Virus record (IMG/VR): IMGVR_UViG_3300020048_000049
Direction: 5' to 3' (one strand)
Source of the DNA: an uncultured virus (IMG/VR IMGVR_UViG_3300020048_000049)
Taxonomy: Duplodnaviria; Heunggongvirae; Uroviricota; Caudoviricetes
Length of the DNA: 64,000 nucleotides
Position numbers and translations under genes: made by a program. Shown piece by piece: positions 1-64,000 of the stretch. How positions within the stretch are numbered: position 1 is the stretch's first letter; each line of letters opens with the position of its first letter. A model generated the notes under the pieces. That model was not told the DNA's origin. It saw only the letters and a list, made by a program, of their open reading frames with translations, and did no database searches.

Positions 1-91
1 CTAAGTTAATCAGCGCAATTAATTCTGAGAAGAAAAGATTGCTTCGTGAAGAAATACGAATTAAAAAATTAGAAGAAAAAAGAGCTATATA

Positions 92-2000
92 ATGGCAAAG
101 AAGGAAAATGTAGCTAAAGAAAAAAAAGCACTTGTAGTTAATATTAGGAAACTAAAAACAAACTATGAGCTTAGATATGATTTTAGCAAAGTGCTTACAG
201 AGTATATTAAAACTNNNNNNNNNNNNNNNNNNNNNNNNNNNNNNTGTTAGAGTTGACAGCGTTATTGATATTGACGGTAACGAAAAAAGCGAGTGGGTTA
301 GATTAATTAGGGAGGTGGCTATGGGCCAAATTATCTCATTTTTAATAGATAATAATCTTTCTTTTGTATTTCAAAATGTACCAGAAGAAGATATTAATAA
401 ACTTAGACAAGAATATTTAGAAAGACAAAAAAGGCTTGGGTTAATTTTGCGTTTGAAAGCGGAGCAGTTAGTTGTTGATGATGCCCCTTTTTCTTTTATG
501 AAAATACAACCATATCATTATCAAAAACAAGCCGTAAAGTTTTTTGAAATAAATAATGGGATATCAATTTTAGGAGACCAGCCAGGTGTCGGTAAAACAC
601 TATCTGCATTAGCATATGCAGCAAAGCATAAATACAAAACTTTAGTAATTTGCCCAGCATCTTTAAAGTTAAATTGGAGAAAAGAAATATCTGAATTTAC
701 AAATGAAAAAGGTTTTATTTTTAAATTCAAACCAAAAAAGAAAAGTAAAATTGTTGCTTATAAAAAAGAAGAATCTCTTTTTCATATTGTAAACTATGAG
801 TCTTTAGAAACTTATTTAAAAATAGAGCATAAGCATGTATGTAAAGGGAGAAGAATTGTTCCAGGCAAAGGAACTGAAACTTGTAATACAGAAATTATTG
901 ACTTAAATAAAAAACATAAAGAGTGCCCTTTGTGCAAAACGCAAAATTCATTTAAATCTAAGATTGTTGGATATAAAGGATTTGCTGATGACTTTGGCCA
1001 GTTCATAGACCCTACTGAATATGATTTAATTGTAATTGATGAATTTCATAGAATTAAAGAAAAAAAGACTGGATGGACTCAAATAATAAAAGAAGCATTT
1101 AGAGATGTTATTCCTAGAAAACTATTACTATCTGGAACTGCAATTAAAAGTAGACCAGCAGAATTTTTTATGGGTCTTAATTTTCTTGACCCATTAAGTT
1201 GGAATAGTCAACACGATTTCGGAGTAAGATATTGCGCTGGATTTGAAGATACGTTTGGATGGAAGTATGATGGCGCCTCTAACTTAGAAGAGTTATATGA
1301 AAGAATGTCACCAGTATTTCTGAGAAGGCTTAAAAAAGATGTTTTATCTCATTTACCTCCTAAGACTTATACAAACATCCCTATTGAGTTAGACTCGGCT
1401 GAAAGTAAAGAGTATAATAGGCTATTAGAAGATTGTGTAAAAATAATTGATGGTAAAGAAGTAAAAGAAGGATATCTAGAAAAGGTCTTAAAATTAAAAC
1501 TATTCTTAGCGAAGTGTAAGTTAAAAAGAGTTGTTGAATTTATCCAAGAAGCGATTGATTCTGGCGAGAAAATAGTTATAATGTCTGATTTTCAGGAAAT
1601 TGCAGAAGCAATCCATGAACATTTTAAAGATGTTGCCGTGTTACATACTGGCGCAATGAGTGATAAAAAAATTAGACTTTTTTCTGGAATGGTTATAGCT
1701 TCTGGCGTTGGAATTACACTGACAGCAGCTAGCAAGCTTATGTTTATGGGTTTTGCATGGACTCCAAGTGATATGGAGCAGGCTGAGGATAGAATTCATA
1801 GAGCTTCAACTACCCATGATAACATTCAAATAATTACTCCTTACGTGATAGATACAATTGAAGAAGATATAATGGAATTATTAGAAGAAAAATCTCAAAT
1901 TGTAGGTAGAGTGCTTGATAATAAAGCAATTAAAAAAGATATAAAGAATGCTGATGATAGTATTTTGAAAAGTCTTTTTGGAAGAATGGGGTCTAAATAA
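92..2000 (+). CDS. SNF2/SMARCAL1-like SF2 helicase with Cys-rich insert
   Basis: Motifs DQPGVGKT, DEFH, LLSGT, LRRLKKDVL, GVGITLT, QAEDRIHR. True start probably ATG 92 (MAKKENV...), joined to the rest across the N gap at 215-243. Confidence 0.9.
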
Positions 2001-2070
2001 TATTTTAATATAGAGTTGGAATTTGTTTTTTTTCATATATTTATTATAAAAACAATTAAATTCCAACAAT

Positions 2071-2529
2071 ATGAAAATTAATCCTATAGAATTAAAGCAA
2101 ATTATTAAAGAAGAGGCTACTCGCCTTAAAAGAAGAATGATGTTAGAATCTGAAAAAGCAGCTATTCTTAAGCAGTTACAAGAAATGGAAGAGTATAGCT
2201 TAGAGGAAGATATGATGGATGAAGGTATATTTGATAAAGTTGGAGAGTTCATGGGAAGTAGAATGGACCCTGCCAAAGCTGCTGCGTATTTTAATCAAGT
2301 ATATATGAGCCCTAAAGGTAGACCAACATTTGATAATATTACAAAAACATTAAATATTACACCAGAAGTTCTTAAAGCTGCTATTATTAAATTTATAATA
2401 GAAAATAACGGAGCTCCTATTGTTGGTGGTGTAAAACCAAATGCTGTATGGGTTCCTGAAACTAAAAGCTTTAAAAGACAAGCTGGATTAGGTGGCCCAA
2501 CTAGTGGTACTGCAGCTTTTGCTGAATAA
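2071..2529 (+). CDS. Putative virion/head protein with N-terminal ELKQIIKEE tag
   Basis: ORF; upstream TATTTAT 2038-2044; tag shared with other ORFs. Confidence 0.55.
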   Translation: MKINPIELKQIIKEEATRLKRRMMLESEKAAILKQLQEMEEYSLEEDMMDEGIFDKVGEFMGSRMDPAKAAAYFNQVYMSPKGRPTFDNITKTLNITPEVLKAAIIKFIIENNGAPIVGGVKPNAVWVPETKSFKRQAGLGGPTSGTAAFAE

Positions 2530-2545
2530 AATTAAAATAATTTAT

Positions 2546-2582
2546 AAAAAAATCCGAACTTACAATAAGTTCGGATTTTTTT
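2546..2582. terminator. Bidirectional intrinsic terminator
   Basis: aaaaatccgaactt-acaat-aagttcggattttt between convergent genes. Confidence 0.85.
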
Positions 2583-2901
2583 ATAAATTATTTTTTTGAA
2601 CGTAATGGTTAAATTTTGGCGGATTTTTAACCATATCTGATAACCAAAAATTTGTCTGGATTTGAATGTTTAAAAAATTATATTTCCTGGTTGAAAATAT
2701 ATATAAAATTACCAACGATAAAAATACAATGGAATACAAAACAATTTCAGCCTGAGAAAGTTTGTTAAACAAAAAAATTAAGACTGGAATAGTCATTAAT
2801 AATAATATTTTACTAATAAAAGAAATTCTTTTAAAGATTAAGGCTTTTTTACAAGATTCCAATGTAAAGTCCTCTAGCGTGTATTTTTCATTTGTTTTCA
2901 T
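2581..2901 (-). CDS. Small membrane protein (2 TM)
   Basis: Two hydrophobic stretches; ECF-type promoter upstream (2908-2935). Confidence 0.6.
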   Translation of the reverse strand: MKTNEKYTLEDFTLESCKKALIFKRISFISKILLLMTIPVLIFLFNKLSQAEIVLYSIVFLSLVILYIFSTRKYNFLNIQIQTNFWLSDMVKNPPKFNHYVQKNNL

Positions 2902-2907
2902 ATATTG

Positions 2908-2935
2908 TTATACGTAATCTTTTTAAAAAAGTTTC
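2908..2935 (-). promoter_or_regulatory. ECF-sigma-like promoter GAAAC-N16-CGTATAA
   Basis: Minus strand GAAACTTTTTTAAAAAGATTACGTATAA; same spacing as five other copies. Confidence 0.65.
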
Positions 2936-2985
2936 ATGTATATAAATATGGAGGATTTTCTAACCTATTTATTTATAAAATTATT

Positions 2986-3879
2986 ATGGCTAAAAAGGGA
3001 GATATAGGCGCAGAGGTAACGGAAGTTCAGAAACTTTTATCATTACTTGGTTATGACCTTATTATTGATGGGAGCTTTGGAGATAAAACAGTTAGGTCTC
3101 TACAGGCATTTCAAAAAAAAATGGGCCTAGTATCTGATGGTATTGCAGGCCCTAAAACAATTGAAGCTTTAAAAGGGGCTCAAAAAAGAACAGCAAAAGA
3201 AGAAAAATCAAACCCTGGAGTTAAAAACTACGGGGAACTATCTGTTGAAACTAAATATCAGTTGCAGACAAGTCAATATTTAAAACAATCTACAAAAAAG
3301 GATAAAATATTTATTCACTTTACTGCTGGCGGACCAAACGCTGTAAATGTAATAAAATATTGGGATTCAAACGAAACACAAGTATCTACTTCGTTTGTAA
3401 TTGACGGGGAATCTGGCCAAATATTCGAATGCTTTAACCCTGATTACTGGAGTTTTCACTTAGGAATAAAAGGTACAAATGGAGCTTTAGATAAAACATC
3501 TATTGGAATTGAAATTTGCGCTTGGGGTCCTATCACAAAAAAAGGAGACAAATATTTCACATACGTTAATTCTGAGATATCAGAAGATAAAGTTTATAAA
3601 TTAGACAAACCATTTAGAGGATATACTTATTTTCATAAATTATCAGATGAACAATTTAAACAATTGGAATTATTGGTTGAATGGTTAATAAATGAATATG
3701 ATATTCCAGTTCAGAAAAGTTTTGATGAAAATTGGTTTGAATATCAACAGGGGGTTGTAGATAAAAGAACTCCTGGTATATGGACACATACTACAGTTAG
3801 GAAAGATAAAAGCGACATGTATCCAGATAAGAGATTAATTGATATGTTAAACAGATTAGGAAAAAAACATAATTCATAA
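2986..3879 (+). CDS. Endolysin: peptidoglycan-binding domain plus N-acetylmuramoyl-L-alanine amidase (Amidase_2)
   Basis: DGSFGDKT..FQKKMGL..DGIAGPKT PG-binding repeat; IHFTAG, SIGIEI, WTH..R.DK.D amidase motifs. Start moved to ATG 2986. Confidence 0.88.
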   Translation: MAKKGDIGAEVTEVQKLLSLLGYDLIIDGSFGDKTVRSLQAFQKKMGLVSDGIAGPKTIEALKGAQKRTAKEEKSNPGVKNYGELSVETKYQLQTSQYLKQSTKKDKIFIHFTAGGPNAVNVIKYWDSNETQVSTSFVIDGESGQIFECFNPDYWSFHLGIKGTNGALDKTSIGIEICAWGPITKKGDKYFTYVNSEISEDKVYKLDKPFRGYTYFHKLSDEQFKQLELLVEWLINEYDIPVQKSFDENWFEYQQGVVDKRTPGIWTHTTVRKDKSDMYPDKRLIDMLNRLGKKHNS

Positions 3880-4097
3880 TGGCGGCAAAAAATTGGACAG
3901 AAGCTGAGATAAAATCTCTAGTAAAAGATGCTCTTAAGCAAGAACTTAAGGATATGAAAAACACTATTGATGATGTTCAAAAAAAACAAAAAAAGCAAAC
4001 TGACGAAGAACAGGTTAAGGAAATAGTTAGAAAAACAATCGTTAACATGTACAAGTTTTTATGGCAAAAATCAAATAATTACATAAGAGAAATATAA
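3879..4097 (+). CDS. Small helical hypothetical protein (tagged)
   Basis: ORF coupled to the endolysin; EIKSLVKDAL and QVKEIVRKTI repeats. Confidence 0.6.
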   Translation: MAAKNWTEAEIKSLVKDALKQELKDMKNTIDDVQKKQKKQTDEEQVKEIVRKTIVNMYKFLWQKSNNYIREI

Positions 4098-4099
4098 TC

Positions 4100-4792
4100 A
4101 TGACTAGAGAGGACTTATTTAAATTAATACAGACAGAAATTCAAGCAGTTGCATTTGATTCTTTAAAAGAAAAAACTTTGAAAGAAAAAACAAAATCTAC
4201 TGATGATTACATGAATTCAAGAAGCTTGACTGATGCTGATGTTGACCACATTTTGTTTCACGGTGGCGCTCAACAGGAAAAGTTTAACATAAATGACAGA
4301 GTTGCATTAAAGGAAAATGCTGAGCCTACGCTTAAAATAACTACAACAGAAATAAAGGATTTTCAAAAAAGTTTTGAAGAAATAATGCAAAAAATCCCAG
4401 GAGCTTCTATTGTTTTTGATAAGCAGCCTAATGGGTATTCTATTTTAGCTACAAAAAGAGCCGATGGAGTTGAAGCAAAAGCATCTGGTATCATAAATTT
4501 AGGAGATGATGGTAAATTAATTTGGTCATATTCTTTATTAAGTGGTTTTAATTTAAATGCTCAAAATTTAAAATTAAATGAAAGTAACAAAGGAATGTTT
4601 GAAGAATTAACAAACCACTATAATGACTGGCAAAAACTATGGAGAAAGAATTTAAATTTACCAAGTGCTCCAGAAAATCCTAGTGCGCCAGCAGCACAGG
4701 GTAATGCATTGCCAGGTGCCGATATGGCTCCTGCAGACCAAAGTGCTCCTCCAGTAAGTTCTGGTGGTGCTCCAGCTCCAGCGGCTGCATAA
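4100..4792 (+). CDS. Hypothetical putative virion protein with Pro/Ala-rich tail
   Basis: ORF; N-terminal REDLFKLIQTEI. Confidence 0.6.
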   Translation: MTREDLFKLIQTEIQAVAFDSLKEKTLKEKTKSTDDYMNSRSLTDADVDHILFHGGAQQEKFNINDRVALKENAEPTLKITTTEIKDFQKSFEEIMQKIPGASIVFDKQPNGYSILATKRADGVEAKASGIINLGDDGKLIWSYSLLSGFNLNAQNLKLNESNKGMFEELTNHYNDWQKLWRKNLNLPSAPENPSAPAAQGNALPGADMAPADQSAPPVSSGGAPAPAAA

Positions 4793-4841
4793 TTTTAAAA
4801 ATTTTATTTACTTTTTTTGTTTCTTGTTTTATATTTTATGT

Positions 4842-5132
4842 ATGCACACAACGCAACAAATAATAGAAAATCAAGACAAGTTTAAGGATAATATTCTTAG
4901 CTCTTTTATTGAGGAAATAAAAGAAACAAAAAAAGAGCTTAGAAGTATTAAAACTGCTGATGAATTTATTTTAAAAGAAAAGGAAAAACTTATTAAAAAA
5001 TTCAAAAAAAACAGCACAATTGATTCTTTAAAAAAATATTTCTTTTTATCAAATAAAAGAGATGAGAAATTCTATGTTTGGTGGGATGTAAAGCAACAGG
5101 AAACTTTAATTTTAACTTATGGCAAAAAATAG
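4842..5132 (+). CDS. Hypothetical protein
   Basis: ORF; ATG 4842 preferred to GTG 4764. Confidence 0.55.
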   Translation: MHTTQQIIENQDKFKDNILSSFIEEIKETKKELRSIKTADEFILKEKEKLIKKFKKNSTIDSLKKYFFLSNKRDEKFYVWWDVKQQETLILTYGKK

Positions 5133-5631
5133 AAAAAACACATTACCAATTCTAATGGACATTAGATTTTACGGGTCTATGAATAAATTCGAAGAAACGT
5201 ATGGCGACCATATTAGCTATGCTGAAATCGAGCAAGAAAGCTATATCGACTTAAAAAGTATGATATTTGAAAAAATAAATCCAGAAATAAAAATTAGAAA
5301 ATTCAATAGAGATAAGCATATTCTAACTCTAAAGGCTGATATGTTAGATAAAGAATATCAGTTGCTTCAAGATATTATAGCAAATAAAGTTGTAAACGAA
5401 AGAGCTACTAATGATAAAAAATTAAATCCAGAAGGAGTTATAATTTACGATAGATTTAACTTTGTACATGATTTTATTATTTCAAGAGTTAAAATTATGA
5501 CAAATGAAGATTTGCTTTTATTAAAAAAAGCACCTATTTTAAGTGAAGAAGACATTGAGCAAGAAGAAGAAAAAATAACAGAAGTTTCACTGGATGAAGC
5601 CGAAGATTTAAGTAATGAAGATTTTGATTAA
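5119..5631 (+). CDS. Hypothetical protein with acidic C-terminus
   Basis: ORF track. Confidence 0.65.
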   Translation: MAKNRKNTLPILMDIRFYGSMNKFEETYGDHISYAEIEQESYIDLKSMIFEKINPEIKIRKFNRDKHILTLKADMLDKEYQLLQDIIANKVVNERATNDKKLNPEGVIIYDRFNFVHDFIISRVKIMTNEDLLLLKKAPILSEEDIEQEEEKITEVSLDEAEDLSNEDFD

Positions 5632-5655
5632 TATTTATTAATAAAAAAATATATT

Positions 5656-6462
5656 ATGGAACAATTAAGTGAAAATCAAAAACAGGATTTAATAAGAAAA
5701 AGACAAGAAATGCTCAGAAATATGGGTGTTAAAAACGCTGGCCAAATGATGAGCGAGTCTGTAGTCGGAAATGGCGCACAAACAGGTATGGCGGCAAAGC
5801 TTGCTGCTATAAGAAATGGTGGAGCTAAGGCTGAAATAAACAAATTCATAAGCGCTACTGGAAAAAATGCAGGCGGTGGAGGTGAATTTCAAGGAATACC
5901 AGAACCTACTAAAAGAAAAAATCCAAATCAGGCAAGCGAGCAAGTGAAGCCAGAATATAGTCAAAAACTTGAGAGTTTTGATGCTGGGCACAGTAGTGAA
6001 TTGGCTAGTATAGAAGCTCTTATGGGTGGAGATAGTATGTCATCAAGAGGCGGTTCTCAAATGATGTCACACAATCCTATGAGCCAAGAATTAAGTATAG
6101 ATTCAATGGTAATGCCTTCATTTAATCCTCAAGCTGTAATACAACAAAGAGCTAGGTCTCAAGCTCAGGCTCAAGCTCCAAGCGAAAGTCCTTATTTAAA
6201 ATTTGCAGGAGAACCAACACAACAAGACTTTGTTGAGGTTGATAATCAGCCTATGGCTAATATGGGCCAACTTCAAAAAATGATGGAGACAATAGCTAAG
6301 GGTATAGCTGAAAAAACAATTAAAAACGTTTTAAATGAATATTCTGAGCAACAAAAAGGTAAAGTGTTTTTTGAATATTACAATAAAGAAAAGAATATTA
6401 TAAAAACTCCAGACGGAAAATATTATAAATTAACTCAAGTAGAGTTTAAGAAAAAATCATAA
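5656..6462 (+). CDS. Hypothetical low-complexity Met/Gln-rich protein
   Basis: ORF; upstream TATTTAT 5632-5638. Confidence 0.65.
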   Translation: MEQLSENQKQDLIRKRQEMLRNMGVKNAGQMMSESVVGNGAQTGMAAKLAAIRNGGAKAEINKFISATGKNAGGGGEFQGIPEPTKRKNPNQASEQVKPEYSQKLESFDAGHSSELASIEALMGGDSMSSRGGSQMMSHNPMSQELSIDSMVMPSFNPQAVIQQRARSQAQAQAPSESPYLKFAGEPTQQDFVEVDNQPMANMGQLQKMMETIAKGIAEKTIKNVLNEYSEQQKGKVFFEYYNKEKNIIKTPDGKYYKLTQVEFKKKS

Positions 6463-6954
6463 GTCGCCCCAATTAAATTTATTGGTAAAAACAACTTTTG
6501 CCTTACTATTGGCTGGAACTTCTCCAGCCTTTAGTTTGTCTAAGAAATCTAAAGGCGTTGTTTTTAATGTTCTTACATCATCATTATTGGCTCTTGAGTG
6601 AAAAACATTTATTCTACACATTTCCACTAGCGATTTTTGAGAATAAGTTGAGTTTATTAACATAACCCAACCCTTTTCTATAGAAATATCTATATGCTGA
6701 GTGCTGTGGCAAGCCATACATAAAATATTACAAGGAGATTCTTCTGGCTTATCTTCATTTATTTCTATTACATGCATCATCAAGGCATCAGATGCCTTGC
6801 TTTCATCTAATGGATGAAACCCGCAACCTTGACAGGTAAAATTATCTCTTTTGAAAATTGATTTATTTAATTTATCATAAACTTCCTGACCAATCATTTT
6901 TTTAAATTGGTTGTCAGAAGGAGACATTCTTAATTTTAGCTCAAATTCTTCCAT
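6457..6954 (-). CDS. HNH-fold zinc protein resembling IcmJ/DotN
   Basis: IFKRDNFTCQGCGF...CMACH...SQKSLVEMCR; TATATTTG promoter element at 6974-6981 (minus). Confidence 0.6.
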   Translation of the reverse strand: MEEFELKLRMSPSDNQFKKMIGQEVYDKLNKSIFKRDNFTCQGCGFHPLDESKASDALMMHVIEINEDKPEESPCNILCMACHSTQHIDISIEKGWVMLINSTYSQKSLVEMCRINVFHSRANNDDVRTLKTTPLDFLDKLKAGEVPANSKAKVVFTNKFNWGDL

Positions 6955-7050
6955 TTAATTATTTTATTATAGGCAAATATAGTAAAAAAAAGACCAGACA
7001 ACTCAAAATTTATGATTTTTCTAAGTATTTATAAATAAAAATTAGACAAT

Positions 7051-8020
7051 ATGCAAAATTCATCTAGACAAATAACAAAAAGTGAACTTCAAAAATACAT
7101 CATTTCTGAAGCAATGAAGATGTTAAACGCTGGCGATACTATGGACGTTGACATGAACCAAAACGATAAAGAAGTAGGTTCTGATGGTAATCCTGGTACA
7201 GCTTTAGTTAAAATTAAAGAAAAAGGTGGTTTCGAAAAGAAAAGTAGCGCTCCTGCAGCAGCTGAAAACATAGACGAAACTGAAGAGGCTATGGACGTTG
7301 ATTTAAATCAAAATGATAAAGAGTTAGGTTCTGATGGTAAAGTTGCAGCGGCAGTTAGTGTTGAGGCTGGAAGCGGTACTAAAAAAGGAGATTCAATCGA
7401 AGGCATGAAAAATGCTAAATTTGACAGTAAAGATAAAAACCCGTCAACAGCTTCATCTACTCCTTTTGAAGAAAGAAAAGAAAAAGTTGATATGAATGCA
7501 ATGGATAAGACAACTGATGATGGCGCAAAAACTTACGTTGAAGCTGGTTCTGATATGTCTAAAGGAGATTCTACTGGCCAAGCTAAGGCTAATTGGTCTG
7601 AAGCTGCTAAAAACGAAAAAGAAAAAGCTGAGGNNNNNNNNNNNNNNNNNNNNNNNNNNNNNNAAAACTTTCAAAAACAAGAAAGAACTTTTAAGTTTTA
7701 TTAATGAGAACGCTAAAAAACTTTCTAGCGTTCTTATTGAGAGCGAAAAAAAGTTAATTAAAACAATTACTGAAAGAAAAAGTTTCCTTGCAGCTGATAT
7801 ACTTTCTGGGAAACACATTCAGGGCCACGAACCACTAAATGTGAGCACAGATTTTAAGCCTGGGTTTATTGTAGCACCAAATATGTCTTATGGCAGTCAG
7901 GCACACTTAGACCAAGAGTCTGGTAGTGTAACGGCAGTTGGGCCAAAAATTACTTACCAAAAGAAAAGTGGTTTAGTTTCAGCTGACCCAGCTGATTTAA
8001 TTATTATCAGATTTCACTAA
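7051..8020 (+). CDS. Repeat-containing putative head/scaffold protein (one gene split by N gap)
   Basis: Repeats MDVD(M/L)NQNDKE.GSDG and VEAGS..KGDS; frame continues after the gap at 7634-7663; N-terminal TKSELQKYIISEA. Confidence 0.6.
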
Positions 8021-8044
8021 CTAAAGAAAATAATATATTAAAAC

Positions 8045-8076
8045 AAAAAACCAAAGCCGAAAGCTTTGGTTTTTTG
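8045..8076 (+). terminator. Intrinsic terminator
   Basis: aaaaaccaaagc-cgaaa-gctttggtttttt. Confidence 0.85.
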
Positions 8077-8112
8077 TTTTATTATACTTATATTTTACAA
8101 AACTATACCAAA

Positions 8113-10125
8113 ATGATTTTAGATTTCAAAAAATACTCAGACAAATATTTATTTGTTAACCACGATACTCCTGAAGGTGATGTTTATTACTGTGATTGCG
8201 GTGAAATATTTACTAAAGAAGAAACTGATAAAGAATTAAAAAAAGAACTTGAAGAAGTTGGAAATTCAGCAATAAACCTAGTTGGAGATGACGATGAAAT
8301 GTCATCTGTTTTTAAGGATTTATATAAAGGAGTTAAACTTGGAACTGAAGAAGAAGTAAAATGTCCTGGATGTGCCAGGGACTTTCAAACTTCTTTTAAT
8401 AAAGAAAATTTTGTTGTAAATAATTTTCCATTCATATCTGGATATTCATTTGTTGAAAATGAGCAATCTTTATTTTTATATTATTCTGTAATAAAAACAG
8501 ATTTAAAGTCTATGGAAAAAGCAGACTTTTTAGAAGATTATAAATACTTAAGATTCGAAAAAGAAACAAAAAAATTATTTTTTAAAGATTTTTCATATCA
8601 TCCAAACTTAACAACGAAAGAGGTGGAGTTTGACTTAGATGAAGTTATATCTTATGTAAATAAATTTTTTGTATTCGAAACAACTAAAGTTATTAATCTG
8701 TTTGATATGCACTTGTTTATCGGAAGATTATCAAACTTCATCATGGACGCAAAGAACATTGATATTATTAATGAGTTGCTAGAAAACCTACGTTCTAAAG
8801 TGGGAGATTCTGGATTGGAAGTTATTAAAAAAATCACTTCTATATTTTTTGGAATAATAAAATATTCAAGTCTTTCTACTATTGCGATGACAAAGAATTC
8901 AATATTCCTATATGACCTTATGCTTGAGTGTAAAATACCAAAACCTCAAGTTATGATTGATAACGGAATTACATCTCCGATTAAAATATTTAATTTCTTG
9001 GTTCAAAATTATGTAGATAAATTAAGTGAAGAAGTTAATTCAGACAATAAATCCATACACGCATTTACTTTTAAATCAAAACAAAGAATTGATTATGATG
9101 ATAATGGTGAAAACGTAAGTGTGAAAGAACTTGATTCAGAGCATTCTAAGCAAATAACTTTTAGCAATAGCAATTCATATGAGACTGGAAAAGTAAAGAA
9201 AGATAAAGGGCAATATCAAGTTGAAGACGCTGTAGATGATGGCACCGTTTCTAAGTTTATATTCAAGAACATTAATAATTTCTCTGAATATAAAAAAATA
9301 ATTAAATTTTTTAAGCTTGTAAATAAGCAGGAATTAATTGTGCTATTGCAAAAATATGAAATAGATTTTTTAATAAATGTAATTGATTTAATTTATTTCA
9401 GAAATAAAATTAGTTATAAAGATTTAGAAAAAGTTCTAGATATTATATTGGATTATACGGCAATTAAATCGAAGGAAAACTGTGCAGTTATGGATGGTGT
9501 TTTAAGAATGAACTATTCATTCGTTAAATCTTTTAGTTTTATTGAATACGATGATACGCTAATGATGATGGAAGTATTAAAGTTTGACCCAAAGGTCGAT
9601 TTTAATAAAATAAGAACCTGGAAAGAATTAAACGAATATCATGATAATTTAGTTAAGTATTTCTCGGTATTAAAAGACGAAGAAAAGAACGGTTCTATCA
9701 TGGACTTTGTATCTAAATTTAGATTCTTAGAAAAATCTGATGATTATAGCGGGCCTTTAGAAATAAGATTATTATCTACTCCAGGCATGATTATAAATGA
9801 AGGTATTGAAATGAGACACAGTGCCTCTGCTTATGCTAGGAATGTTGCTCAGGGATGGTATTTAATAGGACAGGTTTATGATAAAGACCCTGCTAGAACA
9901 AACTCAGAACCAGCCAAATTTACTATTGGATTCAATTATGATAAGTTGGCAGGATTAGAATTCGACCAAGTAAAAGGATTTGCCAATGAACTTGGAGATG
10001 GTATTCCTAAAAAAACAGATAGATTTAAGAAACTGTTAATGGAGTGGTTGACTATAAAAGACATTTCATTTAGACCAATAAATGATTTAAAATTAAATGG
10101 AACTGGAGATGATACAGAACTTTAA
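8113..10125 (+). CDS. Large protein with N-terminal Zn ribbon and C-terminal PcfJ-like domain
   Basis: CDCG...CPGC; ELNEYHD..., EGIEMRHSASAY, QVKGFANE. Confidence 0.7.
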   Translation: MILDFKKYSDKYLFVNHDTPEGDVYYCDCGEIFTKEETDKELKKELEEVGNSAINLVGDDDEMSSVFKDLYKGVKLGTEEEVKCPGCARDFQTSFNKENFVVNNFPFISGYSFVENEQSLFLYYSVIKTDLKSMEKADFLEDYKYLRFEKETKKLFFKDFSYHPNLTTKEVEFDLDEVISYVNKFFVFETTKVINLFDMHLFIGRLSNFIMDAKNIDIINELLENLRSKVGDSGLEVIKKITSIFFGIIKYSSLSTIAMTKNSIFLYDLMLECKIPKPQVMIDNGITSPIKIFNFLVQNYVDKLSEEVNSDNKSIHAFTFKSKQRIDYDDNGENVSVKELDSEHSKQITFSNSNSYETGKVKKDKGQYQVEDAVDDGTVSKFIFKNINNFSEYKKIIKFFKLVNKQELIVLLQKYEIDFLINVIDLIYFRNKISYKDLEKVLDIILDYTAIKSKENCAVMDGVLRMNYSFVKSFSFIEYDDTLMMMEVLKFDPKVDFNKIRTWKELNEYHDNLVKYFSVLKDEEKNGSIMDFVSKFRFLEKSDDYSGPLEIRLLSTPGMIINEGIEMRHSASAYARNVAQGWYLIGQVYDKDPARTNSEPAKFTIGFNYDKLAGLEFDQVKGFANELGDGIPKKTDRFKKLLMEWLTIKDISFRPINDLKLNGTGDDTEL

Positions 10126-10495
10126 GTCAAGTATATTTTTATACAACAAACAAGATGAACTTATAACATATGCTGAATTAGATTCTAACGGGTCTTTGGC
10201 TAATTATTATAACATTAATGACAATATACTAACTAAATTAAATATCAATCGCTATAAGGAGAAAAACAAGCTATACACTGATATTGTTAAAACTAAAACA
10301 GAGTTCGATGGGGACTGCATGCTTTTTCATATGTTTTTTGATAAAGACGATAGTTATTGTAAGGTTGTAAAAAAGGGTTCTAAGCGAATTGAATATCCAA
10401 ATGTAATATCTACAGTACATTCTTACAATAACGATTTTATAGAATCTTTTACTATAAACCCATCTTTCTTACAAGATTGGGCTAAAAAGATGTAA
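10097..10495 (+). CDS. Hypothetical protein
   Basis: ORF track. Confidence 0.6.
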   Translation: MELEMIQNFKSSIFLYNKQDELITYAELDSNGSLANYYNINDNILTKLNINRYKEKNKLYTDIVKTKTEFDGDCMLFHMFFDKDDSYCKVVKKGSKRIEYPNVISTVHSYNNDFIESFTINPSFLQDWAKKM

Positions 10496-10533
10496 AACTT
10501 TATTTTTCAGGATATTTATTAGAAAATAATCCT

Positions 10534-11001
10534 ATGAAGATTAAAGATTACTATTTAGGTTTTTTAAGTGAAAGCGAAAACTATTTTCATGTTGATAGTG
10601 AGAGTGTTGGAGATGTTTTAGATGTTGATATAAACAAAAAAGAAGATTATATTAAGATTGATTTTGAAACTACTTACGGCAAGCCTACTAGTATCATAAC
10701 TAATTATTCAAGTTTTAGACAATGGTATTCAAATAATATCAATAAGTTTACAGATGTTTTCAAGGCCTTTATAACAGAATTTTTAGCCAACTCAAAAGAG
10801 GAAAAAAATGAGCCTATAGTTAATGAAATAGTAGATGATGAAGGTAACATAATGTCAAGTGATGACAAGCCGAATAATTCTACTAATTCAATGGTTGGTT
10901 CTAAAAACACTTGGGATTTAGAAAAAGTTTACAAATCATCAATGCCTAGGTCGGTAAGATATATGAATGGTTCATATGGTAGAGGTGGAATAGTCTGGTA
11001 A
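10534..11001 (+). CDS. Hypothetical putative late protein
   Basis: ORF; TATTTAT 10513-10519. Confidence 0.6.
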   Translation: MKIKDYYLGFLSESENYFHVDSESVGDVLDVDINKKEDYIKIDFETTYGKPTSIITNYSSFRQWYSNNINKFTDVFKAFITEFLANSKEEKNEPIVNEIVDDEGNIMSSDDKPNNSTNSMVGSKNTWDLEKVYKSSMPRSVRYMNGSYGRGGIVW

Positions 11002-11003
11002 TT

Positions 11004-11705
11004 ATGAAATTCATTGGCCAAAAAGAAAACGAAATATTTGATATAATAATTGATAGATATAAAATAGACTATGAATTTGATGATGAGCCTATGGACGGTG
11101 ATGATACTGAAGAAATGGCTGAATCTATCGCAACAAATCAGGGTTGGGATATAAATAAAAAAAATATTTTTTTAAATTATGCTAACATTAAAGAAGGTAA
11201 TGTTAATCCAAGTGATTATAATATAGAATTAAATGAGAAAAAAATGAAAAGTGAAAAAGATAGAATGAAAGAATTGGTTAAGATGTTCTCTAAAAAAGAT
11301 GAAATCTATGTACCAAAATCTAAAAAAGATGATACAAATGAAGGTCTTACCAAAGAGTATTCTGTTCTAAAAAACCTAGCATCTGGAAAAGCAAATGCTG
11401 ATTTTAAAGAAAATTATATGGCCGCTAACGATTTTGGTATGGGCGGAAAACAAGGTACTACCGTTAGCACTATTGCCGACCAAATGTATGATAACCCTGC
11501 AACTGGATATCAGCCTATTAGACAACCTTTAATTCCTGAAGAGGGAATTAGCTTAGCAATTAAAAGAACTTTGAAATCAGGTGCTCCTGTTAAGGATATG
11601 GGGTTTTATGATGAGGTTAATTGGCATCTTATGAGTCTTGGTTTTCCAGCAAAGAATGCATTAGATATTAAAAATGTACTTTTGAGGTTAATTGAAATAG
11701 ACTAA
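11004..11705 (+). CDS. Hypothetical putative virion protein
   Basis: ORF in the same operon; internal LNE..KSEKDRMKEL motif. Confidence 0.6.
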   Translation: MKFIGQKENEIFDIIIDRYKIDYEFDDEPMDGDDTEEMAESIATNQGWDINKKNIFLNYANIKEGNVNPSDYNIELNEKKMKSEKDRMKELVKMFSKKDEIYVPKSKKDDTNEGLTKEYSVLKNLASGKANADFKENYMAANDFGMGGKQGTTVSTIADQMYDNPATGYQPIRQPLIPEEGISLAIKRTLKSGAPVKDMGFYDEVNWHLMSLGFPAKNALDIKNVLLRLIEID

Positions 11706-12227
11706 ATGAAAAAACAATTTATTAAAGAGGTGGTCTTAGCAAAATTAAAAGACCTTATCAGTGAGGTTGGTGAATTTAATTACAATAAAAATTTCACCCC
11801 TAGCGATGCTGTTGCCCAAAAAGCTAAACAGGCTCTTTCTCAAATACAATCAAATGATATGACATCTTCTGGAAGTAATGAAGGGTCTGGTAAACAAAAA
11901 GCTCAAGAGCTTGCTGAAAAAAAATCACAATCAGTTGAACAGCTTAAAAAAATGGCTAACTTTTTTAGTACAAATGCTGCAGCTGTTGTTAGAATTAAAC
12001 AACAAGGCGCCAAAACAGATGCCGATAAAGGCATTATGCAATCATGGGACCTTCATGGCGGAGAGGCTGGAAATCAATGGGTTAAAGGTGAACTTAAAAA
12101 GTTTCACGATGAGAATCTTAGAACTAAGGGCAATCTTAGAAAAGCTGGCGGGGCTGGCGAAAATAAAGGCATGGGAATATTTAGTACCAACCATATGAAA
12201 ACAAACAATCACAGGATTCATAGATAA
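11706..12227 (+). CDS. Conserved phage helical-domain protein
   Basis: P..V...A..AL / KA.ELA / S...L.KM..FF / W.L.GG.AG..W pattern recalled from phage head-module proteins. Confidence 0.5.
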   Translation: MKKQFIKEVVLAKLKDLISEVGEFNYNKNFTPSDAVAQKAKQALSQIQSNDMTSSGSNEGSGKQKAQELAEKKSQSVEQLKKMANFFSTNAAAVVRIKQQGAKTDADKGIMQSWDLHGGEAGNQWVKGELKKFHDENLRTKGNLRKAGGAGENKGMGIFSTNHMKTNNHRIHR

Positions 12228-12229
12228 TA

Positions 12230-12261
12230 TTTGTTTTTTTATTATTCAATTACTATATTTG
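12230..12261 (+). promoter_or_regulatory. Bacteroidota primary-sigma promoter (-33 TTTG, -7 TATATTTG)
   Basis: TTTG 12230-12233, 20-nt spacer, TATATTTG 12254-12261. Confidence 0.75.
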
Positions 12262-12285
12262 CAGTAAACAAATAAAAAAATAAAC

Positions 12286-12876
12286 ATGAGCACAACTTTC
12301 GCACCTACTGCATTTGCAGAATTAGACAAAATCAAAACACCAAATTATGATGGCGCTGCATCTTGGAATTATCAGGATGCTGACGATGAATTAGCTCTTA
12401 TAGCAAAATTCATAGCTTCTAAAACATCTCACGAGTCTGAAATCGACCCTTCTAGAATTAAGTTTTTTTATACAACAAAAGTAAAAAAAGACGGAGGAAG
12501 ATTTATTATTGGAACTTTATCTGCAATAGATGAGCTTCAAAGAATGATTAATGACCAGTATGATTATATTTTATGTATTTATTATCCAGTGTGGAAAGAC
12601 CTTGATTCTAAAAACAAAGCAATCCAATTAGATAAAATTCTTTGCGGTGTTCAATTAGCTCCTGGAAAAGACCAAGCAGAGGTTCAAGTAAAGAAAAAGG
12701 CAACAGATATTCGTGAATATGAAGAAAACATGAATCACTTTGGAAAAGAAGATGTTTTAAACAGTTCTGAAATTGTTAATCGTGCTGTAGAAAGTTTATT
12801 AGAAAAAGAAGCAGAAGATAAAAAAATAAAAAAAGAACAAAACCAAGCTAAGAAAAAACCAAAAAATGTTCAATAG
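12286..12876 (+). CDS. Phage metallopeptidase-like protein lacking HExxH
   Basis: I.FFY...G....YDYIL.IY...W..L...K...LDKILC; expected HELxH site replaced. Confidence 0.55.
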   Translation: MSTTFAPTAFAELDKIKTPNYDGAASWNYQDADDELALIAKFIASKTSHESEIDPSRIKFFYTTKVKKDGGRFIIGTLSAIDELQRMINDQYDYILCIYYPVWKDLDSKNKAIQLDKILCGVQLAPGKDQAEVQVKKKATDIREYEENMNHFGKEDVLNSSEIVNRAVESLLEKEAEDKKIKKEQNQAKKKPKNVQ

Positions 12877-13132
12877 TGCCAGAGAGGAAATATTGAGGCT
12901 TTCAATTGAGAGACTAAATAATAAGGTTGAATCAATAATGTTCAGCATAAACATCATATTATCTAATCCAGATAAAGCTGAAAAGCCTGTTGATAAAATG
13001 ACGGAACTATTAATTGAATTTTCTGTGGCCGAAAATGCTTTAGTGCATGCTAAGTCATTATTAACTCAAAGTTTAGAGCAAAAAATGAGAGAGCTAGAAT
13101 CTTTACAAAAAGACAATAAAACTGACCAATGA
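12866..13132 (+). CDS. Hypothetical helical protein
   Basis: ORF track. Confidence 0.6.
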   Translation: MFNSAREEILRLSIERLNNKVESIMFSINIILSNPDKAEKPVDKMTELLIEFSVAENALVHAKSLLTQSLEQKMRELESLQKDNKTDQ

Positions 13133-13362
13133 TGATAATAATTTTAAAAATAATACTGAGTATCGTAGCTATAGCTAACATATTTGTATTTATAACTGTC
13201 TTAAAAGACTTTATAAAAGTAAGGAAGACAGAAGGATATGATAATTTATCTATTTGGGAAAAAATGAAATTCAGTTCTATTTTTTCTTTTATGTTCACAT
13301 CTCTTTTAAGTTTGTTTATATTTCTTATTTATTTTGTAATAATACCAATACAGATAGGCTAA
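13129..13362 (+). CDS. Small membrane protein (2 TM)
   Basis: Hydrophobic ORF. Confidence 0.6.
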   Translation: MMIIILKIILSIVAIANIFVFITVLKDFIKVRKTEGYDNLSIWEKMKFSSIFSFMFTSLLSLFIFLIYFVIIPIQIG

Positions 13363-13661
13363 TGTTTAAAAATTTATGGAAACATTCTAAGGCACGGTTC
13401 TATGTTTTAAATACACTATGGAACTATGAGTTTTGGATTTTTTCAAAAAAAATATTTAGAGATGTAAATCATGTCGTTTCAAATAAAGATGACTTTGCTA
13501 TGGACTATACATTCAAAATAAAGCCAACAAAAAAAACAATTACAAGTAAAAGGTTCTCAGGTTATTTGTTTAAAAATAAAATTTATCACGATAACCCAGG
13601 TTTGCAAGATATAGATTCTGAAACCTGGTTAGCATGGAAGAAAAAAGGATTAATTGATTAG
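13362..13661 (+). CDS. Hypothetical protein
   Basis: ATG 13362 overlaps the upstream stop. Confidence 0.6.
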   Translation: MFKNLWKHSKARFYVLNTLWNYEFWIFSKKIFRDVNHVVSNKDDFAMDYTFKIKPTKKTITSKRFSGYLFKNKIYHDNPGLQDIDSETWLAWKKKGLID

Positions 13662-13664
13662 ATT

Positions 13665-13691
13665 AAATTGCAGCTATAGGCTGCAATTTTT
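13665..13691 (+). terminator. Intrinsic terminator
   Basis: aaattgcagc-tatag-gctgcaattttt. Confidence 0.8.
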
Positions 13692-13736
13692 GTTTAATTA
13701 TGTTTTTTCTAGATATTTATTAGAAAAACTCTAATC

Positions 13737-15421
13737 ATGGCCAAAAAAGAAGAAACATACCCTGAAGGATATCCACGCCAACAAGAGAAATTCAGCGAGG
13801 AGCAAAAATTCAAGTTTGATGTTTTTGAAGCAATTAAACAAATTGCTTTAGATACAACTGAAGATGCATTTGAGTCTGAAGGATATAAAGAAAAGGGCGG
13901 AAGAGCTGGGGAATATTCAAATGGAGATTCTTATGGTGTTGGAACATCATTACACCATTTTAATATCAGATTATCATCAAGACCAAATACGAATACTTAC
14001 TTCGAAAAAATAATTTATTTTGGTGGAAAAAAAGCCATTACTGATGTAAATATTGGCTGGGATGCAGCAAATAAAACAATCGAATTAGCATATAAGAATT
14101 CTGAATTTAGTGCTTTTAGAGGATATGGTTCAAAAATTGGCGCTCAGCTAGTAAATGAAAGAAGCAATTTCGTTATAAAATCATTGCCTGCATTCAAAAA
14201 AGAATTAAAAGAATTATTTAAGTCATTTGCCGAGAAAGAAGTTGCTTATATTACAAGCACAAAAATTGGTATTGAAGATAAAACAGAAAAAAGTATTAAC
14301 TCAATGGTAGAAACATCTATGAAAAAATTTAGCTTAAAAAATCTTATGACTTCTTCTGATGAAGATTTGTCAAGTGCGGTTGATAAATATATCAGCGAAG
14401 GCAAAGAAGGCATTGATAAAGATGAAAAAACAAGAATGAATAGCCCTGAAGTTATTGCGGCTAATTCTAAGGATAAACTTTTATTTGATGATGTTGAAGA
14501 ACTTGAAGAAGGAGATTTTAAAACTGCAGCTAAAAACGGACTTAAAAAATTTGGCGTTGTAGCCGTAAATGAATTAAAACCATCTGAGAAAAAAGCTTAT
14601 TTTGAAGCACTTGAAAAAGAGCTTACAATAAAGGAAGAAGGTCCAGCGGTTGGAGGTGGAGCAACTATTTCTGGAGATAATGCTGCAGGTTCTGCGTTCA
14701 CTGGCCCTGTAGCTTTCAAAAAAGGTGGTGACCTTAATCTTGAAGCTAATGAAAAGTTAGCAAAAACTCCTTATGCACAAGGTCAAAAACAAAGAGCATC
14801 AGTAACAAAAACTATGAAAGAAGAAGAAATTTTAGGCGAGATTCTTTTTGGACTACAGTTGAACTTACTCCTGGCTCAGGATATGTCCCTAAAGGAATGG
14901 ACCATAACTATGTTGTCGGACAACATGAAAAAAACTTAAACGAATCTATGCAACCTAAAAAACAAGAAGACAAATCTATTATCAAAGAATCTTTGATAAA
15001 AAGAAAATTCACTTCTCTTAATGAGAACGAAGAAAAAGGAATCAATAAAAGATACATTGTTACAGAACAAAGAAGTTCTGATGAACAAACAGATAGATGG
15101 AAAAAACTTTCTTTATTCGAAACTTATGAAACAATAAATGCAGCTGAAAACTGTGGTTGTGGAGCAGAAGATTTAGGACAAGTTTCTATGGAACAAGGTC
15201 AAGAAGAAAATGAAAGAGAATTTATGCAAAGAAACTCTGATGCTGAAGCTGGCGGAGAAGTTGATGGAAGAGAAGTTGTGGTAGTAGCCAAGCCAGGTTC
15301 GCTTTCTAATGCTATGTTTAAAGTGTTTAAAGATGATTACTTAAATGAAGGTAAAGCATATATTTTAGACCTTAATTCAGGAAACTTAGTTTCTAATCCA
15401 AGCTTTAAATCGAAAAAATAA
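13737..15421 (+). CDS. Large acidic putative virion/scaffold protein with a -1 frameshift near 14830-14845
   Basis: Second frame is open upstream of ATG 14897 (DSFWTTVELTPGSGYVPKGMDH), so one gene is likely; TATTTAT 13714-13720. Confidence 0.55.
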
Positions 15422-15438
15422 AAACTTATAAATAACTT

Positions 15439-15468
15439 AAAAACCCATCCTTAAAAGATGGGTTTTTT
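15439..15468 (+). terminator. Intrinsic terminator
   Basis: aaaacccatc-cttaaaa-gatgggtttttt. Confidence 0.85.
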
Positions 15469-15521
15469 ATTTTGTTTTTATTACAAAAAACAATATATTT
15501 ATTTATAAAACATTCAAAAAT

Positions 15522-16010
15522 ATGAAAAAAACGAAGGTTGAGAATATATCTGGATTTAAATTAGATTTTTTTTTAAGACAAAATAAAGAAGATGTGCGTG
15601 TTGTACTTGACGCTGGAGAATCATCCTGGTGTGACCAAGGAACTACCACTAAATCAATGATTCTATATGAGAGAAAAAATCTTATCAAAAGCGAAGCGCA
15701 TTCTTTTGATACAATTGTAGATGAGGATGCAGCCAACATAAATAACGATGAGGTATTAGATAAACTTCACACTACAGAAGACATTGAATATATTAAAATA
15801 ACGGGCGTAGACCCTCCAGAATTAACTCCAGATACAACTGAAGAAACTTTGACTCCAATTGAGAAAGCAAAAAAAGAAGTTGAGGAATATAAAAAGGCGC
15901 CAGAAAAGACTTACAAAGGCAAAAAAAGAGGGCCAAAGAAAAAGAGAGGTCCTAAGAAAGGCTCTAAAAGAAAAAGCAAAGGTGACTTACCAGAAAGCCA
16001 GTCAGAATAA
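15522..16010 (+). CDS. Hypothetical protein with basic KKRGPKK repeats (possible DNA binding)
   Basis: Two KKRGPKK motifs. Confidence 0.6.
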   Translation: MKKTKVENISGFKLDFFLRQNKEDVRVVLDAGESSWCDQGTTTKSMILYERKNLIKSEAHSFDTIVDEDAANINNDEVLDKLHTTEDIEYIKITGVDPPELTPDTTEETLTPIEKAKKEVEEYKKAPEKTYKGKKRGPKKKRGPKKGSKRKSKGDLPESQSE

Positions 16011-16273
16011 TGATTTCAAGAGAATTTAAAATAAGTCTAAAGACATTTAGGAGAAGAAAATTAACTCTACTTCAACATAAACTTAGGGTTGTGATGAAGT
16101 GCTATACGGTTAATAATTTCAATCTTAATGATGTTGATAATTCTTTTAGCTTTCAAAAAACTTTCAAAAAAAGCGGTATACAAATTAATGATAGTAATGT
16201 AAATACTGGAAAATTTGAAGTCTTTGATATTTTAGATTCAGATGACATTATATTAAAAGTTTATGTTGACTAA
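16010..16273 (+). CDS. Hypothetical protein
   Basis: ORF track. Confidence 0.55.
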   Translation: MISREFKISLKTFRRRKLTLLQHKLRVVMKCYTVNNFNLNDVDNSFSFQKTFKKSGIQINDSNVNTGKFEVFDILDSDDIILKVYVD

Positions 16274-17027
16274 AAGAGAAGAATATATAAAAACATTTTT
16301 TATCCCCCTTCAAAAAAAAGAAGGAGTATTCTACATGTCTGATAATGAGGCAGAAACCATTGTTAATAAAATTTCTAAAATTGGCAATAACATTGGATTT
16401 GTAGGCCATAATGCTAGTCAAGATGCTTTAAAATTAGAGCAAAGAAAACATAAATATGATGTGTGGATTGCTAAAGAAGCTAAAAAAAATTTAAGTATTT
16501 TAGATAGAGCAATTGATTTAAGACTCATAATAGATTGGGCCATTGATACAAAGGCTGATTTGTTCGCTTATAATTTTCAGGAAGCATCTGCCGAGCAAGC
16601 CTCATGGCATCAAAATATGTTAAATCAATATGATATTGAAGACATTAAAATACCTGAGATTGACCAAGAAAGAATTGTATTTAGGTTTAGTGATAAAAAA
16701 CACTTTTTATATTTATTAATTCCAAGTGAATTAAAATTTGAAGGTAAAATCATGGGCCATTGTGTTGGAGGGCAAAACTACAAAACAAAAGTAAGCTCAA
16801 AACAGTCGTTTATAATTTCTATGAGAGACCAAAACAACGAGCCGCACGTAACAATTGAAATTGATATTCCTTCATCTCAAGTTGTTCAACAATACGGGAA
16901 AGGAAATAAAGAACCTGTTATAAAATATCAAAGATTATTAAAGGAATTTGTGCTATACGCTAGCAACTTTAAAGGTATAAATAGCTCAGAAACACTTAAA
17001 TTTCTTAATATGAATTTTTTGCAATAA
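16263..17027 (+). CDS. PcfJ-like domain protein
   Basis: WH...ELKFEGKIMGHCVGG...SMRD..NEPHVTIEI...QQYGKGN. Confidence 0.8.
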   Translation: MLTKREEYIKTFFIPLQKKEGVFYMSDNEAETIVNKISKIGNNIGFVGHNASQDALKLEQRKHKYDVWIAKEAKKNLSILDRAIDLRLIIDWAIDTKADLFAYNFQEASAEQASWHQNMLNQYDIEDIKIPEIDQERIVFRFSDKKHFLYLLIPSELKFEGKIMGHCVGGQNYKTKVSSKQSFIISMRDQNNEPHVTIEIDIPSSQVVQQYGKGNKEPVIKYQRLLKEFVLYASNFKGINSSETLKFLNMNFLQ

Positions 17028-17084
17028 AAATGTCACTTAATAATTTATCTAAATATTTATTAGAAACAAATAACTTAGATAAAC

Positions 17085-19487
17085 GTGTCATATACAGCCT
17101 GTACAATATCTTTAGTAGCCCCTCACCATAATCCAGATGAAGGCAGAGTAATAATCAATAATAATTTTGGTTGTATATCTAATGCTATATCTAACCTGGA
17201 AATTGTTAGTGCAACAGGTTCAACTTCAGTAACTCCTGGTACAAATATTGACGTAAACTTAACGATATTAAGTGGAATTCCTGACTATACAGTAAGTGTC
17301 ATTGATAATCCTATTTTTACATCATTATCAGCAACAAGTATATCTGCTACAACATTTTATTCAGGTTCTACTCCTTTAGAAATTATATTTAGTGGTTCAA
17401 ACATTTGGAGTTCATCAACAGGTGCAAATTCAATTATTGCAAACAATGGAAGTGGAAATGTAGCAGCTGGAAATTATGCTATTGCAGGTGGCTCACAAAA
17501 CGCAGCTTATTATGATGGGAGTGTGGTTGTTGGCGGTTCTCAAAATATATCTGCAGGTTACTCTGCTTTTATTGGAAGTGGAAATAATAATACGGCAAAT
17601 GGAGATGGGAGTGTTATTGTAGGTGGTAATTTTAATTTATCAAATGGAAAAGATTCTTTTGTTGGGGCTGGCTTAAGAAATTCGGCAACGACAGATTATT
17701 CAATAATTGTAGGAGGATATAAAAACTTAGCATCTGGAAATAATTCAATTGTCGGAGGGGGTAGACAAAACTCATCAACATCAACTTATTCATCAATCTT
17801 TGGAGGATTTTTAAATAAATCATTAGGCGTTCTTTCTTTTGTTGGTGGAGGTTTTGAAAATTCAGCTACAACAGATTATTCAACAGTTGTTGGAGGAAAT
17901 ACAAATTTAGCGTCTGGAAATCATTCTTTTGTTGGAGGAGGCAAGAGAAATAAAGCTACGGGATTATATTCTTTTGTTGGGGGTGGATTAAGAAATATAG
18001 CTGTAGATAGCTCTTTAGTAGTTGGCGGAAGAGACAACACTTCTTCTGCTCCTTATTCTATTGTAATTGGCGGTAAAGGTAATTTTGCATCAGCAAATTT
18101 TACAGCCATTAATGGAGGATATGCAAATACTGCCAATACTGCTTATGCAATTGTAATAGGCGGTTATAAAAATATCGCTTCAGGAAATAAATCATTTATT
18201 GGGGGTGGAGGCTATAATGTCTCTTCTGGATATGGTTCGGCTATTGTTGGAGGAATAAACAATTTAGTTTCAGGTTATAAATCATTTATTGGCGGAGGCT
18301 CTTTAAACACGGCATCTACATATTTCTCATCGGTATTGGGTGGATTATCAAATGCTGCGCCATCATTTTACTCTACTGTTGGCGGAGGCCACTCAAACTT
18401 AGCAAGCGGTCCGTATTCAACTATTGGGGGAGGTTATTTTAATTTAGCATATGGCATAGTTTCTGTCGTTGCCGGAGGTCAATTAAATAGTGCTACTACA
18501 CAATATTCATCAGTACTTGGAGGAAAACAAAATTTAGCCTCTGGATTACATTCTGCAGTATTAAATGGCTCTGGAAATACAGCCTCTGGAAATCGCTCTG
18601 CAGTTATTGGGGGCCAAAATATAAATGGTTCTGCAAGCGATACAGTCTATATGCCAAACGCAAGACTTGCTGAAATGGCTGGCACTGTTATTTATTCTGC
18701 AGGCACTGATTTATATGATATTTTTGGAACAGCTTCAAGTGTTATATATTCAAACCCAGCATCTACACCTACAACAATTGGAGGTATTACAGCTGGTTCA
18801 ACTTTCTCTGGAAAAACAATGCAACAAATGTGGGATTCTTTATTATATCCATATCAAGTGCCAGCATTTAGTTCTTTTGCAAGAACAAATTTAAGTACAA
18901 CATATGAATTGGGTGAAACTGTTTTGGTAGGTTCTCAAACTTTTTCTTGGTCATTTAGTAATGCATCAAACGTATCTGCAAACACAACAACTATTGTTCA
19001 AAATGTTTCTCCAACTACAACACTTTATGGCCCTAGTTCAAATACAAGTCCTAGTGCAATAACTGTGGTTACTGCATATTCTGCAGGAACATCCACAACA
19101 ACAACATTATACACAATTTCTGCAACAAACACATCTGGTAGCTCACTTTCTACAACTATTTCTAGAAGTTGGAGGCCTAGAATTTATTATGGTACAAGTG
19201 CTTCTTTAACTTTGAATGAAGTAGGTATCGAAGCATTAACGAGTAGTTCTCTTGCAAGTGGATTTGCTGGAACTTATAGTTTTGCTGCAGGTGATTATAA
19301 ATATTTTTGTTACCCTTCTTCTTTTGGAACGGCAACAACATTTAAGGATAGTTCAACAAACTTAGATATTGCAATGGAAGCAGCTTATGTAGTTTCGGTA
19401 ACAAACGCATATTTTGTAACACAAAATTATAATGTACATAGAACAACAAACATTTTAGGAAGTAGCATTAGTATAATAATTTCATAA
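17085..19487 (+). CDS. Tail fibre/spike-like protein with Gly-rich beta repeats
   Basis: Long array of ~15-aa S.(V/I)GGG..N.A repeats; Ser/Thr-rich C-domain; GTG start after TATTTAT 17054-17060. Confidence 0.75.
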   Translation: MSYTACTISLVAPHHNPDEGRVIINNNFGCISNAISNLEIVSATGSTSVTPGTNIDVNLTILSGIPDYTVSVIDNPIFTSLSATSISATTFYSGSTPLEIIFSGSNIWSSSTGANSIIANNGSGNVAAGNYAIAGGSQNAAYYDGSVVVGGSQNISAGYSAFIGSGNNNTANGDGSVIVGGNFNLSNGKDSFVGAGLRNSATTDYSIIVGGYKNLASGNNSIVGGGRQNSSTSTYSSIFGGFLNKSLGVLSFVGGGFENSATTDYSTVVGGNTNLASGNHSFVGGGKRNKATGLYSFVGGGLRNIAVDSSLVVGGRDNTSSAPYSIVIGGKGNFASANFTAINGGYANTANTAYAIVIGGYKNIASGNKSFIGGGGYNVSSGYGSAIVGGINNLVSGYKSFIGGGSLNTASTYFSSVLGGLSNAAPSFYSTVGGGHSNLASGPYSTIGGGYFNLAYGIVSVVAGGQLNSATTQYSSVLGGKQNLASGLHSAVLNGSGNTASGNRSAVIGGQNINGSASDTVYMPNARLAEMAGTVIYSAGTDLYDIFGTASSVIYSNPASTPTTIGGITAGSTFSGKTMQQMWDSLLYPYQVPAFSSFARTNLSTTYELGETVLVGSQTFSWSFSNASNVSANTTTIVQNVSPTTTLYGPSSNTSPSAITVVTAYSAGTSTTTTLYTISATNTSGSSLSTTISRSWRPRIYYGTSASLTLNEVGIEALTSSSLASGFAGTYSFAAGDYKYFCYPSSFGTATTFKDSSTNLDIAMEAAYVVSVTNAYFVTQNYNVHRTTNILGSSISIIIS

Positions 19488-19497
19488 AAAATAAAAT

Positions 19498-20877
19498 ATG
19501 TCATCAATATCAGGCTCAGTAAGATTTACTGGTTTCATAGCACCAACAGACAGCACAGATACTTATCCAGTGTTCAAGCCAATCTATGGACTTGGTGGAC
19601 TTAGAACTGTTGATACGATAGTAGATAGAGATGCTATTACTACAGCTAGAAGAGAACAAGGAATGCTTGTTTATACAAAAGCGGATAATAGTTATTATCA
19701 ATTGGCTAGTGGTCTTACTAATTCAGATTGGTCTAATTTAAATTTAACAAATGGAGGGTCTAGTTATACAAATCAATTTTTTATTTCAGCAACTAGCATA
19801 AATAACTATACTGGTATTTCCACTACAGCACTTACTGCTTATAGTGTTTCAGATATTTATTTAACTCAGTTTGAAAATTCAAATACAATAACTGGGACTA
19901 CATTAAATATAGACGGACTTGGAGCGTTTGATTTATTGAAAGGCACCGATGAAGGATTGGCTCCTCTTGAAATAGGCGAAATTCAAACTGGAGTAACTTA
20001 TTTCTTAACTTATGATGGAACACAATTTCAGTTTTTTACATCATCACCAGAAGGAACACCAGGAACTTATACAAATTTAAGTCCAGCAACAGTAGCTGTA
20101 GGAGGAATTACAGTTGGTACAACATTTAGTGGGGCCACATGGCAATCAATATTTGATACAATGTTTCACCCTACTTTAACGCCAAACTTTACAGCGTTTT
20201 CGCTTAGAACAACATCTGCATCAGGAAGCTCAATTCAAACTCAGTCATTAGAAGTTGGTAACTCTGTAAGTGGAGGGTCTAAAGCTTTTACTTGGACAAC
20301 ATCAAATTCATCATTTGTAAATCCAGCATCAATAAGAATATATAGCGGAGCAACAAATATATCAGTACCAAGTTCTGGTATGACCAATGATAGTTATGAA
20401 GCTCTAACGCTTACCAATACAAGAAGAACTACACAGTCATCTTTTGTTTGGTATGCATATGGAACTAGAACAAATAATTCTACGTTCAGTTCTTCTTTTA
20501 CTGTGAATTGGTATTGGAGAAGAATGTACGGTGTAAGTACTGCAACAACATTGTCTACCTCGGCTGACATTAATGCTTTCAGTGGAACTGGAGCATTAAC
20601 AACGTCTATGCCTGGAACATATGTTTTGAATGGTGCTGGTTATAAATATTTTTTCGCACCAACAACGTTTGCTAATCCATCATTATTTAAAGATGCATCT
20701 ACGCAATTAGCAGTATCTATGGCAGATGCTACTGATAATAGTTTCTTCAGTGGAGTATCTGGAAGTTATAGTTATGGAACTACTTCTGTAACTAATCAAT
20801 TTGGAATAGCGCAAAATTATAGAGTATATCGTACACGCAACTACCTCAACGGAAATATTACAATAACAGTAAGTTAA
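19498..20877 (+). CDS. Tail fibre-like protein
   Basis: N-domain shared with the 20965 ORF; C-domain shared with the 17085 ORF. Confidence 0.7.
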   Translation: MSSISGSVRFTGFIAPTDSTDTYPVFKPIYGLGGLRTVDTIVDRDAITTARREQGMLVYTKADNSYYQLASGLTNSDWSNLNLTNGGSSYTNQFFISATSINNYTGISTTALTAYSVSDIYLTQFENSNTITGTTLNIDGLGAFDLLKGTDEGLAPLEIGEIQTGVTYFLTYDGTQFQFFTSSPEGTPGTYTNLSPATVAVGGITVGTTFSGATWQSIFDTMFHPTLTPNFTAFSLRTTSASGSSIQTQSLEVGNSVSGGSKAFTWTTSNSSFVNPASIRIYSGATNISVPSSGMTNDSYEALTLTNTRRTTQSSFVWYAYGTRTNNSTFSSSFTVNWYWRRMYGVSTATTLSTSADINAFSGTGALTTSMPGTYVLNGAGYKYFFAPTTFANPSLFKDASTQLAVSMADATDNSFFSGVSGSYSYGTTSVTNQFGIAQNYRVYRTRNYLNGNITITVS

Positions 20878-20878
20878 G

Positions 20879-20992
20879 ATGAAATTAAAAGAATATATTT
20901 TATATGTATTGATAGACCCAACAACAAAAGTGTTTTTAAAAAAAGATTTAAATATATATAACAAATGCAAATTCAGGGAGCAATACCAGTAA
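20879..20992 (+). pseudogene. Possible remnant N-terminus of a GIY-YIG homing endonuclease
   Basis: MKLKEYILYVLIDPTTK resembles HIYTLTDPET of the intact gene at 30615. Confidence 0.4.
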
Positions 20993-22945
20993 CAGGGTTC
21001 TTAGGGCCAACAGATAGTTTAGATACTTATGCGGTAACAGATGCTATTTATGGTATTGATGGCTATAGAAGCGTTACTGGCATTACAATAAGAAATGAAA
21101 TCTCTACTGAAAGACGTAGGGAGGGTATGCTTGTGTATACTCAGAATGACCAAAACGTTTGGCAACTTCTCCCTGCTCCATGGAGTGGTATAAATGCTGA
21201 TTGGAAATTATTTATATCATCAGCTGCAACAAATAGTTTAACTGCTACAACTTCTTTCTTATCATTATCTGGAGGAACAGTAAGCGGAGACACAATGTTT
21301 TCTTTCAACCTTTCTGCTGGAACAATTTATTCTGGTTCAACTGACCTTTATGATATATTTGGAGCAGGAGGAACATCTGGCAACCTTTGGAGCGCATCAA
21401 CTGGCTCAAATTCTATTATTGCGAACAATGGAAGTGGAAATGTGGCAGGCAATTATTCTATAGTAGGAGGAACTAATAATGTTGCTAGTGGAAATAGAAG
21501 TTTTGTTGGAAATGGGAATTTAAATAGCGCTACAACTCAATCGGCTGTTGTTCTAGGCGGTTTAAATAATCTATCTAGTGGACAGGCATCATCTGTATTG
21601 GGAGGAGGATACAACACTGCATCTGGTACATATTCTACTGCATCTGGCTATAAGAGTCAAGCAATTGGTAATTTTTCTGTAGTTATAGGAGGTTATAATA
21701 ATCAGGCAAACTCAGCCTATTCTTCTATACTTGGAGGTAAATTTAATATAGTAATTGGCCCATATTCACTTATCGGTGGAGGTCTTTCTAATCAAGCTTC
21801 AGGATTCTATTCTTCTGTTGTAGGTGGTAAGTTAAATTCAGCCACAACTAACTATGCAACAGTCGTTGGTGGTATACAAAATATAGTAAGCGCATATTCT
21901 TTTATTGGTGCAGGTAGGGGAAATGAAGCCCTGGGAGATTATACAACTATTGCTGGCGGACTTAGAAACTCGGCTACTACACAATATTCTTCAGTTGTTG
22001 GTGGTAGAAATAATTTAGCATCAGGAAATTATTCTTCAGTTGTTGGAGGTAGAAATAACATGGCCTCAAATTATTATTCTTTTATAGGAAACGGTTTTGG
22101 TAATTCAGCAGCAACATTATGTTCTGTTGTAGTTGGAGGAAAACAAAATAAAGTAACAACTTCAACATATTCATCCGTTGTTGGAGGAAAAAACAACGCA
22201 GTTTCAAATTATTATTATTCTTCAATTGTTGGTGGTCAAAATAATGTTATATCAAGACAGCAATCTTTTATTGGAGGAGGACTTCAAAATATTGTAAGTG
22301 AAGGATATGCAGCTGTTGTTGGAGGTTATAGAAATACCGCNNNNNNNNNNGAATACTGCTTCAGGTGGAAAGTCTACAATAGGAGGAGGTATTTCTAATT
22401 TAGTTTCAGGTTCTTATTCAGCTATTTTGGGAGGTAGAAACAATACGGCTACTGCACAGTCTTCTTCAATACTTGGAGGAGCATTTAACACAGCTTCTGG
22501 AACTAGCTCATCTATATTAGCGGGAACAGGCCATACAGTAGTCGGAAGAAATTCGGCAATTATTGGAGGAGGTTCAATTAGCGGAGTATCTGATGATACT
22601 GTTTATATGCCAAATGCAAGACTCGCTGAAACGGCAGGTTCAAAAATTTTCTCCGCAGGAACAGACCTTTATAATATTTTTAGCACTGGCGGAGGTATAT
22701 CTGGAAATTTCTTATCAATAAGCGGAGGAACAGTAACTGGTGATACAATATTTACAACAAATGTATCTGCAAATACTTTAGCTCTTACAACAACAAATAC
22801 TGCAGCTCCATTAAATTTTCCAGTATTTATTTCTGACCCAGCTTCTCCAAACAATGGCGATGCATGGATTGTTTCAGCGGCAACTGGAAATGCGTTGTTT
22901 AATATTAGAATTGGAGGAATTACAAAAACAGTAGAATTAAGCTAA
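20965..22945 (+). CDS. Tail fibre-like protein with Gly-rich beta repeats (one gene split by N gap)
   Basis: GG..N repeats continue across the gap at 22341-22350. Confidence 0.75.
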
Positions 22946-22994
22946 AAACTATTTATTTTAATCTTTACACTTATTATCTTTTAAAAAATATATT

Positions 22995-23195
22995 ATGAAA
23001 AACTTAACAGTGATAGAAGCTATCAACGATTTAATTAAAGCAACAAATGTTGCATATTCAAGACAGGCATATACTATGCTTGAAACTCGTGAAATTATAA
23101 ATGCAATTGAATTTTTAGGAGAAACAATTAAGTCTCAACAACAAGCTCAGCAAACTGAATTGCCAACTCCTACAGATTCACAGGAAACTAACTAA
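22995..23195 (+). CDS. Small hypothetical protein
   Basis: ORF after the fibre genes. Confidence 0.55.
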   Translation: MKNLTVIEAINDLIKATNVAYSRQAYTMLETREIINAIEFLGETIKSQQQAQQTELPTPTDSQETN

Positions 23196-23196
23196 G

Positions 23197-23751
23197 TTAT
23201 TTTAGAGTATAAAGTTCATCATCGTCTTGGCCAGGTTCAACATCTTCCTGGTCAAACTCCATGATAATAAAATCTGATTCTTCCTCTTTAGATTCTTCCA
23301 TCATTTTTGTAACAGCATCTAATTTTTCTTGAGTGATGCGATTTGGACCCATAAACATTCCGTCCATTTCTTTCCAACCATCAGGATATAGTGTTGCACT
23401 ATCAGGTTCTGAAAAAGATTCATTTGTTAAATATTTTTTATCTCCCTCCTGAATTCCAGCAAGGGCCATAAGTTTTTTTGTTTCTTCGTTTAATTTTTCC
23501 ATTCTTTTTTCAGATTCTTTTTCTTTAGCTATAAGTCCAGTTTTTTTATTTGAATAATACTCAGGGTCTTCAACAAGATGGTCCATGACAATTTCTCTTT
23601 CTTTCCCTCTTGATGAAGTGTGTTCTTTTTCAACCTCTATTCCAATTTGTATTTCTTTTTTTATAGCGTCAATTGATACTCCGTGCTTTTTAGCAATATC
23701 CTCTATGGACATTTTATCTGCTTTGCCGCCTTTTAATTTATTGTTATCCAT
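23197..23751 (-). CDS. DUF5661-like protein
   Basis: KGGKAD...GIEVEKEHT...IVMDHLVEDPEYY; internal KLMALAGI tag; start MDNNK. Confidence 0.7.
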   Translation of the reverse strand: MDNNKLKGGKADKMSIEDIAKKHGVSIDAIKKEIQIGIEVEKEHTSSRGKEREIVMDHLVEDPEYYSNKKTGLIAKEKESEKRMEKLNEETKKLMALAGIQEGDKKYLTNESFSEPDSATLYPDGWKEMDGMFMGPNRITQEKLDAVTKMMEESKEEESDFIIMEFDQEDVEPGQDDDELYTLK

Positions 23752-23761
23752 ATTTTTTTTA

Positions 23762-24646
23762 TTATTTACCCCACTGTAAGAACTTTGGAGTATAATGTAT
23801 GCTAATACCAAGCTGAGGACCTAAAAACACCTGAGATGTCTTTAAATTGACTGCAGCCCCATATCCTAAACTTAATCCAATCCCCCAAGTTTTTCTAAAT
23901 TGTCTTGCAGCCTTTTTAGAAACATCATCACTCATAATATCGGCACCATCTAACTGTGTAAATGTTATTCCAGGATAACTTGTTGTGGCTGCTATTGAAA
24001 CTTTTTTTGTTTTAGGGTCTTCGAATAATCCAACCTTTAATTTAATACCCTGCTCTAGTATAAAGTCAGCATTTCCTGGGTTTATTTTTGTAAACAAACT
24101 AAGTTTATCTAAATCAACCTGAGTAGAATCTTTTGTATTAAAGAAAGTACTTGAAAAAGGAAGTTTTCCTTTTAGCTTTCTGTAATTACCATCTTTAAAA
24201 TTCGCAGTATCATTAAAAGTAAAATAACCATTACCTTTAGCGTCAATCTTTGCATATACAGGAACTTCTCTTATTGTTTCAGTATTGTTAAATGTTATTT
24301 TTTGAATTACTTTAGGGTTTTGTTTTTTGAAATCTTCAAAACCAACAAGCATATCCGAATATCCTTTTTTCAACTCTTCTACAGTTAATTTAAGAGCAAG
24401 CTTTTCAGCTCTCCAGGTAGAATCGTTTATCTTGCCTTGAATAATTGGAGCCTTAAGGGCATCGGCATTATTTTGAGCTCTTTGAGCTTCTTCTTTTTGT
24501 TTTTCTATATCGCCTTTTAATCCTCTGTTTTGGCTACATTGCATTAATATAATAGCAACTAGAATTGCTAAACCTATTAGGTTTCTTATTGACTTATTTT
24601 TTGGGTCGGTAATCCAAGCCCAAAATCCAGTGAAAATGTTTAACAT
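23762..24646 (-). CDS. Membrane-anchored coiled-coil protein (possible spanin/lysis accessory)
   Basis: N-terminal TM ending ILMQC, coiled coil, C-terminal beta strands WGIGLSLGYG. Confidence 0.5.
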   Translation of the reverse strand: MLNIFTGFWAWITDPKNKSIRNLIGLAILVAIILMQCSQNRGLKGDIEKQKEEAQRAQNNADALKAPIIQGKINDSTWRAEKLALKLTVEELKKGYSDMLVGFEDFKKQNPKVIQKITFNNTETIREVPVYAKIDAKGNGYFTFNDTANFKDGNYRKLKGKLPFSSTFFNTKDSTQVDLDKLSLFTKINPGNADFILEQGIKLKVGLFEDPKTKKVSIAATTSYPGITFTQLDGADIMSDDVSKKAARQFRKTWGIGLSLGYGAAVNLKTSQVFLGPQLGISIHYTPKFLQWGK

Positions 24647-24681
24647 ACTATTATTTATTAATAAATAGCATGTTAAAAGCT

Positions 24682-24987
24682 TTATTTTTTAAAAAGTTCA
24701 TTAAAAATATCACGGTCATTAGTTTTTTCAAAAGAATCTTCATCCGTAACAGTCTGAATATCACCAACTTTAGTGTCTCCTCTAAAAACTTCAGTGTTTG
24801 TTTTGACATTCATTCCAATTAGAAGTTCTTCAAGAGCTGTCTGAACAATATCGTGAGAAACAATTTTAAGAGCATCTCCTTTTTGTTTATCAGTATCATA
24901 GTCATTGTTATTCCATAAGGCAATTTTGTTGTAAGTTGCTAAGGTAAGTTTACTCATCTCAAATTCTATTTTTTTATTATCTTCCAT
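24682..24987 (-). CDS. Hypothetical protein
   Basis: ORF track. Confidence 0.6.
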   Translation of the reverse strand: MEDNKKIEFEMSKLTLATYNKIALWNNNDYDTDKQKGDALKIVSHDIVQTALEELLIGMNVKTNTEVFRGDTKVGDIQTVTDEDSFEKTNDRDIFNELFKK

Positions 24988-24988
24988 G

Positions 24989-25414
24989 TTATTTTTTGTT
25001 TAAAATTTTATTTATTATTTCGTTTTTTATTTTGAATTTAATTGTTTTATTTCCTTTGTGATTTTCAATCTCTATACACTCCTTTTCTTCATCGTAAATC
25101 ATATCTGAAATTAAAAAAGACTTATTATCTTTTAAATGAATTCTTTCAGAATGAATTATAAGCCCCTCATTATTAAATTTTTTATATACCAAATACTTTC
25201 TGGTGATATCAAGAGATTCAATTGTAATTCCATTTGAAGTAAGCATATAGCTATAATAACTGCGTCTATCATCTTTAAGTTTAAAAATTTTAGTATTTAT
25301 AATTGTATTAATAATATTTTCATCAAGATATTCTTTTATTATTAAATTTCCAGTAAGTGGTTCATAGTGAACCAGGTTTCTGTTTATTTTATCATATACT
25401 TTTAATATCTTCAT
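24989..25414 (-). CDS. Hypothetical protein
   Basis: ORF, probable start MKILK. Confidence 0.55.
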   Translation of the reverse strand: MKILKVYDKINRNLVHYEPLTGNLIIKEYLDENIINTIINTKIFKLKDDRRSYYSYMLTSNGITIESLDITRKYLVYKKFNNEGLIIHSERIHLKDNKSFLISDMIYDEEKECIEIENHKGNKTIKFKIKNEIINKILNKK

Positions 25415-25454
25415 TAAGCTAAAATGTAATAAGAAATAGTTAAAAAACAAAATA

Positions 25455-26342
25455 ATGAAGGCTTTTGATTATAACATTATCGTAAAATCAATGTTAAACT
25501 ATACATTTTGCATGTATAAAGACATTCTTGGTAATGAAGAACTTATGCATTTATTTAAGGTAATTGATTATGAAAAAATAGAAGATAGATTTTTAGTAGA
25601 TGATTCTAAGCTCTTTCCATACATTCACTGGGATAAAGTTGGTAAGATGCAAGCGGTAAGGATGGCAACTAGAAATTTAGAAGTATTGAATTACGTTGAC
25701 CTTAAAAAACACGATTATACAATACGAGAAGTTTTCTTTTTAATTAAAAGGGATTTTAATATTTTGTTTAAATATTTTAATTTTGACTTCAAAAATCTTT
25801 CTCATGATGATGCCTACTTCATACTTTGCCTAGGAAGTAAGAGATTTTATGACATGCTTGATTTGAAAAAATATAATTTTTCATTTATAGAAATGATAAA
25901 TATCATTAGAGCATATAATTACAATAAAAATGTTATAATGGACATGGACTATTCGGAATTAAAAAGCTATCAAATCACAGAAATACTAATAAAAACAGGA
26001 GAAGAAAGTTTAGAATTATTTGACCTCGATTGTTTAAATACCCTTAATTGGCTGGACCTACTTATGTATCAGCCAGACTTCTTGTATCATTGTGATTTCG
26101 ATAAATTCATTGATGGAGACCCGTTTAATTTAGTTCAACTTGTAGTCTTGTTTGATAAGCCTGATTTGGCGTATCTGCTTGATAAGATTGATTTAAAAAA
26201 AATAACTCCTTTTGGGTGGGAAAAGTTGCTAATATCTAACCCAGAAAAATTTGCTAGCGTTTGTGATTTTACCAAATTAAATGAAGCAAATTGGGCTGTA
26301 ATTTTATATTACAGCCCACAGTTAATTTCTTATAAGATTTAG
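25455..26342 (+). CDS. Helical-repeat hypothetical protein
   Basis: Repeated W..LL...P.F...CDF.K units. Confidence 0.6.
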   Translation: MKAFDYNIIVKSMLNYTFCMYKDILGNEELMHLFKVIDYEKIEDRFLVDDSKLFPYIHWDKVGKMQAVRMATRNLEVLNYVDLKKHDYTIREVFFLIKRDFNILFKYFNFDFKNLSHDDAYFILCLGSKRFYDMLDLKKYNFSFIEMINIIRAYNYNKNVIMDMDYSELKSYQITEILIKTGEESLELFDLDCLNTLNWLDLLMYQPDFLYHCDFDKFIDGDPFNLVQLVVLFDKPDLAYLLDKIDLKKITPFGWEKLLISNPEKFASVCDFTKLNEANWAVILYYSPQLISYKI

Positions 26343-26343
26343 T

Positions 26344-26565
26344 TTAATATTCTCCAGGAAGCCTGTCTCTATATCCTATTATTTCATTGCAAGTGCCTGG
26401 ACAAAAACATTGGCCCCCTTTATTTGGACACCCTCTTTTAATTGGAATTTGAGTATTTATATTACCAAATTTCATACTAAGTATTGAACTTCCTGCGCTT
26501 TCATAATGTTTTTTCTCAACATAATCTATTGGCTGGTCGCCATGAAAATCTGGGTATTCTTCCAT
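26344..26565 (-). CDS. Small Cys-rich protein
   Basis: GCPNKGGQCFCPGTC. Confidence 0.55.
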   Translation of the reverse strand: MEEYPDFHGDQPIDYVEKKHYESAGSSILSMKFGNINTQIPIKRGCPNKGGQCFCPGTCNEIIGYRDRLPGEY

Positions 26566-26566
26566 T

Positions 26567-26821
26567 TTATAAAAATTTTTCTAATTTTAACTTCCAGTTC
26601 TCAAGATGTTTAATAGCAGAATCTATCTTTTTTATACCATCTGAAAAATCATCACTTTCAATGTTTTTCATAAGTTCAACAAAAGTCTTTCTAAGAGTTA
26701 CCGCTTCGTCTTTCCAGTCTGACTTATTCTTTGGTAATAATACATCAAACTCCTTCAATGAGCTTGCCATAACGTCTTTTACAAATTCTCTTAGTTCTTT
26801 TTCGCTTAAATTATCTTTCAT
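26567..26821 (-). CDS. Small tagged putative virion protein
   Basis: LSEKELREFVKDVM. Confidence 0.55.
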   Translation of the reverse strand: MKDNLSEKELREFVKDVMASSLKEFDVLLPKNKSDWKDEAVTLRKTFVELMKNIESDDFSDGIKKIDSAIKHLENWKLKLEKFL

Positions 26822-27456
26822 TTTTTCTCTGTCTTTAATCTTATCATATAAATATTCATATCATGAGGAGCTGATATTTTTCCTCCAAAATATGGAAATA
26901 ATCTGTAAATAAATAGTTTGAATAAACTATAATAAGAGAACGATTTATCTTTATCAACAGAAACCGTAATGCTTTGATTATTAGGGCTTAACGCTTTAAA
27001 AACGTATTTATTAGTCTTGTTTTGAATGTTACAAAAAATCCAAGAATCAGGCTTACATGTAATCATTGGTTTGATAACTCTTTCTCCATTTATATAGCAA
27101 TAAGCAAGTAGCTCTATGTTTTCGCCATCAGTGCATCTCCAGCCTATTCTGGCTGAGTTCCAGTGATGAAATCCTTCCGAAAAACCATATAGTTTATTTA
27201 CCTGGTCATAATTTTCAGTTAATTTATATGTGCAATTTTGAAAAAAATAAACCCTAATTGAATCAGAAATTGTTTTACTTTGCAAAAAACTATAAAAAGC
27301 AAAAAAAGATATAACAGAAATCAGCGCTATCAACCAGCTAGAAAAATATATCGCCAAAACTATACCTATTAAAGTAAGGGCGTATTGAAGTATACAAATT
27401 TGAAATTTATCTCCCTGAAAGTAGTATTTTCCTTTTTTTACAGAATAAAGCTTCAT
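26818..27456 (-). CDS. Membrane-anchored hypothetical protein
   Basis: N-terminal TM pair plus globular domain (NSARIGWR...YFGG..SAPHDM). Confidence 0.6.
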   Translation of the reverse strand: MKLYSVKKGKYYFQGDKFQICILQYALTLIGIVLAIYFSSWLIALISVISFFAFYSFLQSKTISDSIRVYFFQNCTYKLTENYDQVNKLYGFSEGFHHWNSARIGWRCTDGENIELLAYCYINGERVIKPMITCKPDSWIFCNIQNKTNKYVFKALSPNNQSITVSVDKDKSFSYYSLFKLFIYRLFPYFGGKISAPHDMNIYMIRLKTEKK

Positions 27457-27523
27457 AGTTTTATTTATTTTAGGTGAGATTTATTATATATTTTAAAAGT
27501 ATATTTATAAATAAACAAGAAAA

Positions 27524-28635
27524 ATGAATTTCAAAATAAATTTAGATTTTTGCGTAATTCCTAGCCCTTATAATAAAGGGGCAAAGAACCTGGTTTTTAT
27601 CTCCTATAGAGGGGCTAATAAAATTGATGAAAAGCTTTGCTTGGAGGCAGACTATGAACATCTTAAAAATACACTTGGCCAATATGGATATCAGGAAATT
27701 GACTTTTGTATTTTTGAATCTTCTGATAATACTATTATCAGAGCAGACATACTTAAAAGTAAACTTTCTGAAGCTGGTTTAAGATATAGTAAGCCATTTG
27801 AATTTAATATAATGGGAGAGCTTGATTCTTTTAATTTAGAGCTAATGTCTCAACAAGAAGAAGCTTATAATTTAAAGTCTGAAAGTAGTGTTTATTTTTC
27901 TACAACAACTCCCATTATAAATTCAGTTAAATCTAAAATTCCAGCCGTAGGAGAAAAGATAGTGCTACACTTTTATTTATTTTTACAATGTCACTGGATA
28001 AATGAAAATGATTGTGTTTTAGAATTGGTAGGAGATTTATATTCAAAAGAAAATAATAATACTAGAAATTTTTTACAAATTACAAAATCAGAATTTATTA
28101 GATTAGATTCAAATATACCAAATACTATTATGCTCCAAAGCGTAAAGTCTTATGGTGATTTTACAAATGAAATTAATATTTTACATAAAGGAAATTTTAA
28201 ATTTGTAAAACCAATAATGAGTCAAGATGGCGATATGGTAATGAAAACAAAAGAGTTTGTTTACAATATTATAGAAGTAAAGAAAAGTATTAACCCTATC
28301 CATAGAATTGTTGTAGAAGCTAATTTAAATCAGTATTATGATAACATGATATCTGTATCTAAAAAAATAAAAAAAGAATTATCTTTAGAACAAAAGAAAA
28401 TTGTATCACTCGAAGTAGTGAGACCAGAAATGCTTTTATTGAAACAGAAGTTAAAAGATAAAATGCTTATATNNNNNNNNNNCTTATATTGGCAGAGACT
28501 GATGAGTTCGAAAAAGCAAGCATTATAAAAAAAGACATGAATTTTATTGATAATAAAATAAAGTCTATTGATGATATGGAAGAGAAAAATATTACTTATG
28601 GAGAATATTTTAAAACTTTTTGTTTGAATTCATAA
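27524..28635 (+). CDS. Hypothetical protein with C-terminal UvrB/UvrC-like motif (split by N gap)
   Basis: After the gap the frame reads LAETDEFEKASIIKK to TAA 28635. Confidence 0.6.
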
Positions 28636-28650
28636 AATTTACTATATTTG
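28619..28650 (+). promoter_or_regulatory. Bacteroidota primary-sigma promoter
   Basis: TTTG-N20-TATATTTG. Confidence 0.7.
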
Positions 28651-28665
28651 CCATAAATTATTAAT

Positions 28666-29631
28666 ATGGCACGTAAATCGAATAGTTTTATTAAATTTAA
28701 AGATATCCTAAAAGAAGATATTGAGTCTTCAACCATTTCTGTAGATGAAAACCATGTTTATTTATTAAATTTAGCTATCGGAATTTCTGTTGATAGTAGT
28801 AGGCTTCTTGACAACATCTCTTCTAAGAAAGATTTCATTAGGTCTAAATCTCTTGCTATTCAATTACAAAAAAGTTTAGAATTACTTTTGGAAAAAATAG
28901 AACATTCTCCAGTTAAAGGTGATTTTAATCAGAAAGATTTAGATAACTTTAAAACACTAAAACATTCTGAGTACCCATCATATGTAAAAAAAGTTATTGA
29001 GATTAAAAAAATGTCTCAAAAAGAATATGACGAACATTTAAGTAAATCTCCATCACCATCAGGCTATTCAAATGCTATTGGCCAACAACCAAACGGAAGA
29101 GCTCTCCATAATGGCGGAATGGCGCCACCTAAAGAATGGAAAAGTATAACTGAATTAAATCTTAAGTCTTCTGAAAAAGATAGACTAATTGAAGAAATGA
29201 GAAAGTTAAATGAGCAAGGTAAAACAGTAACAAAAACCAATATTAGTCTACCTATTAATGTAAACGAATTTACTGAGCCTTTTAAATATCTTGAAAATAT
29301 ACACGACTATAATGGCTCATTTCTTATAACTCTTTTAAAAAGTTTAGAAGACATAAAAAGAGAAGAAGCTTCTAACAAAGTTGATTTAAATAAAGAAATT
29401 AAAAAAATCCTAAACGGTGAAGTTATAATATTATCTGTTTATGATATAAAGGGACTTATATCTGAAGGGGAAGAAAAGAAATTTTTAATTGTTTTAACTT
29501 TTGATAAATTAAATGGAGTTTTAAAAAGTGAAAATATACAAACAATATTCCCAAACGGAAAAGCGCACCAGTTATCTAAAAAACAACTAACTGAATTAAA
29601 TAAATTTTTCATATCTAAAAAAATAAACTAA
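28666..29631 (+). CDS. Hypothetical protein
   Basis: ORF track. Confidence 0.65.
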   Translation: MARKSNSFIKFKDILKEDIESSTISVDENHVYLLNLAIGISVDSSRLLDNISSKKDFIRSKSLAIQLQKSLELLLEKIEHSPVKGDFNQKDLDNFKTLKHSEYPSYVKKVIEIKKMSQKEYDEHLSKSPSPSGYSNAIGQQPNGRALHNGGMAPPKEWKSITELNLKSSEKDRLIEEMRKLNEQGKTVTKTNISLPINVNEFTEPFKYLENIHDYNGSFLITLLKSLEDIKREEASNKVDLNKEIKKILNGEVIILSVYDIKGLISEGEEKKFLIVLTFDKLNGVLKSENIQTIFPNGKAHQLSKKQLTELNKFFISKKIN

Positions 29632-29637
29632 TACATT

Positions 29638-30537
29638 ATGATAAAAGCAGAAATCATCGCAGATTCAATTAACAGTAAAGGGAAAAGAATTACTTCTTTT
29701 GTAGTAACAATGCCAAGAATCGTTTTGGCCGAATTAAATACCCACAGAACGCTTTCTAGAAACTCTGCTAGTAGTAGAGCTATTCCGTTTGCAAAGATGG
29801 TAGAAATGGTAAAGAAAACACCTTTTATGCCTATCCAGTTAATGAAAGACCATTCAGGTATGCAAGGAAATGAGTTTTTTACAGAAGAATCTGAAATAGA
29901 AGCTGTGAAGGCTGCATGGCTTGAAGGAAGAGACAATGCTGTTGCAAGTGCTGAAAAACTTAGCGCATTAGGTTTATCAAAACAATTTGTAAATAGAGGA
30001 TTAGAGGCCTATATGTGGCACACTGTAATTATAACGGCAACTGAATTTGAAAATTTTTTAGCTCTTAGAGCTCACGAGGCAGCAGAAATCCATATTCAAA
30101 AACTAGCGTTCTTGATGCTTGAAGAAATGAATAATTCAACACCTAAATTATTACAAGTTGGTGAGTGGCACATTCCATTTGGAGATAATATGGATATTGA
30201 AAAAATTAATAACTTAATTGAATTAGAATCTGGCGAAAATCCAAATAATTTATTTAATTTTAATAAATTTCAAAATGAATATAAAATTAAAATAGCAACT
30301 GCTCGTTGCGCACGTGTTTCTTATACTGTAGTTGGTGAAGAGGGTAAGGTTGATAATTACGCAAATGATGTTAAACTTCATGACCGACTATTAAATATGG
30401 GACATCTTAGCCCTTTTGAACATTGTGCTCAAGCAACTGATAACGAAGGATGGTCTGGAAATTTCTTAGGGTGGACACAATACCGCAAGATGCTTCCAAA
30501 TGAAAATAGAAATGACGATAGATTGTTAACTAAATAA
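29638..30537 (+). CDS. thyX: FAD-dependent thymidylate synthase (phage-type)
   Basis: AELNTHRTLSRNSASSR, FLALR, ARCARVSY, HLSPFEH. Confidence 0.88.
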   Translation: MIKAEIIADSINSKGKRITSFVVTMPRIVLAELNTHRTLSRNSASSRAIPFAKMVEMVKKTPFMPIQLMKDHSGMQGNEFFTEESEIEAVKAAWLEGRDNAVASAEKLSALGLSKQFVNRGLEAYMWHTVIITATEFENFLALRAHEAAEIHIQKLAFLMLEEMNNSTPKLLQVGEWHIPFGDNMDIEKINNLIELESGENPNNLFNFNKFQNEYKIKIATARCARVSYTVVGEEGKVDNYANDVKLHDRLLNMGHLSPFEHCAQATDNEGWSGNFLGWTQYRKMLPNENRNDDRLLTK

Positions 30538-30614
30538 TTGTTGGGTTATTAGGTTATTTTAAATATGGGCTTGTAACTTTTAAATATTTTTATATATTTA
30601 TTATAAAAATAAAC

Positions 30615-31421
30615 ATGAAAGTAACACACATTTATACTTTAACAGACCCAGAAACATTTCAAATAAGATATGTTGGTAAGGCTAATAATATATCTCAAAG
30701 ATATAAAGCTCATTTAAACCGAGCAAGAAAACATCAAATTCATAAAAAAAATTGGATAAATTATTTACGAACAAAAAAATTAAAACCTATAATTGATATT
30801 ATAGATATAGTACCAATAGAAGAATGGGTTTTTTGGGAAACATATTGGATTTCTCAATTCAAAGCTTGGGGATTTAATTTAATAAACTATACTACTGGAG
30901 GTGAAGGTTGTACTTTTGGTAATCAAACATCTTTTAAAAAAGGGCAAGGAGCCACTCCAATTTTACAACTTGATAAACAAGGTAATATAATTAATGAATT
31001 TGAATCTTATTCAAAGGCTAAAAATATATTTGGAAAAAATATTTTTAGCGCAATAGATAAAGAAAGGGCTTCTGTAGGCGGATTTTTATGGTTAAGAAAA
31101 AAAACATATGAATTATTTTCAAAAGAAGAATTTGAAAATTTTATAAACGCATTTAATAATAGAAAAAGAAACCCTAATTCGGGAAATTTTAAAAAAGGAA
31201 TTATTCCTTGGTGTAAAAATAATTCTGGATATAAATTAACTGGACAAAAAAAAGCGGTTTCTGTTATGCAGTTTGATTTGACTAATAATTTTATAAAAAA
31301 ACATTATTCTTGTAAAGAAGCAGCCAAAGAAATGAATTGCATAGAAGAGAATATCAGGGCGGCTTGTGTCGGAAAAAATAAAACTGCTAAAAATTTTATA
31401 TGGAAATATGAAAATAATTAA
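30615..31421 (+). mobile_element. Free-standing GIY-YIG homing endonuclease with NUMOD1-like repeats
   Basis: HIYTLTDP..IRYVGK..R..H..E..WI..N; two QxD..G.II..F/Y.S..EA units ending in F.W. Confidence 0.85.
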
Positions 31422-31444
31422 TTATATTTGATAAAAAAATAAAT

Positions 31445-32296
31445 ATGCAAAATTTTAATATTGAATTACCTAAAGAAGTTCTTGCCCCAGGAAAACATAA
31501 TGAAATAAATTTTAATTTATTAGAAGGAAAGATAATTTTAGCTTTAATGGGGTATTCTAAATCTGGGAAAGATACAATTGCTAAAATATTCGTTGATGAC
31601 TATGGCTATCAAAGAGTTGCATTTGCTGATAATATTAAGAAAGAGATGAATTTATATCTTAAGGAACTTGTTTGTGAAGATATTAATGCTCGTCTTTTAG
31701 AAGAAGCAAATAAACTCTCTGTTCAAGGATATATTACATATTGGGAGCCATGGGCACTAGATAAAATAGATTTTTTTACTGAAAACGTAGAGCTTAAAAA
31801 AGTTCTTCGTCCATACATCATTTGGTATGGAGAAAAATTAAGAACTATAAACGGAAAGTTTTGTTGGATTAATAGAGCGTTTTCTGAAGATGCAAAAGAC
31901 ATGGATAAAATAGTTTTATCTGATGTAAGAAGGCTTGCCGAACTTGATGTGTTTAAAGATTCTAATGAGTTTAAAAAGCGTACACGAAAATCATCAATAG
32001 AGTCTGGCATATTAAAGCTAGATGGTGAAACTATTGAGACAAATAATTATGGCACTTTATTATTTGAAGTAAATCAATTTGGCCTAACTGATTCTGATAA
32101 TTTAACTCTTGAAACAATTAGATATGCCAATGAAAATTGGATGGTTGATGATGTGTTTTATGTAGACTCAAGACTTCCGTCAACTTCTAGCCACAGAGAA
32201 AGTGCTATTAAAATTCAAATCAATAAAACTGTAAAAAAGTTTGGTATTGAAAAACCAGATAAAGCTAAAGGTATACAAACAAATATATTTCAATAA
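31445..32296 (+). CDS. Deoxynucleoside monophosphate kinase (T4 gp1-like)
   Basis: GYSKSGKDT, AFADNIK, LSDVR. Confidence 0.8.
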   Translation: MQNFNIELPKEVLAPGKHNEINFNLLEGKIILALMGYSKSGKDTIAKIFVDDYGYQRVAFADNIKKEMNLYLKELVCEDINARLLEEANKLSVQGYITYWEPWALDKIDFFTENVELKKVLRPYIIWYGEKLRTINGKFCWINRAFSEDAKDMDKIVLSDVRRLAELDVFKDSNEFKKRTRKSSIESGILKLDGETIETNNYGTLLFEVNQFGLTDSDNLTLETIRYANENWMVDDVFYVDSRLPSTSSHRESAIKIQINKTVKKFGIEKPDKAKGIQTNIFQ

Positions 32297-32297
32297 A

Positions 32298-32726
32298 TTA
32301 ACGACTTCTCCTAGGAGCTGAATTCGTAGGAGTGTTATTATTTATAGTCGGAGCACCATCTATATGTGTGTCTGCTCCAAGTCTTTGAGTTCTATCTAAA
32401 ATTAATTGAATGTCGCCTTTTATTTTTGCAATATCTTCAATGAACTTTTCATCTTTATCTCTTTGTTTATCTAGTTTGGTAGAAATATTTTCTTCAATTT
32501 GCTTAACAAAAGCTTTATTGTTTTTGTCTAATTCTTTTTTGTACTCTTCTACATCTGATTTCACATCAAAGTAAGAAAAAGTAAATACAGTGCTAAATAT
32601 AGCTATTGCGCCAGCTATAATCCAGATAGCCGTTTTAACAGATAAACTTATTTTTGTGCTTTCGCCAATTTCAGTCCCATTTATATTTATATTGTTCCCT
32701 TCTGCCATATTACCAAGCGCTGGCAT
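32298..32726 (-). CDS. Single-TM coiled-coil protein (possible holin/lysis accessory)
   Basis: TM followed by coiled coil. Confidence 0.5.
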   Translation of the reverse strand: MPALGNMAEGNNININGTEIGESTKISLSVKTAIWIIAGAIAIFSTVFTFSYFDVKSDVEEYKKELDKNNKAFVKQIEENISTKLDKQRDKDEKFIEDIAKIKGDIQLILDRTQRLGADTHIDGAPTINNNTPTNSAPRRSR

Positions 32727-33153
32727 TTGACCAGCTAATTTTTATTTTTTGATTTGCACTTGTACTGTAAACATATCCCACATAGAAATAACCATTAAAC
32801 GAATTTGATTTAGGTTGAACTACTACGTATTTTAAATTAAACATTAAAGTATTTCTGCCATTAGGGTCAACCGCATAAACAGTTACTGGTTTTACATATG
32901 TATTAGCAGCATACCCGTTTGTATAAAAACTATTACTCCAAAAATAAATATCATAGTAATAATACCCGTTTGTTGAAAGTCCATTATTTACAACCATTAC
33001 GTAAAAAGAACCACAACCATAACAGGCCTCGTTTGATAATTCCCATGAATTATAATTATAGTTGCCTATGGTTATGCTGTTTTGCGCTGTAGAGTTTTTA
33101 ATAAAAAAAACAAAACATAATATACATATTAAATTTTTAAACCACTTTTTCAT
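32710..33153 (-). CDS. Signal-peptide-bearing protein
   Basis: MKKW..hydrophobic..STA-Q. Confidence 0.55.
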   Translation of the reverse strand: MKKWFKNLICILCFVFFIKNSTAQNSITIGNYNYNSWELSNEACYGCGSFYVMVVNNGLSTNGYYYYDIYFWSNSFYTNGYAANTYVKPVTVYAVDPNGRNTLMFNLKYVVVQPKSNSFNGYFYVGYVYSTSANQKIKISWSNASAW

Positions 33154-34328
33154 TGTTCGTAAATATTATCATATCCATAATTATGGGTAAAATCTTTAAT
33201 TAATATGCCTGCAATTGAATTTGCTTCATCTTCGATTTTGCCGCCTATATTTTGCACTTCTTCTCCTGGCTTAAACATTCCAAGCTCTCTTTGTCTGTTG
33301 TGTGTTAGTTCGTGTCCAATACTACGTAGTATATCAACTAGAGCTCTTCCGCCAGCTCTAATGTGATTTTCATTTTCACTTGGAAGATAAGAAGCTGTTG
33401 TTGAAATATATTCATCTCTACCATTTCTAATTACGACTGTAACTGGTTCTTGTATTTTCAACTTTGCACAAGTAAAATTTATGAAATCCTTTAAAATATC
33501 AACCCTTTCTGGGCTCATTCCTTGAATTCCTTTTTTTATCTTTAATGTATTTTTCTTAGTACCGTTCATTTTTTCTTCATCTAGACTCATGTTTTTGTCA
33601 TAAGAATTAACTTTCAATTTATCTAATTTATCTAAATACCCATTGTTTCTAAGCGTCTTAAAGACAAGATTTTCAGTAGAATATTCTCCGCCAGCCTCTA
33701 AAGCTGCTCCCCTCATTTTTTTTATTTTATCTTTTAATTTATCTGCAGCAGCAAATTTTTTATTGTCAGAAGATATAGCTTCTACTTTGTCAATTTTATT
33801 CATTAATTCTGCCGCCTTTAATTTTATTTCTTCAGAATCAATTGATACATTTTTCTTTGATGGTTTTTTTACCCAGGCACCTTTCATTAAACTATAAATA
33901 GCTTTTGAGCTATGTCCCTGTTCTGTATTTTTTGCGAATAACTCTACAGGAAAACCATAGATTGTAATATTATGCTTATTTGACCACATTTCTTTTTTTG
34001 CAAAAATATAATCAGAAGTAAGTTCATCTTCTTCTTCAGCATCAAACATAACATGAATATCAATGTCGCTATGACTGGTCCAATTATAGTTAGCTAAGCT
34101 TCCAGTAAAATAAATGTCTCTTATAGGGTATTCTAATCCAATAAAAGAATAAAATTCCTTACCAAGCTCTAGCATTTTTGCTCTTACTTGAGGTTTTAAA
34201 ACTCCTCCTTTTTCCCAAATTTTACCACTTAATCCAGATTTAAGTTTGGAAACATCAGTAACGTCAACATCTTCTGGGGATATAATTTCCTCTAGTTTCT
34301 TGCGTATGTGATATGGTACAAATTTCAT
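33150..34328 (-). CDS. Pol-beta-superfamily nucleotidyltransferase fused to an HExxH domain
   Basis: FTGSLANYNW..SDIDIH; C-terminal RSIGHELTH..Q...EDEAN. Confidence 0.8.
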   Translation of the reverse strand: MKFVPYHIRKKLEEIISPEDVDVTDVSKLKSGLSGKIWEKGGVLKPQVRAKMLELGKEFYSFIGLEYPIRDIYFTGSLANYNWTSHSDIDIHVMFDAEEEDELTSDYIFAKKEMWSNKHNITIYGFPVELFAKNTEQGHSSKAIYSLMKGAWVKKPSKKNVSIDSEEIKLKAAELMNKIDKVEAISSDNKKFAAADKLKDKIKKMRGAALEAGGEYSTENLVFKTLRNNGYLDKLDKLKVNSYDKNMSLDEEKMNGTKKNTLKIKKGIQGMSPERVDILKDFINFTCAKLKIQEPVTVVIRNGRDEYISTTASYLPSENENHIRAGGRALVDILRSIGHELTHNRQRELGMFKPGEEVQNIGGKIEDEANSIAGILIKDFTHNYGYDNIYEQ

Positions 34329-34344
34329 AATTATAAATAGAATG

Positions 34345-34373
34345 AAAAAAGCCAGTTTTAGCTGGCTTTCTTT
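34345..34373 (-). terminator. Intrinsic terminator
   Basis: aaagccag-tttta-gctggcttt hairpin downstream of the 34390 gene. Confidence 0.65.
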
Positions 34374-34389
34374 AGTGTGTTTTATGTTT

Positions 34390-34791
34390 TTAAGACCTAT
34401 CTTCGTCAGTTGGAACGTTGTAGCCCATCATCCTATTCCAAGTATCTTTTTCTCCCTCGTTTTGGAACCCTATGTGCTTTTTCTTATTAATGTCATCAAC
34501 GTCAACTTCTCTTTCTCTTAAAACGTGCTTATTTTCATTAATAATATTTTCAACAAAACTTTCACCGCTTTCAGACATAAGAGGATTTCTTAAGTCAATT
34601 TTTTTATTTATCTTCTTTATTTCCTCCGCAAGATTCTTTATCTCATTTGGATTTAACTTAGTTGAATTAGAAGCTATAGTAGCATTCTCCTTAATTGAAT
34701 TAAGGGGTTTTGCAGGCACTTCACTCTCAGTAGAGAATAAATGTTTTTTTGCCTCGGCAATAACGTATTTTTTGAAGTCTTCTTTGTTCAT
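34390..34791 (-). CDS. Tagged putative virion protein
   Basis: Start MNKEDFKKYVIAEA; TATTTAT (minus) 34813-34819. Confidence 0.6.
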   Translation of the reverse strand: MNKEDFKKYVIAEAKKHLFSTESEVPAKPLNSIKENATIASNSTKLNPNEIKNLAEEIKKINKKIDLRNPLMSESGESFVENIINENKHVLREREVDVDDINKKKHIGFQNEGEKDTWNRMMGYNVPTDEDRS

Positions 34792-34869
34792 AAGAAACAG
34801 AAAGTATTTATAATAAATATAATAAAATTTTGCAATTTTTAAAGGTTTAAGTATAAAAACATATATTAT

Positions 34870-34897
34870 GAAACTTTTATTTACTTTTATCGTATAA
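34870..34897 (+). promoter_or_regulatory. ECF-sigma-like promoter
   Basis: GAAACTTTTATTTACTTTTATCGTATAA. Confidence 0.65.
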
Positions 34898-35007
34898 TTA
34901 GTAGAAGACGAATCAACAAACGCTGTTCTCGCTTTCATGTTTTTTCTAAATTCCTCTGTATTGGTCCATAAGTTCACCCATAACATCCCCNNNNNNNNNN
35001 TCCTCTT

Positions 35008-35035
35008 AAAAATCCTAGTTATCTAGGATTTTTTT
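35008..35035 (+). terminator. Intrinsic terminator
   Basis: aaaaatcctag-ttat-ctaggattttttt. Confidence 0.8.
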
Positions 35036-35067
35036 GTTTGTTTAAAAAAAATTTATATATTTGTAGC

Positions 35068-35511
35068 ATGAATGATATAAAAAAGGAAATTTTAGAACAA
35101 TTTGAAGATGAAACTATTGAATTTATTCATGGTCAAGACGATAATTTAATTGGATACGCTGAAATGTTTGGAAATCCTTGTATTTTAATATACAAGGATA
35201 TTAATTTTATACCACTTTCTCCAGATGATGCCATTGAGAAAATACAAAAAATAAACCCAGAAGCTAGGACTCATGATGGGTCTGATAATTCTGTTATTGG
35301 ACATTTAATTCTTGACAATGGTTCAACTGTACTTTTATATGACAGAGAGTCTTTGGTTGAAGAATTGAAAAAAGGCTACATGGAAGATGAAACTGGGCTA
35401 TTTGAAGATGAAGATGATTGTGAAACATCCGCCTGGGAATGGTATTATGTAAACTCTTTAGGTTCTTATATGAGTGGTATACCAGCTTTTGCCGTCTTAT
35501 ATTCTAAGTAA
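35068..35511 (+). CDS. Hypothetical acidic protein with an internal duplication
   Basis: HG.D...IG repeated twice; TTTG-N19-TATATTTG promoter at 35033-35063. Confidence 0.65.
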   Translation: MNDIKKEILEQFEDETIEFIHGQDDNLIGYAEMFGNPCILIYKDINFIPLSPDDAIEKIQKINPEARTHDGSDNSVIGHLILDNGSTVLLYDRESLVEELKKGYMEDETGLFEDEDDCETSAWEWYYVNSLGSYMSGIPAFAVLYSK

Positions 35512-35867
35512 TATTTTTTTATAAGCTCTGGAAACTTATTTGAAAACAACTCTTGTGAGTATATTGTATATTCATTTTTACCATTAATTGAAATATGCGC
35601 AATAGCTGGATTGGTAACTCTTGTAGCGTTTATAGTGTCTCCATTTAGCAACGTGATGTCAAAAACGCTAGCCTCTCCGCCTTTAGTCTGAGCTCCTAAT
35701 TGACCATGAATCTTAACGGGCTTTAATTCAGAAAGAGCTTCTTTATACATTTTTCCAATTTGGTCTGCAAATCCCCTATCTTTTAAGTCTTGAATATCCA
35801 TCTTCACCTCACAAAGAAGTGAGGTTTCAATTGATTCACGTATTAATTTTCTGATATTAAAAAGCAT
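35466..35867 (-). CDS. Tagged putative virion protein
   Basis: IRKLIRESIE; TATTTAT (minus) 35885-35891. Confidence 0.6.
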   Translation of the reverse strand: MLFNIRKLIRESIETSLLCEVKMDIQDLKDRGFADQIGKMYKEALSELKPVKIHGQLGAQTKGGEASVFDITLLNGDTINATRVTNPAIAHISINGKNEYTIYSQELFSNKFPELIKKYYLEYKTAKAGIPLI

Positions 35868-35869
35868 AA

Positions 35870-35898
35870 AAAACCCTATTTACAATAAATAGGGTTTT
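35870..35898 (-). terminator. Terminator hairpin overlapping a TATTTAT motif
   Basis: aaaaccctattt-acaat-aaatagggtttt. Confidence 0.7.
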
Positions 35899-35902
35899 AT
35901 TT

Positions 35903-37105
35903 TTAATTGCGATATAAGAGTTTTTCAAAATTAGCAGTCTCTAATCTGTCTTTTTCTTCTCCAAGTTCTTTTCCGCTAAATCCTTGACTCATCAAATCTT
36001 GAGCATTAACTGTGAACTTAAATTCTTCAAAAGCATCTAATAGTTGAGACACAATACCTTCGTTGGCACCAAAATTTCTAATTTGGTCATCACTAACTCC
36101 AGAAGTTTTTTGAGCCTTTTTAAAAGCAACAGCCGTGTTAATGTCAAGTTTCAATAAAGAAATTAAAAAAGAAATAGATTTGATTTCATCTGCAGAATAT
36201 TTTAAGCCATTAAGAATTGCTCTTAAAGAATCAATTTTATTTCCCTTTAGTAAATGAGATAACAATACGATATAATCATTATAATTATAATCACCCTGCA
36301 TTCTATAGATGTAAGATTCATCAACTTTTAGTCCTGGAAAAATCCAATCAAATAAATTGTATTTTTCAAGCATTTGTAAAAAATGCTTAACAGATTTAGC
36401 AGATTTTATTCCTTTTAAAAATTCATCTCTAATTCTTTCTCCTGAAACTCCTTCAAGACTTGAATCTTTCTGTAAGGCAGCATCGACTGCTGGGTCAAGG
36501 TTAGACCCAAATCTACCAGCAAATCTAATCGCTCTTAAGATTCTCAATCTATCTTCTCCGAATCTTTCTTCAGCACTTCCAACTGTTCTGACAATCCCTT
36601 TATTTAAATCTTCAATACCGCCCACAAGGTCAACAACCTCGCCAGTATCAATATCATAAAATAAAGCATTGATTGTTAAATCACGTCTTTTAACATCACC
36701 AGCAATATCAGTAAATTCAACAGCGTCAGGTCTACGGCCACCAGACAAATCTCGTCTAAAAGTTGCAATTTCGTATTCGCCCTCACTTGTAAATACATTT
36801 ATAACCCCAAATGCTTTTCCAGTCGGTAGCGTGCGTAGACCAGAGGCCTTCATCATTTCTTCAACTTTATCTGGAACAGCATCAGTTGCCAAATCATAAT
36901 CTTTAGGCGTTTTTCCTAATAGAGCATCACGCACAGCACCTCCAACTACATATAATTTAAAACCATTTTTTTTAAAAATATCTTTAATTTGTAATATGTC
37001 TGATGGTACTGGGATAGTTTTTTTTAATCTAATTTCATTAGATTCTTTCATTTCGCTTTCCATTAAAATCTTCCTCACTTCTAATCTTATTTTTTTATTT
37101 TCCAT
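35903..37105 (-). CDS. cca: CCA-adding enzyme / class II tRNA nucleotidyltransferase
   Basis: VGGAVRD..KDYDLAT, EIATFR, RRDLTINA, EDRLRILRAIRF, SGERIRDE. Confidence 0.9.
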   Translation of the reverse strand: MENKKIRLEVRKILMESEMKESNEIRLKKTIPVPSDILQIKDIFKKNGFKLYVVGGAVRDALLGKTPKDYDLATDAVPDKVEEMMKASGLRTLPTGKAFGVINVFTSEGEYEIATFRRDLSGGRRPDAVEFTDIAGDVKRRDLTINALFYDIDTGEVVDLVGGIEDLNKGIVRTVGSAEERFGEDRLRILRAIRFAGRFGSNLDPAVDAALQKDSSLEGVSGERIRDEFLKGIKSAKSVKHFLQMLEKYNLFDWIFPGLKVDESYIYRMQGDYNYNDYIVLLSHLLKGNKIDSLRAILNGLKYSADEIKSISFLISLLKLDINTAVAFKKAQKTSGVSDDQIRNFGANEGIVSQLLDAFEEFKFTVNAQDLMSQGFSGKELGEEKDRLETANFEKLLYRN

Positions 37106-37106
37106 A

Positions 37107-37616
37107 TTATTCTATTGAGTCAAAAGGGTTATCTATTAAATTTATTTTAATAAAATTTTTACTTAAATCATGCGGCACTTCTTGGCCTGACTCTATGTAT
37201 TTATTTATTTCAGCAAATTTTCTACCAACTCCTTCTATTCCTTTTAAAAATTTTCTTTTATTTAATTCTTTCTTCCAATTGTTTAATAAACTCTCAATAT
37301 ACTCACGCACACCGCTTGNNNNNNNNNNGCTTGAATTTGCAGAGTGTACCATGAAATCTAAATTACGTATAGGTAATTCTTTTTCAAAAACCATCCACTT
37401 AGCCGCATCCTTACCCTCTTCCATACTATCGCCCAAATCGTTATCAAATGAAATATAGTCTGGAACACCTTTCAATTCTATAGTTTTTTTAAAATCGGTT
37501 AAATTCCTGACAATCAACCATTCTTCGTTTTTTGTAGAAGGGTATATGTCTGTAGGCATTCTTATGTCATCTAAGAAAACTTTATAAAAATCTATTAGTA
37601 CATCTTTGCGTTTCAT
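37107..37616 (-). CDS. Cyclic-phosphate-processing receiver-domain (cREC-like) protein
   Basis: FLDDIRMP, IVRN, ISFDNDLG, GKDAAKW, VHSAN. Confidence 0.8.
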   Translation of the reverse strand: MKRKDVLIDFYKVFLDDIRMPTDIYPSTKNEEWLIVRNLTDFKKTIELKGVPDYISFDNDLGDSMEEGKDAAKWMVFEKELPIRNLDFMVHSANSSXXXXSGVREYIESLLNNWKKELNKRKFLKGIEGVGRKFAEINKYIESGQEVPHDLSKNFIKINLIDNPFDSIE

Positions 37617-37645
37617 TATAATAAATACTTTATTTATTTATTTAT

Positions 37646-37673
37646 TTATACGTTTTATTTTATATAAAGTTTC
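37646..37673 (-). promoter_or_regulatory. ECF-sigma-like promoter for cREC-cca
   Basis: Minus strand GAAACTTTATATAAAATAAAACGTATAA. Confidence 0.65.
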
Positions 37674-37759
37674 TATTTTTTTTATATATTTTGATAATTA
37701 CTTTTATAAATTAAGATAATGACTTTTATAAGTTTATTCATAAGAAAAAATAAATATTT

Positions 37760-37787
37760 GAAACTTTATTGCTATATTTGCGTATAA
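37760..37787 (+). promoter_or_regulatory. Composite promoter of the NAD operon (ECF-like with nested TATATTTG)
   Basis: GAAACTTTATTGCTATATTTGCGTATAA. Confidence 0.7.
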
Positions 37788-37806
37788 AAAATAAAAAAAC
37801 AATATT

Positions 37807-39051
37807 ATGGGTATTATTAAAAGTATATTGGATACGGATTTATATAAGCTGACTATGCAGAATGCTGTTTGTAAACTTTTTCCAAGAGCAAATGTAAGAT
37901 ATGAATTTATTAATCGTGGCAAAACAATTTTTCCTAGCGGTTTTGATAAAAAACTTAGGAAAGAAATTGAGTCAATGTCAAGCTTATTTTTGACAAAAGA
38001 ACAAAAAACTTTTTTTCGTTTAAAATGCGGTAGATTCATGGATGATGTATATTTCGACTTCCTTGAATCTTATAGATTTGACCCATCAGAAGTGGGTGTT
38101 ATCATGGAAAAAAATGGTGACTTAAAAATAGTTATTGAAGGCCCTTGGTATCGAACAATTTTATGGGAAGTTCCTTTGATGGCTTTAATATCAGAACTTT
38201 ATTTTATTGAGACAAGGCCAGCAATTAAAGATAGAAATGAGCGTTTAAAAAACAACAACAGTAAAGCTATGTTATTTCATCAGCATAGTATGAAAGTAAC
38301 TGACTTCGGAACTCGTAGACGTTTTTCTTTTGACAATCAATTAGAGGTTTGTAAAGACATGAAAAACATGTTCGGAAGTGAAAAATTCTTTGTCGGAACT
38401 TCGAATGTTCAAATTGCAATGGACCTTGGACTTACACCAATTGGAACACATGCTCATGAATGGTTTATGTTCATGGCTGCTCGCTATGGCTACAAAATGG
38501 CAAATCATATGGCATTAGAACATTGGTCTGATGTTTATCAAGGAGACCTTGGAACAGCTTTAACTGATACTTATACAACAGATGCTTTCTTAAAATCTTT
38601 CAATAAAAAGTTTTCAAAACTTTACGATGGTCCTAGACACGATTCTAATAGTCCTTATACTTGGACAGATAAGTTTGTAAATCATTACAAAGGTATGAAT
38701 ATACCACCATCTACAAAAAACCTAGTTTTTTCTAACAACCTAAAAGCAATCTCTGATAACAAAGATGAGTCCGCTGTTGATATACATGAATATTGTATTA
38801 AACAAGGAGAAGGTATTGGCCATTCTTTTGGAATAGGAACGCATTTTTCAAATGACATCATGCTTGACGCAAGACCTTTGAATATGGTAATTAAAATAGT
38901 TTCGGCACAAGCAATTCCAGGAAGCGATGAATGGATTGACACTGTTAAACTAAGCGATGATTTAGGTAAAAACACTGGTAACAATAAAGCTATTCAATTA
39001 TGCAAAGACACATTGAATATTCCAGAAATTAAAGAATTAGAAAAAGTTTAA
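37807..39051 (+). CDS. pncB: Nicotinate phosphoribosyltransferase
   Basis: LDTDLYKLTM, DFGTRRRFS, GTSNV, GTHAHEW, FGIGT, KLSDD.GK.TG. Confidence 0.92.
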   Translation: MGIIKSILDTDLYKLTMQNAVCKLFPRANVRYEFINRGKTIFPSGFDKKLRKEIESMSSLFLTKEQKTFFRLKCGRFMDDVYFDFLESYRFDPSEVGVIMEKNGDLKIVIEGPWYRTILWEVPLMALISELYFIETRPAIKDRNERLKNNNSKAMLFHQHSMKVTDFGTRRRFSFDNQLEVCKDMKNMFGSEKFFVGTSNVQIAMDLGLTPIGTHAHEWFMFMAARYGYKMANHMALEHWSDVYQGDLGTALTDTYTTDAFLKSFNKKFSKLYDGPRHDSNSPYTWTDKFVNHYKGMNIPPSTKNLVFSNNLKAISDNKDESAVDIHEYCIKQGEGIGHSFGIGTHFSNDIMLDARPLNMVIKIVSAQAIPGSDEWIDTVKLSDDLGKNTGNNKAIQLCKDTLNIPEIKELEKV

Positions 39052-39053
39052 AT

Positions 39054-39623
39054 ATGAAAAAAGTAATTAGATTACAAAAAGAAATTCGTGATTACGATAA
39101 GTATTTTAAAATTGATTCAGTTGTTATTGACGAATTGGAGGATGGTATTTTTAAAGATTCTTATACTAGATATAAGTTAACTAGACCTGATGCTGTTGCG
39201 ATACTTGTGTTCAATGAAGACACAAAACAAATTACATTAGTTAAACAATTTAGATATCCAATCTCGCATAGAGAATCTGAAAACATCCTTGAGGTTGTAG
39301 CTGGTAAAATTGATGGCGATGAGTCTCCAAAAAAAGCTGCAATAAGAGAGCTTGAGGAAGAAATAGGTTACAGAATATCGGAAGAAATACTTAGCAATCC
39401 AATTGAAATGTATGCATCTGCAGGCTATTCAACAGAAAAGATTTACATCTTTTTAGCAGTTGTAAAAAATTCAGATAAAGTTTCTGATGGAGGCGGAGTT
39501 GCTGGAGAACATGAAAATATTGAAATTGTAAATATGGACTTAAACGATTTTATGTCAAAAATTCGCTCAAATGAAATAAAAGATTCTAAAACTTTATTAG
39601 CATCTACTCTTATTAAATTATGA
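39054..39623 (+). CDS. Nudix hydrolase, ADP-ribose pyrophosphatase (NudF/NudK-like)
   Basis: Nudix box GKIDGDESPKKAAIRELEEEIG; DAVAIL, KQFRYP, E.E.I, D.KT. Confidence 0.85.
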   Translation: MKKVIRLQKEIRDYDKYFKIDSVVIDELEDGIFKDSYTRYKLTRPDAVAILVFNEDTKQITLVKQFRYPISHRESENILEVVAGKIDGDESPKKAAIRELEEEIGYRISEEILSNPIEMYASAGYSTEKIYIFLAVVKNSDKVSDGGGVAGEHENIEIVNMDLNDFMSKIRSNEIKDSKTLLASTLIKL

Positions 39624-39910
39624 ATTTATCATTTGAAATAATTGAGAGCTTTGGTTTGAAAAAAAAATTTATAACTCCTGATTGGGATGATGCTGGATAT
39701 GAATTTACATTACCATCTGGTATAGTTTTAACTGGATTTCATATGCTAAACACTTCTCCATATCCAATGGATACATTAGAAGGATTATCTGGATTCATTT
39801 ATATAAAAACTAAAGAAGAACTAGAAAAATTAATTTCATTAACGTATGAGCAAACCCTGCAATATGTAAAAGAAAAAAACCCAGAATTTAATATTGAAGA
39901 ATGGATATGA
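39620..39910 (+). CDS. Hypothetical protein inside the NAD operon
   Basis: Overlaps both neighbours. Confidence 0.65.
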   Translation: MNLSFEIIESFGLKKKFITPDWDDAGYEFTLPSGIVLTGFHMLNTSPYPMDTLEGLSGFIYIKTKEELEKLISLTYEQTLQYVKEKNPEFNIEEWI

Positions 39911-40533
39911 AAAAAACACGTATAGGCTTATTGTTTGGCTCGTTTAACCCAATTCACATTGGGCACTTAGTAATGGCTGAAATGGCTATAGAATCTGGCC
40001 ATGTTGACTTTGTATGGTTTGTAGTATCTCCTAATAGTCCATACAAAATGGACAAAGGCATATTGGCGCCACCAGATGATAGATATGCTATGGTAATGAA
40101 AGCTGTTGCATATAATAATAAATTTGGAGTAGACACCACTGAGTTCTATTTAGAAGGGCCTTCATATACTTATATTACTCTTGGAAAATTAAAAGAAAAA
40201 CATCCAGAACATGAATTTCATTTGATTTGCGGAACTGATGTATACGTTGATATTCCTAACTGGCATGGCGGAAAAGAAGTTATTGAGGCAGTTAACTTTC
40301 TTGTATATCCAAGAAATACGTCAACAAATTATTCTCCAGAAGAAATGGCAANNNNNNNNNNNNNNNNNNNNNNNNNNNNNNNNNNNNNNNNNNCAAATTT
40401 CTTGAACGGAGTCCCTACTCTTGAAATATCATCAACTTTTTTGCGAGAACAAATAAAAAAAGATAAATCAACGAAACATTTATTGCCAGAATCCGTACAA
40501 ACATATATTAAAGAATATAATTTATATAAATAA
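39907..40533 (+). CDS. nadD: Nicotinate mononucleotide adenylyltransferase
   Basis: [20 protein letters not shown]...W, EISST..R; N gap inside. Confidence 0.92.
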
Positions 40534-40534
40534 A

Positions 40535-41404
40535 ATGGAAACAACAACTCAAAAAAAATCATTAAATTATTCCGAAGTAAATTATCAAATTTCAAAATGG
40601 TTACAAAACTACGCTATTGATTCAAAAATGAATGGATATGTTATAGGAGTATCTGGGGGAATTGACTCGGCTGTATGTTCAACATTATGTGCCGCAACTG
40701 GCCTACCTCTTACTGTTATTAGAATGTCAATTCATCAGGCTCCTGACCAAGCTGACCGTGGCGCTAAGCATATCGAATGGCTTAAATCAAAATACCCAAA
40801 TGTATCTTCTTTAGATATTGACCTTACACAATCTTACGATAATCAAATTGATGCCCTAAAAAACTCTGGCGGATTTGATAATGTATCAGAAGAACAAATA
40901 TTCTTAACATCTGCTAATACACGCTCAAGACTTCGTATGATTACTTTATACGGTATTGGTGGCGCTCATAAATTATTGGTATGTGGCACTGGAAACAAAG
41001 TAGAAGATTATGGAATTGGATTCTTTACGAAGTTTGGTGATGGGGGAGTTGACCTTTCTCCGATTGGAGAATTAATGAAGTCTGAAGTTTATGCTCTTGC
41101 CGCAGAGATGGACATCATTAAAGAGATATTAGACGCAAGACCTACTGATGGATTATGGGCAGATGGCCGTACTGATGAAGACCAAATTGGGGCTACATAT
41201 GATGAGCTTGAATGGGCTATGGAATTTTGTGATACAGCTCCAGCAATAGTAGAGGGGTTTGTTTATGGGCATGAATCCGCTTTTTTTGCACCACTTTCAG
41301 ACAGACAAAAAGAAGTAGTTAGAATCTACTGGAAGCGCCATAAAGCAAATGCGCATAAAATGATAATGCCTCCAATTTGTAACATATCTAATTTAAGAAA
41401 CTAA
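40535..41404 (+). CDS. nadE: NH3-dependent NAD+ synthetase
   Basis: GVSGGIDS, NTRSRLRM, GTGNKVE, FFTKFGDGG, PTDGLW...TDEDQIG; no glutaminase domain. Confidence 0.93.
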   Translation: METTTQKKSLNYSEVNYQISKWLQNYAIDSKMNGYVIGVSGGIDSAVCSTLCAATGLPLTVIRMSIHQAPDQADRGAKHIEWLKSKYPNVSSLDIDLTQSYDNQIDALKNSGGFDNVSEEQIFLTSANTRSRLRMITLYGIGGAHKLLVCGTGNKVEDYGIGFFTKFGDGGVDLSPIGELMKSEVYALAAEMDIIKEILDARPTDGLWADGRTDEDQIGATYDELEWAMEFCDTAPAIVEGFVYGHESAFFAPLSDRQKEVVRIYWKRHKANAHKMIMPPICNISNLRN

Positions 41405-41405
41405 T

Positions 41406-41618
41406 ATGGAAAAATTAATTATATTTCTAAAAATTATAGCTTGGGCAATTGCTATTATATCTACTATATTTACCTTTTTGACAATATGGGGAACATTAAC
41501 ATATCCAGGAAGTGCTGATGAATGGAATGATAAACTTCGTGGAATTAGAAGAGAATATCCTGTAGTCAGATGGTTAATAGCTGCAATTATATCTTGGGCA
41601 TTTATAATTGCATTTTAA
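41406..41618 (+). CDS. Small membrane protein
   Basis: Two hydrophobic segments. Confidence 0.6.
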   Translation: MEKLIIFLKIIAWAIAIISTIFTFLTIWGTLTYPGSADEWNDKLRGIRREYPVVRWLIAAIISWAFIIAF

Positions 41619-41642
41619 TTGGTCACAACAAAAATAAAAAAT

Positions 41643-41966
41643 ATGAAAGACGAAAATAAATTATGGGATGAATACAATGATATGACTAATGAAATCATTG
41701 AAGAGCATGGTATACTATCTCCACAAGATAAGATTAATTGCTACGTTTGTAAATGTGGGTGTGCCACAAAAACAATTGAGGTTGACCATGGCACAACCCC
41801 TTCTGCTATTAAATGTGAGTTGTGTGGGTCTATGGCATATGATGATGTAGCTCCAACACATGAGTGGTATCGTCCATCTTTTGAAGAACTTTTAACCATG
41901 CTTAATGACGAAGAAATGGTTAAGCATGTCTTACAAGGTGGTTTATGTATTAGAAAAATAAATTAA
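41643..41966 (+). CDS. Zinc-ribbon hypothetical protein
   Basis: CKCG...CELC. Confidence 0.6.
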   Translation: MKDENKLWDEYNDMTNEIIEEHGILSPQDKINCYVCKCGCATKTIEVDHGTTPSAIKCELCGSMAYDDVAPTHEWYRPSFEELLTMLNDEEMVKHVLQGGLCIRKIN

Positions 41967-41973
41967 AGCCATT

Positions 41974-43515
41974 CTAGAACTTATGTTCTGAAATAACCTT
42001 TCTAACTATTTTTCTGATATAATTTTCAGAGATATTATCTGAACCATTCTTACTGCTATCTATTAATTTTATAAATTCATTTGAGAAATTTAAAAGAGTT
42101 TTACTATAGCTTCCTATTTTTTCTTTATCAATTCCTAAACTAGCAACATTGTATTTGCTAGATTCTGACGGTAACCCATAATGTCTTTTAACTATGTTAC
42201 TTATAACCTCTGCAAACCCCTTGACAGAATCTTCTCTTTCTCTTGCGTTTTTAATATCCTTAAATATGTAATCATACTTATTTCCAAAAGTTTTTGATAT
42301 AACTTTATTTAGTAATACATTTAAATTATTTATATCTCCTCTTTCTTCTCCAATTCCAAGAGTGTTAACTTTTTCTTTTTCAGCTATTTTAGAAACAACG
42401 TCAAAAACATTACTAATCTTATTTATAACTTCATCAGATTGAATCGCATCATCTTTTGCGCTAAATTCTTTTGTTTCTAAAGGCACCTGTTCTACTCCAG
42501 GTATTGGTTCTATCATTTTATCTGTAAAAGTAGGAAAACGGTTTTGTGCTCCAGAAGTTGTTCCGAAAAAATTATTCTTAAGACCAAAAGTAGCCAATCC
42601 ATAGTGATTTTTTGTATCTGACAAATATTGGTCTATAGATAAATCTCTATTAAGATTTTTTTCACTTTTATATTGATTCCAAGCATTAGGGTTGTTTTTG
42701 TACCAATAAGCATTATCTTTTGTCGTATTTTTTTTGTTTCCAGGTTTTAAAATTAAAATACCTTTTGAAAATTCTGGTTTTATACTATAGCCTTTATCAG
42801 CCCATACGAATTTTGGAGCCGCAAATGTTGCGTTAGGGTCCGAAAATCTTATAATCAAAGAGTTTAAGAAAGAATAACTATGAAAATTATCGTTTTGTGA
42901 CTGGAATTGCTTAACCTTTTCAAAAGTATCAATTAAAAACTCAAAAACATCATCATTTTCTACTGCGTTCATTAAGTCATCTAAATATCTATCTAAATTC
43001 TGAGCAACTTGAACATTACCAGTACTTTCGGCAGCTTCTTTAGTCCCTTCAACAGCATCTACAATAGCATTTATTTGTGTAATCTGCTCTGGTGTTAAAT
43101 TATGAGTGCTTAAATCGTAATCTTGTTTTTCTACAGTGTTATAATGGTGTACTAATTCTTTTAGCTGACCAACCAGTGTATTAACTTTATCAGGAGAATC
43201 TAAATTCGTAATTTCATATCCCCATCCAAAAGCGCCATTTGAAGTTAAGTTTTTTAAATATGATGGTGGCTGAAAAGAAAATGTATTTTTAAAATTACCT
43301 AAATTTTTAGCAGAAACATTTAATTTAAAACCCATTTTTGCAGTTTCTTTATCTCTGGCGGTTTGGTCTTTTAAATCGGATGTTATAAAAATTTTATATT
43401 TACCATCTTTCTCAGATGTTTTAAAAATTTTTACAGATTCGCTTATCTTTTGCTTACCGCTAGAAGCTTCATAGCGTTCAGATAGCAAATTCTTTATCTT
43501 AACTGATTTTTTCAT
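41974..43515 (-). CDS. ArdC-N-like ssDNA-binding domain protein with C-terminal tag
   Basis: FHSYSFLNSLII...PNATF.A...W...G..I....KGI.IL.P; C-terminal ISENYIRKIVRKVISE. Confidence 0.65.
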   Translation of the reverse strand: MKKSVKIKNLLSERYEASSGKQKISESVKIFKTSEKDGKYKIFITSDLKDQTARDKETAKMGFKLNVSAKNLGNFKNTFSFQPPSYLKNLTSNGAFGWGYEITNLDSPDKVNTLVGQLKELVHHYNTVEKQDYDLSTHNLTPEQITQINAIVDAVEGTKEAAESTGNVQVAQNLDRYLDDLMNAVENDDVFEFLIDTFEKVKQFQSQNDNFHSYSFLNSLIIRFSDPNATFAAPKFVWADKGYSIKPEFSKGILILKPGNKKNTTKDNAYWYKNNPNAWNQYKSEKNLNRDLSIDQYLSDTKNHYGLATFGLKNNFFGTTSGAQNRFPTFTDKMIEPIPGVEQVPLETKEFSAKDDAIQSDEVINKISNVFDVVSKIAEKEKVNTLGIGEERGDINNLNVLLNKVISKTFGNKYDYIFKDIKNAREREDSVKGFAEVISNIVKRHYGLPSESSKYNVASLGIDKEKIGSYSKTLLNFSNEFIKLIDSSKNGSDNISENYIRKIVRKVISEHKF

Positions 43516-43579
43516 ACCTTTAAATGTTTTTAATAAATATGATGATTTTTGTAATATTTGTAATATTTATAATAAAACT

Positions 43580-44992
43580 ATGCTTACAGAAGGTTATAAG
43601 AGAAGGCTACTAGAATTAGCGGGCTTGGTATTAGAAGATAATACCGACAAGTTAAAAAGTTTTGGTATTAGCGATGAAGTTGCTAGTTTTATTGTTAATC
43701 TAAATGATAAACTTGCTGTTTTCCTGGCAAACATATCTATTGCTGAATTCGCCAAGAAAGAAGGCATAGAAAGAAGAGACATCAAGGATATATTAGGTGT
43801 TATAAATCAACATGATTTATTAAAATTTTTACATGAAAATGTAGGCAAAATAAACTTTATATTAGCGTGGCTTAATTCACCTGAAGCAGGTAGAGATGTT
43901 AATCTAAAAAACATAGAAACGCTGGAACAAGCTTATGGAATGGCTGATGCTTGGCATAAATCACTTTCAGCATCTGGTGTTATTAATGATGAATCTGGTG
44001 TAGTTGTAAAAGTTTATCCTGAAGGTTATTATTGGATAGACCTTCAAACAAACAGTTGTACTGCAGAAGCTAATGCTATGGGACATTGTGGTACAGACTC
44101 CAGAGCAACAACCTTATTGTCTTTGAGAGACAAAAAAACAAAAGAGCCGCACGTAACAATTGCATATAATAAAAATACAAAAAATATAGCTCAGGTTAAA
44201 GGAAAAGCAAACGAGAGACCATTGCCTCAATATATGAAATATGTATTTGATTTTTTAATGAGTTTGGTAAAGGAAGATAAAGTAGAGACTTTTAATTGGA
44301 GTTATGGCGCTGACCTAACACCAGATGAGGTGAAAACAATATTTGCCGCAAATCCTGAAGCGTATCTAAAGGGTTTAATAGAGCTAAATTTAAAATCACC
44401 AGTTTATACTGTGCCACCTTTTACTAAAGAAGAAATAATTAAAACCATTGGAAGAGAAAAGTATGGAGAATACGTTAATAATTTACTTTCGAATGACTTA
44501 GCAAATTCTTCTTTTAGACTTAAACTTAAAAGAGGAGAAATAATTGATGGTGTTGGGCAGGATGGATATAAAAACTATATGTCAGCATTAGTTGATAATG
44601 CTATACAAAACCCAAAATATAGAGTACCATTTTCAAAGGCCGATATTTCAAAAGCCGTAGGGGAAGAAAAATATCAAATTTATATTGATAATCTTTTAGG
44701 TAAAGTTTTAGAAAATCCTTTTCAAAATAATTTAGGAATTGAAACAAAAGATGAGTTGTCTGCGCTTCTTGGCCAAGAAAGATATAAACAATTCGTAGTA
44801 AGTCTAGTTAATAAAGTTGTTCAAATCACGAATTCAGAAAGAGAACTCAATTACGTTTTAAAACAACAAGGTCTTTATTATCCAAAAGAAACAATAAAGA
44901 CAATGGTTGATAAGAAAACGTGGTTTTTATTTTTAAAAAGAGAAGCAGATTCTTTTTCTGGAAACATTGGAAGCTATAAGTCTGCAGCTTAA
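43580..44992 (+). CDS. PcfJ-like domain protein with N-terminal LAG tag and C-terminal helical repeats
   Basis: EANAMGHCG...LSLRD..EPHVTI...QVKGKANE; repeats IG.EKY..Y...L. Confidence 0.75.
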   Translation: MLTEGYKRRLLELAGLVLEDNTDKLKSFGISDEVASFIVNLNDKLAVFLANISIAEFAKKEGIERRDIKDILGVINQHDLLKFLHENVGKINFILAWLNSPEAGRDVNLKNIETLEQAYGMADAWHKSLSASGVINDESGVVVKVYPEGYYWIDLQTNSCTAEANAMGHCGTDSRATTLLSLRDKKTKEPHVTIAYNKNTKNIAQVKGKANERPLPQYMKYVFDFLMSLVKEDKVETFNWSYGADLTPDEVKTIFAANPEAYLKGLIELNLKSPVYTVPPFTKEEIIKTIGREKYGEYVNNLLSNDLANSSFRLKLKRGEIIDGVGQDGYKNYMSALVDNAIQNPKYRVPFSKADISKAVGEEKYQIYIDNLLGKVLENPFQNNLGIETKDELSALLGQERYKQFVVSLVNKVVQITNSERELNYVLKQQGLYYPKETIKTMVDKKTWFLFLKREADSFSGNIGSYKSAA

Positions 44993-45258
44993 TTTATAAA
45001 TTTTCTTTTAATTTTTATATAAAAATACCAGACTTTTTGTTTTAAAGTCCTACTCTCCTGCTTCTTTTTAAAATAAGTTTTTACTACAATATCCATTTCT
45101 TTTTTTAGGGCCGCAGACATTTCATATTCCTCATTTTTTGCACAAATATCTATCCAGGTCTTGGCAAGCATAATTTGCTTTGCAAAACTAAAATTAACTC
45201 TTTCTTTATTGTACCAAGTTACTATAAACTCTACCTTCTTGGATGTATCCGTGGCCAT
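44989..45258 (-). CDS. Small protein with UvrB/UvrC-like motif
   Basis: KNEEYEMSAALKKE. Confidence 0.5.
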   Translation of the reverse strand: MATDTSKKVEFIVTWYNKERVNFSFAKQIMLAKTWIDICAKNEEYEMSAALKKEMDIVVKTYFKKKQESRTLKQKVWYFYIKIKRKFIN

Positions 45259-45420
45259 TTTATCCTTTTAATATAATTAGTTTTATATTTTTTTAAAATG
45301 ACTTTTATCACTCCATTCAAACGCTATACTGGCCCATTTAATATAAGTGGACGCTTTATGCCTATAAGTGGTTTACTTTTTTTAATAAACTATCTATATT
45401 TAAAGATAAAAAATAATATT

Positions 45421-45787
45421 ATGCAAGATTCTAATCAAACAGTCACATCGTCAAATTCAGTTAATTATCACCATGTAGAAAGTACTCCATTCCTTGAGAC
45501 CGTTACAACTACGGCAACTTTTGTATATAACGATAAGAAAGAAGTTAAAAGTGTAGAATTTGTAGAAAATGAAGAAGGCAATTTTATTGAAGTTATTTCT
45601 AGTTTAACCTCATCTATTCAGATATATTCTGGCTCATTTAATAATAGTTCAAAGTCTATGANNNNNNNNNNCTATGATAAAAGAAAGATACGGAATTATA
45701 GATGGTAAAATCCAGCTAATAAAGACTATTAGCGGATTAGAGACACCTGGGCATTATGTGCCACCATCTACTGAGTGGTCAGAATAG
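45421..45787 (+). CDS. Hypothetical protein (split by N gap)
   Basis: Frame resumes after the gap and ends at TAG 45787. Confidence 0.5.
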
Positions 45788-45826
45788 TTTTAACATTTTC
45801 TTAACTTTTTATTCATATTTATTTAT

Positions 45827-46210
45827 ATGAATAGAGGAGATATTTTAACAAAAGTAATTGCAGTAGCCAAAAGAAATGGCTTCGGAATAAGTGATGATTT
45901 CTTTACGGAAATCCCTGCTGAAACGTGGATATCAGAGAATCAAGACTTATATTTTAGTCTTATTTTTTGTCACGATTTTGCTATATCTTTTTTTGGAGAA
46001 GGAATGGTTATGATAGATGAATTTTCAGAAAACACAGAAAATATAGATTTAATAAATCTAGAATCTCCTGTCGGGTTTTTAATGGCTAATAGGCAAAATA
46101 TAAAAATACCTAATTGGCAATATCATTTAGCTCAAATGGTATTGTATGAAGACCCTTTAATGTATTTATTTAATTTTATAAATGACCATGAGCAAGCAGA
46201 ACTTAATTGA
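45827..46210 (+). CDS. Hypothetical protein
   Basis: ORF track. Confidence 0.65.
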   Translation: MNRGDILTKVIAVAKRNGFGISDDFFTEIPAETWISENQDLYFSLIFCHDFAISFFGEGMVMIDEFSENTENIDLINLESPVGFLMANRQNIKIPNWQYHLAQMVLYEDPLMYLFNFINDHEQAELN

Positions 46211-46361
46211 GGGAATTGATTATCATTTTGAAGATATAAATGGAATGAAGTATAAAGTTTTCACTGAACACTATCATTTAAAAAGAGGTTATTGTTGTAA
46301 AAATAAATGTAGAAACTGTCCTTACGGATTTAATAAAACAAACAATCATGAGAAACGATAG
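46188..46361 (+). CDS. DUF5522-like Cys-rich small protein (absent from ORF track)
   Basis: VFTEHYHLKRGYCCKNKCRNCPYG. Confidence 0.75.
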   Translation: MSKQNLIEGIDYHFEDINGMKYKVFTEHYHLKRGYCCKNKCRNCPYGFNKTNNHEKR

Positions 46362-46593
46362 CTTAAACGAGTTTAACTCATTAGTTGATTCACATTATCT
46401 TAGTATGAAAGGTTATATTGTTAGCTCTAACAGTAAAAAAGTAATACTAGAAGATTATGAAAATTATGCCTGGGGAAAAAACGAGGACCTTAACCCATTG
46501 TTTGAAAAGCCAAGCCCGCTTCCAATAAAAAGTATGGATGTTGAATATAAAGAAAGAGATTGTGTATTTTTAATTACTCTCCATTTAAAATAA
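46348..46593 (+). CDS. Hypothetical protein
   Basis: ORF track. Confidence 0.55.
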   Translation: MRNDSLNEFNSLVDSHYLSMKGYIVSSNSKKVILEDYENYAWGKNEDLNPLFEKPSPLPIKSMDVEYKERDCVFLITLHLK

Positions 46594-46641
46594 TTTTGTT
46601 TTCTTGTTTTAATTTTATACTTTTGTTCTATATAGAGCAAG

Positions 46642-47141
46642 ATGAAATTACCAATTTATATTTATAATNNNNNNNNNNNNNNNNNNNNNNNNNNNNNNNN
46701 NNNNNNNNNNNNNNNNNNNNNNNNNNNNNNNNNNNNNNNNNNNNNNNNNNNNNNNNNNNNNNNNNNNNNNNNNNNNNNNNNNNNNNNNNNNNNNNNNNNG
46801 ATAAATTAAAAGATTTTAAAAAAGTATTTATTAATTCTGAAGTCATAGAAGAAGAAGGAGAAGAAGTTTCAGCACATGAGGGTTGTTTAAGTATACCAGG
46901 AATAAACATAGAAATCAAAAGAAAGCCAAAAATAAAATTAAAGTACTTCGATGAAAATTTTATTGAACACGAAGAATGGTTTGATGGACTTGCTGCTAGA
47001 TGTATACTACATGAGCATGACCACACAAATGGAATTTTGTTTTTAAAAAGAATTTCTTCATTTAATTATAAGTTATTAGAGAGCAATCTTAAACAAATTA
47101 TAAAAAGAAATTTTTCAACTAGTTATATATACAAAAAATAA
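46642..47141 (+). CDS. def: Peptide deformylase (absent from ORF track because of N gap)
   Basis: MKLPIYIY start; EGCLSIPG and ARCILHEHDH.NGIL motifs after the gap. Confidence 0.88.
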
Positions 47142-47145
47142 AATT

Positions 47146-47298
47146 ATGACCGAAGAAATAAAAAGAGTACTACTTCAATCAGTAAGAGTTTTAAAATCAA
47201 GCGGAGGTATGGATAACGAAGAAGTAAAGCCCGTAATCGTTAACATCGAAAAACTTATTAGAAAAAGAAGAACTAGTAGCAGTGTAAAAAAAGCTTAA
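47146..47298 (+). CDS. Small hypothetical protein
   Basis: 50-aa ORF filling the space between def and adk. Confidence 0.5.
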   Translation: MTEEIKRVLLQSVRVLKSSGGMDNEEVKPVIVNIEKLIRKRRTSSSVKKA

Positions 47299-47308
47299 TA
47301 AAAATAAA

Positions 47309-47887
47309 ATGAAAAACATAGTTCTAATAGGACCTCCAGGAGCAGGTAAAGGCACTCAAGCAAAATTAATTTCTAATAAATTAGATTTAATACATATATC
47401 TACAGGAGATTTAATTAGAGAAGAACAAGCTAACGATACAAAAATCGGTAAGCTTGCAAATCAGTTAATTGATAAAGGGCAATTCTTACCAGATAACATT
47501 GTTATTACAATGGTAAAGCAAAAAGTAATAGATAATCCTAACGCTAACGGATTTATATTTGATGGTTTTCCAAGAACTGTTGACCAAGCAAAATCATTGG
47601 ATGAGTTTTTAAATGCAAGAAAAACTCCAATCAATAAAGTTATTTTATTAGAAATCAATGACGAAATTATAAAGAAAAGAATTTCTGAAAGAGCCTTATT
47701 AGAAAATAGAGTTGATGATAATTCAGAAGTATTACAAACTAGAATAAATGTTTATAAAAAACAAACTATTCCAGTTATTAATTATTATAAAAATAGTTAT
47801 TTGTTTGCTGCCAATAGAGGAATTGTAAACATTGAAGCGGCTAAGTCAAAAGAAGATGTGATGGCTGAATTAGAAGCGTCTATCTAA
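47309..47887 (+). CDS. adk: Adenylate kinase (short, LID-less)
   Basis: GPPGAGKGTQ, STGDLIR, FDGFPRT, RVDD. Confidence 0.93.
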   Translation: MKNIVLIGPPGAGKGTQAKLISNKLDLIHISTGDLIREEQANDTKIGKLANQLIDKGQFLPDNIVITMVKQKVIDNPNANGFIFDGFPRTVDQAKSLDEFLNARKTPINKVILLEINDEIIKKRISERALLENRVDDNSEVLQTRINVYKKQTIPVINYYKNSYLFAANRGIVNIEAAKSKEDVMAELEASI

Positions 47888-48354
47888 TATTTAGACGGGT
47901 CCATTTTTAAAGCTATATTTTTATTTACAGCATTTTTAAAATTTTCATACCCTTCAATATTTTCCATTTCACCAATTAAAGAAGGAATTTGCTCTCCTTT
48001 ATATAGTTGGCCAAATTTAAGTGTCCAAAAATTTTTGCCTCCCCTAATAGTTCTTTTTATATCAACTATTAAAATGGTTCCGTAAACTGTATAAAACTCA
48101 AAACTCCAAGATTCTTCATTGATACTCTTAGGTAAATATTCAACCAGCTCATACCTATTTAGGTTTACAATATCAACCTCTAAAGTATCTCCTGCAAATG
48201 CTCTTCCTTTTTCGTAATTATAAATAATACTATCCTTACCATTTTCTGGAGATGAAATCTTATCGTAATCTACACTTTTATAAAAGTCAACCTCATTAAG
48301 GTTAGCTAAAACTTTTTCAAGTTCTTCTCTTATTAGTTTTTTTAGGAATTGCAT
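47884..48354 (-). CDS. Tagged putative virion protein
   Basis: LKKLIREELEKVL..LNE; TATTTAT (minus) 48368-48374. Confidence 0.6.
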   Translation of the reverse strand: MQFLKKLIREELEKVLANLNEVDFYKSVDYDKISSPENGKDSIIYNYEKGRAFAGDTLEVDIVNLNRYELVEYLPKSINEESWSFEFYTVYGTILIVDIKRTIRGGKNFWTLKFGQLYKGEQIPSLIGEMENIEGYENFKNAVNKNIALKMDPSKY

Positions 48355-48399
48355 AGTTTATTTTATTATAAATATCTTATAATTTTATATAGCTATGCT

Positions 48400-48945
48400 T
48401 TATTTTTTTAATATTTCGTTGGTTACGGTTATAATTTCCTCTACGGCCATTAATGAAGATTCTCTATTTGTTTCCCAAGACTCTTTAAGCGCTTGTAATC
48501 TTTCAGGGTCGCTTGTAACTCTTAAGTCATCTTCAATTTTAAATTGAAACCTAATGACCTTAACGGCTCCATCAATACTTTCAAAAGGATTATATCCTTT
48601 ATATTGAAAATAATACTTTTCCATATTTCTAGAGAAGCCTGGAGACCAAAGAAAATCCTTTTCAATATCAACTCCAGGAGGGCAAATCTGTTCCATATAT
48701 TTATTATAAACTCTTTCAACCTGTTCTGCGCTTGTTGCTCTATCGAACTCTTGAGCAATAGCCAGTTTCTCATCTCTGGTTAAATGAGTCTCGGCAAATA
48801 ATCTTATGGCATAAGTTAATTTTACATTTTGCTCTTTACCATTAATAAGTACTGCGCCCAAGTCTTTTAATTTATCATTTACGATAGATAATTGTTGAAT
48901 TAATTGTTCATTCTCAATTTTTAATTCCTCTAATGTTTTCTCCAT
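48400..48945 (-). CDS. Hypothetical coiled-coil protein
   Basis: ORF; TATATTTG (minus) near 48963. Confidence 0.65.
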   Translation of the reverse strand: MEKTLEELKIENEQLIQQLSIVNDKLKDLGAVLINGKEQNVKLTYAIRLFAETHLTRDEKLAIAQEFDRATSAEQVERVYNKYMEQICPPGVDIEKDFLWSPGFSRNMEKYYFQYKGYNPFESIDGAVKVIRFQFKIEDDLRVTSDPERLQALKESWETNRESSLMAVEEIITVTNEILKK

Positions 48946-48980
48946 TTATATTGTTTTATTCACAAATATAAGTATTTCAT

Positions 48981-49011
48981 TTTGAAAAATAAAAACAAAT
49001 GTATATATTTG
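48981..49011 (+). promoter_or_regulatory. Bacteroidota primary-sigma promoter
   Basis: TTTG-N19-TATATTTG. Confidence 0.7.
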
Positions 49012-49023
49012 ACCATAGAAACA

Positions 49024-49332
49024 ATGATAGATATAGAAACATCTAATAAATTTATAGATAAAATTAAAACTATGACCGATAGTAAGGAATTAGTATGGAC
49101 AAAAACACAGTCATGTAATAAAGAAGTTTTGTTTAAGTCTTTAATTGAAAATGATATTTCTGTAGTTATAGATTCTAACGATAGGGTTGGAATTGAAATG
49201 CCATCACATGGTAGTCCAATTTGGCTTAACGTAGAAGAAATGAAGCTACGTCATTTAATAGAGTCAGTATTTAAGTCTAGAAGAATGCCAAGCCATATAG
49301 CATCTTGGATAGAAGATTTTTTAAAGAAATAA
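49024..49332 (+). CDS. Hypothetical protein
   Basis: ATG 49024. Confidence 0.6.
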   Translation: MIDIETSNKFIDKIKTMTDSKELVWTKTQSCNKEVLFKSLIENDISVVIDSNDRVGIEMPSHGSPIWLNVEEMKLRHLIESVFKSRRMPSHIASWIEDFLKK

Positions 49333-49333
49333 T

Positions 49334-49708
49334 ATGGACGATAAATTATACCCTATACCAAAAAATTTAAACGAATGCTTTAATGTATTGGATGATATTT
49401 TTATTGGAGCACCTGAAGACCTGGAATGGTTTAAGGTATCTATTGAAGATGAGGCAGTATCTGGATTTCATTCAGGCTTAGGTACATGGATTAGAAATAC
49501 CTGGGGGTTATGGGAAAAGAGTACAGAGTTATATAGTGTCTTACACGACCTTGGTCTGTGGCATGCAGATGATATGTATAGTCTAATAATGACTTCTTAT
49601 TATAGAAAAATACATGGTAAAGAATTAAATTTAAAAGAACAAATTCAACATTTTATAAGCTACTGGAAAGATTATGAAAAAATGAACGGACCAGTAGAAA
49701 AAAACTAA
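49334..49708 (+). CDS. DUF6794-like protein
   Basis: PKNL.EC...H..LG.WIRN.WGLW...H.DDM...I...Y.R. Confidence 0.7.
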   Translation: MDDKLYPIPKNLNECFNVLDDIFIGAPEDLEWFKVSIEDEAVSGFHSGLGTWIRNTWGLWEKSTELYSVLHDLGLWHADDMYSLIMTSYYRKIHGKELNLKEQIQHFISYWKDYEKMNGPVEKN

Positions 49709-49712
49709 TTAT

Positions 49713-50811
49713 ATGCACTTCGACAAAACCTCAAATATTAAAGTTGATTTTAATGATATATTAATTCAACCAGCAGATAAAACANNNNNNNNNNACAACA
49801 ATAACATCTAGGAAACAAATTGACCCGTTTGATAAAAATGGTATGCTTCCTATATTTACAGCTCCTATGGATACTGTTGTTGATGAAGAAAATCATAAAT
49901 TATTTTTGAATAATAAAATAAACATTTGTTTTCCAAGACAAAAAAATTATAGAGCTTCACATTATTGTAAGTTTTTTTATTCTTTATCTCTTGATGAATT
50001 TATAAAAGAATATGTTGAAAAAACTATATTCTGGTCCCCAGGTATCTCCACACGAGAAGGCGAAAAAACAGTCCCGTCTAAACAGTATATTCTTATTGAT
50101 ATTGCCAATGGTCACATGGAAAAAATGATGACCGCAATTAAAACAGCAAAACAAAAACACGGAGATAGAATATTTATAATGGTTGGAAATGTTGCCAATC
50201 CAAAGACTTACAGTTTGTTATCAGACGCTGGAGCCGATGCTGTTAGGATAGGTATAGGAAACGGAAACGGTTGTCTTACAACACAACAAACAGGTATTGG
50301 CTATCCTATGGCATCTCTAATTAGAGAGTGTTATTATAAATCTCTTACAATGGATAATGCGGCTCTTATCATTGCCGATGGAGGTATGAAAGACTATTCA
50401 GATATCATTAAGGCAATTGCTCTTGGTGCTAATTATGTAATGGTTGGTTCTATTTTAAATAAATGTCTTGAGTCTTGCGGTGAAACTAGAATCTTTAAAT
50501 ACATCAAATTAAACCCTAAATCTAAATTAACTGGATGGCTTTATAAAAAAGGGTTTAAGCTCACAAAAAGATTTAGAGGTATGTCAACTAAGGAAGTGCA
50601 AAAAAACTGGGGAAACGAAGTTATAAAGACATCTGAGGGCGTAGTTAGAGTTAGACCTGTGGAATATACATTATCACAGTGGTCTGGAAATTTCGAAGAT
50701 TATTTACGCTCTGCGATGAGCTATACAAACTGTACAACGCTAGAAGAGTTTAGAGGAAATGTATCTCTAAATGTAATTTCAGAACAAGCATATAAAAGAT
50801 TTAGCAAATGA
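49713..50811 (+). CDS. GMP reductase / IMPDH family (no CBS domain)
   Basis: DFNDILIQP before the gap; APMDTV, IDIANGH, GNVA, GIGNGNGCLTT, IADGG, FRGMS, SEG, LRSAMSY. Confidence 0.88.
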
Positions 50812-51023
50812 AAAGACCACTAAAAATACTACTGATTTTTTTTATAATAATCGCCTTCAGTTCATCAATTGTTAATTTTATTGCTATGTTTTATTCAAAA
50901 CATCCAATTTATAATTTGACCGCAGCATTATTTGGGCTAGCTATTTCCCATATTATAAGTCAAGATATTACAAATAAAGAACCAGAAACTTCAGAAGAAG
51001 ATGAAACTTTTATTGAAAACTAA
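50808..51023 (+). CDS. Small membrane protein
   Basis: Two TM segments. Confidence 0.6.
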   Translation: MKRPLKILLIFFIIIAFSSSIVNFIAMFYSKHPIYNLTAALFGLAISHIISQDITNKEPETSEEDETFIEN

Positions 51024-51030
51024 CGTATAA
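51003..51030 (+). promoter_or_regulatory. ECF-sigma-like promoter
   Basis: GAAACTTTTATTGAAAACTAACGTATAA. Confidence 0.65.
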
Positions 51031-51058
51031 CAAACGAATAATTAAAAACAAAAAACAC

Positions 51059-51298
51059 ATGGCAGATTTACAAACAGTTAAAAATTCCTTAATGGGATTA
51101 ACATATGAAGAAAAAATTCAAATGAGTGAATGGCTTCATACACAAATTGATTTCGAAAGAGGTGAATATGTAAAACAAAAAGGCAAAGAAGTGTCTGGAA
51201 AAATATCTAATTTTGCCGATAAAGCAGCTCGGATTACAAAGACTGGAGCTAGTAGTTTGCGAGATGCTTTCAATCAAGCAACTGACTACAATGCATAA
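51059..51298 (+). CDS. Small hypothetical protein (monocistronic)
   Basis: Lies between the ECF-like promoter and a terminator. Confidence 0.65.
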   Translation: MADLQTVKNSLMGLTYEEKIQMSEWLHTQIDFERGEYVKQKGKEVSGKISNFADKAARITKTGASSLRDAFNQATDYNA

Positions 51299-51330
51299 AA
51301 AAAGCCGCTCTTAATTTGAGCGGCTTTTTT
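51297..51330. terminator. Bidirectional terminator
   Basis: aaaagccgctc-ttaattt-gagcggctttttt. Confidence 0.85.
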
Positions 51331-51331
51331 A

Positions 51332-51943
51332 TTAGCTGTCAGCATATTTATATGAGAAATAATCTCCTCCTTTACGCCTAATTTCATCTTTATCCATTCT
51401 CTTTATTTTCATAAGGACTAAAGTTCTTTCGAGCAATCCTTTGAATTCAGAAGAAGGAGCTAATACAAAAGCTGTATTTCCAATAATCTCCTCACCTTCA
51501 GCTTCATCCTCATAATATCCTGAGTCAAATTCATCAGAATAAGCTCTGCTATTTTCAGGTATAGGAAATTTACCAACATCGCCTCTATTATAAAACTGCT
51601 TCCATATTTCCCACGCACCACCTCTTATGTCCGCATCTCTAGTAGGGGTTAATCCATTATCAAAAATTGACATCATAGCAAACTCATACATTAAAGGACC
51701 ATATCCTTTTTCAGCAGCTACTCCAGTAACGTGAAAAATGTTGTCAGCAACATGCGAAACGCCAATCGTACCAAGTACTCTATTTGCAGAAAAATCATAT
51801 AAATCTAATTGAACCTGAGCTCTAGAACTACCATCTATTAAACCAATATTAGCATTTTTTAAAATTTCAGAAATAGGAACTGCTGCTTCATTTAAAACAA
51901 CGCTCTCAATAGCTTCTCTTATTAGTTTTCTTAATAAATTCAT
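51332..51943 (-). CDS. GNAT-like acetyltransferase with N-terminal tag
   Basis: V..VAAEKGYGPLMYE...L..........A..IW; LRKLIREAIE..LNE. Confidence 0.65.
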   Translation of the reverse strand: MNLLRKLIREAIESVVLNEAAVPISEILKNANIGLIDGSSRAQVQLDLYDFSANRVLGTIGVSHVADNIFHVTGVAAEKGYGPLMYEFAMMSIFDNGLTPTRDADIRGGAWEIWKQFYNRGDVGKFPIPENSRAYSDEFDSGYYEDEAEGEEIIGNTAFVLAPSSEFKGLLERTLVLMKIKRMDKDEIRRKGGDYFSYKYADS

Positions 51944-52007
51944 ATTAAATAAATAGCTTTAAAAACAAGTTTTTGAGCCTATTTATTAGAAACTTAAATT
52001 TAATACC

Positions 52008-52937
52008 ATGAAAGATTTTTTCCCAATAGAAACTCCTTACGATTCAGAAGATTATAAATTAATGAAAAATGTAGTTAATAAAGGAATCGACTCAAACTTA
52101 GAAGGATTTACAAAAAGCGAATTCAAAAAAAGCCCACATTTTAACAATAAATTTCTTTGGAATATACATACTTCAGAACTTCCAATATTGTATAGAAGAC
52201 TTCAAGAATTATCAGACGAGACAGGAAATGACGATTATATCAGCTTACTTGACGATATTCAAAATGTAGCTGACACTTCAATGAATGCAATAGCAGGATA
52301 TGATAATGAAGAACTTGATGAAATGATTGACCCTTACGACCCAATGGATGCAAATCAAACAATTGATGGCTTTCCAACTGCAACAAGTGATTTGAATGCA
52401 GATGGTGTTGATACTGCTCCTGCATATCCAGAAGGTAATGGCGCATTTAAAAATCAGGCTATTGAGGATTATATTGACGATGATACAATTAGTCAAGAAA
52501 TGACTGCTGAAAATTCTTCTGACTCTCTTGCTAATTTACATGGAATGAATGCAAAGCCAGAAAATATGATTGACGAAACAACAGATACAGAAAGATATGA
52601 AGATGTTGTTTACATGCAAGGGGAAGAAGCAAATGAGGTTATGGATATTTTAAATAGCGATGGAAGAGATGCTGCAATGGAATATTTAAAACAATGGCAT
52701 GATAGCGGAAATCATATGGGAAGAAATGAACTAGGGCACGGAACAGAGGATAAAACTTATGAAAAAGATGGATACATCATGTTCTGGAATCCTTATTTGC
52801 CATATATCGGATTAACTTATGACACAGAGTTCGGCTTGAACGAAGATTCTATTATGAAAAGAAAGCTTGCTGGCCAAAGAGAAAAAACAGTCCAATTAGG
52901 ACAACATGCTCCACACTCGCAAAAAGCAAAAAAGTAA
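52008..52937 (+). CDS. Acidic putative virion protein
   Basis: ORF; TATTTAT 51980-51986. Confidence 0.6.
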   Translation: MKDFFPIETPYDSEDYKLMKNVVNKGIDSNLEGFTKSEFKKSPHFNNKFLWNIHTSELPILYRRLQELSDETGNDDYISLLDDIQNVADTSMNAIAGYDNEELDEMIDPYDPMDANQTIDGFPTATSDLNADGVDTAPAYPEGNGAFKNQAIEDYIDDDTISQEMTAENSSDSLANLHGMNAKPENMIDETTDTERYEDVVYMQGEEANEVMDILNSDGRDAAMEYLKQWHDSGNHMGRNELGHGTEDKTYEKDGYIMFWNPYLPYIGLTYDTEFGLNEDSIMKRKLAGQREKTVQLGQHAPHSQKAKK

Positions 52938-53329
52938 TGGAAAATAATTTTGAACTACCTCAAAATAAGCCTCTTATAAACGGTAAGTATAAAACAAAAG
53001 AGGCAATTAAAAATGCTCTATATAATCTTTTTGAAAAAGAAAAAATAGAGGGCAGATATTCTGACGATAATTGGTCTGGTATTGAAAAACTTGCTACCAC
53101 TTTAAAAAATAATGGAATAGATTATACCATGTTAGGCTCAGAATATCAAGGGCATGGCGCCATACCAGATTCAAATCTTCCAAATAGAAAAGTGTATATG
53201 TTTGAACTTAACGTGAGAGATAAGGAAGGAAAGTTTGTACCTCTTCAATTAAAAGTTACTGGGGCATTTGTTGGAAGAACTGGAACAATGGCCGATAAAG
53301 AATATGAAATCACATATTATTTTTTTTAA
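52937..53329 (+). CDS. Hypothetical protein
   Basis: ORF track. Confidence 0.6.
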   Translation: MENNFELPQNKPLINGKYKTKEAIKNALYNLFEKEKIEGRYSDDNWSGIEKLATTLKNNGIDYTMLGSEYQGHGAIPDSNLPNRKVYMFELNVRDKEGKFVPLQLKVTGAFVGRTGTMADKEYEITYYFF

Positions 53330-53400
53330 TAGAAAATTTTTGTATATTTTTGTGTTTTAGTGGAAAAAATTCTCCATTTTAATACTTTTTATACTTCTTA

Positions 53401-53670
53401 ATGGAAAAAATTCTCTTCGACACACCAATGTCATACCCAAACAAAAAAGGTAAGTGGTCACACCTTGTAGCCAGTGATTTAAAAACCCTGCATGCATTCG
53501 CAGGAAAACTTGGACTCCCAAGATATAAGTTTCAAAACAAAAAAAAGAATAACAAAAAACAACCACACTACGATATACAAGAACATCTTGTAGAAAAAGC
53601 GATTCAACTAGGAGCCATACAGGTTCAAAGAAAAGAGTTGCTTTTGTTTATAAAATCTATATATTATTGA
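53401..53670 (+). CDS. DUF4031-like protein
   Basis: WSHLVAS...LHAFA..LGL....FQ...PHYDI. Confidence 0.75.
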   Translation: MEKILFDTPMSYPNKKGKWSHLVASDLKTLHAFAGKLGLPRYKFQNKKKNNKKQPHYDIQEHLVEKAIQLGAIQVQRKELLLFIKSIYY

Positions 53671-53696
53671 AACTTTTATTATTTATTTTCGTAAAA
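53669..53696 (+). promoter_or_regulatory. ECF-sigma-like promoter
   Basis: GAAACTTTTATTATTTATTTTCGTAAAA. Confidence 0.55.
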
Positions 53697-53703
53697 TCAA
53701 TTA

Positions 53704-54387
53704 ATGAAAACAGAAGTCTATATCCTTCTCGGCCCAGCGGCTATCGGAAAAACAACCTATATTAAACAGGCTGGATTCCCAAAAGATAAATTAGCAATCA
53801 TATCAAGAGATGATATTGTTGCAGATATATCAAAAAAATATAACCTCTCATTTGATGACCTCTACCGATTCCCGCCACCTGATGCAGAAATCGGAACATA
53901 TACTCCAGGGTTTGAAAACTGCGGAAGAGTAATTGAATCACCTTTTGTTGTAAAACATTTACAGTCAAGAAGTTACGAATATTTAAATAGTGTAAATGCT
54001 GAAATTAATTATAGATTTTATAATGAGTTTCAAGCTGCAATTCGAAATAAAGACATTAACTTCGTTGTTGTCGATAGAGTACATTTGCGCTCTTATGAGA
54101 GAAATGTTTATTTTGATTATCTAAGTATTGACAGAAGTGGTTTTGTAGTTACTGCAGTACTTTTTAACTTTCAAGATAAAGATACGTTAGATTTAATTTC
54201 AGAAGCTTCAGCTCTTAGAACAAAGCAATTAGAAGAATCTGGAGAAAGAGTAAGAACAGTTTCAAGAGAAGTTCAGGAAAAAATGATTAAACATTATGAG
54301 CCGATTAAAGAATCTGATGGGTTTGATTCTGTAGTTCATGTTGATACTCTTCCTATGATAAGACAATTTTTGAATGAAAAAAAGTAG
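53704..54387 (+). CDS. P-loop kinase (AAA_33 / polynucleotide-kinase-like)
   Basis: GPAAIGKTT, ISRDD, VVVD..H....R. Confidence 0.75.
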   Translation: MKTEVYILLGPAAIGKTTYIKQAGFPKDKLAIISRDDIVADISKKYNLSFDDLYRFPPPDAEIGTYTPGFENCGRVIESPFVVKHLQSRSYEYLNSVNAEINYRFYNEFQAAIRNKDINFVVVDRVHLRSYERNVYFDYLSIDRSGFVVTAVLFNFQDKDTLDLISEASALRTKQLEESGERVRTVSREVQEKMIKHYEPIKESDGFDSVVHVDTLPMIRQFLNEKK

Positions 54388-54520
54388 ATGGTATAGAATT
54401 CTAAGAGTCAATTGGCTCCGACACTTTCGTTGGCTTGGCATACAATAGACAGATATTGATGTCTGGAGCCGAGAAAACGGATATTAGTAAAACTCCTTTT
54501 TGAGACTATTTATTCATAAG

Positions 54521-55621
54521 ATGGATAGCCTTAGAGCACATATCAGAAAAATACTTAAAGAAGCTCATTATACCACTTGGAAGAGTATAGATGAGGTTGG
54601 CCCTCTCCAGTTTGAAGAAGGAGTTAGAGACTTGTATCATACTCAAGATGCCATTGCTCAAAAACTTGCCAAACATTTTGATATAAAAAAAATTGCTCCA
54701 CTTGGAAGCGGAAGTCAAGGCTACGCTTATTACATTCCAAATAACCGTGTTCTTAAAATTACAACCGATAAGAGCGAGGTAGCCGAGGCTTATAAAATAA
54801 AAGGCAAAAAATTAAAACACCTGGCTAATGTTTATGAAGCTTTCACTCTTGGCGGCCAATATGAAGGAACTTACGTTATTATTTCTGAACTTTTAAATAA
54901 AGCAGAATCTATTGATGATGCTGACCTGCTGCTTTCTGACTATCTGGATAACGAATTTAGTTATAGCATTTCTTTTTTCTTTGAAGACTATAGCAATGGC
55001 TCTATAACAAAGGAAGAAATAAAAGAATACATTAAAGGAATAAATGAATTTTATAGGAAAGATTCTTATAATGCAAGACAGGCTATTTGGTATATGACTG
55101 AAAAGTTTGGCGTTATTGATGATATAAGAAGAAATGGAATTAAATCAACCGACTGGGGCCTAACTAATCTTGGGCTTAAAAAAGATGGCCACCTGGCCAT
55201 GTACGACCTTGGATATGGTGACCCAAATATACCTGACAACGTACAAAACATCAACTTAAAACAAGAAGATAGATTATCTAGAAACGATTATCCAAACTTC
55301 TTTGATTCTCAGTTTAATAAAGACTTAGCAAATACACCATTTCCTCCAGTTGCAAACGTAAATAACGCACCATTAAGAGAAGATATAATTGATAATGAAA
55401 ATTTAAATAAAAAAGATTTGCCACATAAATTCCCTGAATTATTTAAAGATTTTGTTAAAGAAAAAACAGATGTTGAAATTAAAGAAATTGCTCCAGCAAT
55501 CGACTTCAGTCAAGAGCCAGAATATTTAGTTAGGAGCCTAGAAGTAAATTATCCAGAACTATTCGATAACTTTGCAGACTGGCTATTCGATAGAAAAAAA
55601 AATCAAACTACATTTAAATAA
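54521..55621 (+). CDS. Protein-kinase-like enzyme with N-terminal tag
   Basis: LGSGSQGYAY, VLKIT...E, DW...N.G, YDLG; LRAHIRKILKE; TATTTAT 54507-54513. Confidence 0.75.
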   Translation: MDSLRAHIRKILKEAHYTTWKSIDEVGPLQFEEGVRDLYHTQDAIAQKLAKHFDIKKIAPLGSGSQGYAYYIPNNRVLKITTDKSEVAEAYKIKGKKLKHLANVYEAFTLGGQYEGTYVIISELLNKAESIDDADLLLSDYLDNEFSYSISFFFEDYSNGSITKEEIKEYIKGINEFYRKDSYNARQAIWYMTEKFGVIDDIRRNGIKSTDWGLTNLGLKKDGHLAMYDLGYGDPNIPDNVQNINLKQEDRLSRNDYPNFFDSQFNKDLANTPFPPVANVNNAPLREDIIDNENLNKKDLPHKFPELFKDFVKEKTDVEIKEIAPAIDFSQEPEYLVRSLEVNYPELFDNFADWLFDRKKNQTTFK

Positions 55622-55650
55622 AAAAAACCCTAGACATTCTAGGGTTTTTT
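55620..55650. terminator. Bidirectional terminator
   Basis: aaaaaaccctag-acatt-ctagggtttttt. Confidence 0.85.
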
Positions 55651-55658
55651 AATGTATT

Positions 55659-57158
55659 TTAGTAATCACCATCAGGACCGTCACTTGCACGCTCTTCCCA
55701 ATATTTGTCATTTAATTCTTCTTCCATTTCTTCTTTAAGTGCCTCGGGAAATAAAGAATTATCTTTTCCATAGTTTATTTGCTTGGACCAGCTTTTAGAT
55801 GCTTCATCCAATTTACTAACATAAACCTCATTTAATTTTATTTCAATTTGACCATCATCTCCGTCTGGAGGAGTCCATCTATCACCTGGGTCATAAGAAG
55901 GGTATTGAACTACATTTACATCGCAAATGTATGTTAATTCATAAGAATTTATTGTATTTCCATCTTCATCAACAGACTCAACCCCTAAGATACCTTCTGC
56001 ATCGTTACCATTAATCGAAAAGCTTTTTTCTTCACAATCATAAGCTCTTTCAACAAAAATATAATTCAAAGCCTTAATTATATCGTTTTTATCAATATTG
56101 CTATTCGCTATGTTTTGTAATCTCTCCTCTTCTGCTTTCTTTTTAGCCTCTTCTTTATCAGTTTTATCTTTAGCCCAATAAGCATCTCTTTCAGCTTTAT
56201 AAGCAGCATCTTGAGCTAATCTAACAGCCTTAGCTTGTTTTAACCCTTCTAACTCATCTGGATTAATCTTTTTGAAATTACTAATAGCGCCTGTGGACTC
56301 ATTACCAGTATCAATATTCTTAACCCTGATTGCTGTATAAAAACTTCTATAATCAATATGACTAGGTAACGATGCGCCATCATTATCAGCAGCATATTGA
56401 GCCGCCCCATTATCAGTCGCTGTAAATGGTTCACCAATTACTTTATAAAAATTACTACCATTCGTTACTGTATCACCTACACCAATACCCTCTTTAAGCA
56501 TTGTTTCATTGATAGCTTTTTTAATCATTTTTCTTACAAAACTTTCATCAATCTCCTTCTCCGCATTTTTAGAAATTTCTTTTCCATTTTTACGAGTTGA
56601 ACCATTAGCAAGCTTTTTAGCAAATGGACGCAAATGTTTGTTGTATTTTGACTTTGAAGCTTTTCCATCTTGACCATAAGTTTTCTTCATCTCTGAAATC
56701 AACTCTAATGCGCCCTCTGGACACCCTTCGGCATTCATTATTATCTTCTTAGCAGCCTCTAAGCTTGATGCCTTAGTCTTTAATTTCTTAACTCCATTAT
56801 CGTGCTTAACTTTGAATTTAAATTCTGTAACTTCAACACCTTCTCTTAGACCGTGAACAATTATCCACCATCCCAAACCATCTCCCTTAAGAGTTAAGTC
56901 TTTGCCTGCATATTTATTGAATATACTCAAGTGCTCTGAATCCCAATTAGCCTTACTTCTTAATGTATTGGCATTTATAAATGTTTCAACGCCATCGTTT
57001 TTTGAATACGGAATATCAAAATAATCTGATATTTGTCTATTTATATAGATTCTTTCAGGCTTTTTTTCATCGCCAGCAGCCGCAAATAATGACTCATTTA
57101 ATATGCCAGCAAGGAATTTATTCCTATCAGCTTCTTTTATTACTCTTTTGTTACCCAT
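55659..57158 (-). CDS. Multidomain tagged putative virion protein
   Basis: IKEADRNKFLAGILNE; internal IDESFVRKMIKKAINE. Confidence 0.6.
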   Translation of the reverse strand: MGNKRVIKEADRNKFLAGILNESLFAAAGDEKKPERIYINRQISDYFDIPYSKNDGVETFINANTLRSKANWDSEHLSIFNKYAGKDLTLKGDGLGWWIIVHGLREGVEVTEFKFKVKHDNGVKKLKTKASSLEAAKKIIMNAEGCPEGALELISEMKKTYGQDGKASKSKYNKHLRPFAKKLANGSTRKNGKEISKNAEKEIDESFVRKMIKKAINETMLKEGIGVGDTVTNGSNFYKVIGEPFTATDNGAAQYAADNDGASLPSHIDYRSFYTAIRVKNIDTGNESTGAISNFKKINPDELEGLKQAKAVRLAQDAAYKAERDAYWAKDKTDKEEAKKKAEEERLQNIANSNIDKNDIIKALNYIFVERAYDCEEKSFSINGNDAEGILGVESVDEDGNTINSYELTYICDVNVVQYPSYDPGDRWTPPDGDDGQIEIKLNEVYVSKLDEASKSWSKQINYGKDNSLFPEALKEEMEEELNDKYWEERASDGPDGDY

Positions 57159-57192
57159 CTCTATTAAGTATTTTATATAAATATTTAAAAAA

Positions 57193-57501
57193 TTAATCTA
57201 AACTACGAAACATATTAAAAAGTGGGTGCGGCTCTGTTTCTGGAATATGAGATGTCGGGTTAACATCTGTTATAGTAGACATATCAATTTCTCCAGAATT
57301 TTGGAATTGATTAATAGCATCTTCTTTATCTATGGCATTTATGAACCTCCAAGTACCTTTTTGATGAGAACCATACTCTGGAGTATCTGTATTTGTTTGA
57401 GCATACCATTTGCCATCTGGCAATCTTGAATCAGATTCTTTAATTATGCCAGCCAATAACTGGTTTCTCTTAGCTTCGCTTAATAATTTTTTATTATTCA
57501 T
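57193..57501 (-). CDS. Tagged putative virion protein
   Basis: LSEAKRNQLLAGIIKES. Confidence 0.6.
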   Translation of the reverse strand: MNNKKLLSEAKRNQLLAGIIKESDSRLPDGKWYAQTNTDTPEYGSHQKGTWRFINAIDKEDAINQFQNSGEIDMSTITDVNPTSHIPETEPHPLFNMFRSLD

Positions 57502-57674
57502 GATTTTATTTTTTAATAAATAGTCTTAAAATTAGCTTTTAAGATACGTAAATATCTTTAGAAATTTGAACCCAAAAATCCACTTCAGGTGGTGGCGAAG
57601 CCACCGCTATAAAATTTTTTGAAACTTTTTTGGAAATACCACTTCTATTTTCTATATTTAATCAAAATAAAAAA

Positions 57675-58622
57675 ATGAAATTAATAGACTACGAAAAAAC
57701 CTCAAGGGAAATTAAAAAAATGTCACTGGCAGATAAGCAAATGAAAATCCTTGAAATTAAAGAAAAAGGATTTAGGTACGCAAATAAAGAAATTGATGAA
57801 ATCATTAAAGATAAATGGGTATTCTTAAAAAGCGGTTCAGATACCGATATCGTTGAAATTGATTACATTATCCTAGAATGGACTGGAAAAGAAGAACAAA
57901 GAATAGAGAGAGAAGAAGCCAAAAGCGGCAAAACTATCATTGATAAGTATTTTAAAAAATACGGCACCCTAAGTCTAAAGGAAAAACAAAAAGACACCAC
58001 CCTACATTCTCAAATTGTTTATTTTGACGGAAAAGCAACTCCAGGAGGAATATGGAATACTGATTTATATATGTACCGCCTAGGCACTTATAAATCTTAT
58101 AAAGACCCCTATAGCGATGATGCTTATTATGTTAAGTTCTATGCCGATATGAAAATAGAGTGTTCTATGGACGCTAAAATGGACAAAAACGAACCCACGC
58201 TTCGTCATTGCCATGATTGGCATACAAGCCCACATAAGAAATGCGAAAATCATTATAAACATGAAAATTGGCTTGAAGATATTCAAATGGCCAAAAACTT
58301 ATTTATGGATGAGGTTAAAAAAATGGTTAAAGGTTTCGAATATTTTCAATATAACTCTAGGTCTGGAAAATATTGCGCCCCAGAACAATTCGTATTTTGG
58401 TTTGAAGAAGAAGCTGACCATAATGGAGATATAACCTCATTCTATAAAAGCGCCATCTATTCAAAAAATAAATATAAAGGCTCAGACTTTAGAAACAATA
58501 CATGCAAAGTTCCAGCCAAGTTCGATAAAACAATCAGTGCAGGAGAGTTAATGGAACTAGCCGCAAAATACTGCGAAGATAAATTGACCAAACATGAGTT
58601 TAGAAAAGAATTTAAATATTAA
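57675..58622 (+). CDS. Hypothetical protein
   Basis: ORF, ATG 57675. Confidence 0.65.
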   Translation: MKLIDYEKTSREIKKMSLADKQMKILEIKEKGFRYANKEIDEIIKDKWVFLKSGSDTDIVEIDYIILEWTGKEEQRIEREEAKSGKTIIDKYFKKYGTLSLKEKQKDTTLHSQIVYFDGKATPGGIWNTDLYMYRLGTYKSYKDPYSDDAYYVKFYADMKIECSMDAKMDKNEPTLRHCHDWHTSPHKKCENHYKHENWLEDIQMAKNLFMDEVKKMVKGFEYFQYNSRSGKYCAPEQFVFWFEEEADHNGDITSFYKSAIYSKNKYKGSDFRNNTCKVPAKFDKTISAGELMELAAKYCEDKLTKHEFRKEFKY

Positions 58623-58626
58623 TAAA

Positions 58627-59190
58627 ATGGATATTGAAAATGAATTAGCTAAAATGCTGCAGGAAGAAATAGGTAAAGCCCTGAAGGCAACACCTATTGG
58701 TTATGATAAAACAAATAAATCTTTCCACATTGGTGATGGTATCTTCGTTGAAAGGAAGGTTTGGAAGAAGTTTTTAAAAGAACAAAAGAAAAATCCAGAC
58801 TTAACAGCAAAAGAATTTCAACTAGCTGAATTTTCTAATGCGTATGAAGAATTCTTAAAACAAAAAGAAGAAGGCACTCTTGAGGTTGAAACCATAAAAT
58901 ATGTAGGCCCAAATAAAAAGCATGCCAGAGATATGAACTTCGGAGAAATCCTATACCTTCTAAAAGAAAAAGATTTTGAGCCAATTCGATTCAAGGTAGT
59001 AGATAAGACATTTGACTCATGGAAACAATTCTATGAAGAATATGCCAACGGAGAAGAAATACATGAACAGTGGATGGGAAACATGGACGAATTCACATTC
59101 ATATGGAAAGGACAGGAGAGATATCCATTTGCCTATGCCTTTCCAAAACAAGAAAATGAAGATGGATATCATTTTTATATTCAGCGATAA
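58627..59190 (+). CDS. Hypothetical protein
   Basis: ORF, probable start MDIEN. Confidence 0.6.
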   Translation: MDIENELAKMLQEEIGKALKATPIGYDKTNKSFHIGDGIFVERKVWKKFLKEQKKNPDLTAKEFQLAEFSNAYEEFLKQKEEGTLEVETIKYVGPNKKHARDMNFGEILYLLKEKDFEPIRFKVVDKTFDSWKQFYEEYANGEEIHEQWMGNMDEFTFIWKGQERYPFAYAFPKQENEDGYHFYIQR

Positions 59191-59654
59191 TGAAAGAATT
59201 AAACTTAGAAGAAATAAACGGGAATGAAATCATAGATTTCCTTAACAAGGCATCTATGAATAACAAAAGCTTGACTCATATAAGCATGAGTTCAAATTCA
59301 TTTGTATTTGAAAATCAAGAAATAGAAGATGATTCCTATAAGCTTTATTTCACAGCCTCATATAATAATTGGGGAACAGACCAGGAAATAAAAGAAAATC
59401 AAATAATAATCAATAAAAAAGGAATTGCTGTTTATGTTGGCGAACCATTCGAAGGAGATGGGACAGATGAGAAAATCGAAAATGTCCTAAATGAATGGCT
59501 TGAGACACATAAGTTTGATACAATGATAGAGGAAAGATTTTATGCCCTATTACATGATGCTTATGAACAACTACCTAACATTTCGTTTGAAAGCAAAAAA
59601 GAATTACAAAAAATTATAGATACACTTGTTAAAGCTCAAACATTCATAAAATGA
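59190..59654 (+). CDS. Hypothetical protein
   Basis: Coupled ORF. Confidence 0.6.
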   Translation: MKELNLEEINGNEIIDFLNKASMNNKSLTHISMSSNSFVFENQEIEDDSYKLYFTASYNNWGTDQEIKENQIIINKKGIAVYVGEPFEGDGTDEKIENVLNEWLETHKFDTMIEERFYALLHDAYEQLPNISFESKKELQKIIDTLVKAQTFIK

Positions 59655-59926
59655 ACAGAACAGAAAGACTTGTAGAAATTAAAAAGGCCCATCAACGATA
59701 CGCTGAATGGTGGCTTCCAATTGATGTGGCAGCTGGCTCTGTAATGGCACCAATGAGCTGCCATAGATTTTGCGAATCCCTGCTGACGTATTCTGATAAA
59801 GATTGGTTCGATAGATGGTTACCTGAGTTTGTAGAAATGACAGAAAAAAATCACATGAAAAGATGTGCGCTTGAATCAATCATAGGACATTATACACACA
59901 TAATAGATTTAAACGAAAATGACTAA
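59651..59926 (+). CDS. Hypothetical protein
   Basis: Coupled ORF. Confidence 0.6.
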   Translation: MNRTERLVEIKKAHQRYAEWWLPIDVAAGSVMAPMSCHRFCESLLTYSDKDWFDRWLPEFVEMTEKNHMKRCALESIIGHYTHIIDLNEND

Positions 59927-60131
59927 AGAAGAAATAACTGAAGCAGAACTTGAAAAAGCATATGAGAACTATGCTCAATCTCATTGGGCTCCGCCTGAAG
60001 CGCCTAATGGACCATTATTAGCTGGTCAGCTGTGGAGTGTAATCCCAATGGAACATTCACTTGAAAGCTTTTCAGAAGAATATAAAAAGAAAAAAAGATT
60101 ATACAAAAAATATAAGCCAAAATATGACTAA
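59919..60131 (+). CDS. Hypothetical protein
   Basis: Coupled ORF. Confidence 0.55.
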   Translation: MTKEEITEAELEKAYENYAQSHWAPPEAPNGPLLAGQLWSVIPMEHSLESFSEEYKKKKRLYKKYKPKYD

Positions 60132-60435
60132 GGAAGAAATAGCACAAATAGAGAAATACTTTACCTGCTATTCTACAGGTCCGTATTACAGCGCATTCTA
60201 TTATCCAAAATCTGAAGAGAGTAGGCAAGTATGTAGAAAATTATATCATAAGGAATGTGATAATTTTCACATAATTATATTCGATGATACACTGGAAGTT
60301 TACCAAGCAAATACCGACCATGAAATATTTGGAATCGAATTAGAGACCATGAATAAACTTAGAGAAAGATTCGAATCCTTTACTGGGGAGAAAATTTATG
60401 ATATACTAGAAAATAATTACTATAATAACAAATAA
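60124..60435 (+). CDS. Hypothetical protein
   Basis: Start MTKEEIAQ. Confidence 0.55.
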   Translation: MTKEEIAQIEKYFTCYSTGPYYSAFYYPKSEESRQVCRKLYHKECDNFHIIIFDDTLEVYQANTDHEIFGIELETMNKLRERFESFTGEKIYDILENNYYNNK

Positions 60436-60438
60436 ACC

Positions 60439-60639
60439 ATGAGCCTTTTTAACCCTTTCCCGCACACAATTTCTGCCTGGGTAGAAATTCAAAAATTAAA
60501 AAAACAATTCCCAAATGACCAAGAGTTTGGACGAGAAGTAAGAAAATATTTAGATTATGTTTGTGACCCAAAAAATCAGTATTCAGCAGTTCAACTAGAT
60601 GGACCTAAATCAGAACCTGGACTACATGGAGGATGCTAA
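60439..60639 (+). CDS. Hypothetical protein with PNDQEFG..VR motif
   Basis: ORF track. Confidence 0.55.
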   Translation: MSLFNPFPHTISAWVEIQKLKKQFPNDQEFGREVRKYLDYVCDPKNQYSAVQLDGPKSEPGLHGGC

Positions 60640-60785
60640 TAAATATAACCTATTTGATATAATAGGCTCTATCATTGCAATTATTATACTCGTAATTTCA
60701 TTATGCTCACTTAGCAGTGATAAAAAACCAGTAAAATATTACCCAGACCCATACGAAGATATAGATGCATACAAATAAAAAATAG

Positions 60786-61130
60786 ATGAAAGATAAATTA
60801 CTAATTTGGAACCAAGAATATGATGTCGTAAATTTTACGTGCATCATAAATAGAGACGACCTGAACGCATACATCATGAGCTGGGTTGCTGGTTTCTTAG
60901 ACCAAGCAAACAATAGAGAAAATAGATATCCTGAACTTGGAACATTCCCAGTATATAAATATCTTGAATACAAGATACAACCAGATGGAAGTGTAAATGT
61001 TAAATTTGAACACGATGGATATACAGTAGGAGAAAGAATATATCCGCCTGAAGAGTATTGGGGAGGATTCAACTTCTTAGACCTTAATGACCAAATAAAT
61101 TGGGATGAAAAAATGACCTGGAAACCTTAA
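60786..61130 (+). CDS. Hypothetical protein
   Basis: ORF track. Confidence 0.55.
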   Translation: MKDKLLIWNQEYDVVNFTCIINRDDLNAYIMSWVAGFLDQANNRENRYPELGTFPVYKYLEYKIQPDGSVNVKFEHDGYTVGERIYPPEEYWGGFNFLDLNDQINWDEKMTWKP

Positions 61131-61146
61131 ATTATGGCAGATAAAA

Positions 61147-61599
61147 TTAAACTCTATGCAAATTGAAATGCTTCTCAACATCCTTTTTCTTCAATAGATA
61201 AATCTTTGTATTGCTTCCCTTGTCTCCGCCAATGGTCTCGTAAGGCTTTGTGTCCAATATAAGTTGTCTTAAATCAGAAACCTTAATGTTCCAAATTTCT
61301 CCTAGATTAGGAAAGAAATAAGTAAAATAATCCGCCTGCGTTACACTGATGCCAGAAGCTTTCCCTCGACTTTCATATTCAATTGCCATATTGCCAGTAT
61401 CTCTAGCATAAGTATCTGTCTTTATCTCATAAGTGTACTACTTGCCCTTATAAGCCATCTTCAAATCATAAGCGCTATTCTTACATTCACCAAGGAAAGT
61501 GAACTCTAGACCCTCTAAGAATGCTCTTATATAGGCTTCGCCTTGCTCCCCTGTTTTAATATCCTGTTTAAAGTCCATTTGACCAGTTTTAAATCCCAT
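61147..61599 (-). pseudogene. PD-(D/E)xK-like nuclease gene with an in-frame TAG
   Basis: G..GE...YDL...YKGK*YTYEIKTD..TGN.AIE..SRGK.SGI; TAG at 61438-61440; TTTG-N19-TATATTTG promoter (minus) 61603-61633. Confidence 0.65.
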
Positions 61600-62084
61600 A
61601 TACAAATATAAGTATTTGAAACTTTAAATCAAAAAAAATAGATGCCGCAATATTATCGGAATAACCATCGGAATTTTGCTCTCAAATTTTTTTAAAAAAA
61701 TTTTTTAAGCCCTCAATATCAGGTAGTTGAAAAGAAAAAGGGGGTGGGGGTAACCTACGGAGATTAACCTATTTATATTCCGCATATTTGCGGAGAATAT
61801 TTTTTTAAAAAAAATTTTTCCAGGGAGAATAATGCGAGGTGTGTTAGAGGAAGGGGTGGCTAATATGTTAGCTAAAAGGGTGTGAATTTTGGGCAAATAG
61901 CTAATATGTTGGCTATTATGTTGGTTGAGAATTTTGAACAAAAAAATTGAAAAAAAAATCTGAGGCGACCTGGGCGGGCCTAGAGGGGGTCTTTATTTAA
62001 GGGGCTTATTAAAGATGCGAGCCTAAATAGACCCCTTAATTGCACCCCTTAGACCCCTTAAATGAGCCTTCTAAGGGGTTTAAA

Positions 62085-62261
62085 TTAGTCCCCTAAGTTA
62101 AGGGCTTTCTTATGCTTTGGCTTTCGTGTGTAGTCCTTAGCGTTCTTGTGAGCCTTGTTTGTAGGACGGCTTATTCCTAATTCGATATCGACATTTCTAC
62201 GAGCAGTGCGCTCCATGTTTAATATCTGCTTTGCCGTTATTGTTATCTTATTACGTTTCAT
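62085..62261 (-). CDS. Small basic protein (absent from ORF track)
   Basis: MKRNKITITAKQ...HKNAKDYTRKPKHK; directly behind a repeat promoter copy. Confidence 0.65.
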   Translation of the reverse strand: MKRNKITITAKQILNMERTARRNVDIELGISRPTNKAHKNAKDYTRKPKHKKALNLGD

Positions 62262-62483
62262 ATTGTTATAGGTCGTATAAATTAAAAAAAAGAATAGGGG
62301 TTATTAGCCCCTTATCTTTAAGCTATTTTGTTTTTTTCCTTATTCCAAACACCATATGATTTTGCATAAGGATTACCTCCTACCATTTTATCATATACCT
62401 TTACTACTGTACCTGTTGGCAGGTCGTTTAAGATACAACTGTTTGTACTAAACATATCATACTCAGTAGCTCCAATACGCTCG

Positions 62484-62764
62484 TTATGTGCCATTTTAGG
62501 ACACCCTTGCAATCTCATACACTTCATCAATTAAATGGTAGTGAGTTGCAAATTTCACCATTGCATAATTTAAACTACTTGCTTCAATATGTACCATTAA
62601 ATCTTTATCCATACTTCTGTATTGGAATAAAAAACGGCACATAACAGCACCTAAAAAAGATGGCTTGCTTTGTTCTTCTAATAAACTTTTGTCTGTGTTC
62701 ATAATTTTGTTCTTTTAATTAAGTTTCGAGGTATTAATCAGCCACCTCGTTTAGCTGCAAAACG
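62484..62764 (+). mobile_element. Solitary integron-type gene cassette with attC-like site
   Basis: G|TTATGTGCC at the left end; complementary GGCACATAAC 62636-62645; imperfect palindrome GCACCTAAAAAAGATGGCT / AGCCACCTCGTTTAGCTGC; G|TT at 62764. Confidence 0.7.
62496..62702 (-). CDS. Cassette ORF (68 aa) starting inside the attC loop
   Basis: ORF track; antisense to the cassette orientation. Confidence 0.55.
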   Translation of the reverse strand: MNTDKSLLEEQSKPSFLGAVMCRFLFQYRSMDKDLMVHIEASSLNYAMVKFATHYHLIDEVYEIARVS

Positions 62765-62880
62765 TTTAGGGCTAATTTTTCGTTTAATGCTTTTTTGCTT
62801 GCGGCTTTAATGTAGACTTGCATATTATATTTGGTTAGTTGGTTATATAGTTATAGGTCGTATAAATTAAAAAAAAGAAT

Positions 62881-63078
62881 TTAACGTGTATAGATTAATC
62901 CATCATTTTTTGCTTTGATACGGCTTTTAATAGTGCCATCTTTTTTCAAAAATTCATCTTGAGTAAAATCTCTATAATGAATAGCTCCATAGCCGAATTT
63001 TATTTCATATTCAGTAGGCTTTCTGTGATAAGTAATTTCTTTATTTACTTTATTCCAAGGTAATTGTGATTTTTCCAT
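62881..63078 (-). CDS. Small hypothetical protein
   Basis: ORF behind a repeat promoter copy. Confidence 0.65.
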   Translation of the reverse strand: MEKSQLPWNKVNKEITYHRKPTEYEIKFGYGAIHYRDFTQDEFLKKDGTIKSRIKAKNDGLIYTR

Positions 63079-63166
63079 TGTGTTTGTTTTGGTTGGTATA
63101 TTGTTATAGGTCGTATAAATTAAAAAAAAGAAATTCTTTTTTATCTTACTATTGACCTATAACATT

Positions 63167-63388
63167 ATGAATAATGCAAAATTAGAAAATGTACATATAT
63201 CTCAAATTTCTTCAGGGGATACTATTGAGTTTGGCGGTAAATTAACTACTGTAAGCGCAAATAACATAAAGAGGGATTCCTTCATAGGTATTACCTTGTT
63301 TGGTGATAGCTATCATTTAGGACATAAACCCGTTAAAAAAGTTGTTGCATGGATTGGTGAAAACGGAAATTTAGTTCCTATCAGATAG
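63167..63388 (+). CDS. Small hypothetical protein
   Basis: ATG 63167 directly after GACCTATAAC. Confidence 0.65.
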   Translation: MNNAKLENVHISQISSGDTIEFGGKLTTVSANNIKRDSFIGITLFGDSYHLGHKPVKKVVAWIGENGNLVPIR

Positions 63389-63643
63389 GGACTTTCTTTT
63401 TTTCTGTTTGGTTGACCTATAATAATATAAACAGAAAGACCCCGAAAATGTAATAAGTTCGGCAGGGTTAATCCGCTCCTACCTTATACTTTTTTTTGTT
63501 AAAATTTGGCTTTTCTTTTTTTTCTTTTTGTTGACCTATAAAGGTATAAGACAAACAAACAGAGTTTAATTTTAAAATAAAACAAATTCTTTTTTTTCTT
63601 ATTGTTGACCTATAACCATATAAACCACATAAACCAATATACT

Positions 63644-64000
63644 ATGAAAAATGTAATTTTATCAAAAAATCAATTAATTGCTGAATTAAGCGAATTTCGC
63701 AAAAATGTTTCAGCTACGGGAACGGCTTTTGGTTCTGTTGTTTACTTTGTTGACGAATCGGGTTCAAAAACAGTAAACAAGCAAAAAGTGTTACAAAAGT
63801 TGGTACGAGTTGCTATTACTTTAGGCTCTAACTACGAAGGACGTATCAATAGAGATTTAGTAAAAAATGAAGAAGAAGCAAATTTTACAGCACAATCAAT
63901 GAGTGGTAAAAAACACTTAAATGATGAAGGGGTTTTATTAACTGATACAAAAACAGAAACTAAAATTTACCTTAATGCAGTGGTTGAAAATCATGCTAAA
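63644..64000 (+). CDS. Hypothetical protein (runs off window)
   Basis: Open frame MKNVILSKNQ... to the end of the window. Confidence 0.6.
   Translation, partial: MKNVILSKNQLIAELSEFRKNVSATGTAFGSVVYFVDESGSKTVNKQKVLQKLVRVAITLGSNYEGRINRDLVKNEEEANFTAQSMSGKKHLNDEGVLLTDTKTETKIYLNAVVENHAK

What the first reader, a model, noticed from the sequence alone, without database searches (positions are those of the whole stretch)
37807..41404. Phage-encoded deamidated (Preiss-Handler) NAD+ rebuilding operon: pncB-ADPRase-orf-nadD-nadE
Seen: four tightly coupled genes with intact catalytic motifs for PncB, a Nudix ADP-ribose pyrophosphatase, NadD and NH3-dependent NadE, in a phage context. Established: SIR2/TIR-type defences (Thoeris, DSR, some CBASS/pAgo) cleave NAD+ to ADP-ribose and nicotinamide. 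The described phage counter-pathways NARP1 (Adps+Namat) and NARP2 (Nampt+Nmnat) use amidated routes. Inference: this is a different route, nicotinate to NaMN to NaAD to NAD+, with Nudix releasing ribose-5-P (PRPP precursor) and AMP (recyclable by the adk at 47309). It is a candidate third NAD-reconstitution anti-defence system. No PncA or Prs is visible in the window, so these would come from the host or elsewhere in the genome.
Basis: partly seen in the sequence, partly recalled or inferred. Interest (0 to 1): 0.9.

Follow-up and report, generated by a model that had tools for sequence, protein, structure and literature searches.

The report
Phage nicotinate-to-NAD operon with Nudix
A large uncultured freshwater phage carries a compact operon that should make the cofactor NAD+ from nicotinic acid, a kind of phage gene cluster already described, here with a conserved extra hydrolase, and its proposed role against NAD-destroying bacterial defences is still untested.

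Summary
Confirmed. Window 37807-41404 encodes PncB, a Nudix hydrolase, a 96-aa ORFan, NadD and a single-domain NadE. They are tightly coupled on the + strand, and two more coupled small ORFs follow. All four enzymes pass curated NCBIfam cut-offs. The context is a large, AT-rich, uncultured freshwater phage.

The module is conserved. Of 41 metagenome loci encoding this Nudix, 15 carry PncB-Nudix-NadD-NadE in this order and 15 more carry part of it. None of 19 plainly bacterial loci does. A promoter-like motif, GAAAC-N16-CGTATAA, has 5 exact copies in the window against 0.00 expected. It precedes pncB here and in 12 related loci. A divergent copy faces a cREC/CCA-adding-enzyme pair.

The idea is not new. 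Li et al. 2024 described pncB-nadD-nadE(-pncA) clusters in jumbo phages and suggested counter-defence. The name "NARP3" is already taken by PnuC+NadR.

The Nudix is YffH/NudK-class, and ADP-ribose specificity is unproven. NadE is closest to the Francisella NMN synthetase, so the reaction order is open. No PncA or Prs was found in the window or in five related partial genomes. An anti-NADase function is plausible but untested.

Verdict: new variant of a known kind, moderate interest.

The parts
37760..37787 (+). Promoter-like motif GAAAC-N16-CGTATAA, 19 nt upstream of the pncB ATG
   Evidence: There are 5 exact copies in the window against 0.00 expected in 100 shuffles. An exact copy sits 15-25 nt upstream of pncB in 12 related loci. 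Function as a promoter is inferred.
37807..39051 (+). PncB, nicotinate phosphoribosyltransferase (414 aa)
   Evidence: TIGR01514 scores 390.2 bits (cut-off 269.55) and NF003704 417.2 bits (cut-off 379). Pfam finds NAPRTase_N plus NAPRTase. The best solved relative is 2im5 at 317.5 bits. The match to the phage Nampt family phrog_448 is only 35.7 bits.
39054..39623 (+). Two-domain Nudix hydrolase of the YffH/AdpP (NDP-sugar / ADP-ribose) class (189 aa)
   Evidence: TIGR00052 scores 83.3 bits (cut-off 79.55). The AF2 model has pLDDT 82.7. The top Foldseek hits are NudK 3o6z/3o61, followed by the K. pneumoniae ADPRase 9b20. The gene sits between pncB and nadD in 15 of 41 metagenome loci.
39620..39910 (+). 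orf96, an ORFan inserted between the Nudix and NadD
   Evidence: No Pfam, NCBIfam or PHROG family matches. tblastn at E<=1e-5 finds no homologue in any locus mapped. In relatives the Nudix and NadD are 6-214 nt apart. The best Atlas score is 0.85, below the informative range. A contig of another run spans it unchanged.
39901..40533 (+). NadD, nicotinate(nicotinamide)-mononucleotide adenylyltransferase (210 aa; 14 residues hidden by an N-run)
   Evidence: TIGR00482 scores 160.1 bits (cut-off 112.45) and NF000840 151.2 bits (cut-off 150). The best solved relatives are bacterial NadD structures 3hfj and 1kam at about 98 bits.
40473..40500 (+). One-mismatch copy of the promoter-like motif, 35 nt upstream of the nadE start
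   Evidence: In L126 an exact copy (7144-7171) lies just upstream of NadE, whose match begins at 7178. This may be an internal promoter, which is inference.
40535..41404 (+). NadE, single-domain (NH3-type) NAD synthetase family (289 aa)
   Evidence: TIGR00552 scores 160 bits (cut-off 63.65). Pfam finds NAD_synthase only, with no glutaminase domain. phrog_11189 scores 249.6 bits. The best solved match is 3fiu at 130.7 bits, with the next at 83.3.
41406..41618 (+). orf70, a small hydrophobic protein (two predicted membrane spans, judged by eye) coupled to nadE
   Evidence: A homologue (40-51% identity) directly follows NadE in L001/L012, L084, L086, L087, L092, L101, L103, L104 and L106. No family matches. 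The best Atlas score is 0.83, which is uninformative.
41619..41966 (+). orf115, a Cys-rich small protein and the last coupled ORF
   Evidence: It starts at the base after the orf70 stop. No family matches. No homologue was found in any related locus.
37646..37673 (-). Second copy of the promoter-like motif, 29 nt upstream of the divergent cREC gene
   Evidence: Divergent minus-strand copies also occur in L092, L103 and L104.
37107..37616 (-). cREC-domain protein (169 aa), divergent neighbour
   Evidence: PF20274 cREC_REC scores 66.7 bits (cut-off 27). The gene is conserved next to pncB in L001, L002, L092, L094 and L126. cREC is predicted, not shown, to process cyclic-phosphate RNA ends and ADPr derivatives (PMC9503650, passages).
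35903..37105 (-). CCA-adding enzyme / poly(A) polymerase family nucleotidyltransferase (400 aa)
   Evidence: Pfam finds PolyA_pol plus PolyA_pol_RNAbd. phrog_2244 tRNA nucleotidyltransferase scores 189.6 bits. All NCBIfam equivalogs score below their cut-offs.
47309..47887 (+). Adenylate kinase, about 6 kb downstream
   Evidence: NF001381 scores 204.3 bits (cut-off 187). A copy lies 2-4 kb downstream of NadE in L001, L011, L084, L086, L092, L095, L096, L100 and L126. This may be plain synteny among relatives.

Best explanation
This is an NAD+ synthesis operon of a large uncultured freshwater phage. It is read from a lineage-conserved promoter-like element.

Proposed chemistry:
- PncB condenses nicotinate with PRPP to give NaMN.
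- NadD and NadE then convert NaMN to NAD+ by adenylylation and ATP/NH3-dependent amidation.
- The usual order is NaMN to NaAD to NAD+. The Francisella-type order, NaMN to NMN to NAD+, is not excluded.
- The Nudix between pncB and nadD is a fixed accessory of the module. It most likely hydrolyses ADP-ribose, or another NAD-derived dinucleotide, to AMP plus a sugar phosphate.

The net effect is to keep the infected cell's NAD+ pool up from the pyridine base, independently of host regulation.

Shown here: the enzyme families, the operon structure, conservation of the gene order across a phage lineage, its absence from the bacterial loci examined, and the shared upstream motif.

Inferred: the activities, the substrates, the timing, and what selects for the module. 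That could be general supply for replication or escape from NAD+-depleting defence.
For: 1. All four enzymes pass curated cut-offs, and the coupling is tight.
2. The gene order is conserved down to 42% Nudix identity. Of 41 metagenome loci, 15 have all four genes on one strand in the same order. Another 15 have a subset, many of them cut by contig ends. The same order is seen in IMG/VR contigs L001/L012, and partly in L010 and L011.
3. The arrangement is phage-specific. Of 20 GTDB genome loci with a relative of the Nudix, only L126 has it. L126 is a 54-kb, 31% GC contig with the phage-type synteny. The MAG that holds it also carries a second, different NAPRTase-family match and a longer NadE on other contigs. 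The other 19 loci have no NAD gene within 6 kb.
4. The GAAAC-N16-CGTATAA motif has 5 exact copies in the window against 0.00 expected, and one precedes pncB in 12 related loci.
5. Non-orthologous Nudix genes sit in or near PncB clusters of unrelated phages:
   - L007, a gut phage: PncA-like, PncB, NadE, NadD-like, Nudix.
   - Sinorhizobium phage Phosso: nadE, pncB, a MutT-like Nudix and an NMNAT.
   - Agrobacterium phage Atu_ph07: an annotated ADPRase 3 kb upstream of pncB.
6. One more distant relative (the record of L003) has an NAD-dependent DNA ligase next to its NadD.
7. Published precedent: Li et al. 2024 report pncB-nadD-nadE clusters in jumbo phages (PMC11662467, section 17).
Against: - No activity was measured, and the substrates of the Nudix, NadD and NadE are not determined by sequence.
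- The nearest solved relative of the Nudix is a GDP-mannose hydrolase. The residue that aligns with the Pro of NudK's SPGG is Ala in the window copy. It is Pro in 12 of the 14 aligned family members.
- Some relatives lack NadD in the locus (L010, L108-L110, L112, L124). The four-gene set is therefore not obligatory.
- Of 71 viral loci with a NadE relative, 69 show no PncB, NadD or Nudix within 6 kb by tblastn. NadE alone evidently has value to phages.
- Transcription is not shown. The one contig from an RNA library covers 248 nt and could derive from DNA.
- Fourteen residues of NadD are hidden by an N-run.
Confidence: 0.72

Rival explanations
1. The operon is a dedicated counter-defence, a further NAD+ reconstitution pathway. 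After a SIR2/TIR/SEFIR-type NADase splits NAD+, host PncA turns nicotinamide into nicotinate and the phage enzymes rebuild NAD+. The Nudix converts the ADP-ribose debris into AMP and ribose-5-phosphate, which host Prs turns into PRPP.
For: - Three other NAD+ rebuilding routes are proven anti-defence systems: NARP1 and NARP2 (abstract of 10.1101/2024.02.11.579819) and NARP3 (abstract of PMC13464706).
- ADPr-processing genes recur beside phage pncB. These are the Nudix here and in L007 and Phosso, an ADP-ribosylglycohydrolase beside pncB in the 462-kb phage LR756500, and cREC here.
- The divergent cREC/CCA pair shares the same promoter-like motif.
- A route that needs only the pyridine base and PRPP would not be blocked when the ADP-ribose moiety is made unusable, as in aRES (abstract of 10.64898/2026.01.28.702374). 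That point is inference.
- Li et al. 2024 also raise counter-defence (PMC11662467, section 20).
Against: - No PncA and no Prs were found in the window or in 5 related viral records. Those records are only 25-74% complete. The loop therefore needs two host enzymes.
- The route costs more ATP and has more steps than NARP1 to NARP3. That point is inference.
- ADP-ribose specificity of the Nudix is unproven.
- No NADase defence is known for the unidentified host.
- I found no experimental test in print.
Confidence: 0.28
2. The genes are the same but the chemistry runs in the Francisella order. NadE acts as an NMN synthetase (NaMN to NMN), and the adenylyltransferase then makes NAD+ from NMN. The route is then only half 'deamidated'.
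For: - The best solved match of NadE is 3fiu at 130.7 bits, with the next at 83.3.
- 3fiu is F. tularensis NadE, described as specific for NaMN (PMC12143786, section 19 and the Fig. 5 legend).
- Tyr149 of 3fiu, a residue named in that Fig. 5 legend, aligns with a Tyr in the window protein.
- Several relatives keep PncB-Nudix-NadE without NadD.
Against: - The adenylyltransferase is NadD-type (TIGR00482 and NF000840 above their cut-offs), not NadM-type. Bacterial NadD enzymes generally prefer NaMN, which is recalled knowledge.
- Similarity to 3fiu may only reflect a shared short NadE architecture.
- No residue that decides specificity could be tested here.
Confidence: 0.2
3. The Nudix does not serve NAD+ synthesis. 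It belongs with the neighbouring cREC protein and CCA-adding enzyme in an RNA-repair or ADPr-derivative clean-up system, and the NAD genes merely sit beside it or feed it NAD+.
For: - Nudix-cREC neighbourhoods, and even fusions, are described in jumbo-phage RNA-repair contexts (PMC9503650, section 29 passage).
- cREC and the CCA-adding enzyme are conserved next to pncB in several relatives.
- Both units carry the same upstream motif.
Against: - The Nudix lies inside the pncB-nadD-nadE unit, on the other strand from cREC and the CCA-adding enzyme. It keeps that position in 15 of 41 loci.
- cREC was detected in only 5 of the loci that hold pncB.
- No KptA (PF01885) was found in 5 related records.
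- No RNA ligase, 2H or sirtuin domain was found in the window scans.
Confidence: 0.12
4. The stretch is bacterial or a chimeric assembly, and the cluster is an ordinary cellular salvage operon.
For: One syntenic contig is filed in a bacterial MAG (L126). One relative is labelled Nanoarchaeota by its depositor.
Against: - The window holds an endolysin, a phage metallopeptidase, tail-like proteins, homing endonucleases and mostly ORFans.
- Four IMG/VR viral contigs share the synteny.
- 0 of 19 other genome loci show the cluster.
- The MAG holding L126 has its own, different NAPRTase-family and NadE matches on other contigs.
- Contigs from other runs cover the stretch with almost no differences.
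Confidence: 0.03

Closest known systems
Preiss-Handler 'biosynthetic gene clusters' of NAD-jumbo phages (Li et al. 2024, Microbiome, PMC11662467; e.g. Kuafu_71)
   Same: pncB, nadD and nadE are clustered on a large phage genome. They are predicted to make NAD+ from nicotinate, and counter-defence is suggested but untested.
   Different: - The published map text reads 'nadD nadE pncB pncA'. Here the order is pncB-Nudix-(orf)-nadD-nadE.
- No pncA was seen in this lineage.
- This lineage adds a conserved YffH-class Nudix, a small membrane ORF and a conserved upstream motif.
- This lineage is found in freshwater and sediment samples, not in animal gut.
- The Nudix is not mentioned in that paper's main text (0 occurrences). 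Its supplementary tables were not available to me.
NARP2 (Nampt + Nmnat) and the KVP40 NadV/NatV salvage pathway
   Same: Both are phage-encoded two-to-three-step routes that rebuild NAD+ from the pyridine base plus PRPP and ATP. KVP40 NatV carries a Nudix module fused to its NMNAT (PMC13464706, section 9 passage; PMC9503650, section 25).
   Different: - Those routes use nicotinamide directly through Nampt. Here the phosphoribosyltransferase is a nicotinate enzyme and an amidation step (NadE) is needed.
- Here the Nudix is a separate gene of another subfamily.
- NARP2 is experimentally proven as an anti-defence system. This operon is not.
NARP1 (Adps + Namat) and its aRES-countering phosphatase extension
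   Same: Both are operons devoted to keeping NAD+ up in the face of NADases. Both include an enzyme that acts on ADP-ribose-type debris.
   Different: NARP1 re-uses ADP-ribose as a building block through ADPR-PP. Here ADP-ribose would at best be broken down to AMP and ribose-5-phosphate. No PRPS-like or Namat gene is present.
NARP3 (PnuC-like transporter + NadR-like enzyme; PMC13464706)
   Same: It is a phage NAD+ restoring system that draws on a vitamin precursor rather than on the cleavage products alone.
   Different: The precursor differs (nicotinamide riboside against nicotinate) and the enzymes are unrelated. No PnuC or NadR is present in the window.
Bacterial Preiss-Handler salvage (pncA-pncB-nadD-nadE) and the Francisella NadE*/NadM route
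   Same: The enzyme families are the same. The host pncA-pncB1-nadE operon is even induced during jumbo phage PA5oct infection (PMC7318152, summary).
   Different: In the bacterial loci examined here, relatives of this Nudix are not linked to NAD genes (0 of 19). The four-gene arrangement therefore looks assembled in phages. NadE resembles the Francisella enzyme but is paired with NadD, not NadM.

Membership tests
Preiss-Handler pathway (PncB + NadD + NadE) | A nicotinate (not nicotinamide) phosphoribosyltransferase | tested here: met
   The TIGR01514 equivalog scores 390.2 bits (cut-off 269.55) and NF003704 417.2 bits (cut-off 379). All 6 solved relatives are NAPRTases. The match to the phage Nampt PHROG is only 35.7 bits.
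Preiss-Handler pathway (PncB + NadD + NadE) | A NadD-family mononucleotide adenylyltransferase | tested here: met
   TIGR00482 scores 160.1 bits (cut-off 112.45). The solved relatives are all NadD. Fourteen residues are unreadable because of an N-run.
Preiss-Handler pathway (PncB + NadD + NadE) | An NAD synthetase that amidates NaAD | tested here: inconclusive
   Family membership is met (TIGR00552 160 bits against cut-off 63.65). The closest solved enzyme, 3fiu, is the NaMN-specific Francisella form (PMC12143786, section 19).
Preiss-Handler pathway (PncB + NadD + NadE) | Measured conversion of nicotinate to NAD+ | not testable with these tools
   This needs enzyme assays or metabolite profiling.
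NAD+ reconstitution anti-defence pathways (NARP class, functional definition) | Restores NAD+ and phage growth in cells carrying an NAD+-depleting defence | not testable with these tools
   No experiment was possible. I found no published test of a phage Preiss-Handler operon.
NAD+ reconstitution anti-defence pathways (NARP class, functional definition) | Can start from the NADase products (nicotinamide, ADP-ribose) with phage genes alone | tested here: not met
   No PncA (PF00857) or Prs (PF13793) was found in the window ORFs or in 5 related viral records of 25-74% completeness. Absence from the full genomes is not proven.
NARP1 / NARP2 / NARP3 (specific systems) | Adps+Namat, or Nampt+Nmnat, or PnuC+NadR genes | tested here: not met
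   None of these families appeared among 87 window ORFs scanned against Pfam, and the phosphoribosyltransferase is PncB.
ADP-ribose pyrophosphatase (NudF/ADPRase) | Nudix box plus the N-terminal beta domain of the NDP-sugar/ADPR hydrolase fold | tested here: met
   The Nudix box is perfect (translation). The AF2 model (pLDDT 82.7) matches NudK, K. pneumoniae ADPRase, NUDT14 and the Bdellovibrio NDP-sugar hydrolase over about 186 columns.
ADP-ribose pyrophosphatase (NudF/ADPRase) | Equivalog-level sequence match or demonstrated ADP-ribose preference | tested here: not met
   The NF008003 ADP-ribose diphosphatase model scores 46.7 bits (cut-off 248) and NudK NF011585 scores 75.1 bits (cut-off 234). 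Only the broad TIGR00052 subfamily passes. Substrate preference cannot be tested here.
NrtR (Nudix-related NAD regulator) | A C-terminal winged-helix DNA-binding domain | tested here: not met
   The protein is 189 aa with a Nudix domain only. The model ends just after the Nudix fold.
NAD-jumbo phage (Li et al. 2024) | A phage genome >200 kb encoding a complete NAD+ pathway | tested here: inconclusive
   The pathway genes are present. Only 64 kb of this genome is visible. Syntenic IMG/VR contigs of 153 and 187 kb are rated 52% and 57% complete by CheckV, which implies about 290-330 kb. That size is inference.

The most novel reading that the evidence does not exclude
PncB-Nudix-NadD-NadE(-small membrane protein) is a fourth, phage-assembled NAD+ reconstitution system. 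The Nudix removes or recycles ADP-ribose-type debris, or signals, made by NADase defences. The other three enzymes rebuild NAD+ from the pyridine base. The module is switched on together with a cREC/CCA-adding RNA-end repair pair through one lineage-specific promoter class, forming a co-regulated counter-defence island. Because it does not need intact ADP-ribose, it would also work against defences such as aRES that spoil the ADP-ribose moiety.
Probability: 0.22. Interest if true: 0.75.

Novelty: new variant of a known kind. Interest (0 to 1): 0.45.

Why it matters
NAD+ depletion is a common end-point of bacterial anti-phage immunity, and three phage rebuilding routes have been proven since 2024. 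A nicotinate-based route has been noticed in metagenomic jumbo phages but never tested.

This lineage offers a compact candidate for that test, conserved in at least 15 contigs. It has a defined accessory Nudix and a defined upstream element. Near-identical copies of the stretch occur in freshwater and sediment metagenomes of 15 studies (one of these may be the source sample).

If it works as a counter-defence, the list of NAD+ reconstitution chemistries would grow to include the deamidated branch. It would also show that ADP-ribose disposal is selected together with NAD+ synthesis. If it does not, it is an ordinary auxiliary metabolic module of a large phage.

Tried and rejected
No whole genome is held for the window, so the rest of the contig could not be searched for pncA or prs.
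- The sigma-70 and terminator scan was uninformative. It found 36 promoter-like sites against 42.6 expected, with no terminator inside the operon.
- The Bacteroidota-type -7 element TAnnTTTG (consensus recalled) is not enriched overall: 113 copies against 111.5 expected. The narrower TATATTTG has 6 of 18 copies 15-27 nt upstream of start codons, against 0.48 expected under a uniform model. That model ignores AT-rich intergenic composition, so I treat this only as a lead. At pncB this word lies inside the spacer of the stronger GAAAC-N16-CGTATAA motif.
- No tRNA genes were found.
- The Atlas look-ups for orf96 and orf70 scored 0.85 and 0.83, below the informative range.
- Hallmark searches in 5 related viral records gave little. 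Terminase_6C had no match. A tail-sheath family gave one sub-threshold match, E 9.6e-8, in a 797-aa frame. KptA had no match. All five records are fragments.
- L097's contig has the same length as Pelagibacter phage HTVC008M. I tested identity and rejected it: only a 90-nt NadE match to cyanophages was found, and PncB tblastn does not hit HTVC008M.
- Four metagenome contigs could not be searched as records because they are not held.
- Read laying:
  - Only assembled contigs were available, so no transcript ends or levels could be read.
  - One 248-nt contig from an RNA library lies inside the Nudix gene, which does not show transcription.
  - One run with a 0.73 word share laid nothing.
- The top 120 PncB homologues and the top 120 Nudix homologues carry almost no organism names, so the host could not be read from them.
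- Host hints are weak. The nearest cellular Nudix relatives are Bacteroidota MAGs at 39-48% identity. The best PncB structure is 2im5, whose source I only recall as a Bacteroidota species.
- Complex prediction and the search of protein representatives were not used. No binding claim is made.

Full report
OBSERVATION

- 37807-39051, 414 aa
- 39054-39623, 189 aa
- 39620-39910, 96 aa
- 39901-40533, 210 aa
- 40535-41404, 289 aa

All are on the + strand. The junctions are a 2-nt gap, a 4-nt overlap, a 10-nt overlap and a 1-nt gap. Two further ORFs continue the coupling: orf70 at 41406-41618 and orf115 at 41619-41966. The unit therefore has seven genes. It ends against a convergent gene (41974-43515, minus strand).

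Curated models confirm the enzymes:

| Gene | Model | Bits | Cut-off |
|---|---|---|---|
| PncB | TIGR01514 | 390.2 | 269.55 |
| PncB | NF003704 | 417.2 | 379 |
| Nudix | TIGR00052 (YffH/AdpP subfamily) | 83.3 | 79.55 |
| NadD | TIGR00482 | 160.1 | 112.45 |
| NadE | TIGR00552 | 160 | 63.65 |

Pfam agrees, and it shows NadE as a single NAD_synthase domain without a glutaminase domain. The expected motifs can be read in the translations: GTHAHEW in PncB, a perfect Nudix box, HIGH and ISST in NadD, and SGGIDS in NadE. That these are the catalytic motifs is recalled knowledge. A 42-nt N-run hides 14 residues of NadD.

CONTEXT

The window is about 30% GC throughout and consists mostly of ORFans. 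The recognisable genes are phage-like:
- an endolysin with a peptidoglycan-binding domain and an amidase_2 domain
- a phage metallopeptidase
- tail-like beta-roll proteins
- an SNF2 helicase
- ThyX
- GIY-YIG and HNH endonucleases
- a dNMP kinase
- PcfJ-like proteins

No whole genome is held for the window. Four IMG/VR viral contigs share the local synteny. CheckV rates them 25-57% complete at 76-187 kb, which points to genomes of roughly 190-340 kb. That size is inference. Near-identical sequence occurs in 19 DNA runs of freshwater, lake, sediment or subsurface metagenomes from 15 studies, one of which may be the source.

A bacterial or chimeric origin is unlikely.

THE MODULE IS CONSERVED AND PHAGE-SPECIFIC

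I aligned the Nudix with 13 homologues (A1) and used the alignment to scan metagenome contigs. The scan returned 41 loci. Mapping the window's proteins onto them by tblastn at E<=1e-5 gave:
- 15 loci with PncB, Nudix, NadD and NadE, all on one strand and in this order.
- 15 loci with the Nudix next to one or two of the three. Many of these are cut by contig ends. Five (L108, L109, L110, L112, L124) have NadE directly after the Nudix with no NadD.
- 11 loci with none. These are mostly short or high-GC contigs.

Nudix identity in the 15 full loci runs from 75% down to 42%.

The same scan of one genome per prokaryotic species returned 20 loci. Only L126 has the cluster. L126 is a 54-kb, 31% GC contig with the phage-type neighbours: CCA-adding enzyme, cREC and Adk. 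The MAG it is filed in carries a second, different NAPRTase-family match and a longer NadE on other contigs. The nearest cellular relatives of the Nudix are in Bacteroidota MAGs (39-48% identity) and have no NAD gene within 6 kb. Across the other 19 loci the count is 0 of 19.

The four-gene arrangement therefore looks assembled in phages rather than captured whole.

orf96 has no homologue in any locus and is an insertion peculiar to this phage. In relatives the Nudix and NadD are 6-214 nt apart. orf70 is conserved directly after NadE in nine loci. orf115 is not conserved.

Phage NadE on its own is common. Of 71 viral loci found with NadE, 69 show no PncB, NadD or Nudix within 6 kb. This test used the window's own proteins, so divergent adenylyltransferases would be missed.

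A CONSERVED UPSTREAM ELEMENT

Comparing the 60 nt upstream of pncB across relatives revealed GAAAC, a 16-nt spacer and CGTATAA. The window holds 5 exact copies against 0.00 expected in 100 shuffles:
- 37760-37787 (+), 19 nt before the pncB ATG
- 37646-37673 (-), 29 nt before the divergent cREC gene
- 2908-2935 (-)
- 34870-34897 (+)
- 51003-51030 (+)

A one-mismatch copy lies 35 nt before nadE. Exact copies precede pncB in 12 related loci: L001, L002, L012, L084, L086, L087, L092, L094, L097, L103, L104 and L106. L001 and L012 are the same contig. L103 and L104 look like duplicates.

I read this as a promoter class of the lineage. It would place the NAD operon and the cREC/CCA-adding pair under common control. 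No transcript data support this yet.

WHAT EACH STEP LIKELY DOES

PncB is a nicotinate enzyme by every test. All six solved relatives are NAPRTases, and the only phage Nampt family it touches scores 35.7 bits.

NadD is NadD-type.

The best solved match of NadE, by a wide margin, is 3fiu (130.7 bits, next best 83.3). A review identifies 3fiu as F. tularensis NadE, specific for NaMN and producing NMN (PMC12143786, section 19 and the Fig. 5 legend). The order of amidation and adenylylation is therefore open. Either order ends in NAD+.

The Nudix has the two-domain fold of NDP-sugar/ADP-ribose hydrolases (model pLDDT 82.7). Its best matches are:
- E. coli NudK, a GDP-mannose hydrolase (E 8e-15)
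- K. pneumoniae ADP-ribose diphosphatase (E 3e-12)
- NUDT14
- the Bdellovibrio NDP-sugar hydrolase
- the B. methanolicus Nudix

These come, and the sequence ranking is the same. The residue aligned with the Pro of NudK's SPGG is Ala in the window copy and Pro in 12 of 14 family members. That this Pro marks ADPRases is recalled knowledge.

ADP-ribose remains the contextually best guess, for two reasons:
1. The gene keeps its place inside the NAD operon.
2. Unrelated phages have recruited other Nudix types next to their NAD genes:
   - The gut phage scaffold MT835470 (L007) has a PncA-like gene, PncB, NadE, a NadD-like gene and a Nudix.
   - Sinorhizobium phage Phosso has nadE, pncB, a MutT-like Nudix and an NMNAT.
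   - Agrobacterium phage Atu_ph07 has an annotated ADPRase 3 kb from pncB.
   - The L007 Nudix shares only the Nudix box with the window's protein.

The huge phage LR756500 has an ADP-ribosylglycohydrolase two genes from its PncB. A fused NMNAT-Nudix is known from KVP40 NatV and bacterial NadM (PMC9503650, section 25; PMC13464706, section 9 passage).

THE ANTI-DEFENCE CLAIM

To rebuild NAD+ from the products of a NADase, this operon needs two more enzymes. A nicotinamidase must make nicotinate, and Prs must turn ribose-5-phosphate into PRPP. Neither is in the 87 window ORFs scanned or in five related viral records. All five records are incomplete. Published gut jumbo phage clusters do include pncA (Fig. 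S7 text), and L007 has a PncA-like gene (68.1 bits to the nicotinamidase model, below its cut-off of 174).

Points in favour of a conflict role:
- ADPr-processing genes recur beside phage pncB.
- The cREC neighbour is predicted, though never shown, to process ADPr derivatives and cyclic-phosphate RNA ends (PMC9503650, passages).
- The upstream motif is shared.
- A base-plus-PRPP route would be indifferent to defences that spoil ADP-ribose, such as aRES (abstract of 10.64898/2026.01.28.702374). This point is inference.

Points in favour of plain supply:
- A more distant relative places an NAD-dependent DNA ligase next to NadD.
- Jumbo phage PA5oct induces the host pncA-pncB1-nadE operon (PMC7318152, summary).
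- Li et al. note that phage and host pathways complement each other.

I put the dedicated counter-defence reading at roughly one in four.

PRIOR KNOWLEDGE

Li et al. 2024 (PMC11662467; I read the abstract, sections 17 and 20, passages, and one supplementary text file) report the following:
- 174 of 668 gut jumbo phages encode a complete salvage or Preiss-Handler pathway.
- They name a pncB-nadD-nadE cluster in Kuafu_71.
- They suggest a survival or counter-defence role.
- They state that experiments are lacking.

The word Nudix does not occur in their main text. I could not see their supplementary tables.

NARP1 and NARP2 are proven systems (10.1101/2024.02.11.579819; I saw the listing abstract and one passage, and the terms pncB, nadD, nadE and Preiss do not occur in it). 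NARP3 is also proven (PMC13464706; abstract and passages), so 'third' is taken. Iyer et al. 2022 list only NadV, NadM and NadR as phage NAD+ synthesis enzymes (PMC9503650, section 25).

Searches for a tested phage Preiss-Handler counter-defence found none.

VERDICT

Its kind is already in print. New here are:
- the fixed YffH-class Nudix inside the operon
- the apparent absence of pncA from this lineage
- the Francisella-like NadE
- the conserved upstream motif shared with a cREC/CCA-adding pair
- the freshwater lineage itself

This is a new variant of a known kind, of moderate interest and easily testable.

Noticed in passing
window 2908-2935(-), 34870-34897(+), 37646-37673(-), 37760-37787(+), 51003-51030(+); one-mismatch copies at 40473-40500(+) and 53669-53696(+): The bipartite motif GAAAC-N16-CGTATAA has 5 exact copies against 0.00 expected. 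Most lie shortly upstream of ORF starts, and the motif is conserved upstream of pncB in 12 related loci. It is probably a promoter class of this phage lineage. Its timing and the polymerase or sigma factor that reads it are unknown.
   Followed up: partly
window 35903-37616 (-): A cREC-domain protein and a CCA-adding/poly(A)-polymerase-family enzyme form a divergent pair next to the NAD operon. The pair is conserved in several relatives. It may be a tRNA 3'-end or cyclic-phosphate repair unit.
   Followed up: partly
window 37694-37740 and 45273-45319: A tandem 22-nt repeat (ATAAT[TG]ACTTTTATAA-like) lies in the pncB/cREC intergenic region. A third copy lies upstream of the ORF at 45298 (family D1). 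It could be an operator.
   Followed up: no
window 28666-31421: The ThyX match covers only profile positions 60-190 of the ORF 29638-30537. A family-less 321-aa ORF precedes it, and a GIY-YIG/NUMOD1 homing endonuclease follows at 30615-31421. This may be a thyX gene split or invaded by a mobile element.
   Followed up: no
window 31445-32296, 47309-47887, 49843-50811: Further nucleotide-metabolism genes are present: a dNMP kinase, an adenylate kinase and a GMP reductase/IMPDH-family protein. The last scores below all equivalog cut-offs.
   Followed up: no
window 8074-10125 and 16263-17027; 17085-22398: Two PcfJ-like proteins are present. There is also a run of large proteins with beta-roll/YadA-head-like repeats and a weak match to a PHROG annotated as a tail protein. 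These are probably fibres.
   Followed up: no
L003 13426-15260 and L146 (same IMG/VR record): A more distant phage has PncB, then a PP2C phosphatase and a kinase-like protein, then NadE and NadD. An NAD-dependent DNA ligase (PF01653, 161.4 bits) lies next to NadD.
   Followed up: partly
L007 (MT835470.1) 6196-12654: An unannotated human-gut phage scaffold carries a metallophosphatase, a PncA-like isochorismatase, PncB, NadE, an AAA protein, a NadD-like protein and a Nudix of the NadM-Nudix/NrtR type. This would be a full nicotinamide-to-NAD+ deamidated set.
   Followed up: partly
L004 (LR756500.1) 7502-10654: In a 462-kb huge phage, PncB is flanked by a nucleoside deoxyribosyltransferase-like gene, ClpP and an ADP-ribosylglycohydrolase.
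   Followed up: no
L010 2501-11787; L001 9228-9653 and 13791-14339: Relatives vary the module. L010 has a CorA Mg2+ channel between the Nudix and NadE and no NadD in 187 kb, together with AdoMet decarboxylase, DUF3326, DHFR and a SLOG/YAcAr protein nearby. L001 has a 4HBT thioesterase between PncB and the Nudix, and a peptide deformylase downstream.
   Followed up: no
L005 (LR756501.1) 10797-12953: A TonB-dependent receptor-like ORF (Plug domain plus beta-barrel) lies just after PncB and NadE in the 735-kb huge phage.
   Followed up: no
window, ten N-runs: The window holds ten runs of N, 10-131 nt long. One lies inside NadD, one inside the cREC gene, and one covers most of the stretch 46669-46799.
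   Followed up: no
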